Shown here: in pieces, positions 1 through 64,000 of the stretch
Layout: each line of letters opens with the position of its first letter
Position numbering within the stretch: position 1 is the first letter of the stretch
NCBI GenBank assembly: GCA_965222225.1
Contig: CBDCTK010000002.1
Location: forward strand, 96,001-160,000
Source of the DNA: Candidatus Poribacteria bacterium
GTDB lineage: Bacteria > Poribacteria > WGA-4E > JAJDTR01
Direction of reading: 5' to 3'
Length of the DNA stretch: 64,000 nt
Program-made: the position numbers and the translations under genes
The notes under the pieces: generated by a model
Told to the model about the DNA's origin: nothing
Database searches by the model: none
What the model saw: only the letters and a program-made list of their open reading frames with translations

Positions 1-2005
1 AGTTATTTGACCGTCAAGGCGGCAGGCGCAAACTCATCATCTTTACTGAGTACCGTGACACCCTCAGTTACCTGAGCGACCGCATCCAAACCCTTATTGG
101 TCGCCCGGAGGCTGTTGTCACGATTCACGGGGGCATCGGGCGCGAAGACCGGCGAAAGATCCAAGAGAAATTTGTCCACGACCCTAACTTGTGTTAATTC
201 TACTCGCAACCGATGCCGCGGGTGAGGGAATAAACTTGCCACGCGCCCACCTGATGGTCAATTACGACCTACCTTGGAATCCAAATCGGGTAGAGCAGCG
301 GTTCGGGCGCATCCACCGCATCGGTCAGACGGAGGTCTGCCATCTTTGGAACCTTGTAGCTTCAGAAACCCGCGAGGGGGATGTGTTTCACACGCTGCTT
401 CGAAAATTGGAGCAGCAACGGGAGTCCTTGGGCGGCGCGGTATTCGATGTGTTGGGCAAGTGTTTCACCGACACACCTCTGCGATCACTGCTCTTAGGAG
501 CTATTCGGTACGGCGACCAACCGGAGATTAGGGCGCGACTGACACAGAATATCGACAGCGCGCTTGATCGGGAGCATCTGCGGGAATTGATTGAGAAACG
601 TGCCTTAACCCACGGAATAATTGACACCACGCGCCTAAACCGCATCCGCGAAGAGATGGAGCGCGCCGAAGCCCGTCGATTGCAACCGCACTACATCTCA
701 TCCTTTTTCCGGGAAGCCTTTGCGTTGCTTGGCGGGAGGCTACAGGAGCGAGAATCAAAACGCTACCAACTTACGCATGTGCCGGCATCCATTCGCAATC
801 GCGACCGTGTCATCGGCGTCGGCGAGCCGGTGCTGACTCAATACGAGCGTATCGCCTTTGAAAAAGACCTCCTCGCAGTTCAGGGGAAGCCGTTGGCAGC
901 CTTCGTTTGTCCGGGGCACCCGTTGCTTGATTCGACGCTGGATCTCATTCTAGAACGCCACCGCGATCTCCTCAAGCGGGGCGCGGTGTTGGTCGATCCG
1001 CAAGGACAGAGCGACGATATTCGTGTATTGTTCTACCTTGAGCACAAAATCCAAGATGGTAGAGTCCATCCCGATGGCACCCGGTGGATTGTGTCACGGC
1101 AAATGCAGTTTCTTGAGATTGATGAGGATAACAGGGTTCGTCAGCCGGGATATGCGCCTTACCTCGACTACCGCCCGATAACTGATGACGAGCGCCAGCT
1201 TGTAACGACCGTGCTGGAAGCTGGTTGGCTAAGCGGCAGTCCGCAGTCGCAGATTATCGGGTATGCTGTGGAACACCTCATTCCGGAGCACCTCAGCGAC
1301 GTCAAAGCACACAAAGAGGAACTCGTTCAGAAAACGTTGGGAGCGGTTAGGGATCGACTCACGAAAGAGATTAACTATTGGGATCATCGGGCGCACCAAC
1401 TGAAACGAGACGAAGAAACTGGAAGACGCAACGCACGAATCAATGCGGGGCTAGCGAGGCAACGTGCCGATGATTTGACTGCTAGGCTTGAAAGGCGAAT
1501 GGAGGAGCTTGAGCGGGAACGTCAAATCTCCTCGTTACCTCCGGTCCCCATCGGCGGGGCGCTTGTCGTGCCGCAAGCCACCTTCGATCGGTTAAGCGGA
1601 GAGACAAATACTTCCGTCGAAACCTCGGACCGTGAGCGGATTGATCGGTTGGCGGTGGCTGCCGTTATGGAAGCGGAACGCGGACTTGGGCGGGAGCCGA
1701 GAGAGATGGCACATGAGAATCCCGGTTATGACATTGAGTCCAAGGATCCGAGCGGCAACAGACTGCTGTTCATTGAGGTTAAGGGAAAAGCGGTTGGTTC
1801 GACCACGCTCACCGCTTCCAAGACGCAAATCCTAACGGCGCTCAACAAACCCGACTCGTTCATCGCTATCGTGCTGGTAGACGGCGATTCTGCCAACGGA
1901 CCGCGCTATGTCCGACAACCGTTTGAAAAAGAACCGGATTTTGCCGCGACAAGCGTCAATTGTGAACTCAGTGAGCTACTCGCCCGCTCCGAACCGCCGA
2001 ATTAG
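1..2005 (+). pseudogene. SNF2-family helicase C-terminal half with C-terminal DUF3883 (PD-(D/E)xK-like) domain; 5'-truncated by the window edge, frameshifted at ~189-192
   Basis: Frame from nt 3 reads KLIIFTEYRDTL...IHGG...QEKFVHDPN then TAA at 195-197. Helicase motifs resume in another frame at 191 (LLATDAAGEGINL...NYDLPWNPNRVEQRFGRIHRIGQ). C-terminal GYDIES...FIEVKG. Confidence 0.8.
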
Positions 2006-2193
2006 CTTTTGCGGTTACGGTTGCTAGTTTAATGGGACAGCGCAAATCGACACCCATCCCGTCAAAGTGTAGGTTTTCCGACAGAGACAAATCGACAAAT
2101 TCAGATTTGACGGTATCATTTAACGAGATGGCTTCCATCGGAATTATCTAATGCTCGTGACGTTTCCAAAATTTCAGAAATGATGCTTATATA

Positions 2194-3165
2194 ACCAATG
2201 GTGCTAGTTTGAAATTTGGAGGTTAATAAGCATAACATTCCCTTTTGGCTTTGCTTTAACGCGAAAGGTATCAGGGCATGAGACGATTTCCTCGATTCTA
2301 CCGTTAATTTGAGTATCGGTAGCTATCAAATAACGGGAGGAAATCTAGACTCATGACCATAGTAGATTTTATCACAGAACTGTTTTGTTGTGTTGATGAT
2401 AAACTCTCACAGCACGGTAAAAACCATAAGCATAGCCAAGCCAAACTTTACCCGTCTGAAGTGGTTACCATTGCCATGCTCTTTGCGCTCAAGGGTGTGG
2501 GTAATCGAGCCTCCTATCGCTGGATAGCGAACAATTTCAAATCCTTATTTCCGATGTTACCCGAGCGTACCCGATTGTTCCGCTTATTCGACGGGCATCA
2601 ACATCTCATTGACGTTTTTATGGCGAATCCTTCGCTTATCGGTGGAATTGACACGTACGGTATTGAATTGATTCACCCGCGCCGAGAAGGGCGCTCTAAA
2701 CGTCAAATCGGACGCAAAGGCATTTCCAACCAACGATGGATTGTAGGTGGAAAACTTTGCTTGCTACACAATCATCTCGGACTGATTGTCAACTGGGACT
2801 GCGACACTGCCAATGTACATGATGGGAGTGCCTTCCAACATCTCGTTGATGGGGTCAGTGACCAGATGGTTGTTTTTGCCGATGTAAATTTCGCCAAAGC
2901 GGATTGGTTCCCTTCCAACTTGCGTCTGTGCCGACGTGGCGAGTGGAATTCTCGGATGCTGGTAGAAACGATTTTGTCCATGTTGACGCTAGTGTGCCAT
3001 TTTAAGAAAGTCATGCACCGTCGTTGGAGTTACTTCAAAACGCGAGTCGGCTTTACAATGGCTTTGTTCAATCTCTTGGTACAGTGGAATGGATTGTCGA
3101 TTGACGACGATGGCTTTGTGCCTCTGTCAATAGCTCAATTCAGTCTCTAAACTAGCACCAAAGGT
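2194..3165 (+). mobile_element. IS982-family-like insertion sequence (972 bp)
   Basis: Imperfect 17-bp TIRs ACCAATGGTGCTAGTTT (2194-2210) and AAACTAGCACCAAAGGT (3149-3165); TATATA on both flanks (2188-2193, 3166-3171); single transposase ORF. Confidence 0.85.
2353..3150 (+). CDS. DDE transposase (IS982-like)
   Basis: KLYPSEVVT and FPMLPERTRLFR N-terminal motifs; candidate D-D-E in IDTY / FAD / RMLVET; stop codon lies inside the right TIR. Confidence 0.85.
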   Translation: MTIVDFITELFCCVDDKLSQHGKNHKHSQAKLYPSEVVTIAMLFALKGVGNRASYRWIANNFKSLFPMLPERTRLFRLFDGHQHLIDVFMANPSLIGGIDTYGIELIHPRREGRSKRQIGRKGISNQRWIVGGKLCLLHNHLGLIVNWDCDTANVHDGSAFQHLVDGVSDQMVVFADVNFAKADWFPSNLRLCRRGEWNSRMLVETILSMLTLVCHFKKVMHRRWSYFKTRVGFTMALFNLLVQWNGLSIDDDGFVPLSIAQFSL

Positions 3166-3390
3166 TATATACGAACACCCAACCGGTAAGTCTGCGACAG
3201 AATCCCTTTTAGAGAATTTGGGGTGTAATGGAATCCTCTATATGCAGCTTAAACCCCTTAATCTTGCCTGCATAGCCTTTACATGTTACAATAACGAGGC
3301 GTGGGAGAGTCGCTGTGACTAACAGACGGATAGTATTGTGATATCAGGAAGTTTAAGCGAGATAGAATACTTAACTGAGCCTAGAAAACC

Positions 3391-6300
3391 ATGACTGTAC
3401 TCGAATTTGTACTCATCGCCTACAAGGAAATAGGCACCGCTGCTTCAATCGTTGGTGGAGTCGACTCGGCACTAAGGCGCTTCTGCAAATGTACAGCAGA
3501 GGGCCTTTTTAAGAAATGCTTTGTTGCTGCTGTAAGGCGAAACGCATCAAACCTGGCTAATCTCACTGCGACTGCAGATCCAAAATCCGTTGAAGTAGAC
3601 GACCAAATCCTCAAGTGCCGGATTGTCTCGCTTAAGGATATTGAGATCTCGACTATAACGTCGCTGGAAGAAGAGGAAAGACTCGCAAAAATTACCGCCC
3701 TCTTTCGCGACTGCATCATTCTACCCGGTCACCAATTGACAGATTTCAATCTTGACCAGAGAATTCGGCCTGTTCTTGCAGAGACCATCGCTGATTTCTA
3801 TAATCAACTGCCGTTTAATCAAGGCGCGTTCAATCAGATTATCCTTGAATTTATCCAAAATATCAACACCAATCAGTCAGAATCACGCGCACTGTTTGAG
3901 GCCTTCTTGGAAGAATTCGAGAAGGCGAAATTAGAAGTTCAGGAACGTTTAATCGAATACACCCGAGCCATTAAGAATGACACCGACGAGATTAAGGAAA
4001 CGACCCAAGCAAACCTTGATTTAAACCGAGAAATAAGCGCACAATTCGCCGTCCTTTCAACGCAGGTGCAGGGCCTTTCAAGCAACCACTCTAATGTTAG
4101 TATACCGGAGGCCGTTGCAGCAGAACGTCAACCAGAAATAGACAATGCACGGGATTTACTCAGGCAACGTAGACCTGCTGCCGCTCTGGAGCTATTGGAA
4201 AAACTAAAGCAACGTATCTGGACAGACGCTTCGTTGAGTACAAGATTCCGCATTCTAACAAATATTGGGGCAGCTAAACTTGCTCTCAATAGGGAACACG
4301 AGGCGGCAATGTTGCTGCTTAAAGCATTCCAATATAATCCAGAAGAGGAAAAAGCCATTTCTAATCGTGCTTTGGCTCATTTCTTACTGGGAGAAGTTGA
4401 GGAGGCAGCGCGCTTTGCGAAAAAGACACTGGAACAGAATCCAGCGAACATAGATGCCTATGTTGTTCTCGTTGGTGTCTCGGCGGACGTAGAAACGCTT
4501 CAAGACATTATCGCTAACGTCCCCGAATATTTACGGGAATCGCCGCAGATTGCTCAGGCAATCAGCGAAATAGCTAGACAACGCAAGGATTTTGAACAAG
4601 CGATAAAATGGGGCGAAACGTCGGTGAGTCGTGCTCAAGACGGGGTGGCTAATTATCAAGCTGCGCTGGCAAGAATCTTGGTTGAGCAGATATTGAATGA
4701 CCGCTCCGCCATTTTAACTCAACAGCTTGACGATTCTCGTAAGGAAAGGTTGAAGCGAGCTGTTGAACTTTTTACGGAAGCATGGAATAGCGTAGATAAT
4801 ACTGAAATGCGCACGGTTGAAACGGATTGGATTATCTGGAAAAGCACAGCACTTGACCTTCTTGGAGAGTACTCTGCGGCGATTGAGGCCATCAACACAG
4901 CCATCCAGATTGAACCTGATTACCTTGTCCTATTTATGAAGCGGGCATTGTTAGCCTTTAAACAGGAAGATTATTGTGGTTGCATTGGATTCTTGGAAAC
5001 AATCCAGTCGGCTCCGGAAACCCCTGAAGCTCCCATCTTGCTTGCCAATATCCTATTGGTTGTTGAACGCTTAGAAGAAGCCATTACGAAACTCAATGAC
5101 TTCTTGATGACAGATCCAAAAACGCCACTTCGAGAAGAGGCAAATCGCTTACTGATTAAGGTGTACGTTGCTCATGGGGATTTTGACAAGGCACGAGAAA
5201 TCTCTGCAACCATGCGAGAATCTTCGCCAACGAGCGTGCCGTTCCTTATTGATGCTGCTAGGATTGCTATAGCAACTGGCAATCGCGATGAAGCGCTGTC
5301 GCTGCTTGAAGAAGCATACGGCTATGCCGGAAGCAGTGAAGTATTCCAAGAGATTTCGGAATTGGCCAACGAACTTTTCAACTATAAAGAATTTAACAAA
5401 GCCGCGACACTGTACGAAAAAATCGCCGACACGCGCCTGAACTCCCAATGGACACGGATTCTACTTGAGAGTTATTATCACTCGGGGGAAAGAAAAAAGA
5501 CGCTTGAGATTTGTCAATCCCTTCGCGAGAAGTACGGGCCACTTGAGAAAGTAACCGCAATGGAGTTCCTGATCTACGACGAAATCGGCGATATGAATCA
5601 GGCTCGGGCAGTGGGCGAGATGTATGTCAACGCATTTCCAAGCGATATTGAGATGCAAATCCGTCTTGCTGTTGTCTACTCCTGCTCTAACAACATTAGC
5701 GAACTTGATTGTGTTTTAGATAAGTCATTTGACCTCGAAAGTCTCACTTTGCGATCGTATTTCGACCTTGCTCATTTGTATCAAATCAGATCTAAACCGC
5801 AAAGAGCGTTAGACATTATGTACGAGGCGCGAAGAAGGAATTATGCTAATGAAGAAGCGCACCTGAAATACATCGGATCATTCTTGCAAGTCGACAAGCA
5901 AATAGGTGAATTGCTTGATCCTAATGAGGTTCAGCCCGGAACGGCTGTGTGCCTCGAAAATGCCGGTCAAACGAACTGGTATATCGTTGAAGAGCGCGAG
6001 AATGCACACCTCGAACGCAAAGAACTTAACGTCGATCACCCGCTAGCTCAACGGCTACTTGGCAAAACGGTAAATGACAAAGTGTGTCTTCAGCAAAACC
6101 TCGTCAGCCAACAGACTGGAAAAATCACCGAAATCAAGAGTAAATATGTCTACGCATATCAGGACAGTCTACGTACAATACCTGAACTATTTCCAGATGT
6201 CACAGGGTTTGGCGTGATAAAATTAGACGAATCTCCCGAGACCGATGATTCAGAGAAGATACGGCCGATATTAGACTTTCTTGACCGGCAAGACGAAACT

Positions 6301-7425
6301 TCGCGCCAAATGGAAGAATTTCACAAAGAACATGCGTCGCCGATTGGTACCTTTATGAGTTGCACAGGGCGCGATTTCTTAGATATGTGGAGCTTCCTGA
6401 TGAACAAACCTGACTTGGGCATAAGGTGTAGTGCGGGAGATCTTGAAGAAAGTATACAGGCGCATAACTTGCTTGAAAATCCAGTGTCCAAAATCATCGT
6501 CGACCCCATCTCACTTCTGACCATACATCGCCTAGGAGCCGCCGATACCGTCGTCAGAGCATTTGGAAAACTCGGGATCGCACAATCGACCATTGACGAA
6601 CTTCAGTATATCATCAATGAAAGAGAAGGAATGTGGTCGGAACGGGAGCATATGAATGTCGGGAAAGAAGGAGACCGTTATGTAAAATCTGTCATCACCC
6701 CGGAGGCAGTTAGAAGAGATATTGAAGACCTAAAAGGCATCGTCAATTGGATTTGGGGAAATTGTGATATTCTGCCATGCAGCGCTGCACTAGAGATAAA
6801 CCATCATTCCAGACAGAAACTCAATGATTTATTTCAAGCAGTTTTTATTGATACTCTCCTAATCTCAAGTGAGCCTGGATACTTGCTCCTATCGGACGAT
6901 GAACGGCTCAGATCCTACGCAAAAACAAACTTTAGTGTGGACGCGGGCACAAACTTGCGTGTTGACGGCGTCTGGACACAAGCTGTGTTGGAACACTGTG
7001 TCAATGAACATCTCTTGGATAAGGCCGAGTATGACAAGATGATAATCAAGTTAGTGTGCTCTCACTACTATCATACGGTATTTGATGCGGACGTGCTAAT
7101 GGAAGCAGCAGAACAATCGAACTGGATTCCTTCTGAACCGTACACTACGTTAGTACAAACACTCGCAGATCAGGATGCCCTTCATTGTTCAGCACTAGAT
7201 GTCGCTGCTAATTTTCTCTATCGACTATGGACAAAACCGATACTGCCCTGTGTTCCGGATCATCTGACTTTGGCATTATTGGATGGGCTTACCTCGGGGC
7301 AGAGGACCCAGACAGTCTTGAAACCTTTTATAAAGAGGCTTCACACGAGACTTTCACTGTACCCCTCGGCTAAACAAGATATTTTTTCTCTGATTGAGGC
7401 CTATGTTTGGACCCGTCCGATCTAG
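3391..7425 (+). CDS. TPR-repeat / GreA/GreB C-terminal-like / PIN-domain protein (putative conflict/defence effector)
   Basis: Many TPR repeats (aa ~245-830); HPLAQRLLGKTVNDKV resembles the GreA C-terminal SPxxxALLGKxxGD motif; PIN-like IIVDPISLL...LLLSDDERLR. Confidence 0.8.
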   Translation: MTVLEFVLIAYKEIGTAASIVGGVDSALRRFCKCTAEGLFKKCFVAAVRRNASNLANLTATADPKSVEVDDQILKCRIVSLKDIEISTITSLEEEERLAKITALFRDCIILPGHQLTDFNLDQRIRPVLAETIADFYNQLPFNQGAFNQIILEFIQNINTNQSESRALFEAFLEEFEKAKLEVQERLIEYTRAIKNDTDEIKETTQANLDLNREISAQFAVLSTQVQGLSSNHSNVSIPEAVAAERQPEIDNARDLLRQRRPAAALELLEKLKQRIWTDASLSTRFRILTNIGAAKLALNREHEAAMLLLKAFQYNPEEEKAISNRALAHFLLGEVEEAARFAKKTLEQNPANIDAYVVLVGVSADVETLQDIIANVPEYLRESPQIAQAISEIARQRKDFEQAIKWGETSVSRAQDGVANYQAALARILVEQILNDRSAILTQQLDDSRKERLKRAVELFTEAWNSVDNTEMRTVETDWIIWKSTALDLLGEYSAAIEAINTAIQIEPDYLVLFMKRALLAFKQEDYCGCIGFLETIQSAPETPEAPILLANILLVVERLEEAITKLNDFLMTDPKTPLREEANRLLIKVYVAHGDFDKAREISATMRESSPTSVPFLIDAARIAIATGNRDEALSLLEEAYGYAGSSEVFQEISELANELFNYKEFNKAATLYEKIADTRLNSQWTRILLESYYHSGERKKTLEICQSLREKYGPLEKVTAMEFLIYDEIGDMNQARAVGEMYVNAFPSDIEMQIRLAVVYSCSNNISELDCVLDKSFDLESLTLRSYFDLAHLYQIRSKPQRALDIMYEARRRNYANEEAHLKYIGSFLQVDKQIGELLDPNEVQPGTAVCLENAGQTNWYIVEERENAHLERKELNVDHPLAQRLLGKTVNDKVCLQQNLVSQQTGKITEIKSKYVYAYQDSLRTIPELFPDVTGFGVIKLDESPETDDSEKIRPILDFLDRQDETSRQMEEFHKEHASPIGTFMSCTGRDFLDMWSFLMNKPDLGIRCSAGDLEESIQAHNLLENPVSKIIVDPISLLTIHRLGAADTVVRAFGKLGIAQSTIDELQYIINEREGMWSEREHMNVGKEGDRYVKSVITPEAVRRDIEDLKGIVNWIWGNCDILPCSAALEINHHSRQKLNDLFQAVFIDTLLISSEPGYLLLSDDERLRSYAKTNFSVDAGTNLRVDGVWTQAVLEHCVNEHLLDKAEYDKMIIKLVCSHYYHTVFDADVLMEAAEQSNWIPSEPYTTLVQTLADQDALHCSALDVAANFLYRLWTKPILPCVPDHLTLALLDGLTSGQRTQTVLKPFIKRLHTRLSLYPSAKQDIFSLIEAYVWTRPI

Positions 7426-7437
7426 AAAAAGAAGTGA

Positions 7438-7662
7438 TTGACATCAATCTGACCGTTGAACTAACAACCGATCAGGTTGTGGATTTTGTTCAGCAGATGC
7501 CACCTGAAAAGAGGTAAACGCTGCTGCTTACCATTGTAGAGCAGGCAGCGGCGAATGGAACGGCACGTATGGCGCGTGCCGAATTACAGTTTCGGCAGTT
7601 ACGTGCAGCGCAAGGGATGAATTGGGACACAATGACCGAACCAGAACGCGAAAACTTCGTTA
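7438..7662 (+). pseudogene. Broken copy of the small 85-aa gene at 15284
   Basis: Clear DNA similarity to 15278-15500 (NLTVELTTDQVV...GMNWD..T..ERENxV); CAA->TAA at 7515-7517; 3' end replaced by unrelated sequence. Confidence 0.8.
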
Positions 7663-7805
7663 CAGGTTTGTCCGACTCAAACGTTAAGGTAACGATTGAT
7701 ATCGAAGCCACTTTTGGAGACGGCATGCCGGAAGATCTGGAACGCAGCCTAACCGAGAACTGCCGCACCCTAAGATTCAACACACAAGAATTCGAAGACG
7801 AATAG
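7663..7805 (+). pseudogene. C-terminal remnant of a DUF499/Swt1-type ATPase
   Basis: GLSDSNVKVTIDIEATFGDGMPEDLERSLTENCRTLRFNTQEFEDE* matches, from memory, the VTLEIxA...G.P....R..TEN.RTLKF....FE.E C-terminus of this family. Confidence 0.6.
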
Positions 7806-7821
7806 GCTATAGGCGGCGCCT

Positions 7822-7944
7822 CGGGTAAGCGATGCGTCTCCCACTTGGAGTCCAGCCCCCCTGGCAGTTTCATCATCGGGGAGGCTGGTGACACAATGGG
7901 GAGATGTCAAAGAGAGCGCCAAGTTACTCTCAACCGTCAAATGA
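7822..7944 (+). pseudogene. C-terminal remnant of a third TolB-like propeller paralog
   Basis: RVSDASPTWSPAPLAVSSSGRLVTQWGDVK...* aligns with the ends of the ORFs ending at 8975 and 10221. Confidence 0.8.
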
Positions 7945-7958
7945 TAGGAGAATCGAAA

Positions 7959-8975
7959 ATGAGATGCAAATCGCTGGAGAGACACCGGCCCTACGTGCGA
8001 TTTTGTCTGTTTCTTATCGTAGTATGTCTGCTTGCCACATTGGCAGATCTCGCGCTCGCGGTAGAGGGAAAGATTGCTTTCACGTCAAACCGCGACGGCG
8101 AGGAAGCAATCTATATTATGGACGGTGATGGCGGAAATCCATTCAAACTTACTGAAGGATCTAATCCTTCTTGGCTGCCTGACGGGCAGTCAATTAGCTT
8201 TCTCTACGGGGGCGGCCTATGGGTGACTGACCTCAACGGTTCAACTCGGCAGAATCTCACCAAGGGTAGAATCCATTTTTCCTCTCCTGCTGCTTGGTCG
8301 TCCGATGGGAAACAGATTGGCTACTGGGGGAATCTCGCCGGAATCATGGGTGTCTACACGATGAATGCCGATGGACGAGGCTCTCGACTCATAGCAGAAG
8401 GGCTCCTCCTCCACGATGACACGCTGAGTTGGTCTAGTGACGGCAACAGAATCGTCGGCGCGCCGGTGCGGCTGATTAAAAACGGGTTTGGATCGGACAT
8501 AGTCGTGATGAATGCCAACGGTGCCAACGGCATGAACCTTACCAACGACCTGCGTGCCAGGAATATTAACCCTAGTTGGTCACCGAACGGAAAGTACATT
8601 GCATACGTCGCATCGCCCGACCCATTTCGATGGTGGCCGCCGCACAACGTCCACGTGATGAATGCGGACGGAACAAATCCGGTTATGCTTACAAAGGAAG
8701 ACCGATGGGCTTACGAATGGAATCCTACGTGGTCGCCGGACAGCAAGAAAATTGCCTTTGTCAAGCAAACACCGGATGGTTTTCACGACGTCTTTACGAT
8801 GAACGCCGATGGAAGCGAACTTATAAACATCACGCAAACGCATCGGGTAAGCGAGGGGGCTCCCGCATGGAGTCCAGCCCCGCAGGCAGTTTCATCAAGA
8901 GCAAGACTGATAACCCAATGGGGGGATGTCAAACAGGGCACTGGCCTGCACCAGCGCGTCCATAGTGAGGATTGA
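7959..8975 (+). CDS. Secreted TolB-like (PD40) beta-propeller protein with WG-K C-terminal motif
   Basis: AGGAG RBS before ATG 7959; signal peptide; repeated PxWSPDG-IAF blades; tail AVSSRARLITQWGDVK. Confidence 0.85.
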   Translation: MRCKSLERHRPYVRFCLFLIVVCLLATLADLALAVEGKIAFTSNRDGEEAIYIMDGDGGNPFKLTEGSNPSWLPDGQSISFLYGGGLWVTDLNGSTRQNLTKGRIHFSSPAAWSSDGKQIGYWGNLAGIMGVYTMNADGRGSRLIAEGLLLHDDTLSWSSDGNRIVGAPVRLIKNGFGSDIVVMNANGANGMNLTNDLRARNINPSWSPNGKYIAYVASPDPFRWWPPHNVHVMNADGTNPVMLTKEDRWAYEWNPTWSPDSKKIAFVKQTPDGFHDVFTMNADGSELINITQTHRVSEGAPAWSPAPQAVSSRARLITQWGDVKQGTGLHQRVHSED

Positions 8976-9065
8976 TGATAAAACGGACTACGAAAATGTT
9001 AAAATTTGTGATAAAATGTGACATAATGTGATGTAGTTCCGTGTTGGAGACCACTTCCATTCTAG

Positions 9066-9165
9066 ATGTTCTGTCAGTCTCTTATCGTGACCTGCCTTCT
9101 TGCAGTATGGGTAAGTTTAGGACAGGCGATAAACGGGAGAATTGCCTTTACGTTAGACCGAGCAC
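9066..9165 (+). pseudogene. N-terminal remnant of another TolB-like paralog
   Basis: Signal-like LIVTCLLAVWVSLGQA followed by INGRIAFTLDR (compare VEGKIAFTSNR), then similarity ends. Confidence 0.5.
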
Positions 9166-9219
9166 CATGTTGCTCTCAATCGGTGAAAGCCACTATTGGT
9201 AATGAAAGGAGTCCCGAAA

Positions 9220-10221
9220 ATGAGATACAAGCTGCTGGAGAAACAAATGCGCCTTGTGAAATTTGGTCTGTTTCTTATCGTGGTATGTCTGCTTGCCGCA
9301 TCGGCTGATTTCGCGCTTGCGGTTGAAGGAAAGATTGTCTTCACTTCAATGCGTGACGGTGAAAAGGCAATTTACGTCATGGGTGGTGACGGTGGAAGTC
9401 AGTCCAAAGTTGCCGGAGGATCCTATCCTGCCTGGCATCCGGACGGGCAGACAATTAGCTTTCTCTATGAGGGCGATCTATGGGTGACTGACCTCAACGG
9501 TTCAACTCGGCAGAATCTCACCAACGGTAGAATCAATCTTAACTCATGCGTTCCTACCTCTTGGTCGCCCGATGGGAGGCAGATTGCCTACTGGGGGAAT
9601 TCCGATCAAGGCTATGGTGTCTATGCGATTGGTACCAACGGGGGGAACGAACAAATCGTGGAAGCGGGCTGGACCCGTGATGGTAGGGTAAGTTGGTCCC
9701 CTGACGGAAGGAGCATCGCCTATTCGGAGATGAGGCAGTTAGATCCGCCATTCAAACGATTTGGGTCGGATATATTTGTTGTGAATGCCAATGGCAGCAG
9801 TCGCGTAAACTTAACCGTCAACCCGGCTCCAATGAATATCAGCGCCAGTTGGTCTCCAGACGGTAAAAAGATCGCTTACGTCGCATCGCCCAAGCCCTTC
9901 TTATGGCTGCCTCCGCACAACATCCACGTGATGAGTGCGGATGGATCAGATTCGGTTATGCTTACACAGGAAGAACGATGGGGTTACGAATGGAATCCTA
10001 CCTGGTCGCCGGACAGTCGAAGGATTGCGTTTGCCAGACAAACACCTGACGGCTTTAAGGACATCTTTTCGATGAACGCCGATGGAAGCGACCTTAGAAA
10101 CCTCACGCAAACCCACCGCGTAGAAGAGGAGTATCCCGCTTGGAGCCCTGGCGCACAGGCAGTCTCATCGACGGCAAGGCTGGTAACGCAATGGGGAGCG
10201 GTCAAGCAGCCCGGGGACTGA
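9220..10221 (+). CDS. Secreted TolB-like (PD40) beta-propeller protein, paralog 2
   Basis: AAGGAG RBS; same architecture as the 7959 gene; tail AVSSTARLVTQWGAVK. Confidence 0.85.
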   Translation: MRYKLLEKQMRLVKFGLFLIVVCLLAASADFALAVEGKIVFTSMRDGEKAIYVMGGDGGSQSKVAGGSYPAWHPDGQTISFLYEGDLWVTDLNGSTRQNLTNGRINLNSCVPTSWSPDGRQIAYWGNSDQGYGVYAIGTNGGNEQIVEAGWTRDGRVSWSPDGRSIAYSEMRQLDPPFKRFGSDIFVVNANGSSRVNLTVNPAPMNISASWSPDGKKIAYVASPKPFLWLPPHNIHVMSADGSDSVMLTQEERWGYEWNPTWSPDSRRIAFARQTPDGFKDIFSMNADGSDLRNLTQTHRVEEEYPAWSPGAQAVSSTARLVTQWGAVKQPGD

Positions 10222-10534
10222 TTTGAATGGGGGGAGTAGGTTAGAGCGGGCACCCGCTCATCATCTTGATTCATTCCGTGACGAGGCGTGCTATTGTACA
10301 TGCCCTAGCGAGAGGATGGTTCACTGCTTTGGCTACGGACAGCGCGAATCTTTTTGTGGGAGCTCTATCGATCAACCGACTGGACAAGGAGGGATCAAGC
10401 GAATGGATAATGAGCGCGATAGTGAATCCCGATAGAAAATTCGATCGTTGTTCATTCGCTCGATTGTTCCTTCCAAGATAGACAATTACGCACACTGGGC
10501 AACCTTGCCTTTGGACATTGAGTTGGGTGCAAAA

Positions 10535-11215
10535 GTGAGTTGTGAGCAGATTGAATCAAAGTTCATCGCGACGAAAGACAAAGGCGAGGTCTCGTCACTG
10601 TTCATCTGCCCGGATGACGCAAAGTGGGTGCTGGTATTGGGACACGGCGCCAGCACGAACATGCGACACGCCACGCTTCAGACTATCGCCGAACGATTGG
10701 GGGACGTAGGAATTGCCACGTTTCGTTACCAGTTCCCTTACATGGAACGCGGTGGCGGCGGCAGGGAATCCCAAGTGGTCGCACTTGAAACCGTGCGGTC
10801 GGCAGTTCGAGCGGCACACGCTGCCGCCAGCGATTTATCGATTCTCGTTGGCGGGCACTCTTATAGCGGACGGATGTCGTCCCTCGCAGCCGCGGAGAGC
10901 CCACTCAAGGATGTCAGTGGATTGGTGTTTTTCGCTTTTCCGCTGCATCCTGCAGGCCGGGCTGGAATGGAGCGCGCTGAACACCTTGAGCACGTTTCGG
11001 TTCCGATGCTATTCTTATCTGGTACACGAGACAAGCTAGCTGACTTGGCGTTATTATCACCGGTTTGCGAAAGGCTTAGCGAAAAGGCATCGTTGCACTT
11101 GCTAGATACCGCCGACCACGGTTTCAAGGTGCTCAAACGCTCTTGCAAATCGACGGAAGATGTCTTCGTCGAGATGGCTCGGGTTGTCAAGGACTGGGCT
11201 AAAGGGCTGAATTAA
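10535..11215 (+). CDS. Alpha/beta hydrolase (KANL3/Tex30-like)
   Basis: LGHGA oxyanion segment, GGHSYSGR nucleophile elbow, GTRD and DH triad residues; start site uncertain. Confidence 0.85.
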   Translation: MSCEQIESKFIATKDKGEVSSLFICPDDAKWVLVLGHGASTNMRHATLQTIAERLGDVGIATFRYQFPYMERGGGGRESQVVALETVRSAVRAAHAAASDLSILVGGHSYSGRMSSLAAAESPLKDVSGLVFFAFPLHPAGRAGMERAEHLEHVSVPMLFLSGTRDKLADLALLSPVCERLSEKASLHLLDTADHGFKVLKRSCKSTEDVFVEMARVVKDWAKGLN

Positions 11216-11229
11216 ACTTATTCTGTAAA

Positions 11230-11340
11230 CACAATAAACCGAGATTTTTCCGACGCAGAATCGCGAATGGGTAGAGGCCGCTATCAAGATGCAAGCGCTC
11301 CATCCCAGAGACGACGACGGAGAAACTCGGTTTTTTTGTG
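11230..11340. repeat. Short element bounded by inverted repeats (MITE-like)
   Basis: CACAATAAACCGAGATTTTTCCG (11230-11252) is nearly complementary to CGGAGAAACTCGGTTTTTTTGTG (11318-11340). Confidence 0.5.
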
Positions 11341-11414
11341 GAACTTAACGACTAAAATCAAAATCATAGTTGTATGCTTTCACAATAATGGATATCCTTT
11401 ACTAACGAACCTTT

Positions 11415-11435
11415 GTAGGGTGGGCACTGCCCACC
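11415..11435 (+). repeat. GTAG-type REP-like palindrome
   Basis: GTAG followed by GGTGGGCA-C-TGCCCACC, a perfect hairpin. Confidence 0.7.
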
Positions 11436-11464
11436 ATTTTGTGGTTCAAGAAATCATCTGTGCT

Positions 11465-12073
11465 ATGAGTTGCACCATAGAGGGGCCATTGTCGAAAAAC
11501 ACCGTAATCATCGCGGGACCGAACGGCGCCGGCAAAACAACGTTCGTGTCCGAATATCTACCCGTATCGGGGGCCGAGTACATTAGCGCCGACTCCATCG
11601 CGGCAACGTTGGTATCTACTCCGGACGAATTTGACAAAATCAGAATTCGCGCCGGACGCTTGTTTCTTGAGAGAATCCAACGCCTTATTCAAGCGGAGGC
11701 GAATCTTGTCATTGAAGTAACCCTTGCGGGACGTGGGTTTCGGCGGAAAATTCATCAACTGAAAAACACTGGATACACCGTTGCGATTGTCTTCCTTTTT
11801 CTCAAGTCTCCCGAGGTTTGCATCGCCCGTGTCCGTAATCGGGTGATGGCGGGAGGACATGATGTACCAGAGGAAGACATCGTGCGCCGATTCTATCGGA
11901 GCAAACGTAACTTTTGGCTAATCTACAAGAACCTCGTCGATAAATGGGATTTGTTCTACAATTCTGGTGATAACCTTCAGGAAGTCGCTTCAGGTCAGAG
12001 CGATGAAATCTCGCTGACGAATGAAGTTTTATTTGAACTGTTTTTGGATGATGTGAAAAACGGAGGTGCCTAA
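11465..12073 (+). CDS. Zeta-toxin-like P-loop kinase/ATPase (COG4185 type)
   Basis: IAGPNGAGKTT Walker A; RVxxRVxxGGHDVPEEDIVRR signature. Confidence 0.85.
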   Translation: MSCTIEGPLSKNTVIIAGPNGAGKTTFVSEYLPVSGAEYISADSIAATLVSTPDEFDKIRIRAGRLFLERIQRLIQAEANLVIEVTLAGRGFRRKIHQLKNTGYTVAIVFLFLKSPEVCIARVRNRVMAGGHDVPEEDIVRRFYRSKRNFWLIYKNLVDKWDLFYNSGDNLQEVASGQSDEISLTNEVLFELFLDDVKNGGA

Positions 12074-12294
12074 TGGGTAAAGATGAATTAAGCCTTGAAG
12101 CTTATAAACAAACCCGTGAGTTCCTGCGAATCGGCAATCGTGCTGTCAGAAAAGCGCAGGAGGAAAACCGCAAAAAGGGGATTCCGAACGTCTATTCTTA
12201 CAATGGGCACATCTACTACGAAATGCCTAATGGGGAACTGACAAAAGAAGATCCCTTAAAGACCCTGAATCATAGGTGTGATGGCATGAAATAA
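12073..12294 (+). CDS. Small protein coupled to the zeta-like gene, putative antitoxin
   Basis: TAATG stop/start overlap with GGAGG RBS; AVRKAQEENRKKGIPNVY pattern typical of such partners. Confidence 0.65.
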   Translation: MGKDELSLEAYKQTREFLRIGNRAVRKAQEENRKKGIPNVYSYNGHIYYEMPNGELTKEDPLKTLNHRCDGMK

Positions 12295-12310
12295 CGAACA
12301 CATCTCAATT

Positions 12311-12490
12311 ATGGTAAATCGGATCGTGCGACAATTTGATCAGGCGCAGATCATCCTCTTCGGCCCACATGCCGGTCCCCAAAGATATCATTGTTTCAAC
12401 GCCGGATGAACATAAACACAAGCGAGATTGGGGCGGTTCAGTGCTGCGCTCCGCCCAATGAAAAGGAGTGTTTCTCTACGAAAAAGCCTC
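12311..12490 (+). pseudogene. Internally deleted minimal nucleotidyltransferase (MNT) relic
   Basis: MVNRIVRQFDQAQIILFGPHA jumps to PKDIIVSTPDE...SVLRSAQ*KGVFLYEK; the catalytic DxD segment is missing and there is an in-frame stop. Confidence 0.65.
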
Positions 12491-12583
12491 TGATAGATTT
12501 ACGGACATTTTCGAATTTGCGCCACACGGGAAATCGCTAGAAATTATCGAGATAACTGATTTTAGATGCTACTCGGGGGTTTT

Positions 12584-15158
12584 ATGGCACACGGAACTGT
12601 CAATGTCAGATTGAGACCAATTAAGTTGGCATTTCTTGTCAATCCGAAAGACAAGGATTCTCTATTGAAAGCGATAGAGATAAACACATTTCTTTGGGGT
12701 GGGATGTATAATCCAATCATTCCTACTTATGAGGAAATCCCTGGAAATTGGGAGGGCCTTCCGTCTAAAGATCTGACTCCCCAAAGCGTTGTATTGGGGT
12801 ATCAGGATAACTTTGACCCGGATTATGTGGTTTCGATGGGACAGTGTTCCGATTATACTTTTGATGTGGGCAATCGGCGAACAATTCATGACGTTTCAGA
12901 TATTCTTGCGCCGGTTGAGGAATATGGAATCCCAAGATACGGCATTGGCCTCTTTGAGGTTTTGAATTACTTCATAAATCGAGAACTCAAATTTCAACGT
13001 AGGGATCCGCTGGATATATGTGTGCCCTGTTTTGGGCCTCAGTATCGCACATTTCTAGCTAGCGTCTTTGGCATACTCTCTGAAAATATCAACACAATAT
13101 TCTGGGAAAGATTTGCCGGAGCTATGGACGCCAAAAAAACCGAGTGCTCCGATTCAAATTACGTTGAGATTCTTAATGCTCGGAAACTGTTTTTGCGACG
13201 TATTACGCGCTACAATCTTAGGGCGATTCGTAGCCGATGGAGCTGGGAGCAGTGCATATTTTTGCTTGATGCAACCAATTCCCCTGATATTATGGATTAC
13301 TGGAATCTCCGTGCTATTGGTTGGGACATAATTCCAATTCCCAAACAATTCGCTCAATATGACAATACAAAGCAACGTGCACTTGATTTCATTGAAGCTA
13401 ACCATGTTCCCCGCGACTCAAATCCCGAAATCTATCATCATACTGCCATCCTCAGAAGTCGTTCTATTTCTGAGGATGAACAAGAAAACTTTATTGACAC
13501 GCTTGATGTTCCCATGCCTGATGAACCCAGTAAAAGGTCAATGGTTGTGAAAGACCCTTCTTATCCGCGGATGTGGAACGAGTGGGCGCGACGTTACGAC
13601 CATGTCGAATGTTGCAATCTTGAAGCCGGTACGGCGGAATATGATATATCACCAGATCAAGATACTATTCGCTTTAAAACACTTGACCCGAAGTGTATCG
13701 GGCGATTTGCAGGGTACAGTGAAGCACGATTCGCAAACGAAATTGATTTGAGGCCGTATGACGACAAAGAGCTATTGGCGGAAGTGATTCCCGAAGGTGA
13801 CAGCCAACTAGCGAGGGTATTTGGCGGTTTTGATTTCCGAGATTGGCGTCTTTCCCGCAAGGGCTTGGTTTACTTGTCTCAATACCCAAGATCAACGGTT
13901 TCTTTCTCCGCGCCTCATGCGGAGGTGATAGTTTCAAAATGGCTGGCGTTAAGCGGGTGGAGAGTTAAACTCTCAAGCGCCGGACGCGTTGCCAAGCAAA
14001 TGATACGGCAACTGGGCGGTAAGAACGGGGTTGAAATCTTGGCGCAAGAAGGAATTATCAGGTTGTTAGCAGACATGAACAGCAGTAGTGTGATTCTGGA
14101 TGATTTGCATAAAGAGATAATAAAGCTGCAAAAACTGTTAAAACAACACGAATTTCAAGATGCGAACGACGAAGTCAAAGGGTTTGTAAAGCACCTCAAG
14201 GATATTGAAGTTCAATTAGGTAGTAGCGAAAAATCTATGTCGGAAGAATCTGTTTGGCCCAACGATTGGAAAAATTGCGAATCAGACAGAGTATTCGGGC
14301 ACGGCGCGAAGGATTCTTCAGCGGTTGATTGATGCAAGGGCTATTCAGTTAGGGCTGGATTTACAATGTCCAGAATGCGCACAATCCTCCTGGTATTCTA
14401 TTAAGGACGCCAATTACGAACTGCAATGTCCCAGATGTCCTAACCGGTTTTCGTTTCCTGCCGAATCTGGTGAAGTGAAGTGGGCATATCGCACAAGTGG
14501 ACTCTTCCACTCGGCTAATCAGGCTCACGGCGCTTATACGGTGCTATTGACGCTTCGATTTTTCTCCGAGTTGCTTGATGGTGCAACAACTCCGCTTATG
14601 AGTTTTACGGCAAGGAAAGGGAAAACGAACGAGATGGAAGCTGACCTAGCTCTGTTTTTTCAAGAATCAAAATTTGGTGCGTCCAAGACTGAACTGATAT
14701 TTGCAGAGTGTAAAACCTTCAACGATTTTCAAAAGAAGGATGCGGATAAAATGGAAAAATTGGGCGATGCGTTTCCGGGTGCAGTGCTTGTTTTTGCCAG
14801 CCTGAAAGAATCCTTGAGTGAAGAAGAAAACGCAGTCCTTTGTCCTCTAGTGAATCGTTGTCGAGAATACTGGAAAAACGAACGTCCAGTCAATCCTGTG
14901 TTGATTCTTACCGGAACGGAACTTTTCGCAGAATTGGATTTATTAAAAGCCTGGGAAGATGCGGGTGGTCTTCGTGCCGCATGCGCTAAGAGAATAGGAC
15001 CAAGAGACCTGCCTGAACTCTGTGATTTAACTCAGCGGGTTTATTTGGGCATGAAGCCTTGGCATCAATGGCTTGACGAAGAATCTGGACGCATGTCCTC
15101 CGTCAATCCAACTACTCCGAGAACACCAGATGGGGAAATAGTCCGCAGCGGCAACTGA
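12584..15158 (+). pseudogene. Large (~857 aa if repaired) protein with Zn-ribbon and C-terminal PD-(D/E)xK-like motif, split by a frameshift at ~14255-14262
   Basis: ORFs 12566-14332 and 14325-15158 join by removing one base in TGGCCCAACG (...W-P-T-I-G-K-I-A-N...RILQRLIDARAI); CPEC/CPRC; EADL...FAECK. Confidence 0.65.
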
Positions 15159-15181
15159 TTTATTCATCTTCTAGGGCAATC

Positions 15182-15202
15182 GTAGGGTGCGCACCGCGCA
15201 TC
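15182..15202 (+). repeat. GTAG-type REP-like palindrome
   Basis: GTAGGGTGCGCACCGCGCATC; near-identical inverted copy at 41955-41975. Confidence 0.7.
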
Positions 15203-15283
15203 ATCTTCAACCGACCTAAAATAACGACAGAGGCTGCTTCACCGTCTTTTACCTTAACCCAGAATGAAAAGGATGCGATTGGA

Positions 15284-15541
15284 ATGAATCTGACCGTTGA
15301 ACTAACAACAGATCAGGTCGTCAGTTTTGTTCAGCAGATGCCACTTGAAGAGAGGCAAACGCTACTGCTTACCATTGCAGAGCAGGTAGCAGCGAGTAGA
15401 GACGCACGAATGGCGCGTGCCGAAGTGGGGCTTCGGCAGTTATGTGCGGCACGAGGGATGAATTGGGACATAATGACCCAGGCAGAACGCGAAAACTTAG
15501 TTGATGATCTCGTTCACGAGGAGCGCGAATGCAGTCCATAG
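15284..15541 (+). CDS. Small hypothetical protein, possible antitoxin
   Basis: Intact 85-aa ORF; overlapped at its end by a 12-codon stub MQSIVVCDADVW* (15529-15567) resembling the first strand of a PIN toxin. Confidence 0.55.
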   Translation: MNLTVELTTDQVVSFVQQMPLEERQTLLLTIAEQVAASRDARMARAEVGLRQLCAARGMNWDIMTQAERENLVDDLVHEERECSP

Positions 15542-15605
15542 TTGTTTGCGATGCAGATGTTTGGTAGCCGATACCTACTGAGTTCTCGCAGCATAAGAGA
15601 ACACC

Positions 15606-15737
15606 ATGACCTACAGCAAAAAACCAATTGAAGTCGGATTGCCCCTAGACGCCATTAGTCGCGAGACGGCACGCGAGAAATCAATACGACATGGAAACCG
15701 ATTCACGTTTCACCTCTCGTTTGTTTTCATCCCGTAG
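15606..15737 (+). pseudogene. N-terminal remnant of a DUF1156 (adenine methylase-associated) protein
   Basis: MTYSKKPIEVGLPLDAISRETAREKSIRHGNRFTFHL resembles the family N-terminus KKLIEVALPL.AI...AREKSIRHGHPSTLHLWW. Confidence 0.75.
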
Positions 15738-15825
15738 CAGTGCCTACAGTTGCGATAAAAGATACGTTGTGCAACATCTTCAGGACTTCAACTGAACTAG
15801 GTAAAATAAGGAGACTCAAACTAGC

Positions 15826-17013
15826 ATGAGTAGGCTCACGGAATTAGCATTGTTATTGGCAATCGCGGTTCTGATTGTGGGCATCATCGCCTGCGATCAA
15901 CTAATCGGAATATTGACCGAAAAGGAACTGTCCCAGACCGTTCCAGCCCCGCCCCAATTGACAGTCATGAGCGGCGAGTTATCCATCGGACTTCTTTACC
16001 CTATGACTGGAAGACTCGCAGTGACCGGAGCACAAATGAAACAGGGGTTTGACTTGGCAGTCGAAGAGATAAATCATGCACAACTAGGCGGCGCCACTAT
16101 TAACTGCATCTCGGTAGACGATCGAAGTACGGTAGCCGGTGCGGTCGAAGGCTTCAACCAACTAATTCGTCAGACCGAGGTGCCGGCGATCATCGGTCCC
16201 ACCACCTCAAGTCAATGCGAAGCCGCCTTTCCGATTGCGCAAGCAAGCGGGATTGCGGCATTCAGCCCGACATCAGCTGCCACCGGTTTGAGCGCGATTG
16301 GGGATTTCATCTTCCGCGTCACGCTCACCTCGGATGCCCATATTCCGAATAGTGTCAGAGTAACTAAGGAAAAACTCGACTACAAGCATGCCGCATTGAT
16401 ATATGACGAATTGCACGCTATCGCCCTGAGTGGCGCCAACGCCTTTCGAAAGGCGCTAACTGAGAACGGTGTCGAAATCGTGGCGACGGAAACCTTCCAG
16501 ACGGGTGAAACCGACTTTTCGGTTCAACTCACGCGAATTAAGGGGTCAAATCCCGAGGCTATCTTTATAGCGGCATTGCCGCAAGATATGCCCGAGATTA
16601 TGATTCAAGCGCGGGAGCTCGGAATCCCCTTTGCCGTACCATTTATCGTGCCGGAACTGAGCATAGACGATGTGCGGGCGGCGGGGTCGGCTGCTGAGGG
16701 ATTGATATCTTCCACGAGTTGGTTGAGTACCGACCCGAATCCACTCAACCAAACCTTCATTCAGAATTACCGCGCGGCATACGGCGTTGAACCGAACACC
16801 TGGGCGGCACATTCCTATGCGACGGTCTACATTTTGGCTCAAGCAATCGCGAACGCCCAGTCTACGGATGCACAAGCCATTCGGAATGCCATGGCGAATA
16901 TCAAGAATCTTGACACCGTATTGGGAAATTTCTCGTTTGACGCTGACGGGGACGCTGTGCATGACGCAACAATACTTACCGTAGAGAACGGCGAATTCAG
17001 GGTCTTTGAATAA
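15826..17013 (+). CDS. ABC substrate-binding lipoprotein, LivK/LivJ-like (type I PBP)
   Basis: Lipobox IIAC; IGLLYPMTG, IIGP..S, DFSVQLTRIK, LGNFSFD motifs. Confidence 0.9.
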   Translation: MSRLTELALLLAIAVLIVGIIACDQLIGILTEKELSQTVPAPPQLTVMSGELSIGLLYPMTGRLAVTGAQMKQGFDLAVEEINHAQLGGATINCISVDDRSTVAGAVEGFNQLIRQTEVPAIIGPTTSSQCEAAFPIAQASGIAAFSPTSAATGLSAIGDFIFRVTLTSDAHIPNSVRVTKEKLDYKHAALIYDELHAIALSGANAFRKALTENGVEIVATETFQTGETDFSVQLTRIKGSNPEAIFIAALPQDMPEIMIQARELGIPFAVPFIVPELSIDDVRAAGSAAEGLISSTSWLSTDPNPLNQTFIQNYRAAYGVEPNTWAAHSYATVYILAQAIANAQSTDAQAIRNAMANIKNLDTVLGNFSFDADGDAVHDATILTVENGEFRVFE

Positions 17014-17162
17014 GATTCAATTGGAAGGTAGAAGGAGTTGTAAGGCGCACACCAATTCTCGACAACAAGTGCCCCCGGTTTTCCTCTTCGGTTTCCCTTC
17101 CATGCATCGGATTTTCGGTTCTATCGTTTCAATTGATGAAACAACGAGATTGAGTGCCAATT

Positions 17163-17583
17163 ATGAGTAACAAGACTAGGCTTGCGCTTGTATTCGCAGT
17201 TGTCGTTCTAGTGACCTGCATTTCCGGCTGCGATTAGCTACTTGGTATTCTTACAGATAACCAGGTGGCAGAAACAAATGAGCGGGTGCCTCAACTTACC
17301 GGTTTCTCGGGAGAGATACCAATCGGCATAGTTCTGCCGCTCACCGGGCGATTCATCTCGGAGTACGGCTACTTACCGACACAGCTCGGCGCAGAACTCG
17401 CGCTCATCGAAATTAAAAACGCACAACCCGGTGATGCCACAATGAAGGTCGTCAGCTAAATGGCAACCATCATAGATTTAGTCACGGTCTAGGGGACATT
17501 CTCCGTCGACGCTGTGGGGAGGGCGCGGTCTATGAACCTCTCACGCTCAGACTAGCAGATGGGCAGTTTAGAGCATTCAAGTA
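17163..17583 (+). pseudogene. SBP paralog relic with nonsense codon and large internal deletion
   Basis: Leader ...ISGCD then TAG at 17235; GEIPIGIVLPLTG; jumps to C-terminal GTFSVDAVG..AVYEPL...DGQFRAF. Confidence 0.8.
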
Positions 17584-17744
17584 TGGTTCAACCAGAACAA
17601 TAGTAAAAATGGAAGACTGGATGCTTGGAATGATGGTGACATTGGATAGGGCCACTTGACAAACGAATTGATTCCTAGGATATCGTTGTACCTCGTATCA
17701 CACATCATGTTTCAACCAAACGAAAAAGGAGATGCATCATCTAC

Positions 17745-18929
17745 ATGCGTAATATCGCGAATTTAGCGTTTGTGATGGCACTTGTAGTTCTAATTGTGGA
17801 CTTGTCCGCCTGCGATCAATTACTCCGGATATTGCCGGAAGACCAGATGACGGGTGCAGCAGTGCCTCAGTTTACGGACTTTAGTGGAGACATTTCGGTC
17901 GGCGTCGTTTTACCCCTATGCGGGCGGTTAGCATCTTCCTTCGGGGAGCCGATGGACCACGGGCTTCAACTAGCGCTTAAAGAGATCAACGACGGACAAC
18001 TCGGTGATGCTAGAATAAAATTCATGGTCGAAGACGACATGAGCACCGTAAACGGTGCAGTTGCCGCCTTCGAGAGACTAATACATCAGGATAAAGTGTC
18101 CGTAATCCTCGGTCCCGCGACCTCAGCCATGACCGAAGAGGCGTTTCCGGTTGCCCAGCAAAACACTGTTGTAGCTGTTAGCCCGACATCCGCCAAACGC
18201 GGTCTAAGCGCAATTGGCGAATATGTCTTTCGCGTCTCGCTCGCGACAGATGTTTTGATACCCAACGGAATTAATGCGACTCACGCGAAGCTGGCATATG
18301 AACGGGCAGCGACGATGTATGATGAAACCGATCCGTTCTCCGTGGACAGCGAAAACGCGTTGCAAGACCGTCTGGCTGCGATCGGAGTTGGAGTGTTGGA
18401 AACGGAAACCTTTGAGAGCGACGCTACAGACTTCTCCGCGCAATTAACTCGGATAATGGACGTAGATCCTCAAATTGTTTTTGTCTCTTCCCTACCACCC
18501 GAAAAGTCCGACATTCTAATTCAAGCGCGGGAAATTGGAATACCCGCCAGCGTACCAATCGTTTTCCGAACGCTAACTGCAGGGGATGTCGAAGCCGCGG
18601 GCAGCGCTGCCGAAGGGGCAATGACTTTTACAGAGTGGACAGGCGCGTCTGACATACCAAGGAATCAAACGTTCGTGCAGAATTATACTGCGAAATACGG
18701 AGTCGAGCCCAGTAACTATGCCGCCAGGGCGTATGGCGCCCTCTACGTGTTAGCCGAGGCAATTGCGAATGCAGGTTCAACGGATTCAACTGCGATTCGG
18801 AACGCCCTGGCAAATATCAGGAATCTTGACACCATCTTTGGCGAGTTTTCCTTCAATGATGTTGGTGACGCAGTTTACGACCCGATTGTACTCATTGTCG
18901 AAAACGGCGAACTCAAAACCTTCGAATAG
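17745..18929 (+). CDS. ABC substrate-binding lipoprotein, LivK/LivJ-like
   Basis: LSACDQL lipobox; full-length paralog; AAGGAG RBS. Confidence 0.9.
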   Translation: MRNIANLAFVMALVVLIVDLSACDQLLRILPEDQMTGAAVPQFTDFSGDISVGVVLPLCGRLASSFGEPMDHGLQLALKEINDGQLGDARIKFMVEDDMSTVNGAVAAFERLIHQDKVSVILGPATSAMTEEAFPVAQQNTVVAVSPTSAKRGLSAIGEYVFRVSLATDVLIPNGINATHAKLAYERAATMYDETDPFSVDSENALQDRLAAIGVGVLETETFESDATDFSAQLTRIMDVDPQIVFVSSLPPEKSDILIQAREIGIPASVPIVFRTLTAGDVEAAGSAAEGAMTFTEWTGASDIPRNQTFVQNYTAKYGVEPSNYAARAYGALYVLAEAIANAGSTDSTAIRNALANIRNLDTIFGEFSFNDVGDAVYDPIVLIVENGELKTFE

Positions 18930-18958
18930 TCGTATTATGCGTCACAATTTTCTATCTC

Positions 18959-20154
18959 ATGAACACTAATCAAATGACAAAGGTCGGCGTCGCTCTCGCA
19001 ATCATTGCCCTGATTGGAGGGCTTTCCGCATGCGATCAAGTCATTGGGATTTTATCTGATGGTGATACGCCACAGATGATGGATGTGGCGATTCCTCAGC
19101 TAACGGGAATAAGTGGAGAGATTGCCATTGGTGTCGTTAGTCCAGCCACTGGATCACTCGCCGGAGCTGGCGCACGGGCAGGCGGCGCCCTTGAGTTGGC
19201 TGTCGAAGAGATTAACAATGCACAGCTCGGCGATGCAAGACTTACGCTCATTTCCGAGGACGGTCAGAGCACTGTAGAAGGTGCAGTTGCAGCCTTCAAC
19301 AAACTAATTCATCAAGAGGGTGTGTCCGTTATCCTTGGGCCCGCCACCTCAAGTCAAGCCCAAGCCGTCTTTCCGATTGCACAGGAGAATCAGGTTGTGG
19401 CATTTAGCTCGACCTCAGCCGCCTCCGGTTTGAGCACGATAGGCGATTTTGTCTTCCGCGCCGGCCTCACCACAGATGTGCTGATTCCCAGCGGCGTCAA
19501 GGCGACTCATGCAAAACTCGGATACCGGAGTGTGGCGACAATGTACAATGAAAGCGAGCTGTACCCCACAGATAGCGACGAAGCATTGCAGGAAGCGCTT
19601 GCTGAGAACGGTGTCAAGGTGTTGGCGACTGAGACCTTTCAAAATGGGGATACCGACTTTTCCGCGCAACTGACGCGCATAAGGGAGTTGAGTCCTGACG
19701 CCGTCTTTGTGTCGGCATTACCACCAGAAAAACCTGGGATTATGATTCAAGGTAGACAGGTCGGCATTCCCACGGAGGTTCCATTTATTTTAGCCAGTTA
19801 AGCCTAGGCGCTGTGGAAAACGCAGGCGCCGCTGCTGAAGGGGCGATTACTCTTGCGAATTGGGCTAGCTCCGTACCCACCCCAGGGAATGAGGCCTTCG
19901 TCCAGAATTACGGAGCGAAATACGGTGTCGAACCGACGACCTTCGCCGCCTAGGGCTATGCCACGGCCTATATTCTAGCCCATGCGATTGCCAATGCGGG
20001 AGCCACCGATTCAACGGCTATTCGTGACACATTGGCGCAGACAAAGGAGCTTGATACCGTTCTGGGCAAGTTTTCCTTTGACGCCGTTGGAGATGCGGTT
20101 TATGCCCCGACCATTCTCATTGTCGAGCACGGCAAATTCGAGGTTTTCGAGTAA
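18959..20154 (+). pseudogene. SBP paralog with frameshift (~19799) and in-frame TAG (19951-19953)
   Basis: Homology continues from 19801 in another frame (SLGAVENAGAAAEGAI...FAA*GYATA...GKFEVFE*). Confidence 0.85.
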
Positions 20155-20256
20155 TAGGTTATCCGTTGTAACACGTGCTTAGTTCAAGGACTGGTTTCTT
20201 GGGGCCTTCGCTAAAAACGACGAAAACTGACAACGCACTAGTGGTGCTGAGATCTC

Positions 20257-20284
20257 GTAGGGAATAAAGATCGTTATTCCCTAC
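20257..20284. repeat. GTAG...CTAC hairpin (REP-like)
   Basis: GTAGGGAATAA-AGATCG-TTATTCCCTAC, perfect 11-bp stem. Confidence 0.6.
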
Positions 20285-20331
20285 AAAATCGCCATCATTT
20301 GCAACCGAAAATAAGGAGATTGAACATCAAA

Positions 20332-21504
20332 ATGAGTCAAATGACAAGATTCTCGTTTATATTTGTAATTGCCGCACTGATTGTGGGATTTTCTGCGTGC
20401 GATGAGTTGGTTTCAATTTTGTCTGGTGGGGATGCTCCTCAAGTGGAAGGTGTTAGTGGCGAGAATCCTGTTGGTCTCGTATACCCTGTCACGGGACGGC
20501 TAGCCACCTTCGCCCTGCCCATATACCGAGGCTTTGAGTTGGCTCTTGAAGAGATTAACTACGCACAACTCGGCGATGCGAGAATCAAGTTCATCGTCGA
20601 GGATGATCTCAGTACCATAGAGGGGGCAGCTGAAGCCTACCGAAAACTGATTGAACAGGATAATGTCCCGGTTATTTTCGGTCCGACGACATCAGGGCAG
20701 GCCGAAGCAGCGTTTCCAATTGCCCAGCGGAATCAGGTGGTCGCTTTTAGTTCCTCTTCAAACCAAGCTGGCTTAAGTGCGCTCGGCGATTTTCTCTTTC
20801 GCGCGGGCCTTACGACAGATAAGCTGATTCCTGGAGGCGTCCGAGCAATTCATGCAAAACTCGGATATCAACGAGTGGCAATAATATACGATGAGAATGA
20901 CACCTACTCCATTGATAGCCACGAGAATTTTCGGGAAACACTCACCGAGCTCGGCATCACGATTTTAGCAACAGAGACCTTCAAGAGTAGTGACAAAGAT
21001 GGCGAACCCGACTTCTCTACCCAATTGACTCGGATAATGGCGGATAATCCCCAAGCAATTTTTGTCGCGGCTCAGTCGCCGGAGCTGACCAAGATTCAGA
21101 TTCAGGGTCGTCAACTTGGCATTCCATCTGAGGTTCCCTATATTACCAGTCTTATAAGCGACATACCAAATGCAGGCACAGCCGCCGAGGGGGCTATATC
21201 TTTCGCGGGATGGATTGCCACGGCGGATACTCCAGGCAACCAAGCCTTTGTTGAAAAGTACCGTGCGAGGTACGGCAGCGATCCAAACGCTTGGACCGCA
21301 CAATCGTATGCCGCAGTCTATATACTAGCTGAAGCCATCGCAAGAGCCCAATCCACTGACCCGTCCGCGATACGGATTGCCTTGGCGGACATCAGAGATT
21401 TTGACACCGTGTTGGGTAAATTCTCCTTTGACGACGTTGGAGATGCGGTCTACGACCCGATTGTACTGATTGTCGAAGACGGTGCGTTCAAGATTTTTGA
21501 ATAA
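20332..21504 (+). CDS. ABC substrate-binding lipoprotein, LivK/LivJ-like
   Basis: FSACDELVSIL leader; full-length paralog. Confidence 0.9.
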   Translation: MSQMTRFSFIFVIAALIVGFSACDELVSILSGGDAPQVEGVSGENPVGLVYPVTGRLATFALPIYRGFELALEEINYAQLGDARIKFIVEDDLSTIEGAAEAYRKLIEQDNVPVIFGPTTSGQAEAAFPIAQRNQVVAFSSSSNQAGLSALGDFLFRAGLTTDKLIPGGVRAIHAKLGYQRVAIIYDENDTYSIDSHENFRETLTELGITILATETFKSSDKDGEPDFSTQLTRIMADNPQAIFVAAQSPELTKIQIQGRQLGIPSEVPYITSLISDIPNAGTAAEGAISFAGWIATADTPGNQAFVEKYRARYGSDPNAWTAQSYAAVYILAEAIARAQSTDPSAIRIALADIRDFDTVLGKFSFDDVGDAVYDPIVLIVEDGAFKIFE

Positions 21505-21517
21505 AAGTCAATGCGTG

Positions 21518-21569
21518 GTAGGGTGGCTGCTACCCGCCAGCAAACAGGGGTGCGCGGTGTACGCTCTAC
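21518..21569. repeat. Inverted pair of degenerate GTAG REP-like units
   Basis: GTAGGGTGGCTGCTACCCGCC (21518-21538) faces GGTGCGCGGTGTACGCTCTAC (21549-21569). Confidence 0.5.
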
Positions 21570-21756
21570 ATCTGTTTAATGTACTACGGTATGTGGTTTA
21601 ATCACGTACTCGTTGTTATCTCACTATTCAGTTGTTATACTATTTCCCTATATTTACGGTGCATTAGTAGCGTCAATCAGGTTTTTCAATGCGGGGCAGG
21701 ATGCCCCGACTACTAGCTACTAACTGCTCTGTAAGGAACAATAAAGGAGATTCAAC

Positions 21757-23265
21757 ATGAATGAAAGTCGAATTAAAGCGTTCGCGTCTGTACTAGCGAT
21801 TGCCGCTCTGATTGTAGGGATTTCTGCCTGTGACGAGATAGTGGCAATTTTATCCGGTGGCGAAGTGCCTCAGATGGACAGCATGGATGGTGAAATTTCA
21901 ATTGGCGTTGTATTGCCTCAAACGGGGGTTCTCGGTCCAGGCGAGTTCGGTCCGGGTGCACTGGTTATGGAAAATGCCTTTAAGATGGCTCTTGAAGAGG
22001 TCAATAACTTGAAGAGCATGGGAACGCAACTTGAGTTCATCATTGAAGACGATCGGAGCACTGTAGAGGGAGCGGTCGAGGCGTTCAATAAACTTATCCA
22101 CCAAGACAAAGTCCCCGTAATCCTCGGTGTATGGACATCGGAAGTTGCTCAATCCGTCTTTCCTATCGCGCAAGAGAATCAGGTCGTGGCTTTTAGTCCG
22201 GTTGTGCTCGGTGGCGGCTTGACGGAGATTGGTGACTTCGTCTTTCGGGCGGGGCAGCCCACAGACGTGTTAATCCCTGAAGGGGTTAGAGTCACTCGGG
22301 AAAAACTCGGGTATCAACAAGTTGCGACGATAGCTGATTCGGCTGATTTTGCCTCACGGAACAGTGATAAGGTGTTTCGGCAAACGCTCACTGACCATGG
22401 TGTCAAGATTCTCGAAACAGAAATCTTTGAGACCGGTGAGACAAACTTTCTCCCGCAATTGAATCGGATAAAGACCTCTAATCCGGACGCGATTTTTGTC
22501 TCTGCTCAGCAGATAGAGCTAATCAAGATTCTTACCCAAGCTCGCCAGCTTGGAATCCCGTTTGATGTCCCATTTATCAATTTGGTGCTGTCGGCAGATG
22601 ACATCGGAAGCACTGGTGAAGCCGCCGAGGGCACAATTACAATTGCCTCCTGGGTCAGCACGGCGGATTCGCCGGGCAATCAAGCCTTTGTTAAGAATTA
22701 CAAGTCTAAATACGGTCTGCAACCCAGCATTTGGGCTGCGCTTTCATATGCCTCCGTGCATATCCTAGCCGAGGCGATTGTGAACGCCGAATCGACCGAT
22801 TCGGTGGCGATTCGAAACGCACTGGCAAATATCAGCGATTTTGACACGATTTTAGGAAAGTTTGCTTTTGACGCGGTCGGGGACGGTGATTACGCCCCGA
22901 TTGTACTCATCGTCAAAAACGGGAAATTCGAGGTTTTCGGAGGCGATGATACTGTTGATTCGACAACACACATCATTGACGACCTCCCAATTCAGACGGT
23001 CTCGGTAGCAATTCTTGAGAGCTTTCCGCCTCAGGTAAATCTTGAAGTCGAGGGATACCTTGCCGATAGTTGCACGACGCTCCATGAAACTACAGAACGC
23101 CGCGAAGGGGCCACAATTCACGTTCAGGTTACAACCAAACGTCCTATTGACTTGGCGTGCGCCACTGTAATCACTGAAATCGAACATACCGTCCCGCTTG
23201 GATCCTTTGACCCTGGGATGTACAAGGTGATTGTCAACGATGTCGAGGTTGAATTTGAGATCTAG
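21757..23265 (+). CDS. LivK-like SBP lipoprotein fused to a ~95-aa C-terminal beta-rich domain
   Basis: SBP ends at GKFEVF; then ESFPPQV...GYLADSC...LACATVI...GMYKVIVN with two Cys. Confidence 0.88.
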   Translation: MNESRIKAFASVLAIAALIVGISACDEIVAILSGGEVPQMDSMDGEISIGVVLPQTGVLGPGEFGPGALVMENAFKMALEEVNNLKSMGTQLEFIIEDDRSTVEGAVEAFNKLIHQDKVPVILGVWTSEVAQSVFPIAQENQVVAFSPVVLGGGLTEIGDFVFRAGQPTDVLIPEGVRVTREKLGYQQVATIADSADFASRNSDKVFRQTLTDHGVKILETEIFETGETNFLPQLNRIKTSNPDAIFVSAQQIELIKILTQARQLGIPFDVPFINLVLSADDIGSTGEAAEGTITIASWVSTADSPGNQAFVKNYKSKYGLQPSIWAALSYASVHILAEAIVNAESTDSVAIRNALANISDFDTILGKFAFDAVGDGDYAPIVLIVKNGKFEVFGGDDTVDSTTHIIDDLPIQTVSVAILESFPPQVNLEVEGYLADSCTTLHETTERREGATIHVQVTTKRPIDLACATVITEIEHTVPLGSFDPGMYKVIVNDVEVEFEI

Positions 23266-23536
23266 TGCGCGGCTATCAAATCTAAGCAATCAAGAAGGGG
23301 GGAAGAGAAGGAAGTCTATTCCCCCTTTCAATCGTGACAATAGAGATTAAGTTCAATAGCCTCGCAAAATAGGTTGACAATTCCTGCAGTTGTATAAGAT
23401 AATACGCATGAACTGAGTTATTGCGTCGAGAAATTAGTGGAATGGTAGTCAAAAAGCGATTTATCTGCCGCGAGATTTGAATTTGAGTGTTATCATCTTG
23501 AGTAACAACAAAAACCAACGCAAAACAGAGAGGTTT

Positions 23537-24196
23537 ATGATGAACGCGAGTCGAGTCACGAAATTTGCATTCCTCTTGGCGGTTGCTACACTAGTTGTGG
23601 GGCTTTCAGCATGTGACCAATTGGTTTCAATTCTAACTTCTGGCGATATGCCTGATGGTGAGATACCAGATGAAATGGGAATGATGACCGGGCTACCGAT
23701 GGGCATTGCTATGTACAGGTCCTGGACCAGTACCGAGCTTGAAGCCCCGCCTGCAACGTTCACAAGGCCAGAGGACAGTGGCGTTGCACACGGCGCGGGA
23801 ATCAGGACTGTTTATATCAATGCACCGGGGGTCTCGACGCTCCAAGACATGAGCGCAGAAACCTTCCCTAACGGTACCACGATTGTTAAAGATATCATGG
23901 ACAACACCAACTCATTCCTTTGGCGAGTCGCGGTCATGTGGAAGCTGGACGATATGGCGTACGCTGACCACAACGGCTGGAAGTATGTCCAGTACCAGCG
24001 GGAGACCGAGGCTTCGGACTTAATGGCAGTTGCTGGCGATGGCACCGAGCGCGGCAGCAACGGGTGCCACGCTTGCCACTCTAAGGTGAATACGGAGGAC
24101 GTGCCGGGCAAAGATAGTGTCTTCGTCCAACTCCCGATGCCCGGTGACGGCATGGCTGATGATGGCATGACAGACGATGGAGATGGTTCCAACTAG
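23537..24196 (+). CDS. Lipoprotein with cytochrome P460-family c-type heme domain and acidic DDG tail
   Basis: SACDQLVSILTSGDMP leader; YRSW...HG...RTVYIN...FPNGTTIVKD...VMWK...GWKY...CHACH...DSVF. Confidence 0.8.
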   Translation: MMNASRVTKFAFLLAVATLVVGLSACDQLVSILTSGDMPDGEIPDEMGMMTGLPMGIAMYRSWTSTELEAPPATFTRPEDSGVAHGAGIRTVYINAPGVSTLQDMSAETFPNGTTIVKDIMDNTNSFLWRVAVMWKLDDMAYADHNGWKYVQYQRETEASDLMAVAGDGTERGSNGCHACHSKVNTEDVPGKDSVFVQLPMPGDGMADDGMTDDGDGSN

Positions 24197-24382
24197 TAGC
24201 AGACCGTAGTCCGAATGATGAGCCACCTGAGGCGAGAGATTTTACTCAAGAGCCGTCATGTGAGGTGCAATCTTAAAACCAACTGACGGAGCTGGCTGGC
24301 TTGCCGTTGTATAGTAACCGCAAATTGGGTCGGAAGGAATTTACGACTCAGTCTGCATCAAACTTTTGTGAGTTCTGCAATT

Positions 24383-24441
24383 GCCAAATTTCGCGTGGTG
24401 ACTGGATTTGTTTTCCCAGTATCCGTGAGGTGGGTTTTTTT
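24383..24441 (+). terminator. Long hairpin plus U-tract (copy 1 of 3, most diverged)
   Basis: GCCAAATTTCGCG...ACTGG/CCAGT...CGTGAGGTGGGT followed by a T run. Confidence 0.6.
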
Positions 24442-24878
24442 ATTCTCTGCGACGAGTCGAAAAGGATTTTACCCCAGGCACCGCCCACTTTGGCTCGTGT
24501 CCTGCTAATCATTTCACGCAGGATTGTGATTTGCTTACCGTAGCTGTGAGAGATGCCGTGTTGGCGCCCAAAATGTGTAGGTTCGTTGCGGTTTCCTCAT
24601 TCAACCATCGCGTTGTCAGAGAGGGACTGCAGGCTCTTGGTCGGCGCATCTCCCTGCGATGCGGATTCGGTGTAATACTACTTTACAATTCCTCTAATTT
24701 TTTAGGATAATACGTTTAGCGCCGAAAGGCATGTTAAAGCAACTAAAAGATGATTTATTGGCGTCAAGGGAGACAGACTTTACCACACGAGACTTTAATT
24801 CATGTGGTTAGAAGTTACAACTTGAGTTATGTCATTTGAGATAACAATGCAAAGCAGCGATTAGTAAGGAGATTTAAC

Positions 24879-26135
24879 ATGAACATGAGTCGGATCACAA
24901 GATTCGTATTCGTCTTGGCGGTTGCGGTAATGATTATGGGGTTTTCCGCCTGCGATCAGTTGGTCTCAATTCTAACGTCTGGCGATATGCCAGAGCCGCC
25001 TGAGGTCGGGGTTACCGTTGGGGTGGTCTTGCCTTTGTCAGGGCAATATGCCGCCTTGTACGGACATTCAATGCTAAATGGCTTTGAGTTGGCGCGGAAT
25101 GAGATTAATAGTTCTCAAGTCGGTGCTCCGGGGATTGCCTTCATCACTGCTGACGATGAGGCTACCGTAGACGGAGCAAAGGCGGCATTCAAAAAATTGA
25201 TTGAGCAAGACGGTGTCCCTGTAATCTTGGGTCCCGGATTCTCCAGTCAGGCGAGAGAAACCTTTCCTATTGCCACCGAGAACGGCGTTGTGGCATTTAG
25301 CTCGATTTCGTCGGCGTCCGGTATAAACATGGCGGGCGATGCCAACTTCCGCGCCGGCTTAATCACCTCCCGGTTGAACCCTCCCGGCGTCAGGGCGACC
25401 CACACGGCCTTACGTTACCAGAACGTGGCTACAATGTATGATGAAGCCGATACCTATTCCACAATCGGACACGGCGATTTGACAGGAGCTCTCACGGCAT
25501 TGGGTGTCGAAATACTTACGACGGAGACCTTTACTGGCGGCAGCACCGACTTCTCAGCCCAACTGACGCGAATCAAGGACTTAAACCCTGATGCCATCTT
25601 TGTCTCAGCCTTATCGGCAGAAATGGACGATATTCTGATGAAAGGTAGAGAACTCGGCATCCCCTATTCGGTTCCGTTCATCATTCCGGAACTGTGGAAT
25701 ACCGAAGCCGCCGCCGCCGGGGAAGCAGCGGAGGGGACGATTTCCTTCAATGGGTGGTCGAACTTTGCCTCCACTCCGGGCAATCATGCCTTCATCGAAA
25801 ATTATCTAGCAGCTTACGGTACTGATCCTGATCCGTGGGCGGCGCAGTCTTATGCAACGCTGCATATTCTTGATGAGGCGGGTACCCGAGCCGGGTCAGC
25901 CGACCCAGTGGCAATCGCGGAGGCATTGAGAGGAATAAGCGGCCTCGACACGATTTTGGGAAGTTTCTCGTTTGACAAGAACGGCGACGCAATCTATGAA
26001 CCGTTCGTTCACATTGTCAAGAATGGCAAACTTGAGCCATTTGACGGTAGCGAGATGTCCTCAGGCGATGATACAACGGGCGATGGCATGATAGATGACG
26101 ATATGTCCTCAGACGACGGAGACGGTTCCAACTAA
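24879..26135 (+). CDS. LivK-like SBP lipoprotein with acidic DDG...GSN tail
   Basis: Leader SACDQLVSILTSGDMP identical to the 23537 gene; tail GDGMIDDDMSSDDGDGSN. Confidence 0.9.
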   Translation: MNMSRITRFVFVLAVAVMIMGFSACDQLVSILTSGDMPEPPEVGVTVGVVLPLSGQYAALYGHSMLNGFELARNEINSSQVGAPGIAFITADDEATVDGAKAAFKKLIEQDGVPVILGPGFSSQARETFPIATENGVVAFSSISSASGINMAGDANFRAGLITSRLNPPGVRATHTALRYQNVATMYDEADTYSTIGHGDLTGALTALGVEILTTETFTGGSTDFSAQLTRIKDLNPDAIFVSALSAEMDDILMKGRELGIPYSVPFIIPELWNTEAAAAGEAAEGTISFNGWSNFASTPGNHAFIENYLAAYGTDPDPWAAQSYATLHILDEAGTRAGSADPVAIAEALRGISGLDTILGSFSFDKNGDAIYEPFVHIVKNGKLEPFDGSEMSSGDDTTGDGMIDDDMSSDDGDGSN

Positions 26136-26204
26136 TGAAAACTCTTAGTTAGGAAGCGAGTGAAGAGCTGACCGCCAATTCAACATTGGTTTGGGTCATA
26201 TACT

Positions 26205-26261
26205 GCCCAATTCGCTGGCGCTTAGGATTGATTTTCCGATTGTCGCGAATCGGGCTTTTTT
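26205..26261 (+). terminator. Long hairpin plus U-tract (copy 2)
   Basis: GCCCAATTCGC...GCGAATCGGGC-TTTTTT. Confidence 0.7.
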
Positions 26262-26579
26262 ATGCTCATGAGAATCAAAGGCTTTTATCCCTAGTTCGTA
26301 GCTGCCAAATTATGGCGCGTAGATTGGATACCTGCTTTCAGAAGCACAGGGCGAGGCAAAAAACGCCGTTCCGCCTTAAAATTTAGGTGCGATTGTCCTG
26401 AATTTACCTCTAAAATAGCTTGACAACGTTCTTATGTTTTGGCACAATTAATAAAGGTGTTGCGTAACTCAAAGGACAGCAACAATCAACCACTGTCCAT
26501 GCAGAATTCAGTTTTTTGGGTGTGCCTTTGACCAGAGTTTTATCACCTTAAACAACAATAAAGGAGATTTACTACAAAT

Positions 26580-26933
26580 ATGAATCAAATCAAGAGATTC
26601 GCACTTGTCTGTATGATTGTAACGCTTGTTGTGGGGCTTTCAGCCTGCGATGAGCTGGTCTCAATCTTGTCTACTAGCGATCTGCCTCAGATGGTAGATG
26701 ATGGTATGACCGACGACGGCACGACCGATGATGGCATGGTAGATGATGGTACGACCGACGATGGCACGACCGACGATGGCATGGTAGATGATGGTATGAC
26801 CGACGATGGCACGACCGATGATGGCATGGTAGATGACGGTATGACCGATGATGGCATGACGAACGACGGGATGGCTGACGACGATACGTCTGATGACGGT
26901 ATGTCTTCAGACAACGGAAATGGTTCCAACTGA
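26580..26933 (+). CDS. Lipoprotein consisting only of the shared leader and acidic pentapeptide repeats
   Basis: AAGGAG RBS; LSACDELVSIL; about 14 DDG(M/T)(T/V)-type units; ends DNGNGSN. Confidence 0.8.
   Translation: MNQIKRFALVCMIVTLVVGLSACDELVSILSTSDLPQMVDDGMTDDGTTDDGMVDDGTTDDGTTDDGMVDDGMTDDGTTDDGMVDDGMTDDGMTNDGMADDDTSDDGMSSDNGNGSN
26697..26906 (+). repeat. 15-bp coding tandem repeat with 45-bp higher-order period
   Basis: GAY-GAY-GGY-(ATG/ACG)-(ACC/GTA) units. Confidence 0.9.
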
Positions 26934-27109
26934 TGGGAAACCCAAATCAGAAGGATGAGACACCTCAGATGGAGAAACTCGTTTGAGAAGTCGTCTTGCG
27001 TCTAGTGCGGATTCAAATTCCGTGGCGTTTGACCCATGGCAGCCATGGATTGAGTTCGAAAAGGCCAAGAGTTGTACATCTACTAAACCTTGGTTTAAGT
27101 AATTACAAT

Positions 27110-27170
27110 GCCCGATTCCGTTTGGCGATTGGATTTAAATCTTTCCACTTGCCGCGAATCGGGCTTTTTT
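27110..27170 (+). terminator. Long hairpin plus U-tract (copy 3)
   Basis: GCCCGATTC...GAATCGGGC-TTTTTT. Confidence 0.7.
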
Positions 27171-27197
27171 ATGTCTAATTCCGATGCGTTGCTCCCC

Positions 27198-28097
27198 TCA
27201 TTTGCCCAAACTCGCTGGCGGTTTCGATTTTCCGATGACGCCGACAAGAACTACCATGGTCAACAAATAGGGCAGACACTGTAACAGTTGGGACGGGATT
27301 TGCCAACGGTTTGCCAGTTCCAGCGCGTTTGTAAATCCGAACAGCACACATCCCATCACCATTCTATACGGGCTCCAATTTCCAAAAATCACCGCCGCAA
27401 GAGCGACGTATCCTCGTCCGGCGGGCATTCCCTTCGTGAAATAATGCGCTTCAGACGCGAGAAAACAGCCGCCTAGCCCGGCGAACACGCCGCTTGCCGT
27501 CACTCCGACATACTGCCACCATGCGCGACTGAGACCGAGCGTGTTTAATGCTTCAGTCGATTCCCCTGCCGCTCGCAGTCGTAAACCCCACGGTGTGTTA
27601 AAAAGGAAGACATGACTCCCAACCATGAGAAGAAGCGTAAGATGGACTAGACACGAATAACTTCCAATGAACGGTAAGTTCCACTGGTTTGTCCCTTCTA
27701 CTCGCATTGACGTAGCATTACGGCTAAGAAACTCTGTGATACCGATCGCCAAGAAGTTTATCGCAATGCCACTAACGATTTGATCCGCTTGAAATGAAAT
27801 GGATGCTATTGCGTGGACCAAGGCAATGAAAGTACCGCAGCAAATTCCGACAATCAGGCCAATCCAAGTAGAGTCAGACGCACCAGTGCCGATGACATAT
27901 CCAAAGGCGCTCACTAACATAATTCCTTCAAGGGCGATATTGACGACGCCAGAGCGTTCGGAGAAGATGCCACCGAGACCTGCTAAGGTCAATGGTGTTG
28001 ACATACGAATTGCGATTGGAATGAGTTCAGAGATTATTGTGCTGGCCTCCTCGGGTTGCCTTCCAAACACTAATAGGAGCCCGGGGTTGTCGCGCAT
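27198..28097 (-). CDS. ABC permease, nucleoside/sugar type (NupC/YufQ-like)
   Basis: SERSGVVNIALEG, GLRLRAAGE, GRGYVALAAVIFGNW, LPYLLT motifs; start uncertain. Confidence 0.85.
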   Translation of the reverse strand: MRDNPGLLLVFGRQPEEASTIISELIPIAIRMSTPLTLAGLGGIFSERSGVVNIALEGIMLVSAFGYVIGTGASDSTWIGLIVGICCGTFIALVHAIASISFQADQIVSGIAINFLAIGITEFLSRNATSMRVEGTNQWNLPFIGSYSCLVHLTLLLMVGSHVFLFNTPWGLRLRAAGESTEALNTLGLSRAWWQYVGVTASGVFAGLGGCFLASEAHYFTKGMPAGRGYVALAAVIFGNWSPYRMVMGCVLFGFTNALELANRWQIPSQLLQCLPYLLTMVVLVGVIGKSKPPASLGK

Positions 28098-28213
28098 CGC
28101 TAGTGGAAGACTTCGGTTTTAACCGATTCGGTTGTACAGTTTTCAGGCACCGGTGTTTCAGGTTTTCAAGTTTTCGCAGCCGTTCACGCTACCTTACTCC
28201 AAGCATCGCTTCG

Positions 28214-29294
28214 TCATTTAAATCGAATGGAAGCCAGGCATATAATCAATGCGGCTTGGATAATGAGAAACAACTCTCTTGGTACGTTCATCAAGATTTC
28301 AACGTCCAAAGCTCCTTTGTTTAGAGCGCCAAATAGGAGTGCAGCGAGGCAGACACCGTAAGGATGGTTTCGTCCGAGCAACGCAGCGGCGATTCCGGTG
28401 TAGCCAAAGCCGGGCGAGAAATTGTCGAGGAAGCGGTGGCGATAGCCCATAACGTCCCACACACCCGCCAAACCTGCAATAGCACCGCTTAACGCCATCG
28501 TCCAAACTGTGACAGCGCGGACATTAATGCCATAGGTTGCCACGTCGGGCGCATCGCCGACTAGCCGCAACTCATAACCGTATTGGGTGCGCTTCAAGAA
28601 AAACTGGCAGAAAAACGTTGCGAACAACGCCAGAAGAAACGTGACATTTAACGGGTTGCTCTCGGGTTGCTCTTTGGAAGAAGCCCAAGGTATGCTGAAA
28701 TACGCGGTAGATGCGCAGTGTCATGAATCTGCGGCGTTTGAGGAGTCATTTGTCCCGCTTCTTGGTATACCTCTGTAACCAAGTAGCTAGTCAACGCGAT
28801 CGCGATAAAGTTCATCATGATTGTGTTGATGACCTCGTGGACATCAAATTTCGCTTTGAGAATCCCGGCAATCGCAGCCCATCCCGCGCCTGCCGCCATC
28901 GCTGCAAAGATGCAAAGGGGTATGAGTATAATTGCAGGAGGTTGAAATGAAATCCCACCCAAGCAGCGACAAATCCGCCCGCGTAGAGTTGTCCCTCGCA
29001 GCCAATGTTGAATAACCCGCACTTGAAGCCGATTGCGACGGCTAGTCCCGTAAAGATTAACGGCGTCGCATTAAATAGGACGTATCCGAAGTCATCCAAG
29101 CTGCCAAACGCACTCAAAACGAGAATTCGATAAACCTCCAACACATCTTCGCCGAGAATTCCGATTACGAGACTACTCAATACAATCACAATCCCGAGTG
29201 CGAATGCGATTGGAAGACCTGCGTGGAGTATCCTGTTGATTTGAGGTTTCGAAATAGATGGGACTCTTGCCACAATGAAAATTACAAATGGCAA
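28214..29294 (-). pseudogene. ABC permease (NupB/YufP-like) broken by two frameshifts
   Basis: Three successive ORFs: GLFNIGCEGQ / EVINTIMMNFIA / GFGYTGIAAALLGRNHP. Shifts near 28945 and at an 11-bp tandem duplication (28652-28673). Confidence 0.85.
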
Positions 29295-29507
29295 TACGGT
29301 TGAGGTATGTGATATTGTATGGGGTGGCTATCCATTCATACGTTAAAGTCCGCCGGCTTGTTTCAGTGGATTCAGATTGTATGGTTGACGGCCCTTAGAA
29401 TGACAAAGTCGTTTCAAGTTAGCAGTGTGGTAACAAAAAGATTTCGTTAGCCGATGCAACGCGTTGAAACATCCGCTGGCATTTACTGTCGGCAAGGAGA
29501 AGATGCA

Positions 29508-31556
29508 ATGGCAGGTGCAAAGATACTGGTTGTTGAACATGAAAGCAGTGTCGCCACCTATGTCGTGGAATTGTTAGAAACCTTGGGGTATGTGGCTTCT
29601 AGTGTTGTGTGCACCGGGGAAGAAGCAATACAAAAAGCGGCGAAAACCCGTCCACAATTAGCGCTAATTGATATCACTTTGAAAGGTAAAATGGATGGCG
29701 TAGAGACGGGAGAACAGATACACAACCGCTTCAATATTCCTGTGGTTTATCTAACGGATCGTGCAAACGAAGACCTACTGAAGCGGGCAAAGATAACCGA
29801 ACCATTCGGCTATGTTCTCAAACCCGTTGAAGAAAGGCGATTGCACCTCAACATCGAAATTGCCCTCTACAGACATGAAACGGAACGGCGTTTCAGGGAG
29901 AGAGAGCAGTGGCTGTCTACTATTCTTAGAAGTATCGGCGATGCTGTAATCGCTGTAGACGAAGGCGGTATGGTGACTTTCATGAATCCGGTTGCCCAGG
30001 TTTTGACAGGCTGGCGACTAGAGGAGATTTCGGGAAAGCACCTGGCCGATATATTCCACGTTAGAACTGAAAAAACTAGCGTTCCAATCCAACACCACAT
30101 AATGGATGCGCTCCACAAAGGAACCATCGTTGGACGGACGGATCGTCATACCACGCTCATTTCCAAGGTTGGGCGAGAAACACCGATTGATTACAATGCT
30201 GCACCCCTCAGAGATGACCAGAACAACATCGTTGGCGTTGTAGTGGTCTTCCGTGACATTGCAAAGCGCACGCGAGCCGAAGACAAATTGAAGCAAACTG
30301 CCAACACGTTACGCAATCAAACCCAAATCATGCAATCTATCTTTGATAGCATCGGCGATGGCGTGGTCGTTGCGAATGAAAGCGGGGAATTCATGCTCTT
30401 CAATCCGAATGCAGAGCGGATTATCGGGATGAGCGAGACAGATACGTCGCCCGATCAGTGGTCGGAGAAATATGGGATATTTTCACCTGATCGTGTCACA
30501 CCTTTTGCGAGAGAGGAGCTCCCCTTGGTGCGAGCAATCAGAGGTGAAGCATCGGATGAAGTTGAGATGTTTGTGTGCAATCCCAAAGTGCCTGATGGCG
30601 TCTATGTCAGCGCCAGCGGAAGGCCGTTACACGAGGAATCGGGGGTGCCGAAAGGTGGTGTTGTTGTCTTTCGTGATATCACCGAGCGTAAGCGGGCAGA
30701 AGAGGCGTTGGCTCAGGCATTCTCGCGAGGGAGACTGGAAGTCGTAGACACCATCCTTCATAATATTGGCAATGCGATTAACAGTGTGACGATAGGAATA
30801 GGAACAATTCACGGACATTTGGTAAGGAACAGGTTAATGGGGCGTCTCCATGCGCTTGCGGATGCCGTCAGAGTAAATCAAGATGATTTAGCCAATTACA
30901 TAAAAAACGATCCGCAGGGCAAGCAGGTAGCTCCATTCGTCGTTGCTCTTGCCGAAGACTTTGCCGAACAGAATGAAAAGTTGAAAAAAACTGTCGCCCG
31001 CGTCGGTGATAGGGTCGAACACATTGCAGATATTGTACGCATGCAAAAGTCGCTTGGGCGACGAAATGTCGATCGTAAAGATATCAACCTTCGAAAGGCT
31101 ATTGCGGATGCGGTTAAGGTACTTCAAGAGTCGATTAAGAAGCGAGACATTGAGGTTCATGTTGATTGCGAAAACGCTCCAAGCGAGATCCGGATTCAGG
31201 AAAGTCAGTTTCACCAGATGTTGGTCAACTTAATCAAGAACTCGATCGAAGCTATCGACGAACTTGCTGAATCGAGCGGGTTAAGAACAACGCCCAGCAT
31301 CAAAGTCAGATCTTTTATCCAACCGGGATTTCTTACCCTAGAAGTGGTTGACAACGGCATCGGAATCGAAAAGAAAAAATTTAAGGTTATCTTTGGCGCC
31401 GGCTATACAACCAAACAATCGGGGAGCGGTCTCGGTCTTCATTCAATTGCGAATTTCGTTATCGGTTCAGGGGGGAAGATACAGCCCTTGAGTGACGGAA
31501 TCGGAAGAGGAACAACCATGCGGGTCATACTGCCGCTGTCCACAATCAAGGTGTAG
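29508..31556 (+). CDS. Cytoplasmic hybrid sensor kinase REC-PAS-PAS-HisKA-HATPase
   Basis: N-terminal receiver (LIDI...KP), two PAS/PAC domains, LHNIGNAIN H-box, DNGIGI and GSGLGL boxes; no TM segment. Confidence 0.9.
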   Translation: MAGAKILVVEHESSVATYVVELLETLGYVASSVVCTGEEAIQKAAKTRPQLALIDITLKGKMDGVETGEQIHNRFNIPVVYLTDRANEDLLKRAKITEPFGYVLKPVEERRLHLNIEIALYRHETERRFREREQWLSTILRSIGDAVIAVDEGGMVTFMNPVAQVLTGWRLEEISGKHLADIFHVRTEKTSVPIQHHIMDALHKGTIVGRTDRHTTLISKVGRETPIDYNAAPLRDDQNNIVGVVVVFRDIAKRTRAEDKLKQTANTLRNQTQIMQSIFDSIGDGVVVANESGEFMLFNPNAERIIGMSETDTSPDQWSEKYGIFSPDRVTPFAREELPLVRAIRGEASDEVEMFVCNPKVPDGVYVSASGRPLHEESGVPKGGVVVFRDITERKRAEEALAQAFSRGRLEVVDTILHNIGNAINSVTIGIGTIHGHLVRNRLMGRLHALADAVRVNQDDLANYIKNDPQGKQVAPFVVALAEDFAEQNEKLKKTVARVGDRVEHIADIVRMQKSLGRRNVDRKDINLRKAIADAVKVLQESIKKRDIEVHVDCENAPSEIRIQESQFHQMLVNLIKNSIEAIDELAESSGLRTTPSIKVRSFIQPGFLTLEVVDNGIGIEKKKFKVIFGAGYTTKQSGSGLGLHSIANFVIGSGGKIQPLSDGIGRGTTMRVILPLSTIKV

Positions 31557-31784
31557 ATACGTGCGAGGGCTGTCAAGGGATGTATCAACCAACACACGGC
31601 CCGCCTCCCTTCACTCCCCTCACCTCCGCAAGTTTCATGTCGGTTCAAGTTTGATGGGTTTTCAAAAAGATGAGTGTTTCAACCCATTGGGAGCGAAGGC
31701 AAGTCAACCTTCTGAATTCAATTTACAAATTTGCCTCAGTCCAACCGGCAATGGCGAGGCATATCCGAACCGCGAGGAAGTTCA

Positions 31785-33695
31785 ATGGAATCTAGAGATG
31801 ATTGGAACAACCGCGTCCTCATTGTTGACGATCAGGAGGAAATCCATGACGATTTCGAGGAGATTCTGAGACCTAGCTTATCAGACGCTTCGACCGACGA
31901 ATTAGCGAAATCCTTTGTCTCCGAGGTGGATGATGACTTCTTACCTGAGTTTGAGCTTTTTCATGCGAGAAGCGGAGAAGAAGCCTACGAGATTGTCAAA
32001 GCGGCAAGAGAATCGAATTGTCCCATTGCCGTTGCCCACATTGATGTCAGAATGCCGCCGGGCATTGACGGCATCGAAACCACGCGCAAGATTAGACAGA
32101 TCGAGAAAGACATCGAAATCGTAATCATGACTGCTTACACTGACAAATCTCTCTCCGAGATTGTTCGTGACATGGAATTGCTGCATAAGTTGCTCTATAT
32201 CAGAAAACCGTTTGCGCGCGAGGAAATTCAGCAGACAACGCTTTCCCTCGTAGAAAAGTGGAATGTTGAACAGGAATTGGCAGAGAAGCGCCGGCAACTT
32301 ACCGATAGCAACCAGAGACTGGAAGCCGTCCTTGATTCCACTGGCGATGCCATCGGGATGTTCGATATCAAAGGCAGGTTACTGTTTGCCAATCTATGGT
32401 ACGAAGATCTGTTTGATGTGACGGAAGAAGAACTGAAGCAGATGTCGTCGGAGGAACTAAGAGGATGTGTTAACGACCATTTTCAAATACCCGATCTTCT
32501 CGATACCGAGAGAAGTTCGTTCTCAGAAAGTCGAGGTGATATAGTCGAAGCAATTACGGACAGTAATACTTCTAGGCGGAAGCTGTTTTATCAATCGGAA
32601 GCTCCCGTGCGTGACAGTCAAAAGAAAGTTATGGGTAAGATTGTCGTGTATCGCGACATGTCCAAGGAGCTGAAAATTGAGCAGATGAAAGCCGAGGTTC
32701 TTCGCTTACGAACCGAACTTGAAACAGTTTATTCGTTTGACGGAATCATCGGCAAGAGCAAGAAGATGCAGGAAGTGTACGCCTTGATGCAGCAGGCGGC
32801 AGACAGCAACATTACGGTGCTCATTCGAGGAGAAAGCGGCACCGGCAAGGAACTCGTCGCCAAATCAATCCATTTCAACAGCCGTCGCAAAACCGGTCCC
32901 TTTGTCGCCGTCGATTGCGCTGCCATTCCGGAGACGCTCATAGAAAGTGAACTCTTTGGGCATGAACGCGGTGCGTTTACAGGAGCATCAACGCGACGAA
33001 TCGGGAAATTTGAAAGCGCCGACGGTGGCACAATCTTCTTAGACGAGATTGGGGAAATGCAACCCGCGCTGCAAGCCAAATTATTACGCGTGCTACAGGA
33101 ACGGGAAATCCAGCGCGTGGGCGGCTCAACGAATATCGATATAGACATTCGCGTGATTGCGGCAACTAACAAAGACCTTGAAGCCGCAGTCAAAGCTGGC
33201 GAATTCCGCGAGGATCTTTTCTATCGTATTGCTGCTTTTCCAATGGTGATTCCACCCCTCAGAGAACGAATCGAAGATGTCGCCCGGCTAGCCGAACATT
33301 TTTTGAAAAAACACGCCGCAAACATGGACAAATCAATACGTGAAATCTCCAGCAAAGCGCTGCACCTATTGATAGGTCATGATTGGCCCGGCAACGTGCG
33401 CGAACTGGAAAACGCCATGGAGCGCGCCGTTCTCTTGGAGAAAACCGATGTACTTCAGGAAACCAACCTGCCGACACACATCTATTCCGACGTAATTCCA
33501 CAGCAGGTATACGGTAGTGAACGTTCTAACTTGGCACAAGAGATAATTCCGCTGGACGAAGTTGAGAAGCAGTCGCTGATGCACGCGCTAGAGTTCACTG
33601 ACAATAGTATAACAAAAGCTGCGCATGCGTTGGGAATCAGCCGAGCCACAATCCATAGGAAATTGAAGCAATATCGCCTGCTTGCCGAAGATTGA
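31785..33695 (+). CDS. Sigma54-dependent activator REC-PAS-AAA+-Fis HTH
   Basis: [30 protein letters not shown]-terminal HTH. Confidence 0.92.
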
Positions 33696-33969
33696 CACGG
33701 CGACAAAATGCGTAAGCCGCGATTGAGATAGGCTCCATGTTTAGGCTGGAGCATAAATCGGGCGGCAATCATCTAAAGTGCCAACGGTTGCTTTTTCATT
33801 GATGAAACTTGGTGATAACAGGTTAGCGACGGTCGCTCGTAACTGTAAAAAGCATTGCTGTCATTTCTTCCAATCGTCCCATCTACTATATCCGCTTCGA
33901 AAAAAGATACACTTATATTGACGTAATGAATGTATGTAAATAACGTACGTCTGTAAATTTCCCGTCTGG

Positions 33970-34016
33970 TACAAAATGTGTCACTTTAAAAAAGATCGCG
34001 TTACAAAATGTGACAC
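33970..34016. promoter_or_regulatory. Paired 15-bp boxes, candidate enhancer (UAS) sites
   Basis: TACAAAATGTGTCAC (33970) and TACAAAATGTGACAC (34002), 32 bp apart. Confidence 0.55.
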
Positions 34017-34371
34017 GTCTGCACAGCATCCCCGTATGCTGCCTGAGCAGCCATCGTAATTAGCTTACCTAGCCTTTCGACTCTGCACCTATCTTCCAAG
34101 TCTGGTAATCGGTGTGTCGGTGTACCTGAAATCAATGCAACATTGACGTCACAACTTGTTGATTCAGCGTTTCCTCATCGCAATTTCCCGCCAGTTTGTG
34201 CGCATTGTCACTACGTTTGTCTACCACTCGACGTTCGTTCTCCATTGCTTCGCAAGTTCAATTTCTGCCTGAAAGCGTCTCAGCCAACCTAACTTCCAAT
34301 TTACGTGTGATATGGAGGCCCAGAGAATAACCGAAGACAAGAACCAAGCACACCAACTCGTCTCAATTCAG

Positions 34372-34388
34372 TTGGCACACTTTATGCG
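34372..34388 (+). promoter_or_regulatory. Sigma54 (-24/-12) promoter
   Basis: TTGGCACACTTTATGCG has GG-N10-GC spacing and a TGGCAC core, upstream of the 34523 gene. Confidence 0.65.
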
Positions 34389-34522
34389 CGCGCTGTCTAG
34401 AAGTTACCCCTTGTCATCTGAACAGAAATGGTTGAGATGAAAGGGCGGTAACCAAACGACACGCTTCAACGTTCTATTTCGTAACTCTCAGCAAGCAAGT
34501 TCTACACAGCAGAGGCATAAAA

Positions 34523-35659
34523 GTGAGCAATACGGAGTTGCTAAGGAAAATGGATCAAACAACCGAGCCGCTACTCCCTTCAGTCGAACCTATCAATTAC
34601 GTACATACTCTCCACGAAGCCCTGAGACATCGCGGCGAAGACGTTTCTTATGCGTATGTCATGGGCGTTTCCGGCGAAGCCTTTCGATTTCTTTATAATC
34701 GCTCTGACCCCGAAGCGGGAATGAAAACCTTTTTTCACAACCCGTTACGCGCGGCATGTCGATCACTCGGGTATAAACATGAAGTCGCACACGACGAAAC
34801 CTACCAGTCTGCGTCAGAACGGCTTCAGGAGAATATCGGCACTGGAAGGCCCGCGTTAATCCCGTTTGGAGATTCCTGTCCGTTTGTCAGCAAACACACG
34901 ACTTCCGGACGGCTTGTCTGTCAAAATGGATACCGCTATGAACTGAATACCGACGACCTGCATACCAAATGGCAGCTTCAGAACGGGTTTCTAGAGCTCG
35001 GTCCCAAGGGCTATTACCAGTTCATAATTGGCGATCGCGAACGCGAGCCCAAGCCGCGAGAAGCTGCATTAGGTGCCTTGCGAGTCGCCACGAAGATGAT
35101 GCGTGCACGACAAAAAGTCCAGGGATGTGCAATGGGGCTTGCCGCTTACAACGAACTCATCGCGCAGTTGATGGGCATGCTCTCACGAAGAAAACCGCTG
35201 ACTCCACACGATGTTCAGCGAATTGCAAAGTGGAATAATCAACCGATTTCCCAAGCGATCGGCACACGACAATTGGCGGTCGAATATCTTGAGCTAGTCC
35301 GAAAACAATTCGAGGATGAGGAACTGGAACACTTGGATAAAGCAATCGCGTCGTACATAAAAGTAGGCGCGCTGCTCCGTAGACTCCAGACAATTTTGCC
35401 CTCGGTAGACACATCACCTAATGCGAATTCGCCTTCGGACGAGCCGTCGACAACTCCGACCAGTTTCTCTAGCCTCTTTCGGATTCAGGCACCGATGTTC
35501 GTTCAACTCCAGGCGGCAAGCGGACAAGCCGTGGTTAAAGAATCCAAACCGAGATATCGATTGGCAATCAAAGTGCTTTTAAGAATCGTCCGAGCGGAAA
35601 CGAAAGCCATCTCTGAGATTGAGAAAATCCTCCAGCTCAGCGAAAAGATGAAAATGTAA
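34523..35659 (+). CDS. Hypothetical protein (N-terminus reminiscent of BtrH_N/C39-like folds)
   Basis: 378-aa ORF; YAYVMGVSGEAFRF motif; followed by a terminator. Confidence 0.6.
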   Translation: MSNTELLRKMDQTTEPLLPSVEPINYVHTLHEALRHRGEDVSYAYVMGVSGEAFRFLYNRSDPEAGMKTFFHNPLRAACRSLGYKHEVAHDETYQSASERLQENIGTGRPALIPFGDSCPFVSKHTTSGRLVCQNGYRYELNTDDLHTKWQLQNGFLELGPKGYYQFIIGDREREPKPREAALGALRVATKMMRARQKVQGCAMGLAAYNELIAQLMGMLSRRKPLTPHDVQRIAKWNNQPISQAIGTRQLAVEYLELVRKQFEDEELEHLDKAIASYIKVGALLRRLQTILPSVDTSPNANSPSDEPSTTPTSFSSLFRIQAPMFVQLQAASGQAVVKESKPRYRLAIKVLLRIVRAETKAISEIEKILQLSEKMKM

Positions 35660-35689
35660 CATCGTTTCGTTGGAAGATAATCCTCCATC

Positions 35690-35731
35690 GGAAAGATCGG
35701 CAATCGTCAAATTGCCGGTCTTTCCTTTCTT
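35690..35731 (+). terminator. Intrinsic terminator
   Basis: GGAAAGATCGGCAAT / ATTGCCGGTCTTTCC stem plus T-rich tail. Confidence 0.65.
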
Positions 35732-35923
35732 CGGAAAAGATTTTCGATGATGATTTCATGGGCGCTGAGGGAAATAAGACAGTATCTTTACCTTCCTGAA
35801 ATCCTCGCGGCGACCTTCTTCATTCCTTCCTAAACTGCCTACTATCCACCAACATTGATGAGATTGTTTGCTCGTCTACCCTTAGGTATCGCGTCGAGAA
35901 TCTCAATATAAGGGGAGTCACTA

Positions 35924-38353
35924 ATGAACTATTTCGTTAGATTACTCAGCTATGCACGACCCTATCTCTTCAGGCTGAGTTTTGTATTCTTACTCATCCT
36001 TCTGTTGGGACAAGCAGGGCTTTTCATGCCCCTTATGCAGAAGTTTATCATTGACGACATTTTGATGCGCTCTAGAGAACCACTCGCAAGTGTCGATTTG
36101 ATTCATCAAAACGATCTGGACACGAGTCAAGGGCTTTCAGTTGAACTCTTGAGGTATCTCGAAACCGAAGGGATTTCGCTGTCACGAGACACCACAGTAT
36201 CAATTGAAAAGGCGGGACGCAGGTGGAAACTCATTGATAACGAGACAGGGGAAGAGTACGCCGTTGAACGAAGTGTTTTTGAGATGAAATCAGAAGCAGC
36301 GGACTATCTAAGTCAACTTGGCAGTGTTCCGGTTGACTGGAGCCAGCGGTTGAAGGATCGCGGCGTTCAACTCTCCCGAACGGCTACCATTGAAGTTGCT
36401 GAGGACAACGATGGCTGGACAATCACCGATAACGCCAAAGACCTCACAGTTCTGCCCGATGGAGACGAACTCATCGTCTACGAGGGAGAGCTCGAAATCT
36501 ACTCCGGGACGTTTACTTTCACCGTTCCGGACGAGTGGCGCCGTCGGTTGAAAGATCGCAGCGTTCTTCTATCACCAAAAGCCACCGTAGCGGCCGCGGA
36601 TGGTGGCGCCGGATGGACAATCACCGACAACGGCAAGTACCTCACGGTACTGCGTGATGAGGATAAACTCATCGTCTACGAAGGCGAGTTCAAAATCTAC
36701 GCAGGCACGATTGCTTTCACTTTTCTCGGTAAAAGGTACACTCGTACGCCCGTAGGTTGGCTCATTGCCGCACTGGTTGTGATTGTCAGTTTTTTTGCAG
36801 TGCTCTCCATTCTCCGCTACCTTCAGACCTACTCAATGACATGGGTGAGTCAACGCATCTTATTTGACCTACGAAACCACGTCTTTTCACACCTGCAATC
36901 GTTATCCATGCGGTTCTACGATCTTAAAGGAACTGGCCAGATTCTTTCTCGCGTGAGAGAGGATGTTGCGGCTCTACGCTCGCTGGTTACCACGACCTCA
37001 ATTGATATCATCACCGATATGGTAACCGTTATCGTGATGCTGGTATTTATGTTCAGTTGGCATTGGAAACTGACTCTTCTATCCTTGGCTGTTATGCCGT
37101 TAATTATAGGAAATTATTTCTTCTTTATTCGCCGACTGCGTCCGATATGGCGCCAGTGGCGCGATAAATGGGCAGATATTTCGACAGGTTTGCATGAAGC
37201 GGTTGCAGGTGCGAAGGTGGTCAAGGCTTTTGGTCGGGAGCGTCATCATGAGTTAAAACTGTTCCGCGATATGCGAACCACCTTTGAGTGGGAGATTAAA
37301 GTGACTCGGGATCGGACTGCGATGCAACGAATTGCAATGTTTTTTCGGACACTCGGTAGAGGTGTCGTACTTTCTTATGGCGGTTATCTCGTTGTACAGG
37401 GGGACTTTACCGTCGGATCAATGATTGCTTTCATCGCATTCCTAGAGCGGCTTCAACGGCCAATCATGAGTCTCATTAACATCAATGCAACCATTCAAGA
37501 AGCTATGGTGTCCACGGAACGCGTCTTCGGTCTACTCGATTCGGAACCTACCGTCGAGGAAACGCAAGATGCAATTGCCCTACCTGAGATTCGTGGACAT
37601 GTGAAGTTTGACAATGTCCAGTTTAGCTACGAACCGGAAAATCCGGTGTTGCACGACATTTGCATTGAGGCACAACCGGGCATGATGATTGCCCTTGTTG
37701 GACCGTCAGGATGCGGAAAAACGACCGTAGCGAACCTCATCGCGAGGTTCTACGATCCAACAGGCGGTTCAATTCGCATTGATGATTATGACCTGCGAGA
37801 TGTGACAATTAAATCGATACGCAGCCAAATGGGGATCGTTTTGCAGGAGAACTTCCTGTTCGACGGATCCGTCGCAGAAAACATCCGCTTCGGACGTCCC
37901 AATGCTACTGATGAAGAGATCGTGGGTGCCGCGCTAGCCGCCAATGCCCACCAGTTTATCGTGGAGCAACTTCCGGAGGGATATGAAACTAAGGTAGGTG
38001 AGCGAGGTATGCGACTCTCCGGTGGGCAGAAGCAACGTCTATCCATCGCACGCACCATCCTGCGCGACCCGCGTATCTTAATCCTTGACGAAGCGACTTC
38101 CAGCTTGGACACACAATCCGAAGAACAGATACAGCAGGCGCTTGATCGCTTGATGAAATCGAGAACGTCATTCGTCATCGCGCATAGACTCTCCACGGTT
38201 CTAAAAGCGGATATGATTGTTGTTATGGAAGAGGGAAGGATTGTTGAAGCAGGCACCCATGAGCAATTGATGGAAACGGAGGGCATGTACGCGGGCATGT
38301 ATAACAAACAGTTCAAAACCAAGAGCGAAGGTGAGGATTCGTGGTTGGAGTAA
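35924..38353 (+). CDS. ABC exporter (fused TMD-NBD, MsbA/Sav1866-like) with a large repeat insertion after TM1
   Basis: GPSGCGKTT, LSGGQKQR, ILDEATSSLD, IAHRLST; ~230-aa soluble insert with three related repeats. Confidence 0.92.
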   Translation: MNYFVRLLSYARPYLFRLSFVFLLILLLGQAGLFMPLMQKFIIDDILMRSREPLASVDLIHQNDLDTSQGLSVELLRYLETEGISLSRDTTVSIEKAGRRWKLIDNETGEEYAVERSVFEMKSEAADYLSQLGSVPVDWSQRLKDRGVQLSRTATIEVAEDNDGWTITDNAKDLTVLPDGDELIVYEGELEIYSGTFTFTVPDEWRRRLKDRSVLLSPKATVAAADGGAGWTITDNGKYLTVLRDEDKLIVYEGEFKIYAGTIAFTFLGKRYTRTPVGWLIAALVVIVSFFAVLSILRYLQTYSMTWVSQRILFDLRNHVFSHLQSLSMRFYDLKGTGQILSRVREDVAALRSLVTTTSIDIITDMVTVIVMLVFMFSWHWKLTLLSLAVMPLIIGNYFFFIRRLRPIWRQWRDKWADISTGLHEAVAGAKVVKAFGRERHHELKLFRDMRTTFEWEIKVTRDRTAMQRIAMFFRTLGRGVVLSYGGYLVVQGDFTVGSMIAFIAFLERLQRPIMSLININATIQEAMVSTERVFGLLDSEPTVEETQDAIALPEIRGHVKFDNVQFSYEPENPVLHDICIEAQPGMMIALVGPSGCGKTTVANLIARFYDPTGGSIRIDDYDLRDVTIKSIRSQMGIVLQENFLFDGSVAENIRFGRPNATDEEIVGAALAANAHQFIVEQLPEGYETKVGERGMRLSGGQKQRLSIARTILRDPRILILDEATSSLDTQSEEQIQQALDRLMKSRTSFVIAHRLSTVLKADMIVVMEEGRIVEAGTHEQLMETEGMYAGMYNKQFKTKSEGEDSWLE

Positions 38354-38524
38354 AGGGAGAACTCCTGTATAACCATCTTTTTCCGATGTGGGCGGTAAGA
38401 ATAGTACACGGGAAGGTTGGAATGATGGAAGGATGGATGAAATGGTTTCACAAGATGAATCGGCGAGCAGCAAAGGCTTTGAGTGTTCAGCTCTGAGAGC
38501 CGTAGAATCTGAAAAAAGTTCAGA

Positions 38525-40588
38525 ATGGTAACCGAGACACTACTGGAGCGGTGGACAGGTAGGGTAATCTTTATTTTGATTGTTCTGCTGTTCACCCCGA
38601 TTATAGCCGTGGGTCAAAGTCCTAACCGCATTATTGAAGCAAAGTGGTTGGATAGTCCGCCCGTTATTGATGGCGCTCTGTCTGAAAGCGTCTGGGGACA
38701 AGCCGAAATTGCCACCGATTTCTTCCGTGCGAAACAAACGCGCGGCATTCCGGCAAAGTTGAATACCAAGGCGATGATATTGTATGATGCCGATGCGCTC
38801 TACATCGGTGTGCATTGCGATGAGCCGAATATGAAGAACCTACGCGAGACACAGACGCGTCGTGATGCTTGGCTGCTTGGGGACGACACCTTCAATGTGT
38901 TGCTAGACACCTATAATGATCAACGTAACTGCTATGTATTGGCGGTCAACACGCTAGGAACACAGATGGATCGAAGAGTCAGTAATGAAACTAGATTTGA
39001 TCCGGCATGGAACGCGAACTGGGAGGCAAAGGTACAGAAAAATGGCAATCATTGGACGGCAGAAATGGCGATCCCTTTCAGTGAACTCCGGTTTAATCCG
39101 CAGATGACAACTTGGGGCATCAATTTCTGGAGGCCCCATCCGATGGAAGGGGAACACTATTCTTGGTCGGACACCGGTGGCAGCTTGAGTCGAGTATCAG
39201 AGTTTGGGAAGCTCGCGAACCTAGATTTTTCGAGAATCAACACGGATCGAAAAGTTGGAATTCTTCCTTACATCTCCCTTCGCGCTGCGACACAAGGAGA
39301 CAGCGATCAGAGTGCGGGATTAGATTTCATCATCCCGATGTCAACAAACATCACCACGAACGTAACTTTCAATCCGGAATTCTCGCAACTGGAAGCCGAC
39401 CCAACCCGTATCAACATTTCAACCGATCGAGAGCTGTTCCTGCCTGAACGCCGCCCGTTTTTCCGTGAGGGAGCGGAACTGTTTGACCTTCCGCTCAACC
39501 TATTTTACACACGTCGCGTGCAAGATATAGATTATGGCGTGAAATCTACAGGGCGAGTAGGTGACTATAACTTAGCGTTAATCGACACCTATGGCACGAT
39601 GATAGATCGGTACGACGACGACAAGAAGAAGCAAGCAAACCTATTCGTGGCGCGGGTCAACCGGAACATTGGTGAACGCTCTATGATTGGGGCGATGGGA
39701 ATTCAGAAACATCAGGCGGATCGCGACGTTGCCCTGCTCTCGGTTGATGGTCGATTCGCGCTTCATCGTGACTGGGTAGCTAGATCGCAGTATGTCGTGG
39801 ACTCGCTAAACGGCGAGGCGCATTCAGCGTACCACACTTCAGTGAACTGGAATCATGAAAGTGGTTGGGGTGGTCGGATTCGCCTTGACGAGATTGAGGA
39901 TGGTTTCCGACCCAACGAAACCGGATTGGAAGAGGAGGCATTCCGAAACCTGAATAGCCGGTTGTGGTACAGGTATCGTTTTGATGAAGAAAGCGCGATA
40001 CGCTCGGTATACATCCGTGGTCACCATTCTCATCAAACCGATACTCAAAAACTGTTACGTCACCGTCGCGTAGGTCTGTCGGGCAAAATTGGAGTCGGAA
40101 GATTCGACGTCTATTCCTACGGCAGGTATGGTGAGCAACGCGACGAGGGTCAACTTTACGACAGGAAACGGATCGGTACGCGACTTAGTTATCGTCCAAA
40201 ATGGGGACGCGTGCAACTTTCAAACGAAGTTGGTACACGCCAAGACAACTTCAATCGGTACACCAAGTTTTCGACGGACCTCAACCTCTTTAGCAAATTA
40301 ACAGTCAATTTTGACCTAAGTAATTTTTTCTGGCGCGACCATCAAAACACGCTTATCTTCCGTCTCCGAGGAAACTATCAATTTACTCGACAGATTGGCT
40401 GGCGAGTGTTTGTGGAACGAGTAGATGAACGCCTAGACAAGATCGTCAGCTACAATTTCAATTCAATCTTCGATTACCAGTTCACTCCCGAGAGTCGTCT
40501 CTTCGTCGTCCTGGCGGATAATACCGACGGGGAGCGCGCCGTACTCACCAAAATGTCCTACCTCTTTGAATCCGATTTTCCATTCTAA
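38525..40588 (+). CDS. CBM9-like domain plus DUF5916-type outer-membrane beta-barrel protein
   Basis: PVIDG.L.E..W, YDADALYIG, WTAEMAIPFSELRF, NPEFSQLEAD, PERRPFFREG; alternating beta strands; terminal Phe. Confidence 0.8.
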   Translation: MVTETLLERWTGRVIFILIVLLFTPIIAVGQSPNRIIEAKWLDSPPVIDGALSESVWGQAEIATDFFRAKQTRGIPAKLNTKAMILYDADALYIGVHCDEPNMKNLRETQTRRDAWLLGDDTFNVLLDTYNDQRNCYVLAVNTLGTQMDRRVSNETRFDPAWNANWEAKVQKNGNHWTAEMAIPFSELRFNPQMTTWGINFWRPHPMEGEHYSWSDTGGSLSRVSEFGKLANLDFSRINTDRKVGILPYISLRAATQGDSDQSAGLDFIIPMSTNITTNVTFNPEFSQLEADPTRINISTDRELFLPERRPFFREGAELFDLPLNLFYTRRVQDIDYGVKSTGRVGDYNLALIDTYGTMIDRYDDDKKKQANLFVARVNRNIGERSMIGAMGIQKHQADRDVALLSVDGRFALHRDWVARSQYVVDSLNGEAHSAYHTSVNWNHESGWGGRIRLDEIEDGFRPNETGLEEEAFRNLNSRLWYRYRFDEESAIRSVYIRGHHSHQTDTQKLLRHRRVGLSGKIGVGRFDVYSYGRYGEQRDEGQLYDRKRIGTRLSYRPKWGRVQLSNEVGTRQDNFNRYTKFSTDLNLFSKLTVNFDLSNFFWRDHQNTLIFRLRGNYQFTRQIGWRVFVERVDERLDKIVSYNFNSIFDYQFTPESRLFVVLADNTDGERAVLTKMSYLFESDFPF

Positions 40589-40794
40589 CCTGCGTCGCGA
40601 AGGCAGCCAGATTCATCGCAGCGCGTCATATACCTAGCATAAGAAGGTAGCTGGGCACTCCTGCTGAGAAGATTTGGACCGTGTAAGCCACTTGCGAATC
40701 TACCCGTCAATGTGGTAAAATATCTATTTGAAAACCCAAAACATTCCAACTGAATCTATCACTTCACCTATTTCCTTGAGAGGTGCAAATTTAC

Positions 40795-41805
40795 GTGAGC
40801 GAACATCATCGTGTTGCCATTGTCGGCGCAACAGGCGCTGTTGGTAATACACTCATGTCCATTCTGGAAGAGAGAGCGTTTCCTATAGCGTCTCTCAAGT
40901 TGCTGGCTTCCCACAGATCCGCAGGCGAGATTCTCACATTCAAGGATCAACCAATCATGGTTGAGAAGTTGACTCATGATTCGTTTGATGATGTAGATCT
41001 GGTGTTTTCGTCAGCAGGTTCGTCCATTAGTAAGGAGTTCATTCCAACCGCCAGTGACAAGAATTGTCTAGTCATTGACAACACGAGTGCGTTTCGCATG
41101 GACGCCGATACCCCTCTTGTGGTGCCGGAAGTAAACATGAGAGCCGCGATAAAGCATAAAGGCTTAATCGCTAATCCGAATTGTTCAACGATTCAGATGG
41201 TGGTCGCTCTCAAACCGATCTACGACCGTGTCGGGATTAAGCGGATTGTTGTCTCAACGTATCAGAGCGTGTCAGGCAAGAGTGGTTCAGCGGTGCTTGA
41301 ACTGGTTGATCAGACAACGGCGGCACTGGAAGGACGACCGATTGAGCCGGATAAGTTTCCACACCAGATGGCGTTTAACGTCGCATTCGATTGGCCGTTT
41401 ACCGACAGTGGTGACAGTGAGGAAGAAGTGAAAATGGTTAATGAGACGCGAAAGATCTTGGAAGATGACACAATTGCCGTGTCCGCAACCACGGTTCGCG
41501 TGCCAGTTTTCTTTTCCCACTCTGAATCTATCAACGTGGAAACCGAGGACAAACTCTCCGCGGAAGAAGCGCGTCAACTTCTATCAGAATCTCCCGGTGT
41601 AGTGGTAATGGACGATCCGGCGAACAGAAAATATCCGCTTGCGGTTGACGTTGCCGGAAGGGACGAGGTGTACGTCGGACGCATTCGAGAAGACCGCTCA
41701 ATTGAAAATGGGCTTAATCTCTGGGTGGTAGCTGACAATCTCCGCAAAGGAGCCGCTCTCAATGCCATTCAGATTGCCGAAATGCTGGATCGTATCAGCG
41801 TCTAA
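40795..41805 (+). CDS. asd: Aspartate-semialdehyde dehydrogenase
   Basis: GATGAVG, NPNCST, STYQSVSG, RVPVFFSHSE, DNLRKGAALN. Confidence 0.97.
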   Translation: MSEHHRVAIVGATGAVGNTLMSILEERAFPIASLKLLASHRSAGEILTFKDQPIMVEKLTHDSFDDVDLVFSSAGSSISKEFIPTASDKNCLVIDNTSAFRMDADTPLVVPEVNMRAAIKHKGLIANPNCSTIQMVVALKPIYDRVGIKRIVVSTYQSVSGKSGSAVLELVDQTTAALEGRPIEPDKFPHQMAFNVAFDWPFTDSGDSEEEVKMVNETRKILEDDTIAVSATTVRVPVFFSHSESINVETEDKLSAEEARQLLSESPGVVVMDDPANRKYPLAVDVAGRDEVYVGRIREDRSIENGLNLWVVADNLRKGAALNAIQIAEMLDRISV

Positions 41806-41999
41806 GAGCCTGTTTGAATAATCGGTGGCAAAGCCATTTTTAGTCATTTGTCGGAAGTTTTTTCATGTTTTCATTGTTGGCTGCTACATACCTGTAGGAT
41901 CTCTATCGCAGTCGCTATTCGCTCCCTTGATCCCACTCTGGGGCTTTAGATGCTGGTGCGCGGTGCGCACCCTACAAACTGTACTTTTCAAACAGGTTC
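41806..41999. mobile_element. 194-bp MITE with IS5-family-like ends and TAA duplication
   Basis: TAA|GAGCCTGTTTGAA ... TTCAAACAGGTTC|TAA; contains a REP-like unit at 41955-41975. Confidence 0.7.
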
Positions 42000-42301
42000 T
42001 AAGGAAAACTGAGACGATTGAAATCTTGGAGTTGATTCCATCCTTGATTCGGAGCCGTGTTTTGTTCCGCCGAGCATGCGAGGCAAAACAACTTCCCCTT
42101 TCAACAAGGCGAGATGAATAGCACAATCGAGGGGGGTTGATACCTAAACTCTAAAGGAATGGCAACTGATTGTTCTCAGTTGCACTAATGGGGCGGATTA
42201 TCATCTGTAGCCAAGTGGGTTCGTATCATTCAATATCCATTGTTAATTATGTGTTTCGTATTATCCAGAACAGGTGGTGAATACGCTAGGAGAGGTGCTG
42301 A

Positions 42302-43168
42302 ATGGCACAACGGGATTATTATGAGGTGCTTGGCGTAAGCCGGGACGCATCTCCCGACGAAATAAAAAAAGCTTATCGCAAGCTTGCTGTCAAAAATCAT
42401 CCGGACAAAAACCCGGGGAATGCCGCGGCAGAGGAAAAGTTCAAAGAAGCCTCCAACGCTTACGAAGTTCTCTCCGATCCGAAGAAGCGCCAAATATATA
42501 ACCAGCGTGGACACGCGGGCGTTAACGACATGGGATTTCATGGGTTCACGAACATGGAGGACATTTTTTCCAATTATGGCGATATTTTCGGTCGGACCGT
42601 ATTTGGGAATTTTGGCGATGTCTTTGGGGATGTGTTCAGTCGCCAAGGTCCAGGCAAACCTCAAGCACAAGCTTCAGACATGCGTATCAAATTGACTGTT
42701 TCGTTCATGGAGGCCGTATATGGAACCGAGAAACAGGTCAATGTTCAGGGCAAAAACATCACGATCAAAATTCCGGCAGGAATAAAGGACGGGCAAACCC
42801 TTCGGCTTCAGGGACAGGGAGGTCGAGCGTTGGGTAGTCGAACATCGGGAGTACTGTTGGTGACCATCTCAGTTGAGCCCCATCCGGATTTTAAACGTGA
42901 AGGGTTAGATCTTATTACGCAGGTTGCTATTCCATTTACCCTCGCTGCTCTTGGTGGGAAGGTGCGGGTCCCAACCTTGACGGGACAAATCAACTTAACA
43001 ATACCGCACGGAAGCCAGTCGGGATCGCAATTGCGGTTGCGTGGCCAAGGGATAGTTGATTCGGCGGGGAGGAAAGGCGATTTACGGGTCTTGGTTCAGG
43101 TCGAAATTCCGAAGTCGTTAACCCAAAAACAAAGAGACTTGCTCAACGAGTTGGACAAAACGCTTTAA
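42302..43168 (+). CDS. DnaJ-class chaperone without zinc finger (CbpA-like)
   Basis: J domain with HPD, G/F region, DnaJ C-terminal domain; no CxxCxGxG repeats. Confidence 0.92.
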
Positions 43169-43217
43169 CCCACGTAAGATTATTATCGCCCTACCAACGC
43201 AGGAGGAAGACATCAAG

Positions 43218-44405
43218 ATGCTTTCACTCTCGCAACGGAGCGAGAAAGTTGCTCCCTCGTCAACATTAGCGATTACAGCGAAGATAAATTCAATGCAGGC
43301 AGAGGGGATTGATATCGTCAAATTCGCTGCCGGAGAACCCGATTTCGACACTCCCGAATACATCAAAGATGCCGCAATTGAGTCACTGAGGAACGGATTT
43401 ACCAAGTATACGCCGGTTGCCGGTATTACAGAACTAAGAGAGGCGGTTGTCGAGAAATTCAAGAGGGACAACAATTTAGTTTACTCTCCGTCGCAGATTA
43501 TCGTTTCGTGTGGTGCCAAACACTCCATATACAATATCTTGCAGGCGATCTGCAATCCGGGAGACGAGGTTGTTTTTGCCGCACCTTATTGGGTTAGCTA
43601 TCCAGAGATGGTGAAACTAGCGGATGCCAAACCAATAGTCGTTGAGACAACCGCGGACCAAAACTTTTGCATGAAGCCGGAGCAGATTGAAAGCGTACTA
43701 TCGGATAGAACGAAGGCGATTATCATTAGTAGTCCTAGCAATCCGACCGGAACCGTCTATGACGCTGCAACACTGGCGCAAATCGGGGAGCTTGCGCTCA
43801 AGCACCAGTTCTACGTAATCTCGGACGAAATCTACGAATCGCTGCTCTATGACAATTTGAAGCACCAAAGCATCGCATCTCTTGATGAAGCCGTTCAGGA
43901 GATTACCTTCGTTGTCAACGGCGTATCGAAAGCCTATTCCATGACCGGTTGGCGTATCGGATACGCGGCAGGTCCGGAAAAAGCGATTCAAGCGATGTCG
44001 CGTATTCAATCGCACAGCACTTCCAACCCAACCTCAATCGCGCAGATTGGTGCTCTTACTGCACTAACCGCGTCACAGGAAGCGGTTGAGGAGATGCGAC
44101 GGGCATTTGAGGAGCGGCGAAACGTCATCTGTCAACGATTTGACGAAATTGAAGGCTTTACGTACGCCAAACCGCAGGGTGCCTTTTACATTTTTCCGGA
44201 TGTTTCCGCACATTATGGGCGTAACATCAACGGGAAAACCGTTAATGGATCTTTGGACATGACGGCTTACTTACTCGTCAACGCAAGGGTGGGCGTAATT
44301 CCGGGAAGTGCATCGGGTGCCGACAACCATCTTCGACTTTCTTTTGCAACATCATTGGCAGAGATAAACAGGGGTTTGGACAGAATTGAGGAAGCACTCG
44401 CCTAA
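43218..44405 (+). CDS. aspC: PLP-dependent aspartate aminotransferase (class I/II)
   Basis: GEPDFDTP, SPSNPTG, SDEIY, SKAYSMTGWRIGY. Confidence 0.9.
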   Translation: MLSLSQRSEKVAPSSTLAITAKINSMQAEGIDIVKFAAGEPDFDTPEYIKDAAIESLRNGFTKYTPVAGITELREAVVEKFKRDNNLVYSPSQIIVSCGAKHSIYNILQAICNPGDEVVFAAPYWVSYPEMVKLADAKPIVVETTADQNFCMKPEQIESVLSDRTKAIIISSPSNPTGTVYDAATLAQIGELALKHQFYVISDEIYESLLYDNLKHQSIASLDEAVQEITFVVNGVSKAYSMTGWRIGYAAGPEKAIQAMSRIQSHSTSNPTSIAQIGALTALTASQEAVEEMRRAFEERRNVICQRFDEIEGFTYAKPQGAFYIFPDVSAHYGRNINGKTVNGSLDMTAYLLVNARVGVIPGSASGADNHLRLSFATSLAEINRGLDRIEEALA

Positions 44406-44472
44406 TAACGCGCGATACAGTGGCCCAAAGAATTTCGCCGACCTGCGGCACAACAAAAATGGGAACGCATTA

Positions 44473-44988
44473 ATGACGAATTTTCTTGATTATATTCGAG
44501 ATGTACCGGATTTTCCCAAACAGGGCATCGTATTTAAAGATATTACGCCACTTCTTCAAAGTAAATCGGCATTTCGTGATGCTATTGAGGTGATGAGAGC
44601 GAACTATCAACCGAAGGAAATTGATGTGGTCGTCGGAATTGATGCGAGAGGGTTTATTATTGGCGGTGCCTTGGCGCATCAATTAGAGGTTGGTTTTGTT
44701 CCTGTCCGCAAAAGCGGAAAACTGCCGTACCACACCTACGAAGCGGAATACGATCTTGAATACGGTACTGACACGCTTGCCATCCATCAAGACGCTTTTC
44801 GCGCTGAAAGTCGTGTGTTAATCTGTGACGACGTTATTGCGACCGGTGGCACCATTGCCGCCACCATCGAACTCGTCGAGAAACTTGGCGGACATGTTGC
44901 CGGAATCGGGGTTCTTATTGAGCTAACCATTCTCAACGGGCGCGAAAAATTCGGAGACCACGAGCTTTTTTCTCTAATTGAATTTTGA
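44473..44988 (+). CDS. apt: Adenine phosphoribosyltransferase
   Basis: DFPKQGIVFKDITPLL, RKSGKLP, LEYG, DDVIATGGT. Confidence 0.96.
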   Translation: MTNFLDYIRDVPDFPKQGIVFKDITPLLQSKSAFRDAIEVMRANYQPKEIDVVVGIDARGFIIGGALAHQLEVGFVPVRKSGKLPYHTYEAEYDLEYGTDTLAIHQDAFRAESRVLICDDVIATGGTIAATIELVEKLGGHVAGIGVLIELTILNGREKFGDHELFSLIEF

Positions 44989-45227
44989 CAGTGGGTATGC
45001 TATACTAAACCTTACCTTGGTTGTATTTCAGCTAGGAAAATAGGAACATACAGCTTTTTCATTGTGGGAAGCCCCGGTTATGAATATAGCTTATCAATAA
45101 AGTTTCAGAAGACTCAGCCACACGAATATAGAATCGGCTCGACTCCTCATCTGATGCGCTAAATGAGGGATTTTCACGTACAGACCCGGTTTGGCGCTAT
45201 TTGGCGCTAACGGTGATAAAACACGAT

Positions 45228-45300
45228 GCGCCTGTAGCTCAGGGGATAGAGCAGAGGCTTCCTAAGCCTCGTGCCGGGGGTTCGAATCCTCCCAGGCGCA
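45228..45300 (+). tRNA. tRNA-Arg (anticodon CCT); CCA not encoded
   Basis: Acceptor GCGCCTG/CAGGCGC, D arm GCTC/GAGC, anticodon arm GAGGC-TTCCTAA-GCCTC, GGTTCGAATCC T arm. Confidence 0.95.
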
Positions 45301-45324
45301 TCATCCATTTTCTAGGAGAAATTG

Positions 45325-47289
45325 ATGTACCAACTCAGTATATGGAAACTTGCTTTAATCATTGTGATACTTCTATTTGCAGTACTGTACCTGATTCCTA
45401 CCCCCGACTACTTTTTTAATCCGCTCTATGGAAATCTCCCTCTCTGGATGCAGGAAAGGTTACCCAAGTTTGAAACGACTGACGAAAACAGCTTGAAGGT
45501 CAGCTTGAATGACGTTCAATTTCCCGAAGGAATCAACTTTCATGATGCCAAGACGGAGTTAAAGGGTGTTTTACGTGTACATCTGGGTAAACGTGGGTTT
45601 GCAGAAGAAACGGATTACGAGTTCGTCGATCCAGAGTCATCCGATTTCATTGTCAAATTCGCTCAGGAAAAAAGCGCCGCCGATCTCCAAGCGGTTCTCG
45701 AAGATTTGCATCTCTACGGAAGCCTGCCAACAGTTGTGCGCAAATTGATCCCTAGCAATCGGCTAAAACTAGGACTCGATCTCAAGGGTGGAGTTCGTCT
45801 TGTTCTTGAAGTCGATCCGGAAAAAACCAAGGCGGAATTTCTAAAGGAGCGCGCCTCTTCCATCCCGGAGCGGCTAAGGGCTGATGACATACTGTGCAAG
45901 AAAGTGGACGTTGTCGCCGAACAGGAATCGCTGAATGTATTCATTCTCGTCAAGAAGAAATACAGAGCTGAAGCTGAACAAAAAACGGAATACCTGAATA
46001 AAGCCCGGGAACTGCTCAATGAATTGGAATATTTTGATAATGCGACGGAGATTTCTGCCACCGATACCCAGGTCGTCTACGAAATGCACCTTAGCAAGGA
46101 TGGAATTGAGAAATACAGTGAGGGTGCGATTGAGCAGGTGTTAATCGTTCTAAGGAACCGTGTTGATGCGTTTGGTGTCGCCGAGCCTTCAATCCGACGC
46201 GAAGCTAACAGGCCACGAATTATTGTTGAACTGCCCGGTGCTAAGGACTCCTCCAAACCCCTCCAGATTGTCAAGACAATGGGCAGGTTAGAGTTCAAAC
46301 TTGTCCAGAAAAACCCAAACGGCGGCATCTACTGGTCAGGCTCTGCTGATTCTCAACCGCCTGAAGATATTCCTGAAGGCACAGAGATACACCGCCATCA
46401 CGATGATGGAACTGCCCAAGCGAATAGCTGGTACGTGTTGCAGAGCCCGGTTCTGCTTACCGGCGATCGGATAACGGGTGCGGGACCAAGTCAAGGAGCG
46501 ACGAGTTTCGAAATTGCCGTGTCCATGAGTTTTGACTCGGCAGGACGACGCAAATTTGCCGAAGTCACGAGCAATCATGTTAATGAAGCCTTGGCAATTC
46601 TGCTAGATGGAAGAGTGCAATCGGCGCCTCGGATTGAGGAACCGATTGTTGGCGGACAAGCACGTATCACCGGGGACTTCACTTTTGAGGAAGCCAACTA
46701 TTTGTCGAATATTCTCAAGTCGGGCGCTTTTCCGGTGGGCGTGAGGATTGCTGAAGAACGCACGGTAGGTCCTACGCTTGGACAGGAGTCGATTGACAAC
46801 GGTATCAGGGCGGCACTTATTGGCATGGGAGGTGTAATTATATTCATGTTGATCTACTACAAACTTTCCGGATTGGTCGCCATCAGTGCCTTAATTTGCA
46901 ATATGGCAATCCTTCTGGGAGCACTCGCAGGCTTCGGTGCAGCATTGACATTGCCGGGCATCGCAGGCCTCCTTTTGACGATTGGAATGTCCGTTGACGC
47001 CAATGTGCTAATCTTCGAACGCATCCGCGAAGAATTGCGTACGGGAAAGAACGTATGGTCGGCAATTGTCAGCGGTTATCAAAGAGCATTCTTGACAATC
47101 GTTGACGCAAATCTTACCACGTTTTTCACGGCACTAGTACTCTACCAGTTTGGGACGGGCCCCATTAAGGGATTCGCGATTACCCTCGGAATTGGCATAT
47201 TGGCTAGTATGTTCACGGCGATTGTTGTTACTCGCGAAATCTACGGGTGGGTCATCGGCCAACGCAGCATTGAGAAACTCAGCATTTAG
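45325..47289 (+). CDS. secD: Protein translocase subunit SecD
   Basis: LGLDLKGG, RVDAFGVAEP, VGPTLG, VDANVLIFERIREE. Confidence 0.96.
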   Translation: MYQLSIWKLALIIVILLFAVLYLIPTPDYFFNPLYGNLPLWMQERLPKFETTDENSLKVSLNDVQFPEGINFHDAKTELKGVLRVHLGKRGFAEETDYEFVDPESSDFIVKFAQEKSAADLQAVLEDLHLYGSLPTVVRKLIPSNRLKLGLDLKGGVRLVLEVDPEKTKAEFLKERASSIPERLRADDILCKKVDVVAEQESLNVFILVKKKYRAEAEQKTEYLNKARELLNELEYFDNATEISATDTQVVYEMHLSKDGIEKYSEGAIEQVLIVLRNRVDAFGVAEPSIRREANRPRIIVELPGAKDSSKPLQIVKTMGRLEFKLVQKNPNGGIYWSGSADSQPPEDIPEGTEIHRHHDDGTAQANSWYVLQSPVLLTGDRITGAGPSQGATSFEIAVSMSFDSAGRRKFAEVTSNHVNEALAILLDGRVQSAPRIEEPIVGGQARITGDFTFEEANYLSNILKSGAFPVGVRIAEERTVGPTLGQESIDNGIRAALIGMGGVIIFMLIYYKLSGLVAISALICNMAILLGALAGFGAALTLPGIAGLLLTIGMSVDANVLIFERIREELRTGKNVWSAIVSGYQRAFLTIVDANLTTFFTALVLYQFGTGPIKGFAITLGIGILASMFTAIVVTREIYGWVIGQRSIEKLSI

Positions 47290-47305
47290 AAAAGGAGACG
47301 TTGAG

Positions 47306-48220
47306 TTGGAATTACTTAGAAACGCAAATTTTGATTTTATCGGCAATTACCGAACAGGATTTATTCTATCGGGTATCGTGATTGTTATAGGTTTGATTTT
47401 TCTTGGCAAGGACGGAGGACCGAATTTTGGTATTGATTTCCGCGGCGGGGTCAAAATTCAAGCCAAATTCAACCGGGCGGTGACAGAAAAAGAGCTTACG
47501 GATAAACTAGAATCGCTTGGGTTCGGCGGAGCCAAAACGCAGGTCAATTCGGAAAAGCAGGAAGCCGCAATCTCACTTGGATACAGCGGCGACTTTGAAG
47601 CGCAAGCGGGCAGGAAAATCTCTGATGGGCTGATTGAGGGAAATGCAGATTGGCATGCACTGCCTCAAGGGGTGAACGTTTCGGCTGTTGGGCCCAGCGT
47701 TGGCAAAGATTTGAAATGGGCAGCATTGTGGTCCGTCCTCTCGGCCATCGCAATTCTCCTTGCCTACATATCGTGGCGTTTTGAATTCCGCTTCGCAATT
47801 GGCGCTATTGCCGCACTAATTCATGATGTCCTAATTACCTTGGGAGTATTTGCCGTATTTTCCAAAGAGATTAACCTTCCGACAGTCGCCGCGTTTCTTA
47901 CAATTATCGGATACTCCCTCAACGACACGATTGTTGTGTTTGACCGCATCCGCGAAAACACGCGAATGCTTAAAGGGATTGAATACAGTGAGACGCTCAA
48001 CCGAAGTATTAACCAATCTCTTAGCCGCACAGTAATTACCTCTTTAACGACCTTCTTCGTTGTGCTTGTTATTTTCTTCCTATCAAGCTCGGGCGAGGAG
48101 ATTAACACTTTTGCGTTAGCTCTCATCGTTGGTGTCATTATCGGCACCTATTCGTCCATTTTCGTTGCAAGCCCAATTCTGCATCTGTGGAATCTGAAAG
48201 CCAGACAGAACGCCGCGTAG
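47306..48220 (+). CDS. secF: Protein translocase subunit SecF
   Basis: GIDFRGG, VGPSVG, HDVLIT, GYSLNDTIVVFDRIRE; AAGGAG before TTG 47306. Confidence 0.96.
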   Translation: MELLRNANFDFIGNYRTGFILSGIVIVIGLIFLGKDGGPNFGIDFRGGVKIQAKFNRAVTEKELTDKLESLGFGGAKTQVNSEKQEAAISLGYSGDFEAQAGRKISDGLIEGNADWHALPQGVNVSAVGPSVGKDLKWAALWSVLSAIAILLAYISWRFEFRFAIGAIAALIHDVLITLGVFAVFSKEINLPTVAAFLTIIGYSLNDTIVVFDRIRENTRMLKGIEYSETLNRSINQSLSRTVITSLTTFFVVLVIFFLSSSGEEINTFALALIVGVIIGTYSSIFVASPILHLWNLKARQNAA

Positions 48221-48547
48221 ACATGTTGGCGCTTGTTCCGATTCGGTTTCGGCAATCGGATGATATTAATTTGTCCAAGTTCGATTTCCATTCTCGCGAA
48301 GTGATGGAATATACCAGACAGAAAGAGGGAGTTTTGTTTACAGGATTCATTTAGAAAAAAGACTATCATCATCGCCTATCTCCGATGCCTGTAGTGGAGT
48401 AGTAGATATATGTTGCATATGCCAAATCTTCAAATTTGGCATGTTGGGACATTCGGAACGCCAACCCCATCCCCTCACTGCGTCAAAAACACTAACCGTA
48501 TCAATACCGAAATTAGATAATCTAGCCAACACTCTGATTGAATAGCT

Positions 48548-49336
48548 ATGGGCATCCCTTGGTGGCTATTTCTCTTGACGGGAAGCCTCCTCATCCTAGT
48601 TGTCCTTGTCTTAACAGTTGGGGTGATTAGGCGACGGCAAGGGCGTCGACCAACGCTACCTAGCGAAACATCTTCCGACCAATTTGATGCGCATGCCCGA
48701 GAATTGGTACATGAAATACGGAATCCGCTCAATAGTGTCAGCCTGAATCTTCAACTGATAGAAGAAGATTTGTCTGCAGTCGAAATTCAGGAAGCGGACG
48801 AAGTGCTGAATCGGATACGACGCATTCGCTCTGAAATTGAGCGCTTAAATCAAATTCTGACCGATTATCGGCGTTTTACCGGGCTTCCGCCCCTCTCTTT
48901 ACGGCAGAGTAACCTTGGCGCGTTAATTGAGGAGGTTCTGGAATTCACTGAACCGGAAGCGCAAAGCCGGAATATCAAGGTCGTCCGCGAGATTCAAGAA
49001 CTTCCTTCAATCGAACTTGATCCGGAGCAGTTTAAACAAGCGTTATGGAACCTAATCATAAACGCAACTCAAGCGATGGAAAATGGGGGTACATTGACTG
49101 TACGGGCGTCAGCTTTGAACGACAATATCCAGATTGATGTACAGGATACGGGGGAGGGCATCTCTCCAGATATTGCAGTTAGGATTTTCGATCTCTTTTT
49201 CCACACGAAGGAAAACGGCACGGGCGTTGGTCTAGCAATTGTAAAGAGAGTCATAGAAGGTCACGGTGGCAGGCTTAGCGCAACTAACCAACCGAATCAA
49301 GGTGCTACATTTTCGATTGAGCTGCCCATCCGTTGA
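48548..49336 (+). CDS. Small histidine kinase with a single N-terminal TM helix
   Basis: HEIRNPL, NLIINA, DTGEGI, GTGVGL. Confidence 0.9.
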   Translation: MGIPWWLFLLTGSLLILVVLVLTVGVIRRRQGRRPTLPSETSSDQFDAHARELVHEIRNPLNSVSLNLQLIEEDLSAVEIQEADEVLNRIRRIRSEIERLNQILTDYRRFTGLPPLSLRQSNLGALIEEVLEFTEPEAQSRNIKVVREIQELPSIELDPEQFKQALWNLIINATQAMENGGTLTVRASALNDNIQIDVQDTGEGISPDIAVRIFDLFFHTKENGTGVGLAIVKRVIEGHGGRLSATNQPNQGATFSIELPIR

Positions 49337-49384
49337 CAATGAAATCTGCGCCATTCCGGTAACAGAATCAACCCTCAATAAACG

Positions 49385-49404
49385 TGTAACCTAATCTGGT
49401 TACA
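49385..49404. promoter_or_regulatory. Palindromic candidate operator
   Basis: TGTAACC-N6-GGTTACA in the intergenic gap. Confidence 0.4.
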
Positions 49405-49585
49405 GCAGTGATTTATACAAAAATAATCGCTAACCACCCGAAGACCTCCTCCAATTAGGCATAACTTTCACGTGTTGGCAATGAAGCGCTTAGACGCGGA
49501 ATTGTCGGTTAGCGAAGTTTCGGATATTGAACAGCGTGAAGCCAGAACGTCGTAGGAACCGTGAAAACACGGAGCGAGAGCTGAA

Positions 49586-50983
49586 TTGAATCCCAGAATA
49601 CTCATTGTAGACGATGATTCATCAGGTCTTGAAGCCACCGCCGAAGTTCTGAAGCGAGAAGGGTACGACATCTTTACAGCGACGGGAGGGCGTGCCGCGC
49701 TTGAGATTCTGGACGCGGAAAGCATTGATGTTGTAATCACTGACGAAAAGATGCCGGACATGAGCGGCATTGAGTTGTTGAAGTATATTCATACCAATCA
49801 TCCCTATGCACCGGTCATTCTGCTTACCGCCTATGGCAGTGTCCCTAGCGCTGTCGAAGCCATCCAAACCGGTGCTGTCTCTTATCTTGAGAAACCGATC
49901 AGAATAGAATTGCTACGCCACGAGGTCAAGAATGCGTTAGAGAAGCGTACCCTGTATCTACAAAATGTTAACCTTCGGGTACAGCTTGATGGTAAATTCG
50001 GATTTGCGAACATCATTGGTACTTCAAAACCGATGCAGGAGCTTTTTGGCATAATCCGGCGCATTGCCCCGACGAATGTAACCGTCCTGATTACGGGTGA
50101 AAACGGTGTAGGAAAAGAACTCATCGCGAAAGCTGTTCACAATCACAGTCGGCGCAAAGACAAATTGTTCAGGGACCTTAACTGTGGCGCAATCCCCCGG
50201 GAGTTGATTGACGGCGAGTTTTTTGGTCATGAAAAGGGCGCCTTTACCGGTGCGGTTGCGCGGAGGTTGGGTGTATTCGAGCAAGCAGATGGCGGAACCC
50301 TGTTTCTAGATGAGATTGGTGAAATGACACGCGAAACGCAGGTGAGATTTCTCCGTGTCTTGGAGACGCAAGAATTCAGGCGCCTAGGTGGCGACAAGAA
50401 TATCCGAGTTGATGTTCGAATTATCGCCGCGTCGAATAAAGATTTAAATGCGGCAGTAAGAAACGGATCGTTTCGCGAGGATCTCTTCCATCGAATCAAC
50501 CGGTTCCCGCTACGCGTGCCGCCTCTCCGAGAGCGACGCGAGGATCTTCCGTTGCTTGCCAGTCAATTCCTTCGAGAATTTAGCAAGGAGCACGAACTGC
50601 CTGTGACGGACATCTCCCCCGACGCAATGAATCGTCTTAAATATGCGGATTGGTCCGGCAATGTGCGTCAATTGCGGAATGTTATTGAAACAGCGGTAAT
50701 CTTATCCACAACTGGAGCAATTCAACTCTGGGATCTTCCACCGGAAATCCAGGCGGGCCCCCCTGCTCTTCTTCCGGCGTCGAGTGAGACTGATGGCATA
50801 GTTGGAAGGGTTGGGATGACTATGGGCGAGATTGAAAAGGAGGCTATACACAAGACCTTGGCGGACACGGGAGGGAATAAGACTCAAGCCGCGAAGATTC
50901 TCAAGATGGGTTTACGCACACTGCATCGCAAAGTGCAAACCTACGGACTAGAAAATAAGGAAGATTGGCATGATGAGGCGTGA
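49586..50983 (+). CDS. NtrC/AtoC-family sigma54 response regulator
   Basis: REC, GENGVGKE, GAFTGA, Fis HTH. Confidence 0.92.
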   Translation: MNPRILIVDDDSSGLEATAEVLKREGYDIFTATGGRAALEILDAESIDVVITDEKMPDMSGIELLKYIHTNHPYAPVILLTAYGSVPSAVEAIQTGAVSYLEKPIRIELLRHEVKNALEKRTLYLQNVNLRVQLDGKFGFANIIGTSKPMQELFGIIRRIAPTNVTVLITGENGVGKELIAKAVHNHSRRKDKLFRDLNCGAIPRELIDGEFFGHEKGAFTGAVARRLGVFEQADGGTLFLDEIGEMTRETQVRFLRVLETQEFRRLGGDKNIRVDVRIIAASNKDLNAAVRNGSFREDLFHRINRFPLRVPPLRERREDLPLLASQFLREFSKEHELPVTDISPDAMNRLKYADWSGNVRQLRNVIETAVILSTTGAIQLWDLPPEIQAGPPALLPASSETDGIVGRVGMTMGEIEKEAIHKTLADTGGNKTQAAKILKMGLRTLHRKVQTYGLENKEDWHDEA

Positions 50984-51088
50984 CATCGCCATTAATGTCG
51001 CGGTCAATCAACGATGCACTTAAGCACGCCAGCGGATTTGTGTCAGCAAACTTGTGTGAAAGGTGCATGACGCGAGGAGTGAAGTATT

Positions 51089-51823
51089 GTGACGGATAGG
51101 ATTCTGATAACCGATGAAATGGTGATGAAGCACCATAACGAAGGGTATTTCACAGTTGAAGGTTTGTTCTCAAGCGATGAGGTAGAAGGCGTGCGGCGAG
51201 AGATTACCAATATTGTTGAAGACTATCCGCCTATGGAGAGGGAGCTCGTGCAAATTGAACCCACCGTGACAGAAGGAAAGGACACACCCGAATCCACGGA
51301 ACTAGGTGTCCGCAAACTAGCGAAGATTGCGGTAAGAAATGATTTCTTTCGCAATCTAGCTTTTCATCAGGGAATGGTGGAGATTGCAACGAGGCTATTG
51401 GGCCCGGATGTTTATCTATTCCAAAGCATGTCCTTACTGAAGCCGCCGCGAATCGGCGGCGCGAAGATGTGGCATCAGGACAATGCCTACTTTCGCCAAA
51501 CCCCGAGCGATGTGGTTGGGTTTTGGGTTGCCTGTGATGACACGACGGTCGAGAACGGTTGTATGCACGTCATACCCGGATCGCACATTAGCGGAACTAA
51601 GGAACACGGCATGGTGGACAACGATTATGTCCTACTTAATCAGCCATCGACTGAAAACGCGGCGCCAATTTCTCTTGAGACAGGTGATGCGCTTATTTTT
51701 CACGGTGAAATCTGCCATCACACTCCGCCAAGTAAAACCGATAAACGTCGGCGCGCGATTCAATATCACTATTCTTCTGCTAAGTGTCAGCGAACTAACG
51801 ACCAAACTCCGGATTTTATTTAA
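51089..51823 (+). CDS. PhyH-family Fe(II)/2-oxoglutarate dioxygenase
   Basis: WHQD, ENGCMHVIPGSH, distal His, RRA. Confidence 0.92.
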   Translation: MTDRILITDEMVMKHHNEGYFTVEGLFSSDEVEGVRREITNIVEDYPPMERELVQIEPTVTEGKDTPESTELGVRKLAKIAVRNDFFRNLAFHQGMVEIATRLLGPDVYLFQSMSLLKPPRIGGAKMWHQDNAYFRQTPSDVVGFWVACDDTTVENGCMHVIPGSHISGTKEHGMVDNDYVLLNQPSTENAAPISLETGDALIFHGEICHHTPPSKTDKRRRAIQYHYSSAKCQRTNDQTPDFI

Positions 51824-51975
51824 CCGGAAATCCTGGTGGTTGCCGGGAACTAGCCGGGAACTACTAGAATTATTCACGCAGCAGTGCGTTACGCCGGAAT
51901 CCTAGGCGTCTATGACCTGAGTTTGCGTTCTGAACGTTGGTTACAGTGGAGAATCTCGACAATCTCCCAGATTGT

Positions 51976-54606
51976 CTACTCACGATCGGCAACACTGTAG
52001 TAGATCGCATTAAACAAGAGCTTGAACATTCCGTGCGACTGCGCCCGGTGCTTAGGCTTAAAACCAAAAAGAACAACGTGTCCTTTACCGAGATTGACAT
52101 CCAACGCCGCCCCCTTTTGACGGATGCGTTTTTCTCCTTCTATCCAGCCGCTCATGAGTGGATTAAAATTTGGATAGGAGGCAATAATCTTCCCGCCTCT
52201 CACTTCAAACACCGGACCTGACTTGAAGAATACCGCCATCTCACGATCGAGCCCGTATCCGATGGGATGTGCTGTTTCAATGAAAACCCGCAACAGTGAT
52301 CCTGGGCAGAAGAACGTATCCTTTTTGGATTCATGCGCATTTGCCTGACTTGACTCCTCCAATACATTTATCACTTCCAGTCCGAAATACTTGATTGGAA
52401 GCTCACAGGCGTTGTTCAAGCATACGAGTGTTCCGCCGCTTTCCGCAAAGGTTCGAAGATTTGCCGCGCCTGTGTTTCCAATGCCCCCGACGTATTCCGA
52501 AGGGAGACTTCCTGGGGAATGCCCTTGAATCATCTCAGACGCAGGCATATCGGGCAGAATTATTACGTCATATCGCTCCGCCAATCCCCCGGCTCGAATC
52601 TCGGCATCCGTCAATGTGTGGTAGAGGAACTCATGTTGTTCTAATACCCATCGCGTCCAACCTTCATCCATACTTGCCACCCATGGTTTGTACAACCCAA
52701 GACGAGGTAGCCTTAATGGAATCAAATCATCCTCCGCAGGGATCTGGTCAAGCGCATGAATTTCGAGACCAAGCGAATTGGCAATCTCACCTAGCTCAGG
52801 CACGAATTGACTGGGGATTCTTGAAGTTCGGATTAAGATTGAACCTCTCGGAAACACTTCCCCTCTAAGGGTCAATTTCCGAGTGCACCAAGAAAATATT
52901 TCTGTCCCTCCGCTCTCGCCTTCGACAATCGACCGGTTGAGCAGGCGGTTCACCGCAATCGTCTCCACATTTGTTTGGTTCTTGAATAGAAACGCGACCG
53001 GTTCCGGTACGCTATGCAATATCCCTAGGAGCTTAGGAATTTCTTTGAGGAGTACGGTGTCTGCCTCAAATTGACTGACTACTTCAATGGCATTGACTCC
53101 CATTTGCAGAGGCAATGTCCACCCGGCAATATCATAGGGGCGTTCAGAGGGTGCGTTAGCAGTGGGTCGCCGCCGGGGATACCGTTAAATCTCAAGTAGG
53201 TCTTTGGCGTGTGCGCGAAACGGCTGCGCCATAGAAATGACAAACGTTCCCACTGGATATTCAACCAAATCCGCGGTAAAGCGTGCAGTCGCTTGGTGTA
53301 TCCGTACGCCGCCGCGATGCAAGACTTCGAGCATTTTCCGTGCAGCGTAGGGATCTCGCTGTTTCGACGGTACAAGAAAGGCACGGGGAGGTTCGCCGTG
53401 TCCCTTTTCCACGGCATCTAAGCCCATTTTATAAAAATTCGAGAGCAACAGTTCTCTATGTTTTGAGGCAAACTCAAGAATCGAGTATACTGACGCTTTT
53501 TCATATTCGACGATATCGCGTAGTCGCCACCAGCGGCCGGGCCACGGTTCGGGAAAGTTCGTCTGTTGGGCATATCTATCCAGACCGCGACGATGGCCCT
53601 TCAGCCTGAGACGAGGTTGAAATACGGGTGATGCGACGTTTACGCTCGCCGCCTCCGTCAGTATGCCTACCATATTGTGGCGATATGGTACTGTTCGGAA
53701 TCCGCCGTGCCACCACATATCGTAGACGGCGTTGGAAAGTACCCCGGTGAATTCTTCAGAAGTGAGGTCGAAGGCCAGTTGCGCGCCGATGAGCGAGAGG
53801 GTGCGCTGCAGAATTGCGGGAATGTTCGGATTCACGGGATCGAAATAGGGCGGAATAACGAATCGTGCCCCCTTATTTTTCATTTGATGAAGATCGTATA
53901 CCACCTGCGGGTACGACTCTTTGTAGAGAATGTCAGTAACAATTTGCGATTCAACTTGCGTTAGCATAAACCAGTCTCGATTGTTGTCATGTCCCGTGTA
54001 CTTGTGGTATAGCCAAGGCATCGGCGAACCTTCATAGGGTGTGCCAACCCACTGATTGTACCAATCAATCACCATATTCAATCCATCAGGGTTCGTGGAA
54101 GGGATGAGCAAGATGATGACATTCTCCAGAATCTCAGCAACCCGCTCCGAGTTTCTAGTGGCAAGTTCGTGACCCAACTCTAGCGACATTTGTGATGAGG
54201 CAACCTCTGTGGAGTGTAGGTTGCAGTTAATCAATACGATGAATTTCCCTTCCCTGGAAAATCTTTCTAATTCAGATCGGTCAAATTGGTCCGGATGGGC
54301 AAGGCTACGCTGGTAATCTTTATATCTTTCAAGATGTGCCAGATTATCGGGTGAGGATATTACGATCAATGCAAAGTCGAGCCCTTCTGTAGTATTCCCG
54401 CGTATTTGCAACTCCACACGATTGGAGTTTTCCGCCAAGTGGTGGAAATAATCTAATATCGTTTCCCACCGCGCAAGTTTGAAATCTGCGCCGACGGGAA
54501 AACCAATCGAATCTTCTGGCGTAACAATCTGGGCGCGTGCGATGACGACTGGCAGGAAAAAACCTATCATGAAAATAAACAAACGAAAATATCGGGGTTT
54601 CAACAT
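51976..54606 (-). pseudogene. Secreted M14 zinc carboxypeptidase with C-terminal GATase-like domain, interrupted by one in-frame TAA
   Basis: HSTE, NPDG, DNNRD, DLHQM. TAA at 53185-53187 in DLLEI*RYP, and the frame continues into ORF 51976-53115. Confidence 0.85.
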
Positions 54607-55021
54607 AATCTCTCTAAATGTTGACGCATTTGGACGGTGCAAAGGATATTCGATTAAAGTTCAAAGGTAATTTTCTCAGAACGAGAAGGCTCCACTCCTA
54701 AGAAAGTTGCGAGACACGATGTGGCAACCGGGTTTGAGTGGCCGGTTTTATCGCACATGGAGCGGTAGCGAACGCCTCGACACGGATATTGAGTATAGCG
54801 CATGCTAATAGTATTGTCAATATCGGATACTAATGTTCGCTTGACAGGATCTTTACGCCTCTGTTATGATAAATCGTTGGCGTTCAGTAGGATTGATAAT
54901 CGGAAAGTTGGAAATGTGTCGTCATTGGGGTAATGTAGAAAAGGGGCTGGATAACCGGGCGTACAAACCGTGTTGGCTAGTTACCTATCAGGTCTGTCGG
55001 GTTTCGCCTTGTGGAAGAGAT

Positions 55022-56851
55022 ATGGTTCGGTGGAAGTTAGTTGTAGGGATCCTCGGGCTGTTAGCCGTCTCGTTACAAGCGAATGCGCAGTCTGCGTTAA
55101 GTCATACTTCGGGGAATGTCGCGGTTGCAGTTACGGATTTCGGATCATTGGGAGCAGTTAGGGAAAGCGCCATCGCACCCAACTTTAGATTCCCCAAATC
55201 TGACGGTAGGTATTACCTGTATGAACGATCGGAGATTTGGGTTGGCGATCGAAACGGAAATGTTGCAAACACTTGGGAGTGGGATGCCAAAGAAGAACAG
55301 TGGTTGTTAGACGAATGGAGACCCACCACAGAAGGACGGATTGCCGGGCACGTAGAACGCGACGGACGACAGATTATCACGGCACAATATGCTCCGTCGG
55401 GAGCAACGGATTTTCCACTAGATCTTTTGGTCAATCAAACCAGTTTTTCATGGCGAGGAAGCGAGGCACCCGGTACGGAAGAGTTTGTCATTATTAGGCT
55501 TACAGTAGTAAATGAGGGGGACAGCGACCATGATGGAATTTATGTGGCGCTCATGGCAGATTGGGATGTCGATGCGCCAGTGGATGAACTGGACGAGCCA
55601 AGCCTTGATCGCGTTGAATGGGATGAAGATCGCCGAACGCTTTTCGCTTATGATGCCGATGAGTCAGACGGGATAAATTCGGTTCATGCCGGCTTGGCTT
55701 TGCTCGACGGAGAATTGAGCACCCACCGAATTGTTCTCTTTGATGTAGGCAATTTTACTGATGCCGCGAAATCGCGTTTCATGAGCGATCAATCTTTGAA
55801 TCAAGAAACCGGCGAAGCTTTGCCGCCTCAGGACTACGTGTCGGTCCTTGTCGCTGGCCCCTATAATCTGGAAGCCCGAGGTTCGTTTTCGGTGACTTTC
55901 GCACTACTTGTTGGAGAGGCACTAGCAGCTCTCCAGGAAAATATCAATGTGGCGAAAAGAATGAGTTACACTCCGCAGCGGCTTGCTGCAGAAACGCTAG
56001 GCGAGTCTATTGAATTGGCATGGGAACGACCAATTAATTCGAGCGTTGGGGGCTATATTGTGTTTAGGCGTCATGCGGACACAAATCAGTTCGAAAGGTT
56101 AACCGAGAACCCTTTCGATCTTCCCAATTTCACGGATACACAGATTGAATTCGGATCGCAGTATGCCTACTTTGTTCGGCCAGTTGGCTCGGACGGGCAT
56201 CCACTTCCGTTTGATTCAAGAGAAGTGAGTATAACTCCGAGTCTTGCTCCAACCCCTCCGGATGACGTGACGGCGATTCTTGAGGAAAATAAAGTGTTCG
56301 TTAGTTGGAAGAAATCCTCGGAACCGGCTATACCGGCTATAGTAGGGTATCTCATTTATCGTAACCACACGGGGCGGGAACCGTGGACACAAATAAAGGT
56401 TGTTTCTTCAGACAGCGCCAACTATGTCGACTTAGACGTGTATCCGGGGCTGTCCTATTTCTATTCTATCACGGCGATGAATTCGTCTGGAAAGCAAAGC
56501 GAGTTTTCAATGGCGGCGAACGTTGTGGTTCCGGGTGACCCGTTAGACCAACTGAGATCCAACCTTGAGAATGTCATTGTTGTTCCCAATCCATACCGAA
56601 TCGAAGCTAACGGCAATCCGATTGAATTTCGCAATTTAACTCGTCACGCAACAATTCGCATCTTTAGTAGCGTCGGCGATCTCATCAAGACAATTGAACA
56701 TCATAGTGAAACGCCGACCAAGACATGGGATGGGCGCACAACAGACGGCAGTCTACTCGCGGACGGGGTCTATATCTATCACGTTGAATCACCGAGGGAA
56801 ACTGGTCGGGGACTGACAACTGTTAGCGGCAAATTTGCAGTCATTCGGTGA
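55022..56851 (+). CDS. Secreted protein with two FN3 domains and a T9SS-CTD/FlgD-Ig-like tail
   Basis: Signal ANA-Q; FN3 W...GY..YR...Y.Y patterns; VVPNPY...IRIFSSVGDLIKTI...WDG...GVYIY. Confidence 0.8.
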   Translation: MVRWKLVVGILGLLAVSLQANAQSALSHTSGNVAVAVTDFGSLGAVRESAIAPNFRFPKSDGRYYLYERSEIWVGDRNGNVANTWEWDAKEEQWLLDEWRPTTEGRIAGHVERDGRQIITAQYAPSGATDFPLDLLVNQTSFSWRGSEAPGTEEFVIIRLTVVNEGDSDHDGIYVALMADWDVDAPVDELDEPSLDRVEWDEDRRTLFAYDADESDGINSVHAGLALLDGELSTHRIVLFDVGNFTDAAKSRFMSDQSLNQETGEALPPQDYVSVLVAGPYNLEARGSFSVTFALLVGEALAALQENINVAKRMSYTPQRLAAETLGESIELAWERPINSSVGGYIVFRRHADTNQFERLTENPFDLPNFTDTQIEFGSQYAYFVRPVGSDGHPLPFDSREVSITPSLAPTPPDDVTAILEENKVFVSWKKSSEPAIPAIVGYLIYRNHTGREPWTQIKVVSSDSANYVDLDVYPGLSYFYSITAMNSSGKQSEFSMAANVVVPGDPLDQLRSNLENVIVVPNPYRIEANGNPIEFRNLTRHATIRIFSSVGDLIKTIEHHSETPTKTWDGRTTDGSLLADGVYIYHVESPRETGRGLTTVSGKFAVIR

Positions 56852-56925
56852 GACATATAATGCTACCGGACTACAGGTTGCCGTATCAATCTTACCCGAG
56901 CGCCAAAAGTAAGTTATATTCAACT

Positions 56926-56965
56926 AATGACCGAAATCTCTTCGGAGAATTTTCGTCATTATTTC
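56926..56965 (+). terminator. Hairpin with UUCG loop after the FN3 gene
   Basis: AATGAC..GAAATCTC-TTCG-GAGAATTTTCGTCATT-ATTT. Confidence 0.45.
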
Positions 56966-57153
56966 CTTGACAGAGTTCCGATTATTTTGTAAACTGTTAT
57001 TCCGGTCAAAAAACGTTGCCCTACCAAGGTGACGAAGGTTGGGAATTTTACTTTATAGGCGTCCCGTTGTGAGCAAAATTCAAGGCAGACTAGGACCGGA
57101 ATATAAAATTCACCGAATGATATCACGTCATCACAGAGGAGAACAGAACGAGC

Positions 57154-58359
57154 ATGAAGAAGTTGTTGATGATACCGCTGCTTTTGATATTGGTTTCAGC
57201 CTCCGGATGCGAACAGAAGCAGATAATCACCCAATTGGATGTCGGTGCGAAGAAGCTCTTGGGTGCAGGTCTGGTTATAGAAGCGGTTAAAAACCTGAAA
57301 CGAGCCGAAATCGAAGAGAAAAATAGGGCTAAGCCGCGGGCTTTGTTAGCAATTGCCTATGCGCATGGGATTTCCACTGGGATGGCGCGTATCCAGTCGC
57401 CGGAATTGGAAGCCGAGTATAAGAGGGAAAAAGATCTTAGGGTCGCGGCACTGAATGAAGCGGAGATGAAGGTAATCTTCCAGGTTTTGGATGAGCGGCA
57501 TCGCGTTCAGAAGGATGCGAAGCAGATATTGATTGACAAGGGAGTTGACGTTGTTCCCCTAATTCTTGATAACCTGAAAAAGGGGCGCTACTTGAATGTC
57601 CAGACCGATTTCGTGGAGATGTTGAAGGAGATTGGGCCAAAAGCGGTGCCTCAAATTCTTGTCGCGATTGGCGACGCCGATACACCGATAAATGTGAATG
57701 CCAAGCTCGTCAGGTTGACCGGGGATATTGGCGACCCAAGTGCAAGCGTCAAGTTAGAATCAATCCGGAGCAGTAGTCCAAGCTCGGGACTGAAAATGGA
57801 GATTATTACCACCCTCTATCGACTTGGGAAGAAAGAGTACCGAGAAGAGATTATAGCGGGATTACGCGCTAGCGATGTTCGGGAACGCCGTGCGGCGGCA
57901 TGGGCTATGCGGTATCTCAACGACTCGCCAACTGCCGATATTGTCGACGCGCTCAAGGATTCTGACGGCAGGGTGCTCCAATATCTTGTCAAGGCACTTG
58001 CGTTACATCCTGCGGAGATTGCGGTTCGTCCCTTGGTCAATTTACTAAAGGGCGATTCCGACAAAAACGTGAAAAACGTTGCCGTCGTTGCTCTCGCGGC
58101 TCATGCCGAAAGTGGCATTGGAAAAGGGTTAGTAGTCCTTCTGATTGACGCCCTGAAATCGGGTGAGGTAATAGATCCGGAAGATCGCCTACGACTGGTA
58201 CAACTCTTGAAGAAAAAGGCTCTCCAGAAACAGATTAAGATGTCTCCGGAAGATATGAATCTCGAATGGAAGATTTGGGAGTACCGAAAATCGGTGGAGC
58301 AGAGCGACATGGTTAAGGATGAGCTTGATTATTTGCTGCAGGAGTTGGAATCAAAATGA
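57154..58359 (+). CDS. HEAT-repeat lipoprotein
   Basis: MKK...ASGC lipobox; HEAT/PBS-like repeats (RRAAAWAM, AVRPLVNLL). Confidence 0.8.
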   Translation: MKKLLMIPLLLILVSASGCEQKQIITQLDVGAKKLLGAGLVIEAVKNLKRAEIEEKNRAKPRALLAIAYAHGISTGMARIQSPELEAEYKREKDLRVAALNEAEMKVIFQVLDERHRVQKDAKQILIDKGVDVVPLILDNLKKGRYLNVQTDFVEMLKEIGPKAVPQILVAIGDADTPINVNAKLVRLTGDIGDPSASVKLESIRSSSPSSGLKMEIITTLYRLGKKEYREEIIAGLRASDVRERRAAAWAMRYLNDSPTADIVDALKDSDGRVLQYLVKALALHPAEIAVRPLVNLLKGDSDKNVKNVAVVALAAHAESGIGKGLVVLLIDALKSGEVIDPEDRLRLVQLLKKKALQKQIKMSPEDMNLEWKIWEYRKSVEQSDMVKDELDYLLQELESK

Positions 58360-58486
58360 AATAGAAGGAAATCAGATTCAGTTTGTGACTTGGTAGAAAG
58401 AGCGTACCTAACTTAGTTTTTGCTGATACCAACTTCCCCAGATAGCATCGACTTCACATCGTTTTTTCCCTTGCATCTCACGTAAC

Positions 58487-59236
58487 CTACCAGTTATGAA
58501 TCACATACAGCGGGTCTGAGTTTGGCGCTAATCGGATAGTGGCAGACTCTGCACTTGGCAAAAGTTCGTTCCGCAAGGCATTTCCCAAGTCGGGATCGAC
58601 ACGTAGTCCTGCCAAACTCCAGCGCAAATTTACGCTGTCTTCCATAAGGACGTTGGCGTGTTCGGCAAGAAGTGAAACCCGCTGCAATCCGTCGTTTCTT
58701 CTCGTCAAGCTCAATTCAGATACAACAAAATAGATGGTTTGGAACACATCCCGCATTTCTGCCTTCCACGGGTGTGTGCTCTTGCCGTTTCCGCTGTTGC
58801 ACTCTTGTCTGACACGCCTACCGAAGCGCATCAGTTTCAGATTGCCAAGGAAATGATCCGTCTCATACATGTTCGGGCGGGGAAGCCCGCCGTAGATAAT
58901 AATTCCGCTAACATCGCATTCGTTAATAGCATGAGTGACTGCCAACTGGCCGTCTGTGTAATCCTTGTCTATCTTGCCTACCCACTTGCTGACGGTCTGC
59001 ATGGTCGATGCAGCAAACCTGTCCGTGAAACATTCACAAGAGTCAAGGTCACCAATTAGAATGTTCGGTGAGTACCGTTCGCCGAGAGATTGATTGAGTT
59101 CGTGAAACAATCTTATCCCTCCATCCGCGCAAATCAAGGGATAGTCATGATTTATTCCCCATTCGATTTCCGCTTTATAGAATTCCGGGTAACGGAGGTC
59201 GTAATATCCGTTGAGAAAAATAAGTGCTAAGTTCAT
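58487..59236 (-). CDS. thiN: Thiamine pyrophosphokinase-like protein
   Basis: CADGG, GDLDS, KDYTDGQLA, DHFLGNL. Confidence 0.75.
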   Translation of the reverse strand: MNLALIFLNGYYDLRYPEFYKAEIEWGINHDYPLICADGGIRLFHELNQSLGERYSPNILIGDLDSCECFTDRFAASTMQTVSKWVGKIDKDYTDGQLAVTHAINECDVSGIIIYGGLPRPNMYETDHFLGNLKLMRFGRRVRQECNSGNGKSTHPWKAEMRDVFQTIYFVVSELSLTRRNDGLQRVSLLAEHANVLMEDSVNLRWSLAGLRVDPDLGNALRNELLPSAESATIRLAPNSDPLYVIHNW

Positions 59237-59265
59237 AGGACATGCATGCGAAGCTGAATAGCGTA

Positions 59266-60210
59266 CTAAATTGTTAATGTCGATACGTCCTCTATTGGAA
59301 ATACCGCATTATAGGACCGAATCTGCTCTGCTGGATGATAGGACAACTTGACTCGTTTCAGATTCTCCAAACCCGAATCATCCATTGCGTCAATGAATGG
59401 ATAAGTCGCCTTTCTTCGGCAGAATTCCCTGAATAGAAATTGTGCAATTCCCTTCAAGCGCGTGTCCGTTATTTCAAAAATAATACAATATACCCTGTTG
59501 TTAAGAGGATAACCGAAGCTGTAGCCCTTCAATTTTCCTTCAATTCGAACGACAATTCCCTCTAGACCGAGTTCTCCGGCATTCAAGAGCCCCACGTGGT
59601 GGGCATGTTCGGAGTCTTCCAGCATGTATTGATAAAAGGGATCGTACGACGTTTTCCGCCGATCCTGTCGCCACAACTCATACAATTCGAGACAATCAGA
59701 ATAATCTTCGAGTTGGTATGGCGCTAAGGTCACATCTGGTTGATTTCGTATGAAAGTGTTGTAGGCTCCTCGCTTGCTTTTGTAGCGAGTTCCTTTTAGT
59801 TGAACTAGTAAATCTGTTGAATAGAGATATTCGGTCTCCTTTTTGAAAACTTGAAATCCCAGGTCTCGGAGAAAAGGTTGTAACGCTTCCGGCACGTTCT
59901 CAATACGTGCAATTGACTTAGCCCGATTAGTCTCAAGCATGAACAGATACGATTCGCAGATTGCTTTCATACTTGGTGACTTGCCTAGCGGCATAATCGG
60001 CATGAAATAATCGCCATTCTGACAAGCGAAAACGCATAATTGATTGTCGACAATAGTCCAATAAAATTGAAATAACTCTCGCCAGACATAGATTGGCACA
60101 AATGCATAGGTTGAAAGTTCCCAAGAAGTCTTTCGCGCGTAATAATCAAAAAGCGATTTATCCCCTAATGTTAGCGGTTGTAGCATTGTTAGCTCGTGCA
60201 ATAATCGCAT
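59266..60210 (-). CDS. DUF2156 / aminoacyl-tRNA-dependent transferase-like protein
   Basis: EYLY...L..LKG.RYKSKR..N.F; FE...KGIAQFL; D.GLENLKRVKLSYHP. Confidence 0.8.
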   Translation of the reverse strand: MRLLHELTMLQPLTLGDKSLFDYYARKTSWELSTYAFVPIYVWRELFQFYWTIVDNQLCVFACQNGDYFMPIMPLGKSPSMKAICESYLFMLETNRAKSIARIENVPEALQPFLRDLGFQVFKKETEYLYSTDLLVQLKGTRYKSKRGAYNTFIRNQPDVTLAPYQLEDYSDCLELYELWRQDRRKTSYDPFYQYMLEDSEHAHHVGLLNAGELGLEGIVVRIEGKLKGYSFGYPLNNRVYCIIFEITDTRLKGIAQFLFREFCRRKATYPFIDAMDDSGLENLKRVKLSYHPAEQIRSYNAVFPIEDVSTLTI

Positions 60211-60770
60211 TATACCCTACGCTTTGCGTTGTCCGGTGCCCGACCGAGTTTTCGGAGAGCCGCCACTATTGTTACGGTTTCCTGATACGGGCCAACCAGA
60301 GCCCAGTTATCAGTAATGACTTTGGTGGTCAGTTCCGACTCCACATAGGCTAGGATGTAATTGACATACTGTTGGAAGGACTCTGTTTCAATTTCAGCCT
60401 CTGCGAAGGGGCAGATCGTATCCACACCTAGGACAATCTCTGTTTCATCCTCATTGTACATTAACGCAAAGGGGTAAATCCGGCAATCCAATGGGCGGTT
60501 CGTATAGATTCGGCATTCGCTTGAGTTAGGGTCAAAAAATGGGCAGATGTATATTTCGCCGCAAGATTGCAGTTTTACCCGCGCACTGCGGCCGTCTGCC
60601 ATTTGATGAAACAGATTTCTGTCTGACTCATTGTTGGTTGCGCGTTGAACCTCAGAATCAGTGAAGATTGGCGCAAGGAAGCTGTCGCGATCAGGAAATC
60701 GACAGCAAACATCGCACGATAGACAGGTTTTGCTCGGTACAATCTGTTGGAGTTCCAATAATTTTTGCAT
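60210..60770 (-). CDS. YkgJ-family cysteine-cluster protein
   Basis: CLSCDVCC...CPFF...CRIY..RP.DCRIYPF...C. Confidence 0.85.
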   Translation of the reverse strand: MQKLLELQQIVPSKTCLSCDVCCRFPDRDSFLAPIFTDSEVQRATNNESDRNLFHQMADGRSARVKLQSCGEIYICPFFDPNSSECRIYTNRPLDCRIYPFALMYNEDETEIVLGVDTICPFAEAEIETESFQQYVNYILAYVESELTTKVITDNWALVGPYQETVTIVAALRKLGRAPDNAKRRV

Positions 60771-60777
60771 TGACAAT

Positions 60778-61998
60778 TCAGGGCAAAGAAAAATCTCTCT
60801 CTGTCCACTCCTCCGGATCAACGGCGATGCCGTTCACGACCATTCCCCAGTGGAGGTGAGAGCCTGTAACTTGACCGGTTGCTCCCATCAATCCAATGAG
60901 TTGGCCTTTCTCGACTTGCTCTTCGGCAGCTACGTGAATCTTGCTGAGATGGTTGTAACTCGACGATACACCCTGGCCGTGATTGATGACCACTGATTTG
61001 CCGTAGAGATGCAGCCTACCGGCAAGAGTGACAATCCCACTATTGCCCGCATAGATCGGCGTACCCAGCGAATTGGCAATGTCTATACCCAGATGATGGC
61101 GACGGACGCCGGTGTTGTATTCGCGGTATTTTCCGAAACTTGATGTAAGCCGCCCTTTGGCAGGTTTAACAAATTTTCCGTTCCAGAGCTGGGTGTCGAC
61201 CTTTGTTGATTGTGTGTACGCCTTGCCGCGTTTGGCATTGTCTGACTGGCTTTTGGCTTTGTTCATCATGGCCCTGCGTTTTGCTGGCGAGAGCGTAATG
61301 TAACCGCCGCGTTGAAACATCGTGCGCTTGACTTTGAGTCGGAAAACTTCCTCTACAGTGTTGCCGACGAGATCGACAACCCTTAGGGCGAGTGGGTAGG
61401 TTTTCGCGGGGTGAGTTACGCTGATGCCGATTAAACCGCGAAAATATGTGTCCGACACGACTGGATAACAAGTGAAGTTCCAGCCAAAGAGCTTACCTTC
61501 CACTTGTGCTGCCGGTTCATCTATTTGGATGAAAAGCGGGAGCGTCCTTCCTTGTCCAACACGAAGGGATTCAGGTGGAACATTTATCTGTGGTGACGTA
61601 TTGTCAACAAGGAATTCGAAACTTTGTTGAGACTTGTTTCTGAATATAGATTTATCTGCCGCGACTATTGAAACGACGTGGCTGCCATCGGCGAGTGGGG
61701 TTGTATCAATTGCCCGTGATGTGCGTCCCGCTTCGATTTCGTTGAGTGCAAGCGGTTGCGGAGAATCATCAAGCATTAAGCTGAGCGAAGCCAAACCCGA
61801 TCCCGTATCCGTGACGGAGATATTCAGCGTGACGCGCCCGCGATAGGTTTTCCCCGTTTCAATCCCGTTTATTTCGAGATTTGGTGGCGCGAGGTCGAGC
61901 AAAATGGGAACAGCGAGTAATCCCAATGCGACGATTACGATGCCAATGGGGACTATGCACCAACGCCAACGTTTGGTGATTGTCTGCAAAAATGTCAT
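60778..61998 (-). CDS. M23 metallopeptidase with N-terminal TM and Ig-like domain
   Basis: HLGID, YNHLS, TGSHLHW. Confidence 0.9.
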   Translation of the reverse strand: MTFLQTITKRWRWCIVPIGIVIVALGLLAVPILLDLAPPNLEINGIETGKTYRGRVTLNISVTDTGSGLASLSLMLDDSPQPLALNEIEAGRTSRAIDTTPLADGSHVVSIVAADKSIFRNKSQQSFEFLVDNTSPQINVPPESLRVGQGRTLPLFIQIDEPAAQVEGKLFGWNFTCYPVVSDTYFRGLIGISVTHPAKTYPLALRVVDLVGNTVEEVFRLKVKRTMFQRGGYITLSPAKRRAMMNKAKSQSDNAKRGKAYTQSTKVDTQLWNGKFVKPAKGRLTSSFGKYREYNTGVRRHHLGIDIANSLGTPIYAGNSGIVTLAGRLHLYGKSVVINHGQGVSSSYNHLSKIHVAAEEQVEKGQLIGLMGATGQVTGSHLHWGMVVNGIAVDPEEWTERDFSLP

Positions 61999-62275
61999 AA
62001 GGCTATTTTTTCTTGTCTTAATGGCATTCCAGCTTAAATTATACCAGATGGGTTCGAGTATTGACAGGGTTTGATCTCTACTAACGCACATTCCGGGTGG
62101 CTAACCCCCAACTATGTGGATTTGCGTTACCCCTATCTTCATGAAAAAACCGGAGAACTCGTGCGACTGTACGGCGGTGCCATTAATCTGATGATTTGGG
62201 TGCTGTTTATGCAGTTATGCCAAAACTTGGAAGTGCGCTAGGTGCAGCGTATCACCACGCAGCTAAGGATTCCGC

Positions 62276-62303
62276 TTGACAGGATCACGACGATGGGTAT
62301 AAT
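62276..62303 (+). promoter_or_regulatory. Consensus sigma70 promoter
   Basis: TTGACA-N16-TATAAT. Confidence 0.65.
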
Positions 62304-62510
62304 TTCGCCTATTGCAATTACGCATTGCAATTCATAATAACGCTGGGCACTCATCTCAATTCTTAGTGTTTTTCCTCTCTCCGTGGTTGAGTGACACGAA
62401 TTGTTTGAATGTTGGTTCTTCATGCTTATTGCCTGCGCACGGCGGAGCGCGTGTAGATGGTCAGTCATTTGATAATAGGCTTGTTCGGTGTACGAGGTAA
62501 TTTTAGTTCT

Positions 62511-63398
62511 ATGTCCAAAGCACGACAGTCAATTGATTTTTTCGAAGGTATTACTGATGGGGCCGTTAAGTCGAGGATGCTTAATATGAATTCGGAATTG
62601 GTAGCATCCAAACTAACAGGTGCGGTTGGTTCAGGCCTTTACAAGATTATAGGTAAGCATTGGCCCGGTTGTTATGATCCGAGGCAGGGCGACGGTACTG
62701 TCTTGCTCAACCACATTCTGAAATTCAAAACGTTCGGTGAGATTTGCCCACAAGGAACACAACTGCGGCAAGAATACCAATTTCGCTTAGTAGCAACCCG
62801 ACACGATGACGGACGATTAAAACGTGGTCATGTAGTTATGAACTGCAAATTATTCAACAAAGAGATTGAAACACAGCCTTTGGTGGCTCATGTTGAATAC
62901 TGGATGGCTTTAAGTCGTCTACTCGCACCAAGAGGAGAACGAGTACCAAAGGATGTGCCGGCAGAAATCGAATTCTTGAAAGAGCGTGTGCCAACCGAGA
63001 GCGATCTTATCAGCCGAGATACCGAGTCATACCGATGTTGTGTGCCCGACAAAGGGAAAATCTTCCAAGATACTGTACCCCACGCATTCCACATTGACCG
63101 TTCAGATCAGTTTCTTCATATCAACACGTTGGTTTATATGGATCAATCCTTAGACCATCTGGCTCTGCTTTACCAAAAAGCGGGGAGTGATCCCGGGCAT
63201 CTCCGATTCCGCGAACTCACTATCTATTTCCGAAAGCCTTTTGTGCCGGGGCAGGCGGCGGAAGTCGAAGTAGACGTTGCCGAGCAAGCAAACCAGTTTC
63301 AAGGTGCCGTGCGGTTCTACCACGCAGATAAGAAGAGAGGACGTAGCGAACGAATTTCCACGGCTATATTGGTGCGAGGTCCGCTTGTTCAAGGGTGA
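62511..63398 (+). CDS. Double hot-dog fold, acyl-ACP thioesterase-like protein
   Basis: DQFLHINTLVY resembles the D.NxHVNN.xY motif; IYFRKPFVPGQ. Confidence 0.55.
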   Translation: MSKARQSIDFFEGITDGAVKSRMLNMNSELVASKLTGAVGSGLYKIIGKHWPGCYDPRQGDGTVLLNHILKFKTFGEICPQGTQLRQEYQFRLVATRHDDGRLKRGHVVMNCKLFNKEIETQPLVAHVEYWMALSRLLAPRGERVPKDVPAEIEFLKERVPTESDLISRDTESYRCCVPDKGKIFQDTVPHAFHIDRSDQFLHINTLVYMDQSLDHLALLYQKAGSDPGHLRFRELTIYFRKPFVPGQAAEVEVDVAEQANQFQGAVRFYHADKKRGRSERISTAILVRGPLVQG

Positions 63399-63447
63399 AA
63401 TCAGTCAATAGCCGCTAGGAATGAGAACGAGTCTGTACACAGCCATT

Positions 63448-63633
63448 GGTGGATTAACGTGACTCAAGACGCTACCCGTTCCGGTAGGTAGGGATCAAGT
63501 GACTGAATAAGGAGCGATCAACCGAGTGAATAACGAGGGCGATAGAGTTCCCATGGAAATCTCTTCCAGCCCGACCCACTTAATAGGTAACGCTGCAGAC
63601 CGGGAGAATGTGAGTTAAATCGAGTCATTTACC
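63448..63633 (+). ncRNA. Candidate ~186-nt rod-like structured RNA
   Basis: Series of nested complementary segments with several G-U pairs on the + strand, folded by eye; family unknown. Confidence 0.3.
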
Positions 63634-63730
63634 GCTCGTCGTGGATAGCCAGATCCACTGCATTATGTGAGGGATAGGTTGGATATGCCTATCCAATCTG
63701 AAAAGAATCAGTAGAACTTCCTCTACACGG

Positions 63731-64000
63731 TTACCTGTCCGCGTCATCTTCAGTGATTGCACCAATGCGACAAATTCTTTTGAACCCGCAATAGCGACAG
63801 ACATCCTTTGGGTCGTGAGGTGTTAAGGGGAATTGACCGTTAGAAATCGAAGAGACATACTCTGAAACGTACAATACTGACCGATCGATTACGGATTGGA
63901 TTGTTTCCCCTTCGTAATCAAAATCTGGCGATAATGGGTGGCGTTTCGAGTTGGAGTTGGTAGGCAATAATTGGTGATTATTCGGATGTGCTTTGAACGC
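63731..64000 (-). CDS. C-terminus of an AddB/RecB-like PD-(D/E)xK nuclease protein (partial)
   Basis: G.FPLTP...CRYCGFKRICR Fe-S-type motif; frame open to the window edge. Confidence 0.75.
   Translation of the reverse strand, partial: AFKAHPNNHQLLPTNSNSKRHPLSPDFDYEGETIQSVIDRSVLYVSEYVSSISNGQFPLTPHDPKDVCRYCGFKRICRIGAITEDDADR

Follow-up and report, generated by a model that had tools for sequence, protein, structure and literature searches.

Three adjoining lipoprotein genes of a Candidatus Poribacteria genome and the probable fission of a gene for a solute-binding protein fused to cytochrome P460

How do three consecutive genes come to share a lipoprotein leader, an acidic tail, and a downstream hairpin, with different domains in between? 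The question was raised by the window analyzed here, a stretch of 64,000 nucleotides from a Candidatus Poribacteria genome (C2:96001-160000). The original prediction took three of its forward-strand genes for a membrane-anchoring chassis with interchangeable payloads. All four of the elements on which it was built (leader, tail, hairpins, and payloads) are present where it placed them. Sixteen leader residues, SACDQLVSILTSGDMP, are the same in the genes at 23537-24196 and 24879-26135, and the gene at 26580-26933 carries a variant, SACDELVSILSTSDLP. The acidic tail common to the three ends in GGTTCCAAC and a stop codon (C-termini DDGDGSN, DDGDGSN, and DNGNGSN). Each gene closes with the codons GGT TCC AAC ahead of its stop, and DNA homology runs on beyond the stop (24171-24231 vs. 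26908-26968, 75% identical; repeat family D13). The payloads do differ: Pfam assigns Cytochrome_P460 to the first gene, Peripla_BP_6 to the second, and no family to the third. The P460 gene (219 aa) consists of a leader (23537-23659) with a signal peptide of the solute-binding protein (SBP) type, lipobox LSAC, and tether DQLVSILTSGDMP, then a cytochrome P460/c'-beta domain, and a tail (24137-24196) that reads MPGDGMADDGMTDDGDGSN before the stop. The second gene, SBP6 (418 aa), is made of a leader, an SBP domain, and a linker remnant plus tail (26043-26135, DGSEMSSGDD...DDGDGSN and stop). The third product, of 117 aa, is a leader that continues in frame into approximately 79 residues of pentapeptide repeat tail.

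The homology of the three genes also spans a promoter-like site and the 5'UTR, which the original prediction overlooked. The site of the P460 gene (TTGACA-18-GATAAT, 23374-23403) is homologous to those of SBP6 (24682-24711) and the third gene (26420-26448). Downstream of each gene comes a related imperfect hairpin, some 50 nt long and trailed by a T-run (at about 24383-24443, 26205-26263, and 27110-27172), and in a blastn search of the whole genome the three match only one another. Folding places a homologous hairpin and U-run after all three genes, as in intrinsic terminators. The z-scores of 121-nt stretches against shuffled sequence are -0.85, -1.86, and -4.69, so that only the third hairpin folds clearly better, and a terminator consensus scan flags only 26235-26254, within the second. 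The three genes are built alike from promoter to terminator.

A leader HMM matched 12 open reading frames (ORFs) of this genome at E<=1.1e-6 among approximately 75,000 stop-to-stop ORFs. Since the next match was at E=0.27, chance resemblance is excluded. Ten of the 12 carriers are SBPs, and the other two are the P460 gene and the repeat-only gene. In 41 genomes of the order, ORFs of about 390-460 aa account for nearly all leader matches. The leader is the native N-terminus of one LivK-type SBP subfamily and no free module. It would be the subfamily's own Sec/lipoprotein signal, ending in a conserved tether, Cys-Asp-Gln/Glu-Leu-Val-x-Ile-Leu. The flagged genes close a tandem array of paralogous solute-binding lipoproteins of the LivK type (Peripla_BP_6), with seven SBP-family genes or remnants lying upstream of or among them. 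Five leader-bearing SBP genes directly upstream (15826-23265) and four more elsewhere in the genome had escaped the original prediction. Those homologues that bear a name are labeled Candidatus Poribacteria. On the forward strand, the array opens with SBP1 (15826-17013; leader IIACDQLIGIL, Peripla_BP_6 at 232 bits). A remnant of a further SBP gene follows (17220-17581), an orthologue of G005 7373-8587 at 74.7% and 68% identity by tblastn. It keeps residues 27-105 and 386-404 in different frames, with one TAG inside the leader match. Next are SBP2 (17745-18929), SBP3 (18959-20152; repeat family D4), which by tblastn occupies two frames and has a frameshift near residue 280, and SBP4 (20332-21504), which the SBP tree makes an orthologue of the relatives' S4-X genes, without their C-terminal extension. 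SBP5 (21757-23265) combines a leader and a divergent SBP domain with a C-terminal extension of 108 residues, for which Pfam gave no match. SBP domains score 131-232 bits against the PF13458 cut-off of 31.7 (SBP6, 174.5 bits). In the three flagged genes, a basic n-region and a hydrophobic core lead into lipoboxes (LSAC, FSAC, and LSAC) that fit the motif [LVI][ASTVI][GAS]C. Downstream, on the opposite strand, lie two ABC permease genes (BPD_transp_2, 27198-29294) that are syntenic in relatives, the second with two frameshifts; no ATPase gene was identified beside them.

The heme domain scores 44.5 bits for PF16694 against a cut-off of 27 and has CxxCH at residues 177-181, near the C-terminus; 33 sequences all have C177, H178, C180, and H181. 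In true cytochrome P460, a lysine side chain is cross-linked to the heme, and K118 and K136 are invariant in the alignment. An AlphaFold2 model (mean pLDDT 75) predicts the beta-sheet fold of the family, and its best Foldseek matches are c'-beta proteins (7EAD, E 1.8e-6; 6HIH, 1.3e-5; 6HIU, 1.5e-4; all with probability 1.00).

The relatives show how the P460 and SBP6 genes belong together. Payloads were expected to vary between related genomes, and they do, as fused versus split and as intact versus deleted SBP7. At the same locus, six of nine congeneric genomes (G002, G004, G006, G007, G008, and G009, with a frameshift in G006) carry a single ORF of 549-600 aa that encodes a leader, an SBP, a P460 domain, and in some a tail. 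This genome and three others (G001, G003, and G005) have two genes, leader-P460-tail and leader-SBP with or without a tail. Public data hold twelve fused protein clusters with both PF13458 and PF16694. In a tree of 59 SBP domains, five fusion SBP domains and four stand-alone SBP6 form one clade (SH-aLRT 100), with SBP7 as its sister (support 95); SBP6 and the fusion SBP domains are orthologous. The split P460 gene starts exactly in the fusion linker (DG(S)EMPDE..GLPMDIAMY), and SBP6 ends in the same linker and then enters the tail. Promoter-like site, 5'UTR, and terminator were copied together with the genes. The split genomes do not form one clade on rpoB (AU test, p=1e-41), nor do they on the SBP domain (p=5e-49) or on the P460 domain (p=1e-81). 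G001, a split genome, and G009, a fused one, have nearly identical P460 domains, within a common tract of 743 bp at 95.4% identity vs. 85-88% in the surroundings. Recombination within conserved flanks moved a P460-plus-tail module between these species. To that extent, the suggested exchange of payloads through conserved ends was correct; what did not stand is the notion that these ends frame a chassis for unrelated domains.

The repeat-only gene has a separate origin in the adjacent paralogue, SBP7. By blastn, 26456-26680 matches the 5' end of SBP7 of G005 at 88% identity and 26778-27200 its tail and 3' flank at 75%, and the approximately 1100 bp between the two matches are missing here; repeat families D2 and D6 and the tail comparison agree. 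Intact SBP7 (420-458 aa) is found in six relatives and probably also in public data, where a 255-nt continuation in run X4 would fit it. A second deletion allele, in which the leader is followed by EGVQGEIAIG and MADDG.., is carried by protein P0085 and also seen in run X17. The array further contains a second SBP gene with an internal deletion, a frameshifted SBP gene, and a frameshifted permease gene, and the third gene is most likely a decay product. The existence of two in-frame leader-tail alleles could also indicate that selection maintains the short product, which would then not be debris.

Taken together, these data are probably best explained by duplication of a fusion gene, complementary domain deletions, decay of SBP7, and later recombination between species. 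The ancestor of the genus would have had one gene encoding leader, SBP, linker, P460 domain, and acidic tail, and its whole transcription unit, promoter to terminator, would have been duplicated in tandem. Loss of the SBP domain from the upstream copy would have left leader-P460-tail, and loss of the P460 domain from the downstream copy leader-SBP-tail, a net fission by duplication and complementary deletion. In SBP7 of this strain, an SBP domain of about 1.1 kb was deleted in frame and the 15-nt repeat of the tail expanded. Homologous recombination between species then shuffled modules, and consequently the split and fused forms depart from the species tree. Anatomy, orthology, the SBP7 deletion, and recombination are shown by the data; as to direction, we infer fission, not fusion. 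Intergenic DNA yielded no domain remnants that would prove deletion, and the leader/P460 junction no clean microhomology. Where the tail came from is ambiguous: none is present on the nearest free-standing P460 proteins (clusters P0026 and P0030-P0035; 57-64% identity), and SBP7 is tailed with no P460 domain. The opposite course, with two genes ancestral and the fusion a later event in some lineages, is a weaker candidate that we consider unlikely. Split-form G005 branches earliest in the genus on a rooted rpoB tree, which is a one-marker tree, so parsimony cannot polarize the change, and P460 lipoproteins that stand alone, with tethers of a similar kind (CDQLVEILTPAPPEEDMP) and acidic tails, are widespread among other Poribacteria. 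However, genes ordered P460 then SBP could not give the SBP-P460 domain order by simple deletion between neighbors. The split P460 signal peptide is also of the SBP type, closest to the G008 and G009 fusion leaders (22 of 25 residues identical to G008) and unlike the MLKFQ..ISC type of free-standing Poribacteria P460 lipoproteins, whereas the split SBP6 genes have another leader type. Fusion would leave the SBP6 tail without a source.

Fission of a fusion gene also has to be weighed against readings in which the common ends have a purpose of their own. A dedicated anchoring chassis, whose leader and tail direct sorting or assembly and whose unrelated payloads were swapped by recombination, is very unlikely, although several observations speak for it. 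Between the P460 gene and SBP6, eight codons of the 16-residue tether differ, all synonymously, unlike the signal peptide, where nine of 19 codons differ non-synonymously. By this sequence comparison, the tether after the lipid-bearing Cys is under purifying selection and may have a role of its own. Other genera have unrelated P460 lipoproteins with similar tethers, a split and a fused gene have exchanged a P460-plus-tail module, and in SBP5 the SBP domain was replaced in front of a conserved C-terminal extension. But only two kinds of domain stand behind the leader in 10 genomes of the genus, both from one fusion gene, and in this genome the payloads are probably leftovers of an SBP-P460 or SBP gene. 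As a candidate sorting or assembly signal the tail is unconvincing: just three ORFs of the genome have it, its length ranges from 0 to 61 residues among relatives, in-frame stop codons cut it off in G002 and G004, and SBP6 of G003 and SBP7 of G004 lack it. It is hypervariable and often lost. Homology also reaches the non-coding flanks, as duplication predicts. The imperfect hairpin after each ORF might instead suggest integron-type mobile cassettes with the hairpins as recombination sites. We give this practically no credence, since the T-runs make the hairpins resemble intrinsic terminators, each gene has its own promoter-like site, and the genes keep fixed syntenic positions in 10 genomes. 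None of the 12 tyrosine-recombinase (PF00589) matches in the genome falls in the window, and the nearest, at C2:460603, is more than 300 kb away. An assembly artefact, with the leader-P460 junction or the repeat-only gene arising by collapse or chimerism among paralogous SBP genes, is highly improbable. The array is repetitive and several genes of the locus have frameshifts. No short-read contig bridges the repeats at 26672-26777, so the exact length of that array is known from the assembly alone. Against an artefact, contigs from four runs of four studies, X1, X4, and X17 among them, span the leader/P460 junction and continue from the P460 gene into SBP6; an X17 contig of 1806 nt makes the latter link. 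The X1 contigs among those listed have 0 differences from the window, the same split form is found in G001, G003, and G005, and the independent record P0085 shows a related deletion allele.

Where the products reside and what they do we infer from sequence. Each is probably lipid-anchored and faces the periplasm; should the E. coli rule hold in these bacteria, Asp at position +2 would retain it at the inner membrane. The SBP is a putative binder of a small nitrogenous solute, the heme domain may bind or convert NO or NH2OH, and the tail would be a disordered, dispensable, acidic repeat bearing Met and His. It is conceivable, but rather doubtful, that the tether (Cys-Asp-Gln-Leu-Val-x-Ile-Leu, for retention or docking) and the [M/T]-x-D-D-G tail (for metal binding or partner docking) are Poribacteria-specific modules that tie the SBP and a P460/c'-beta heme protein into a periplasmic system for nitrogen compounds such as NO and NH2OH. 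The locus would then be kept modular on purpose by interspecies exchange of P460, SBP, and tail modules in conserved flanks, and the domain-less leader-tail product would be maintained, given its two in-frame alleles. Fission of the fusion gene, if it is the correct history, offers a clean, datable bacterial case of a multidomain gene coming apart, in which both states survive in one genus, the daughters retain all flanking signals, and modules are visibly exchanged between species. It also draws attention to an SBP-cytochrome P460/c'-beta fusion in Poribacteria, which by the usual reasoning about fused genes would tie a solute-binding protein to putative NO or hydroxylamine chemistry. Our literature searches found no paper describing such a fusion, and in the two sources where one is named, the label is simply "ABC transporter substrate-binding protein". 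The architecture is apparently undescribed; the evolutionary processes acting on it are known. No new kind of cassette or sorting system is revealed.

Each part of the locus has a known counterpart from which it departs. Like LivK/HAAT SBPs (PF13458), the array SBPs score above the family cut-off, have a canonical lipobox, and are tandem paralogues near ABC permease genes. However, they reach no NCBIfam equivalog (best PRK15404, 92 bits vs. a cut-off of 477), some have a C-terminal P460 domain, a 108-residue Pfam-less domain, or a pentapeptide repeat tail, and the adjacent permeases best match another transporter type, a putative B6 transporter, also far below its cut-off. The heme domain resembles cytochrome P460/c'-beta (PF16694; PDB 7EAD, 6HIH, 6HIU, and 2JE2) in Pfam score, C-terminal CxxCH, and predicted fold, but it is only 17-26% identical to solved structures, is lipid-anchored via an SBP-type leader or, in relatives, placed behind an SBP, and has an acidic repeat tail. 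That tail recalls the pentapeptide MXKDX repeat proteins (TIGR02953), which are small secreted proteins of Met-containing pentapeptide repeats. The match is weak: the 117-aa product is not a member, at 22.7 bits against a cut-off of 41, its repeat is [M/T]-x-D-D-G, and its gene derives from an SBP gene. All eight leaders of the array have Asp directly after the lipid-bearing Cys, as in the Lol-avoidance signal of E. coli lipoproteins (the Asp +2 rule, described in PMC9595528). The rule was established for E. coli, though, and the conserved stretch here is longer (CDQLVxIL); the LolCE-like match lies below the family cut-off (256 vs. 362 bits). For the splitting itself, the closest parallel is the Drosophila monkey-king family, in which gene fission reportedly proceeded by duplication and then complementary degeneration, with a two-domain gene copied in tandem and a different domain surviving in each copy. 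The case proposed here differs in being bacterial, in that both daughters keep the N-terminal leader, the C-terminal tail, the promoter, and the terminator, and in that both states coexist in one genus and recombine.

The three open reading frames described in the original prediction, with a shared leader and tail and differing payloads, are present as it gave them, all on the forward strand. The P460 gene (23537-24196) encodes 219 aa with a Pfam Cytochrome_P460 domain (44.5 bits against a cut-off of 27), SBP6 (24879-26135) encodes a LivK-type solute-binding protein (SBP) of 418 aa (Peripla_BP_6, 174.5 bits), and the third gene (26580-26933) encodes 117 aa that matched no Pfam family. The 16 residues after the lipobox, SACDQLVSILTSGDMP, are common to the P460 gene and SBP6, while the third gene has SACDELVSILSTSDLP at this stretch, and an acidic tail ending in GGT TCC AAC and a stop codon closes all three. 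Upstream, homology covers a conserved 5'UTR element and a promoter-like site, with TTGACA or TTTACA followed by GATAAT or CACAAT, whose distance from the gene is much alike in all three. Downstream, DNA homology continues beyond the stop codons (family D13, 61 nt, 75% identity), and at the end of all three 3' flanks lie imperfect hairpins, about 50 nt long and homologous to one another, with a T-run after them. The hairpins matched nothing but each other in a blastn search of the whole 5.7-Mb genome; their z-scores against shuffled sequence were -0.85, -1.86, and -4.69, with clear excess stability in the third only. Because the 5' flank, leader, tail, 3' flank, and hairpin are all homologous, each gene forms a complete and similar transcription unit, and "cassette-like" is a fair label. 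An integron-cassette reading was rejected, given the T-runs after the hairpins and the lack of any tyrosine-recombinase match within the window. The 5'UTR element, TTGAGT.TTATCA..T....AACAA, lies just 5' of the ribosome-binding site (23480-23520, 24820-24860, and 26540-26575) and in SBP6 contains the inverted repeat GTTAT..ATAAC; a role as an operator or as an RNA hairpin is possible. An Rfam search of 15000-30000 with permissive filters returned nothing beyond a single sub-threshold match to Ref68 (24448-24555; 21.3 bits, the gathering score being 44), which was taken as chance. Contigs from RNA libraries (public runs X15 and X17) overlap parts of all three genes, which is not proof of transcription.

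Five further leader-bearing genes, all Peripla_BP_6, lie directly upstream on the same strand: SBP1 (15826-17013), SBP2 (17745-18929), SBP3 (18959-20152), SBP4 (20332-21504), and SBP5 (21757-23265), the last with an extra C-terminal domain of 108 residues. An SBP remnant at 17220-17581, also on the forward strand, has residues 27-105 and 386-404 left in different frames; this gene is intact in the congeneric genomes G005, G001, and G002. A profile HMM built from 62 leaders of the source genome and its relatives found 12 ORFs in the source genome at E<=1.1e-6, the next match being at E=0.27. Eight of these are in the array, and the other four (positions 778940, 1496361, 1992156, and 1995339 of the source contig, C2) belong to the same SBP subfamily; the leader is lacking in two LivK-type SBPs of the genome that are more distant. 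Leader matches occurred in 28 of 41 genomes of the order and, among the matches listed, the ORFs carrying the leader almost always measured about 390-460 aa. On this distribution, the leader is the native N-terminus of one SBP subfamily and not a free module. In the source genome the tail is confined to the three genes of the prediction and is absent from the other leader-bearing ORFs.

The syntenic locus was retrieved from nine genomes of the same genus. In six of them (G002, G004, G006, G007, G008, and G009) a single fused ORF encodes the leader, SBP, linker, and P460 domain; most of the six also have the tail, and the ORF of G006 is frameshifted. The remaining three (G001, G003, and G005) have the two-gene, or split, form of the source genome. 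Twelve clusters of fused proteins, 508-588 aa long and matching PF13458 as well as PF16694, are in a public protein collection, and the close homologues, where the source gives a name, are called Candidatus Poribacteria. In a tree of SBP domains (59 of 64 domain hits, the five under 300 residues having been dropped), five fusion SBP domains and four stand-alone SBP6 domains formed one clade (SH-aLRT 100), with six SBP7 genes as its sister (support 95). Protein alignments place the boundaries within the linker: the split P460 protein passes from its leader (..SGDMP) directly into the fusion linker, DG-E[I/M]PDE..GLPM[D/G]IAMY, and SBP6 terminates in that linker (PFDGSEM) before its tail begins.

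We consider it probable that the split form arose by fission. The fusion unit would have been duplicated from promoter to terminator, the upstream copy then losing its SBP domain to become the split P460 gene and the downstream copy losing its P460 domain to become SBP6. This direction is favored because the signal peptide of the split P460 gene is of the SBP type, with 22 of 25 residues equal to those of the G008 fusion and 17 of 25 to those of SBP6; free-standing Poribacteria P460 lipoproteins, including the paralogue in the source genome at C2:899204, have another type of signal peptide. It is favored also because the gene order is P460-SBP but the domain order of the fusion is SBP-P460, because the whole unit is duplicated from promoter to terminator, and because fission accounts for the tail on SBP6. 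The reverse, a split ancestor with a later fusion, seems to us unlikely, though several observations speak against fission. A split genome, G005, is basal on the rooted rpoB tree, and the intergenic DNA is free of domain debris: no remnants turned up when the fusion proteins and SBP7 were compared with 23266-27200 by tblastn, the extra matches having E values of at least 0.04. Convincing microhomology is likewise absent at the junctions, with none that is defensible at the leader/P460 junction; at the SBP/tail junction a common ATGCC, compatible with the G005 sequence, is too short to be evidence.

The four split genomes do not group together on a DNA tree of rpoB, a single marker, rooted on four outgroup genomes: G005 diverges first, G003 pairs with the fused G009 (support 100/99), and G001 is nested in the G002/G004/G006 clade (100/100). 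Monophyly of the split genomes, with the caveat that this group is defined by the feature under test, was rejected on rpoB (AU p=1e-41) and likewise on the SBP (p=5e-49) and P460 (p=1e-81) domains. Alleles of the P460 domain fall into two deep classes, both of which include split as well as fused genes, and the P460 domains of G001 (split) and G009 (fused) are nearly identical. The tract common to these two genomes covers 743 bp at 95.4% identity, from just past the leader junction to the terminator; most segments around it are 85-88% identical, and two other short stretches reach 95-96%. Since the split genes have in common two leader types that characterize them and derived features at the junction (MM[T/S]GLP), we favor one origin, with later recombination between species, rather than several independent ones. 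The rpoB open frame itself varies in length, with 1439-1440 aa in the source genome (C2:1175069-1179289, locus L031) and G007 (locus L034), 1362 aa in G005, and 1308-1320 aa in the other seven congeners; the longer frame of the first two suggests an insertion or a longer upstream frame.

The third gene has a different history. Positions 26456-26680 are 88% identical to the 5' end of SBP7 in G005, positions 26778-27200 are 75% identical to its tail and 3' flank, and the roughly 1100 bp encoding the SBP domain are absent between them. Consequently, the 117-aa gene is SBP7 minus an internal segment, deleted in frame. This is most simply read as decay, since the same array also contains an SBP with an out-of-frame internal deletion as well as frameshifts in SBP3 (one) and in the second ABC permease (28214-29294; two). 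These frameshifts are either true decay or assembly indel errors. Another in-frame deletion allele (leader, EGVQGEIAIG, then MADDG...) is found in the public protein record P0085 and in one contig of run X17, and one further small deletion in such an allele could have produced that of the window. Given two in-frame alleles, selection on the short product retains some plausibility. In run X4, a 255-nt continuation at the same point is consistent with an intact SBP7. An apparent joint from 26434 to 26598 in runs X1 and X15 was attributed to cross-matching of paralogous leaders, its sides being short (19 and 30 letters). Runs X19 and X20, labeled "sponge metagenome", had shares of 0.16 and 0.13, and we draw no habitat inference from either.

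The tail repeat unit is 15 nt long and encodes the pentapeptide [M/T]-x-D-D-G. Intact SBP7 tails in six relatives have 0, 9, 17, 32, 47, and 61 residues, and that of the third gene has about 79; the repeat array at 26672-26777 was bridged by no contig across four runs, which is neutral as to its length. The tail is hypervariable in composition as well, being DDG-rich here and His/Asp/Glu-rich in G001, G007, G008, and G009. In-frame stop codons cut it off in G002 (TAG) and G004 (TAA), with recognizable tail codons beyond both, and it is missing from SBP6 of G003 and SBP7 of G004. We read it as a disordered, dispensable, and slippage-prone segment; its Met/His/Asp content hints, speculatively, at cation binding. 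Free-standing P460 lipoproteins (protein P0063) can also have an acidic tail ending in Asn or Gln, and they too show this pentapeptide repeat. The 129-aa public protein P0086 has a free-standing P460-type leader (MLKFQ..VACER..) and, immediately after it, some 15 [M/T/A]-x-D-D-G repeats, so the repeat also occurs on the N-terminal side of Poribacteria lipoproteins. The second P460-family lipoprotein of the source genome, at C2:899204, is a 211-aa open frame with the leader ..LLVSCDEKITLDLVDPVPPEE.. and no acidic tail.

The leader tether is under selective constraint. Between the P460 gene and SBP6, eight codons of the 16-residue stretch differ, all synonymously, and non-synonymous differences affect 9 of the 19 codons of the signal peptide before it. 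Synonymous-only changes in the tether indicate that its identity was kept by selection, not by recent gene conversion. All eight array leaders have an aspartate next to the lipidated cysteine. In E. coli, an aspartate there is reported to be a Lol-avoidance signal that retains the lipoprotein on the inner membrane (PMC9595528). If this rule holds here, such retention would fit the SBP of an importer. A LolCE-like match fell below its cut-off and a LolA match just above its own, weakly supporting a putative Lol pathway. Strikingly similar tethers, for example ISCDQLVEILTPAPPEEDMP, occur on free-standing P460 lipoproteins of other Poribacteria genera, so a lineage-specific tether function is possible.

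SBP4/SBP5 (20332-23265) is a second domain-level rearrangement of the same array. In most relatives an S4 domain and the 108-residue C-terminal extension are in one gene. SBP4 of the source genome is without the extension; SBP5 has it, 83% identical to that of G005, and the SBP domain preceding it there is a different one, sharing 54% identity with S4 and 69.5% with the distant paralogue at C2:1992156. The SBP5 extension (22951-23265; about 104-108 residues, two cysteines, ending in ..VIVNDVEVEFEI) matched no Pfam family and is conserved in genes of eight relatives. Upstream of the array, the stretch 11267-15158 contains a zeta-toxin/AAA_33-like ORF (11267-12073) and two ORFs of 588 and 277 aa with no Pfam match, and the neighborhood 5' of the array varies among congeners. 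In G006 (locus L016) two minus-strand ORFs of 276 aa (5560-6390 and 13697-14527) flank the SBP array. Their first 25 and last 15 residues are identical, synteny with other genomes stops beyond them, and the pair resembles copies of a mobile element on either side of the array.

An AF2 model of the P460 domain (mean pLDDT 75) had beta-sheet cytochromes c' as its best fold matches (7EAD, E 1.8e-6; 6HIH), followed by the P460 proteins of Methylococcus (6HIU) and Nitrosomonas, and CxxCH was invariant across 33 sequences. The best NCBIfam matches of the SBP, branched-chain amino-acid and urea binders, were all far under their cut-offs. In the model we consider most likely, the three genes would be transcribed separately and yield periplasmic lipoproteins, each anchored by the same SBP-type leader. 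SBP6 would bind a small solute, the P460 gene product would be a heme protein of the NO/NH2OH-handling family, and the third product would be a remnant lacking any domain. Fusion of the SBP and heme domains in relatives suggests that the two act together; a complex prediction of the SBP6 domain with the P460 domain (score 0.00, mark 0.32) is neutral on this point. Literature searches found no paper on cytochrome P460 in Poribacteria and none describing the SBP-P460 architecture, and those for cytochrome P460 with a substrate-binding protein gave only papers that appear unrelated by title and abstract. In databases, the two sources that name the architecture call it an ABC-transporter SBP. The evolutionary processes behind the locus are themselves well known.
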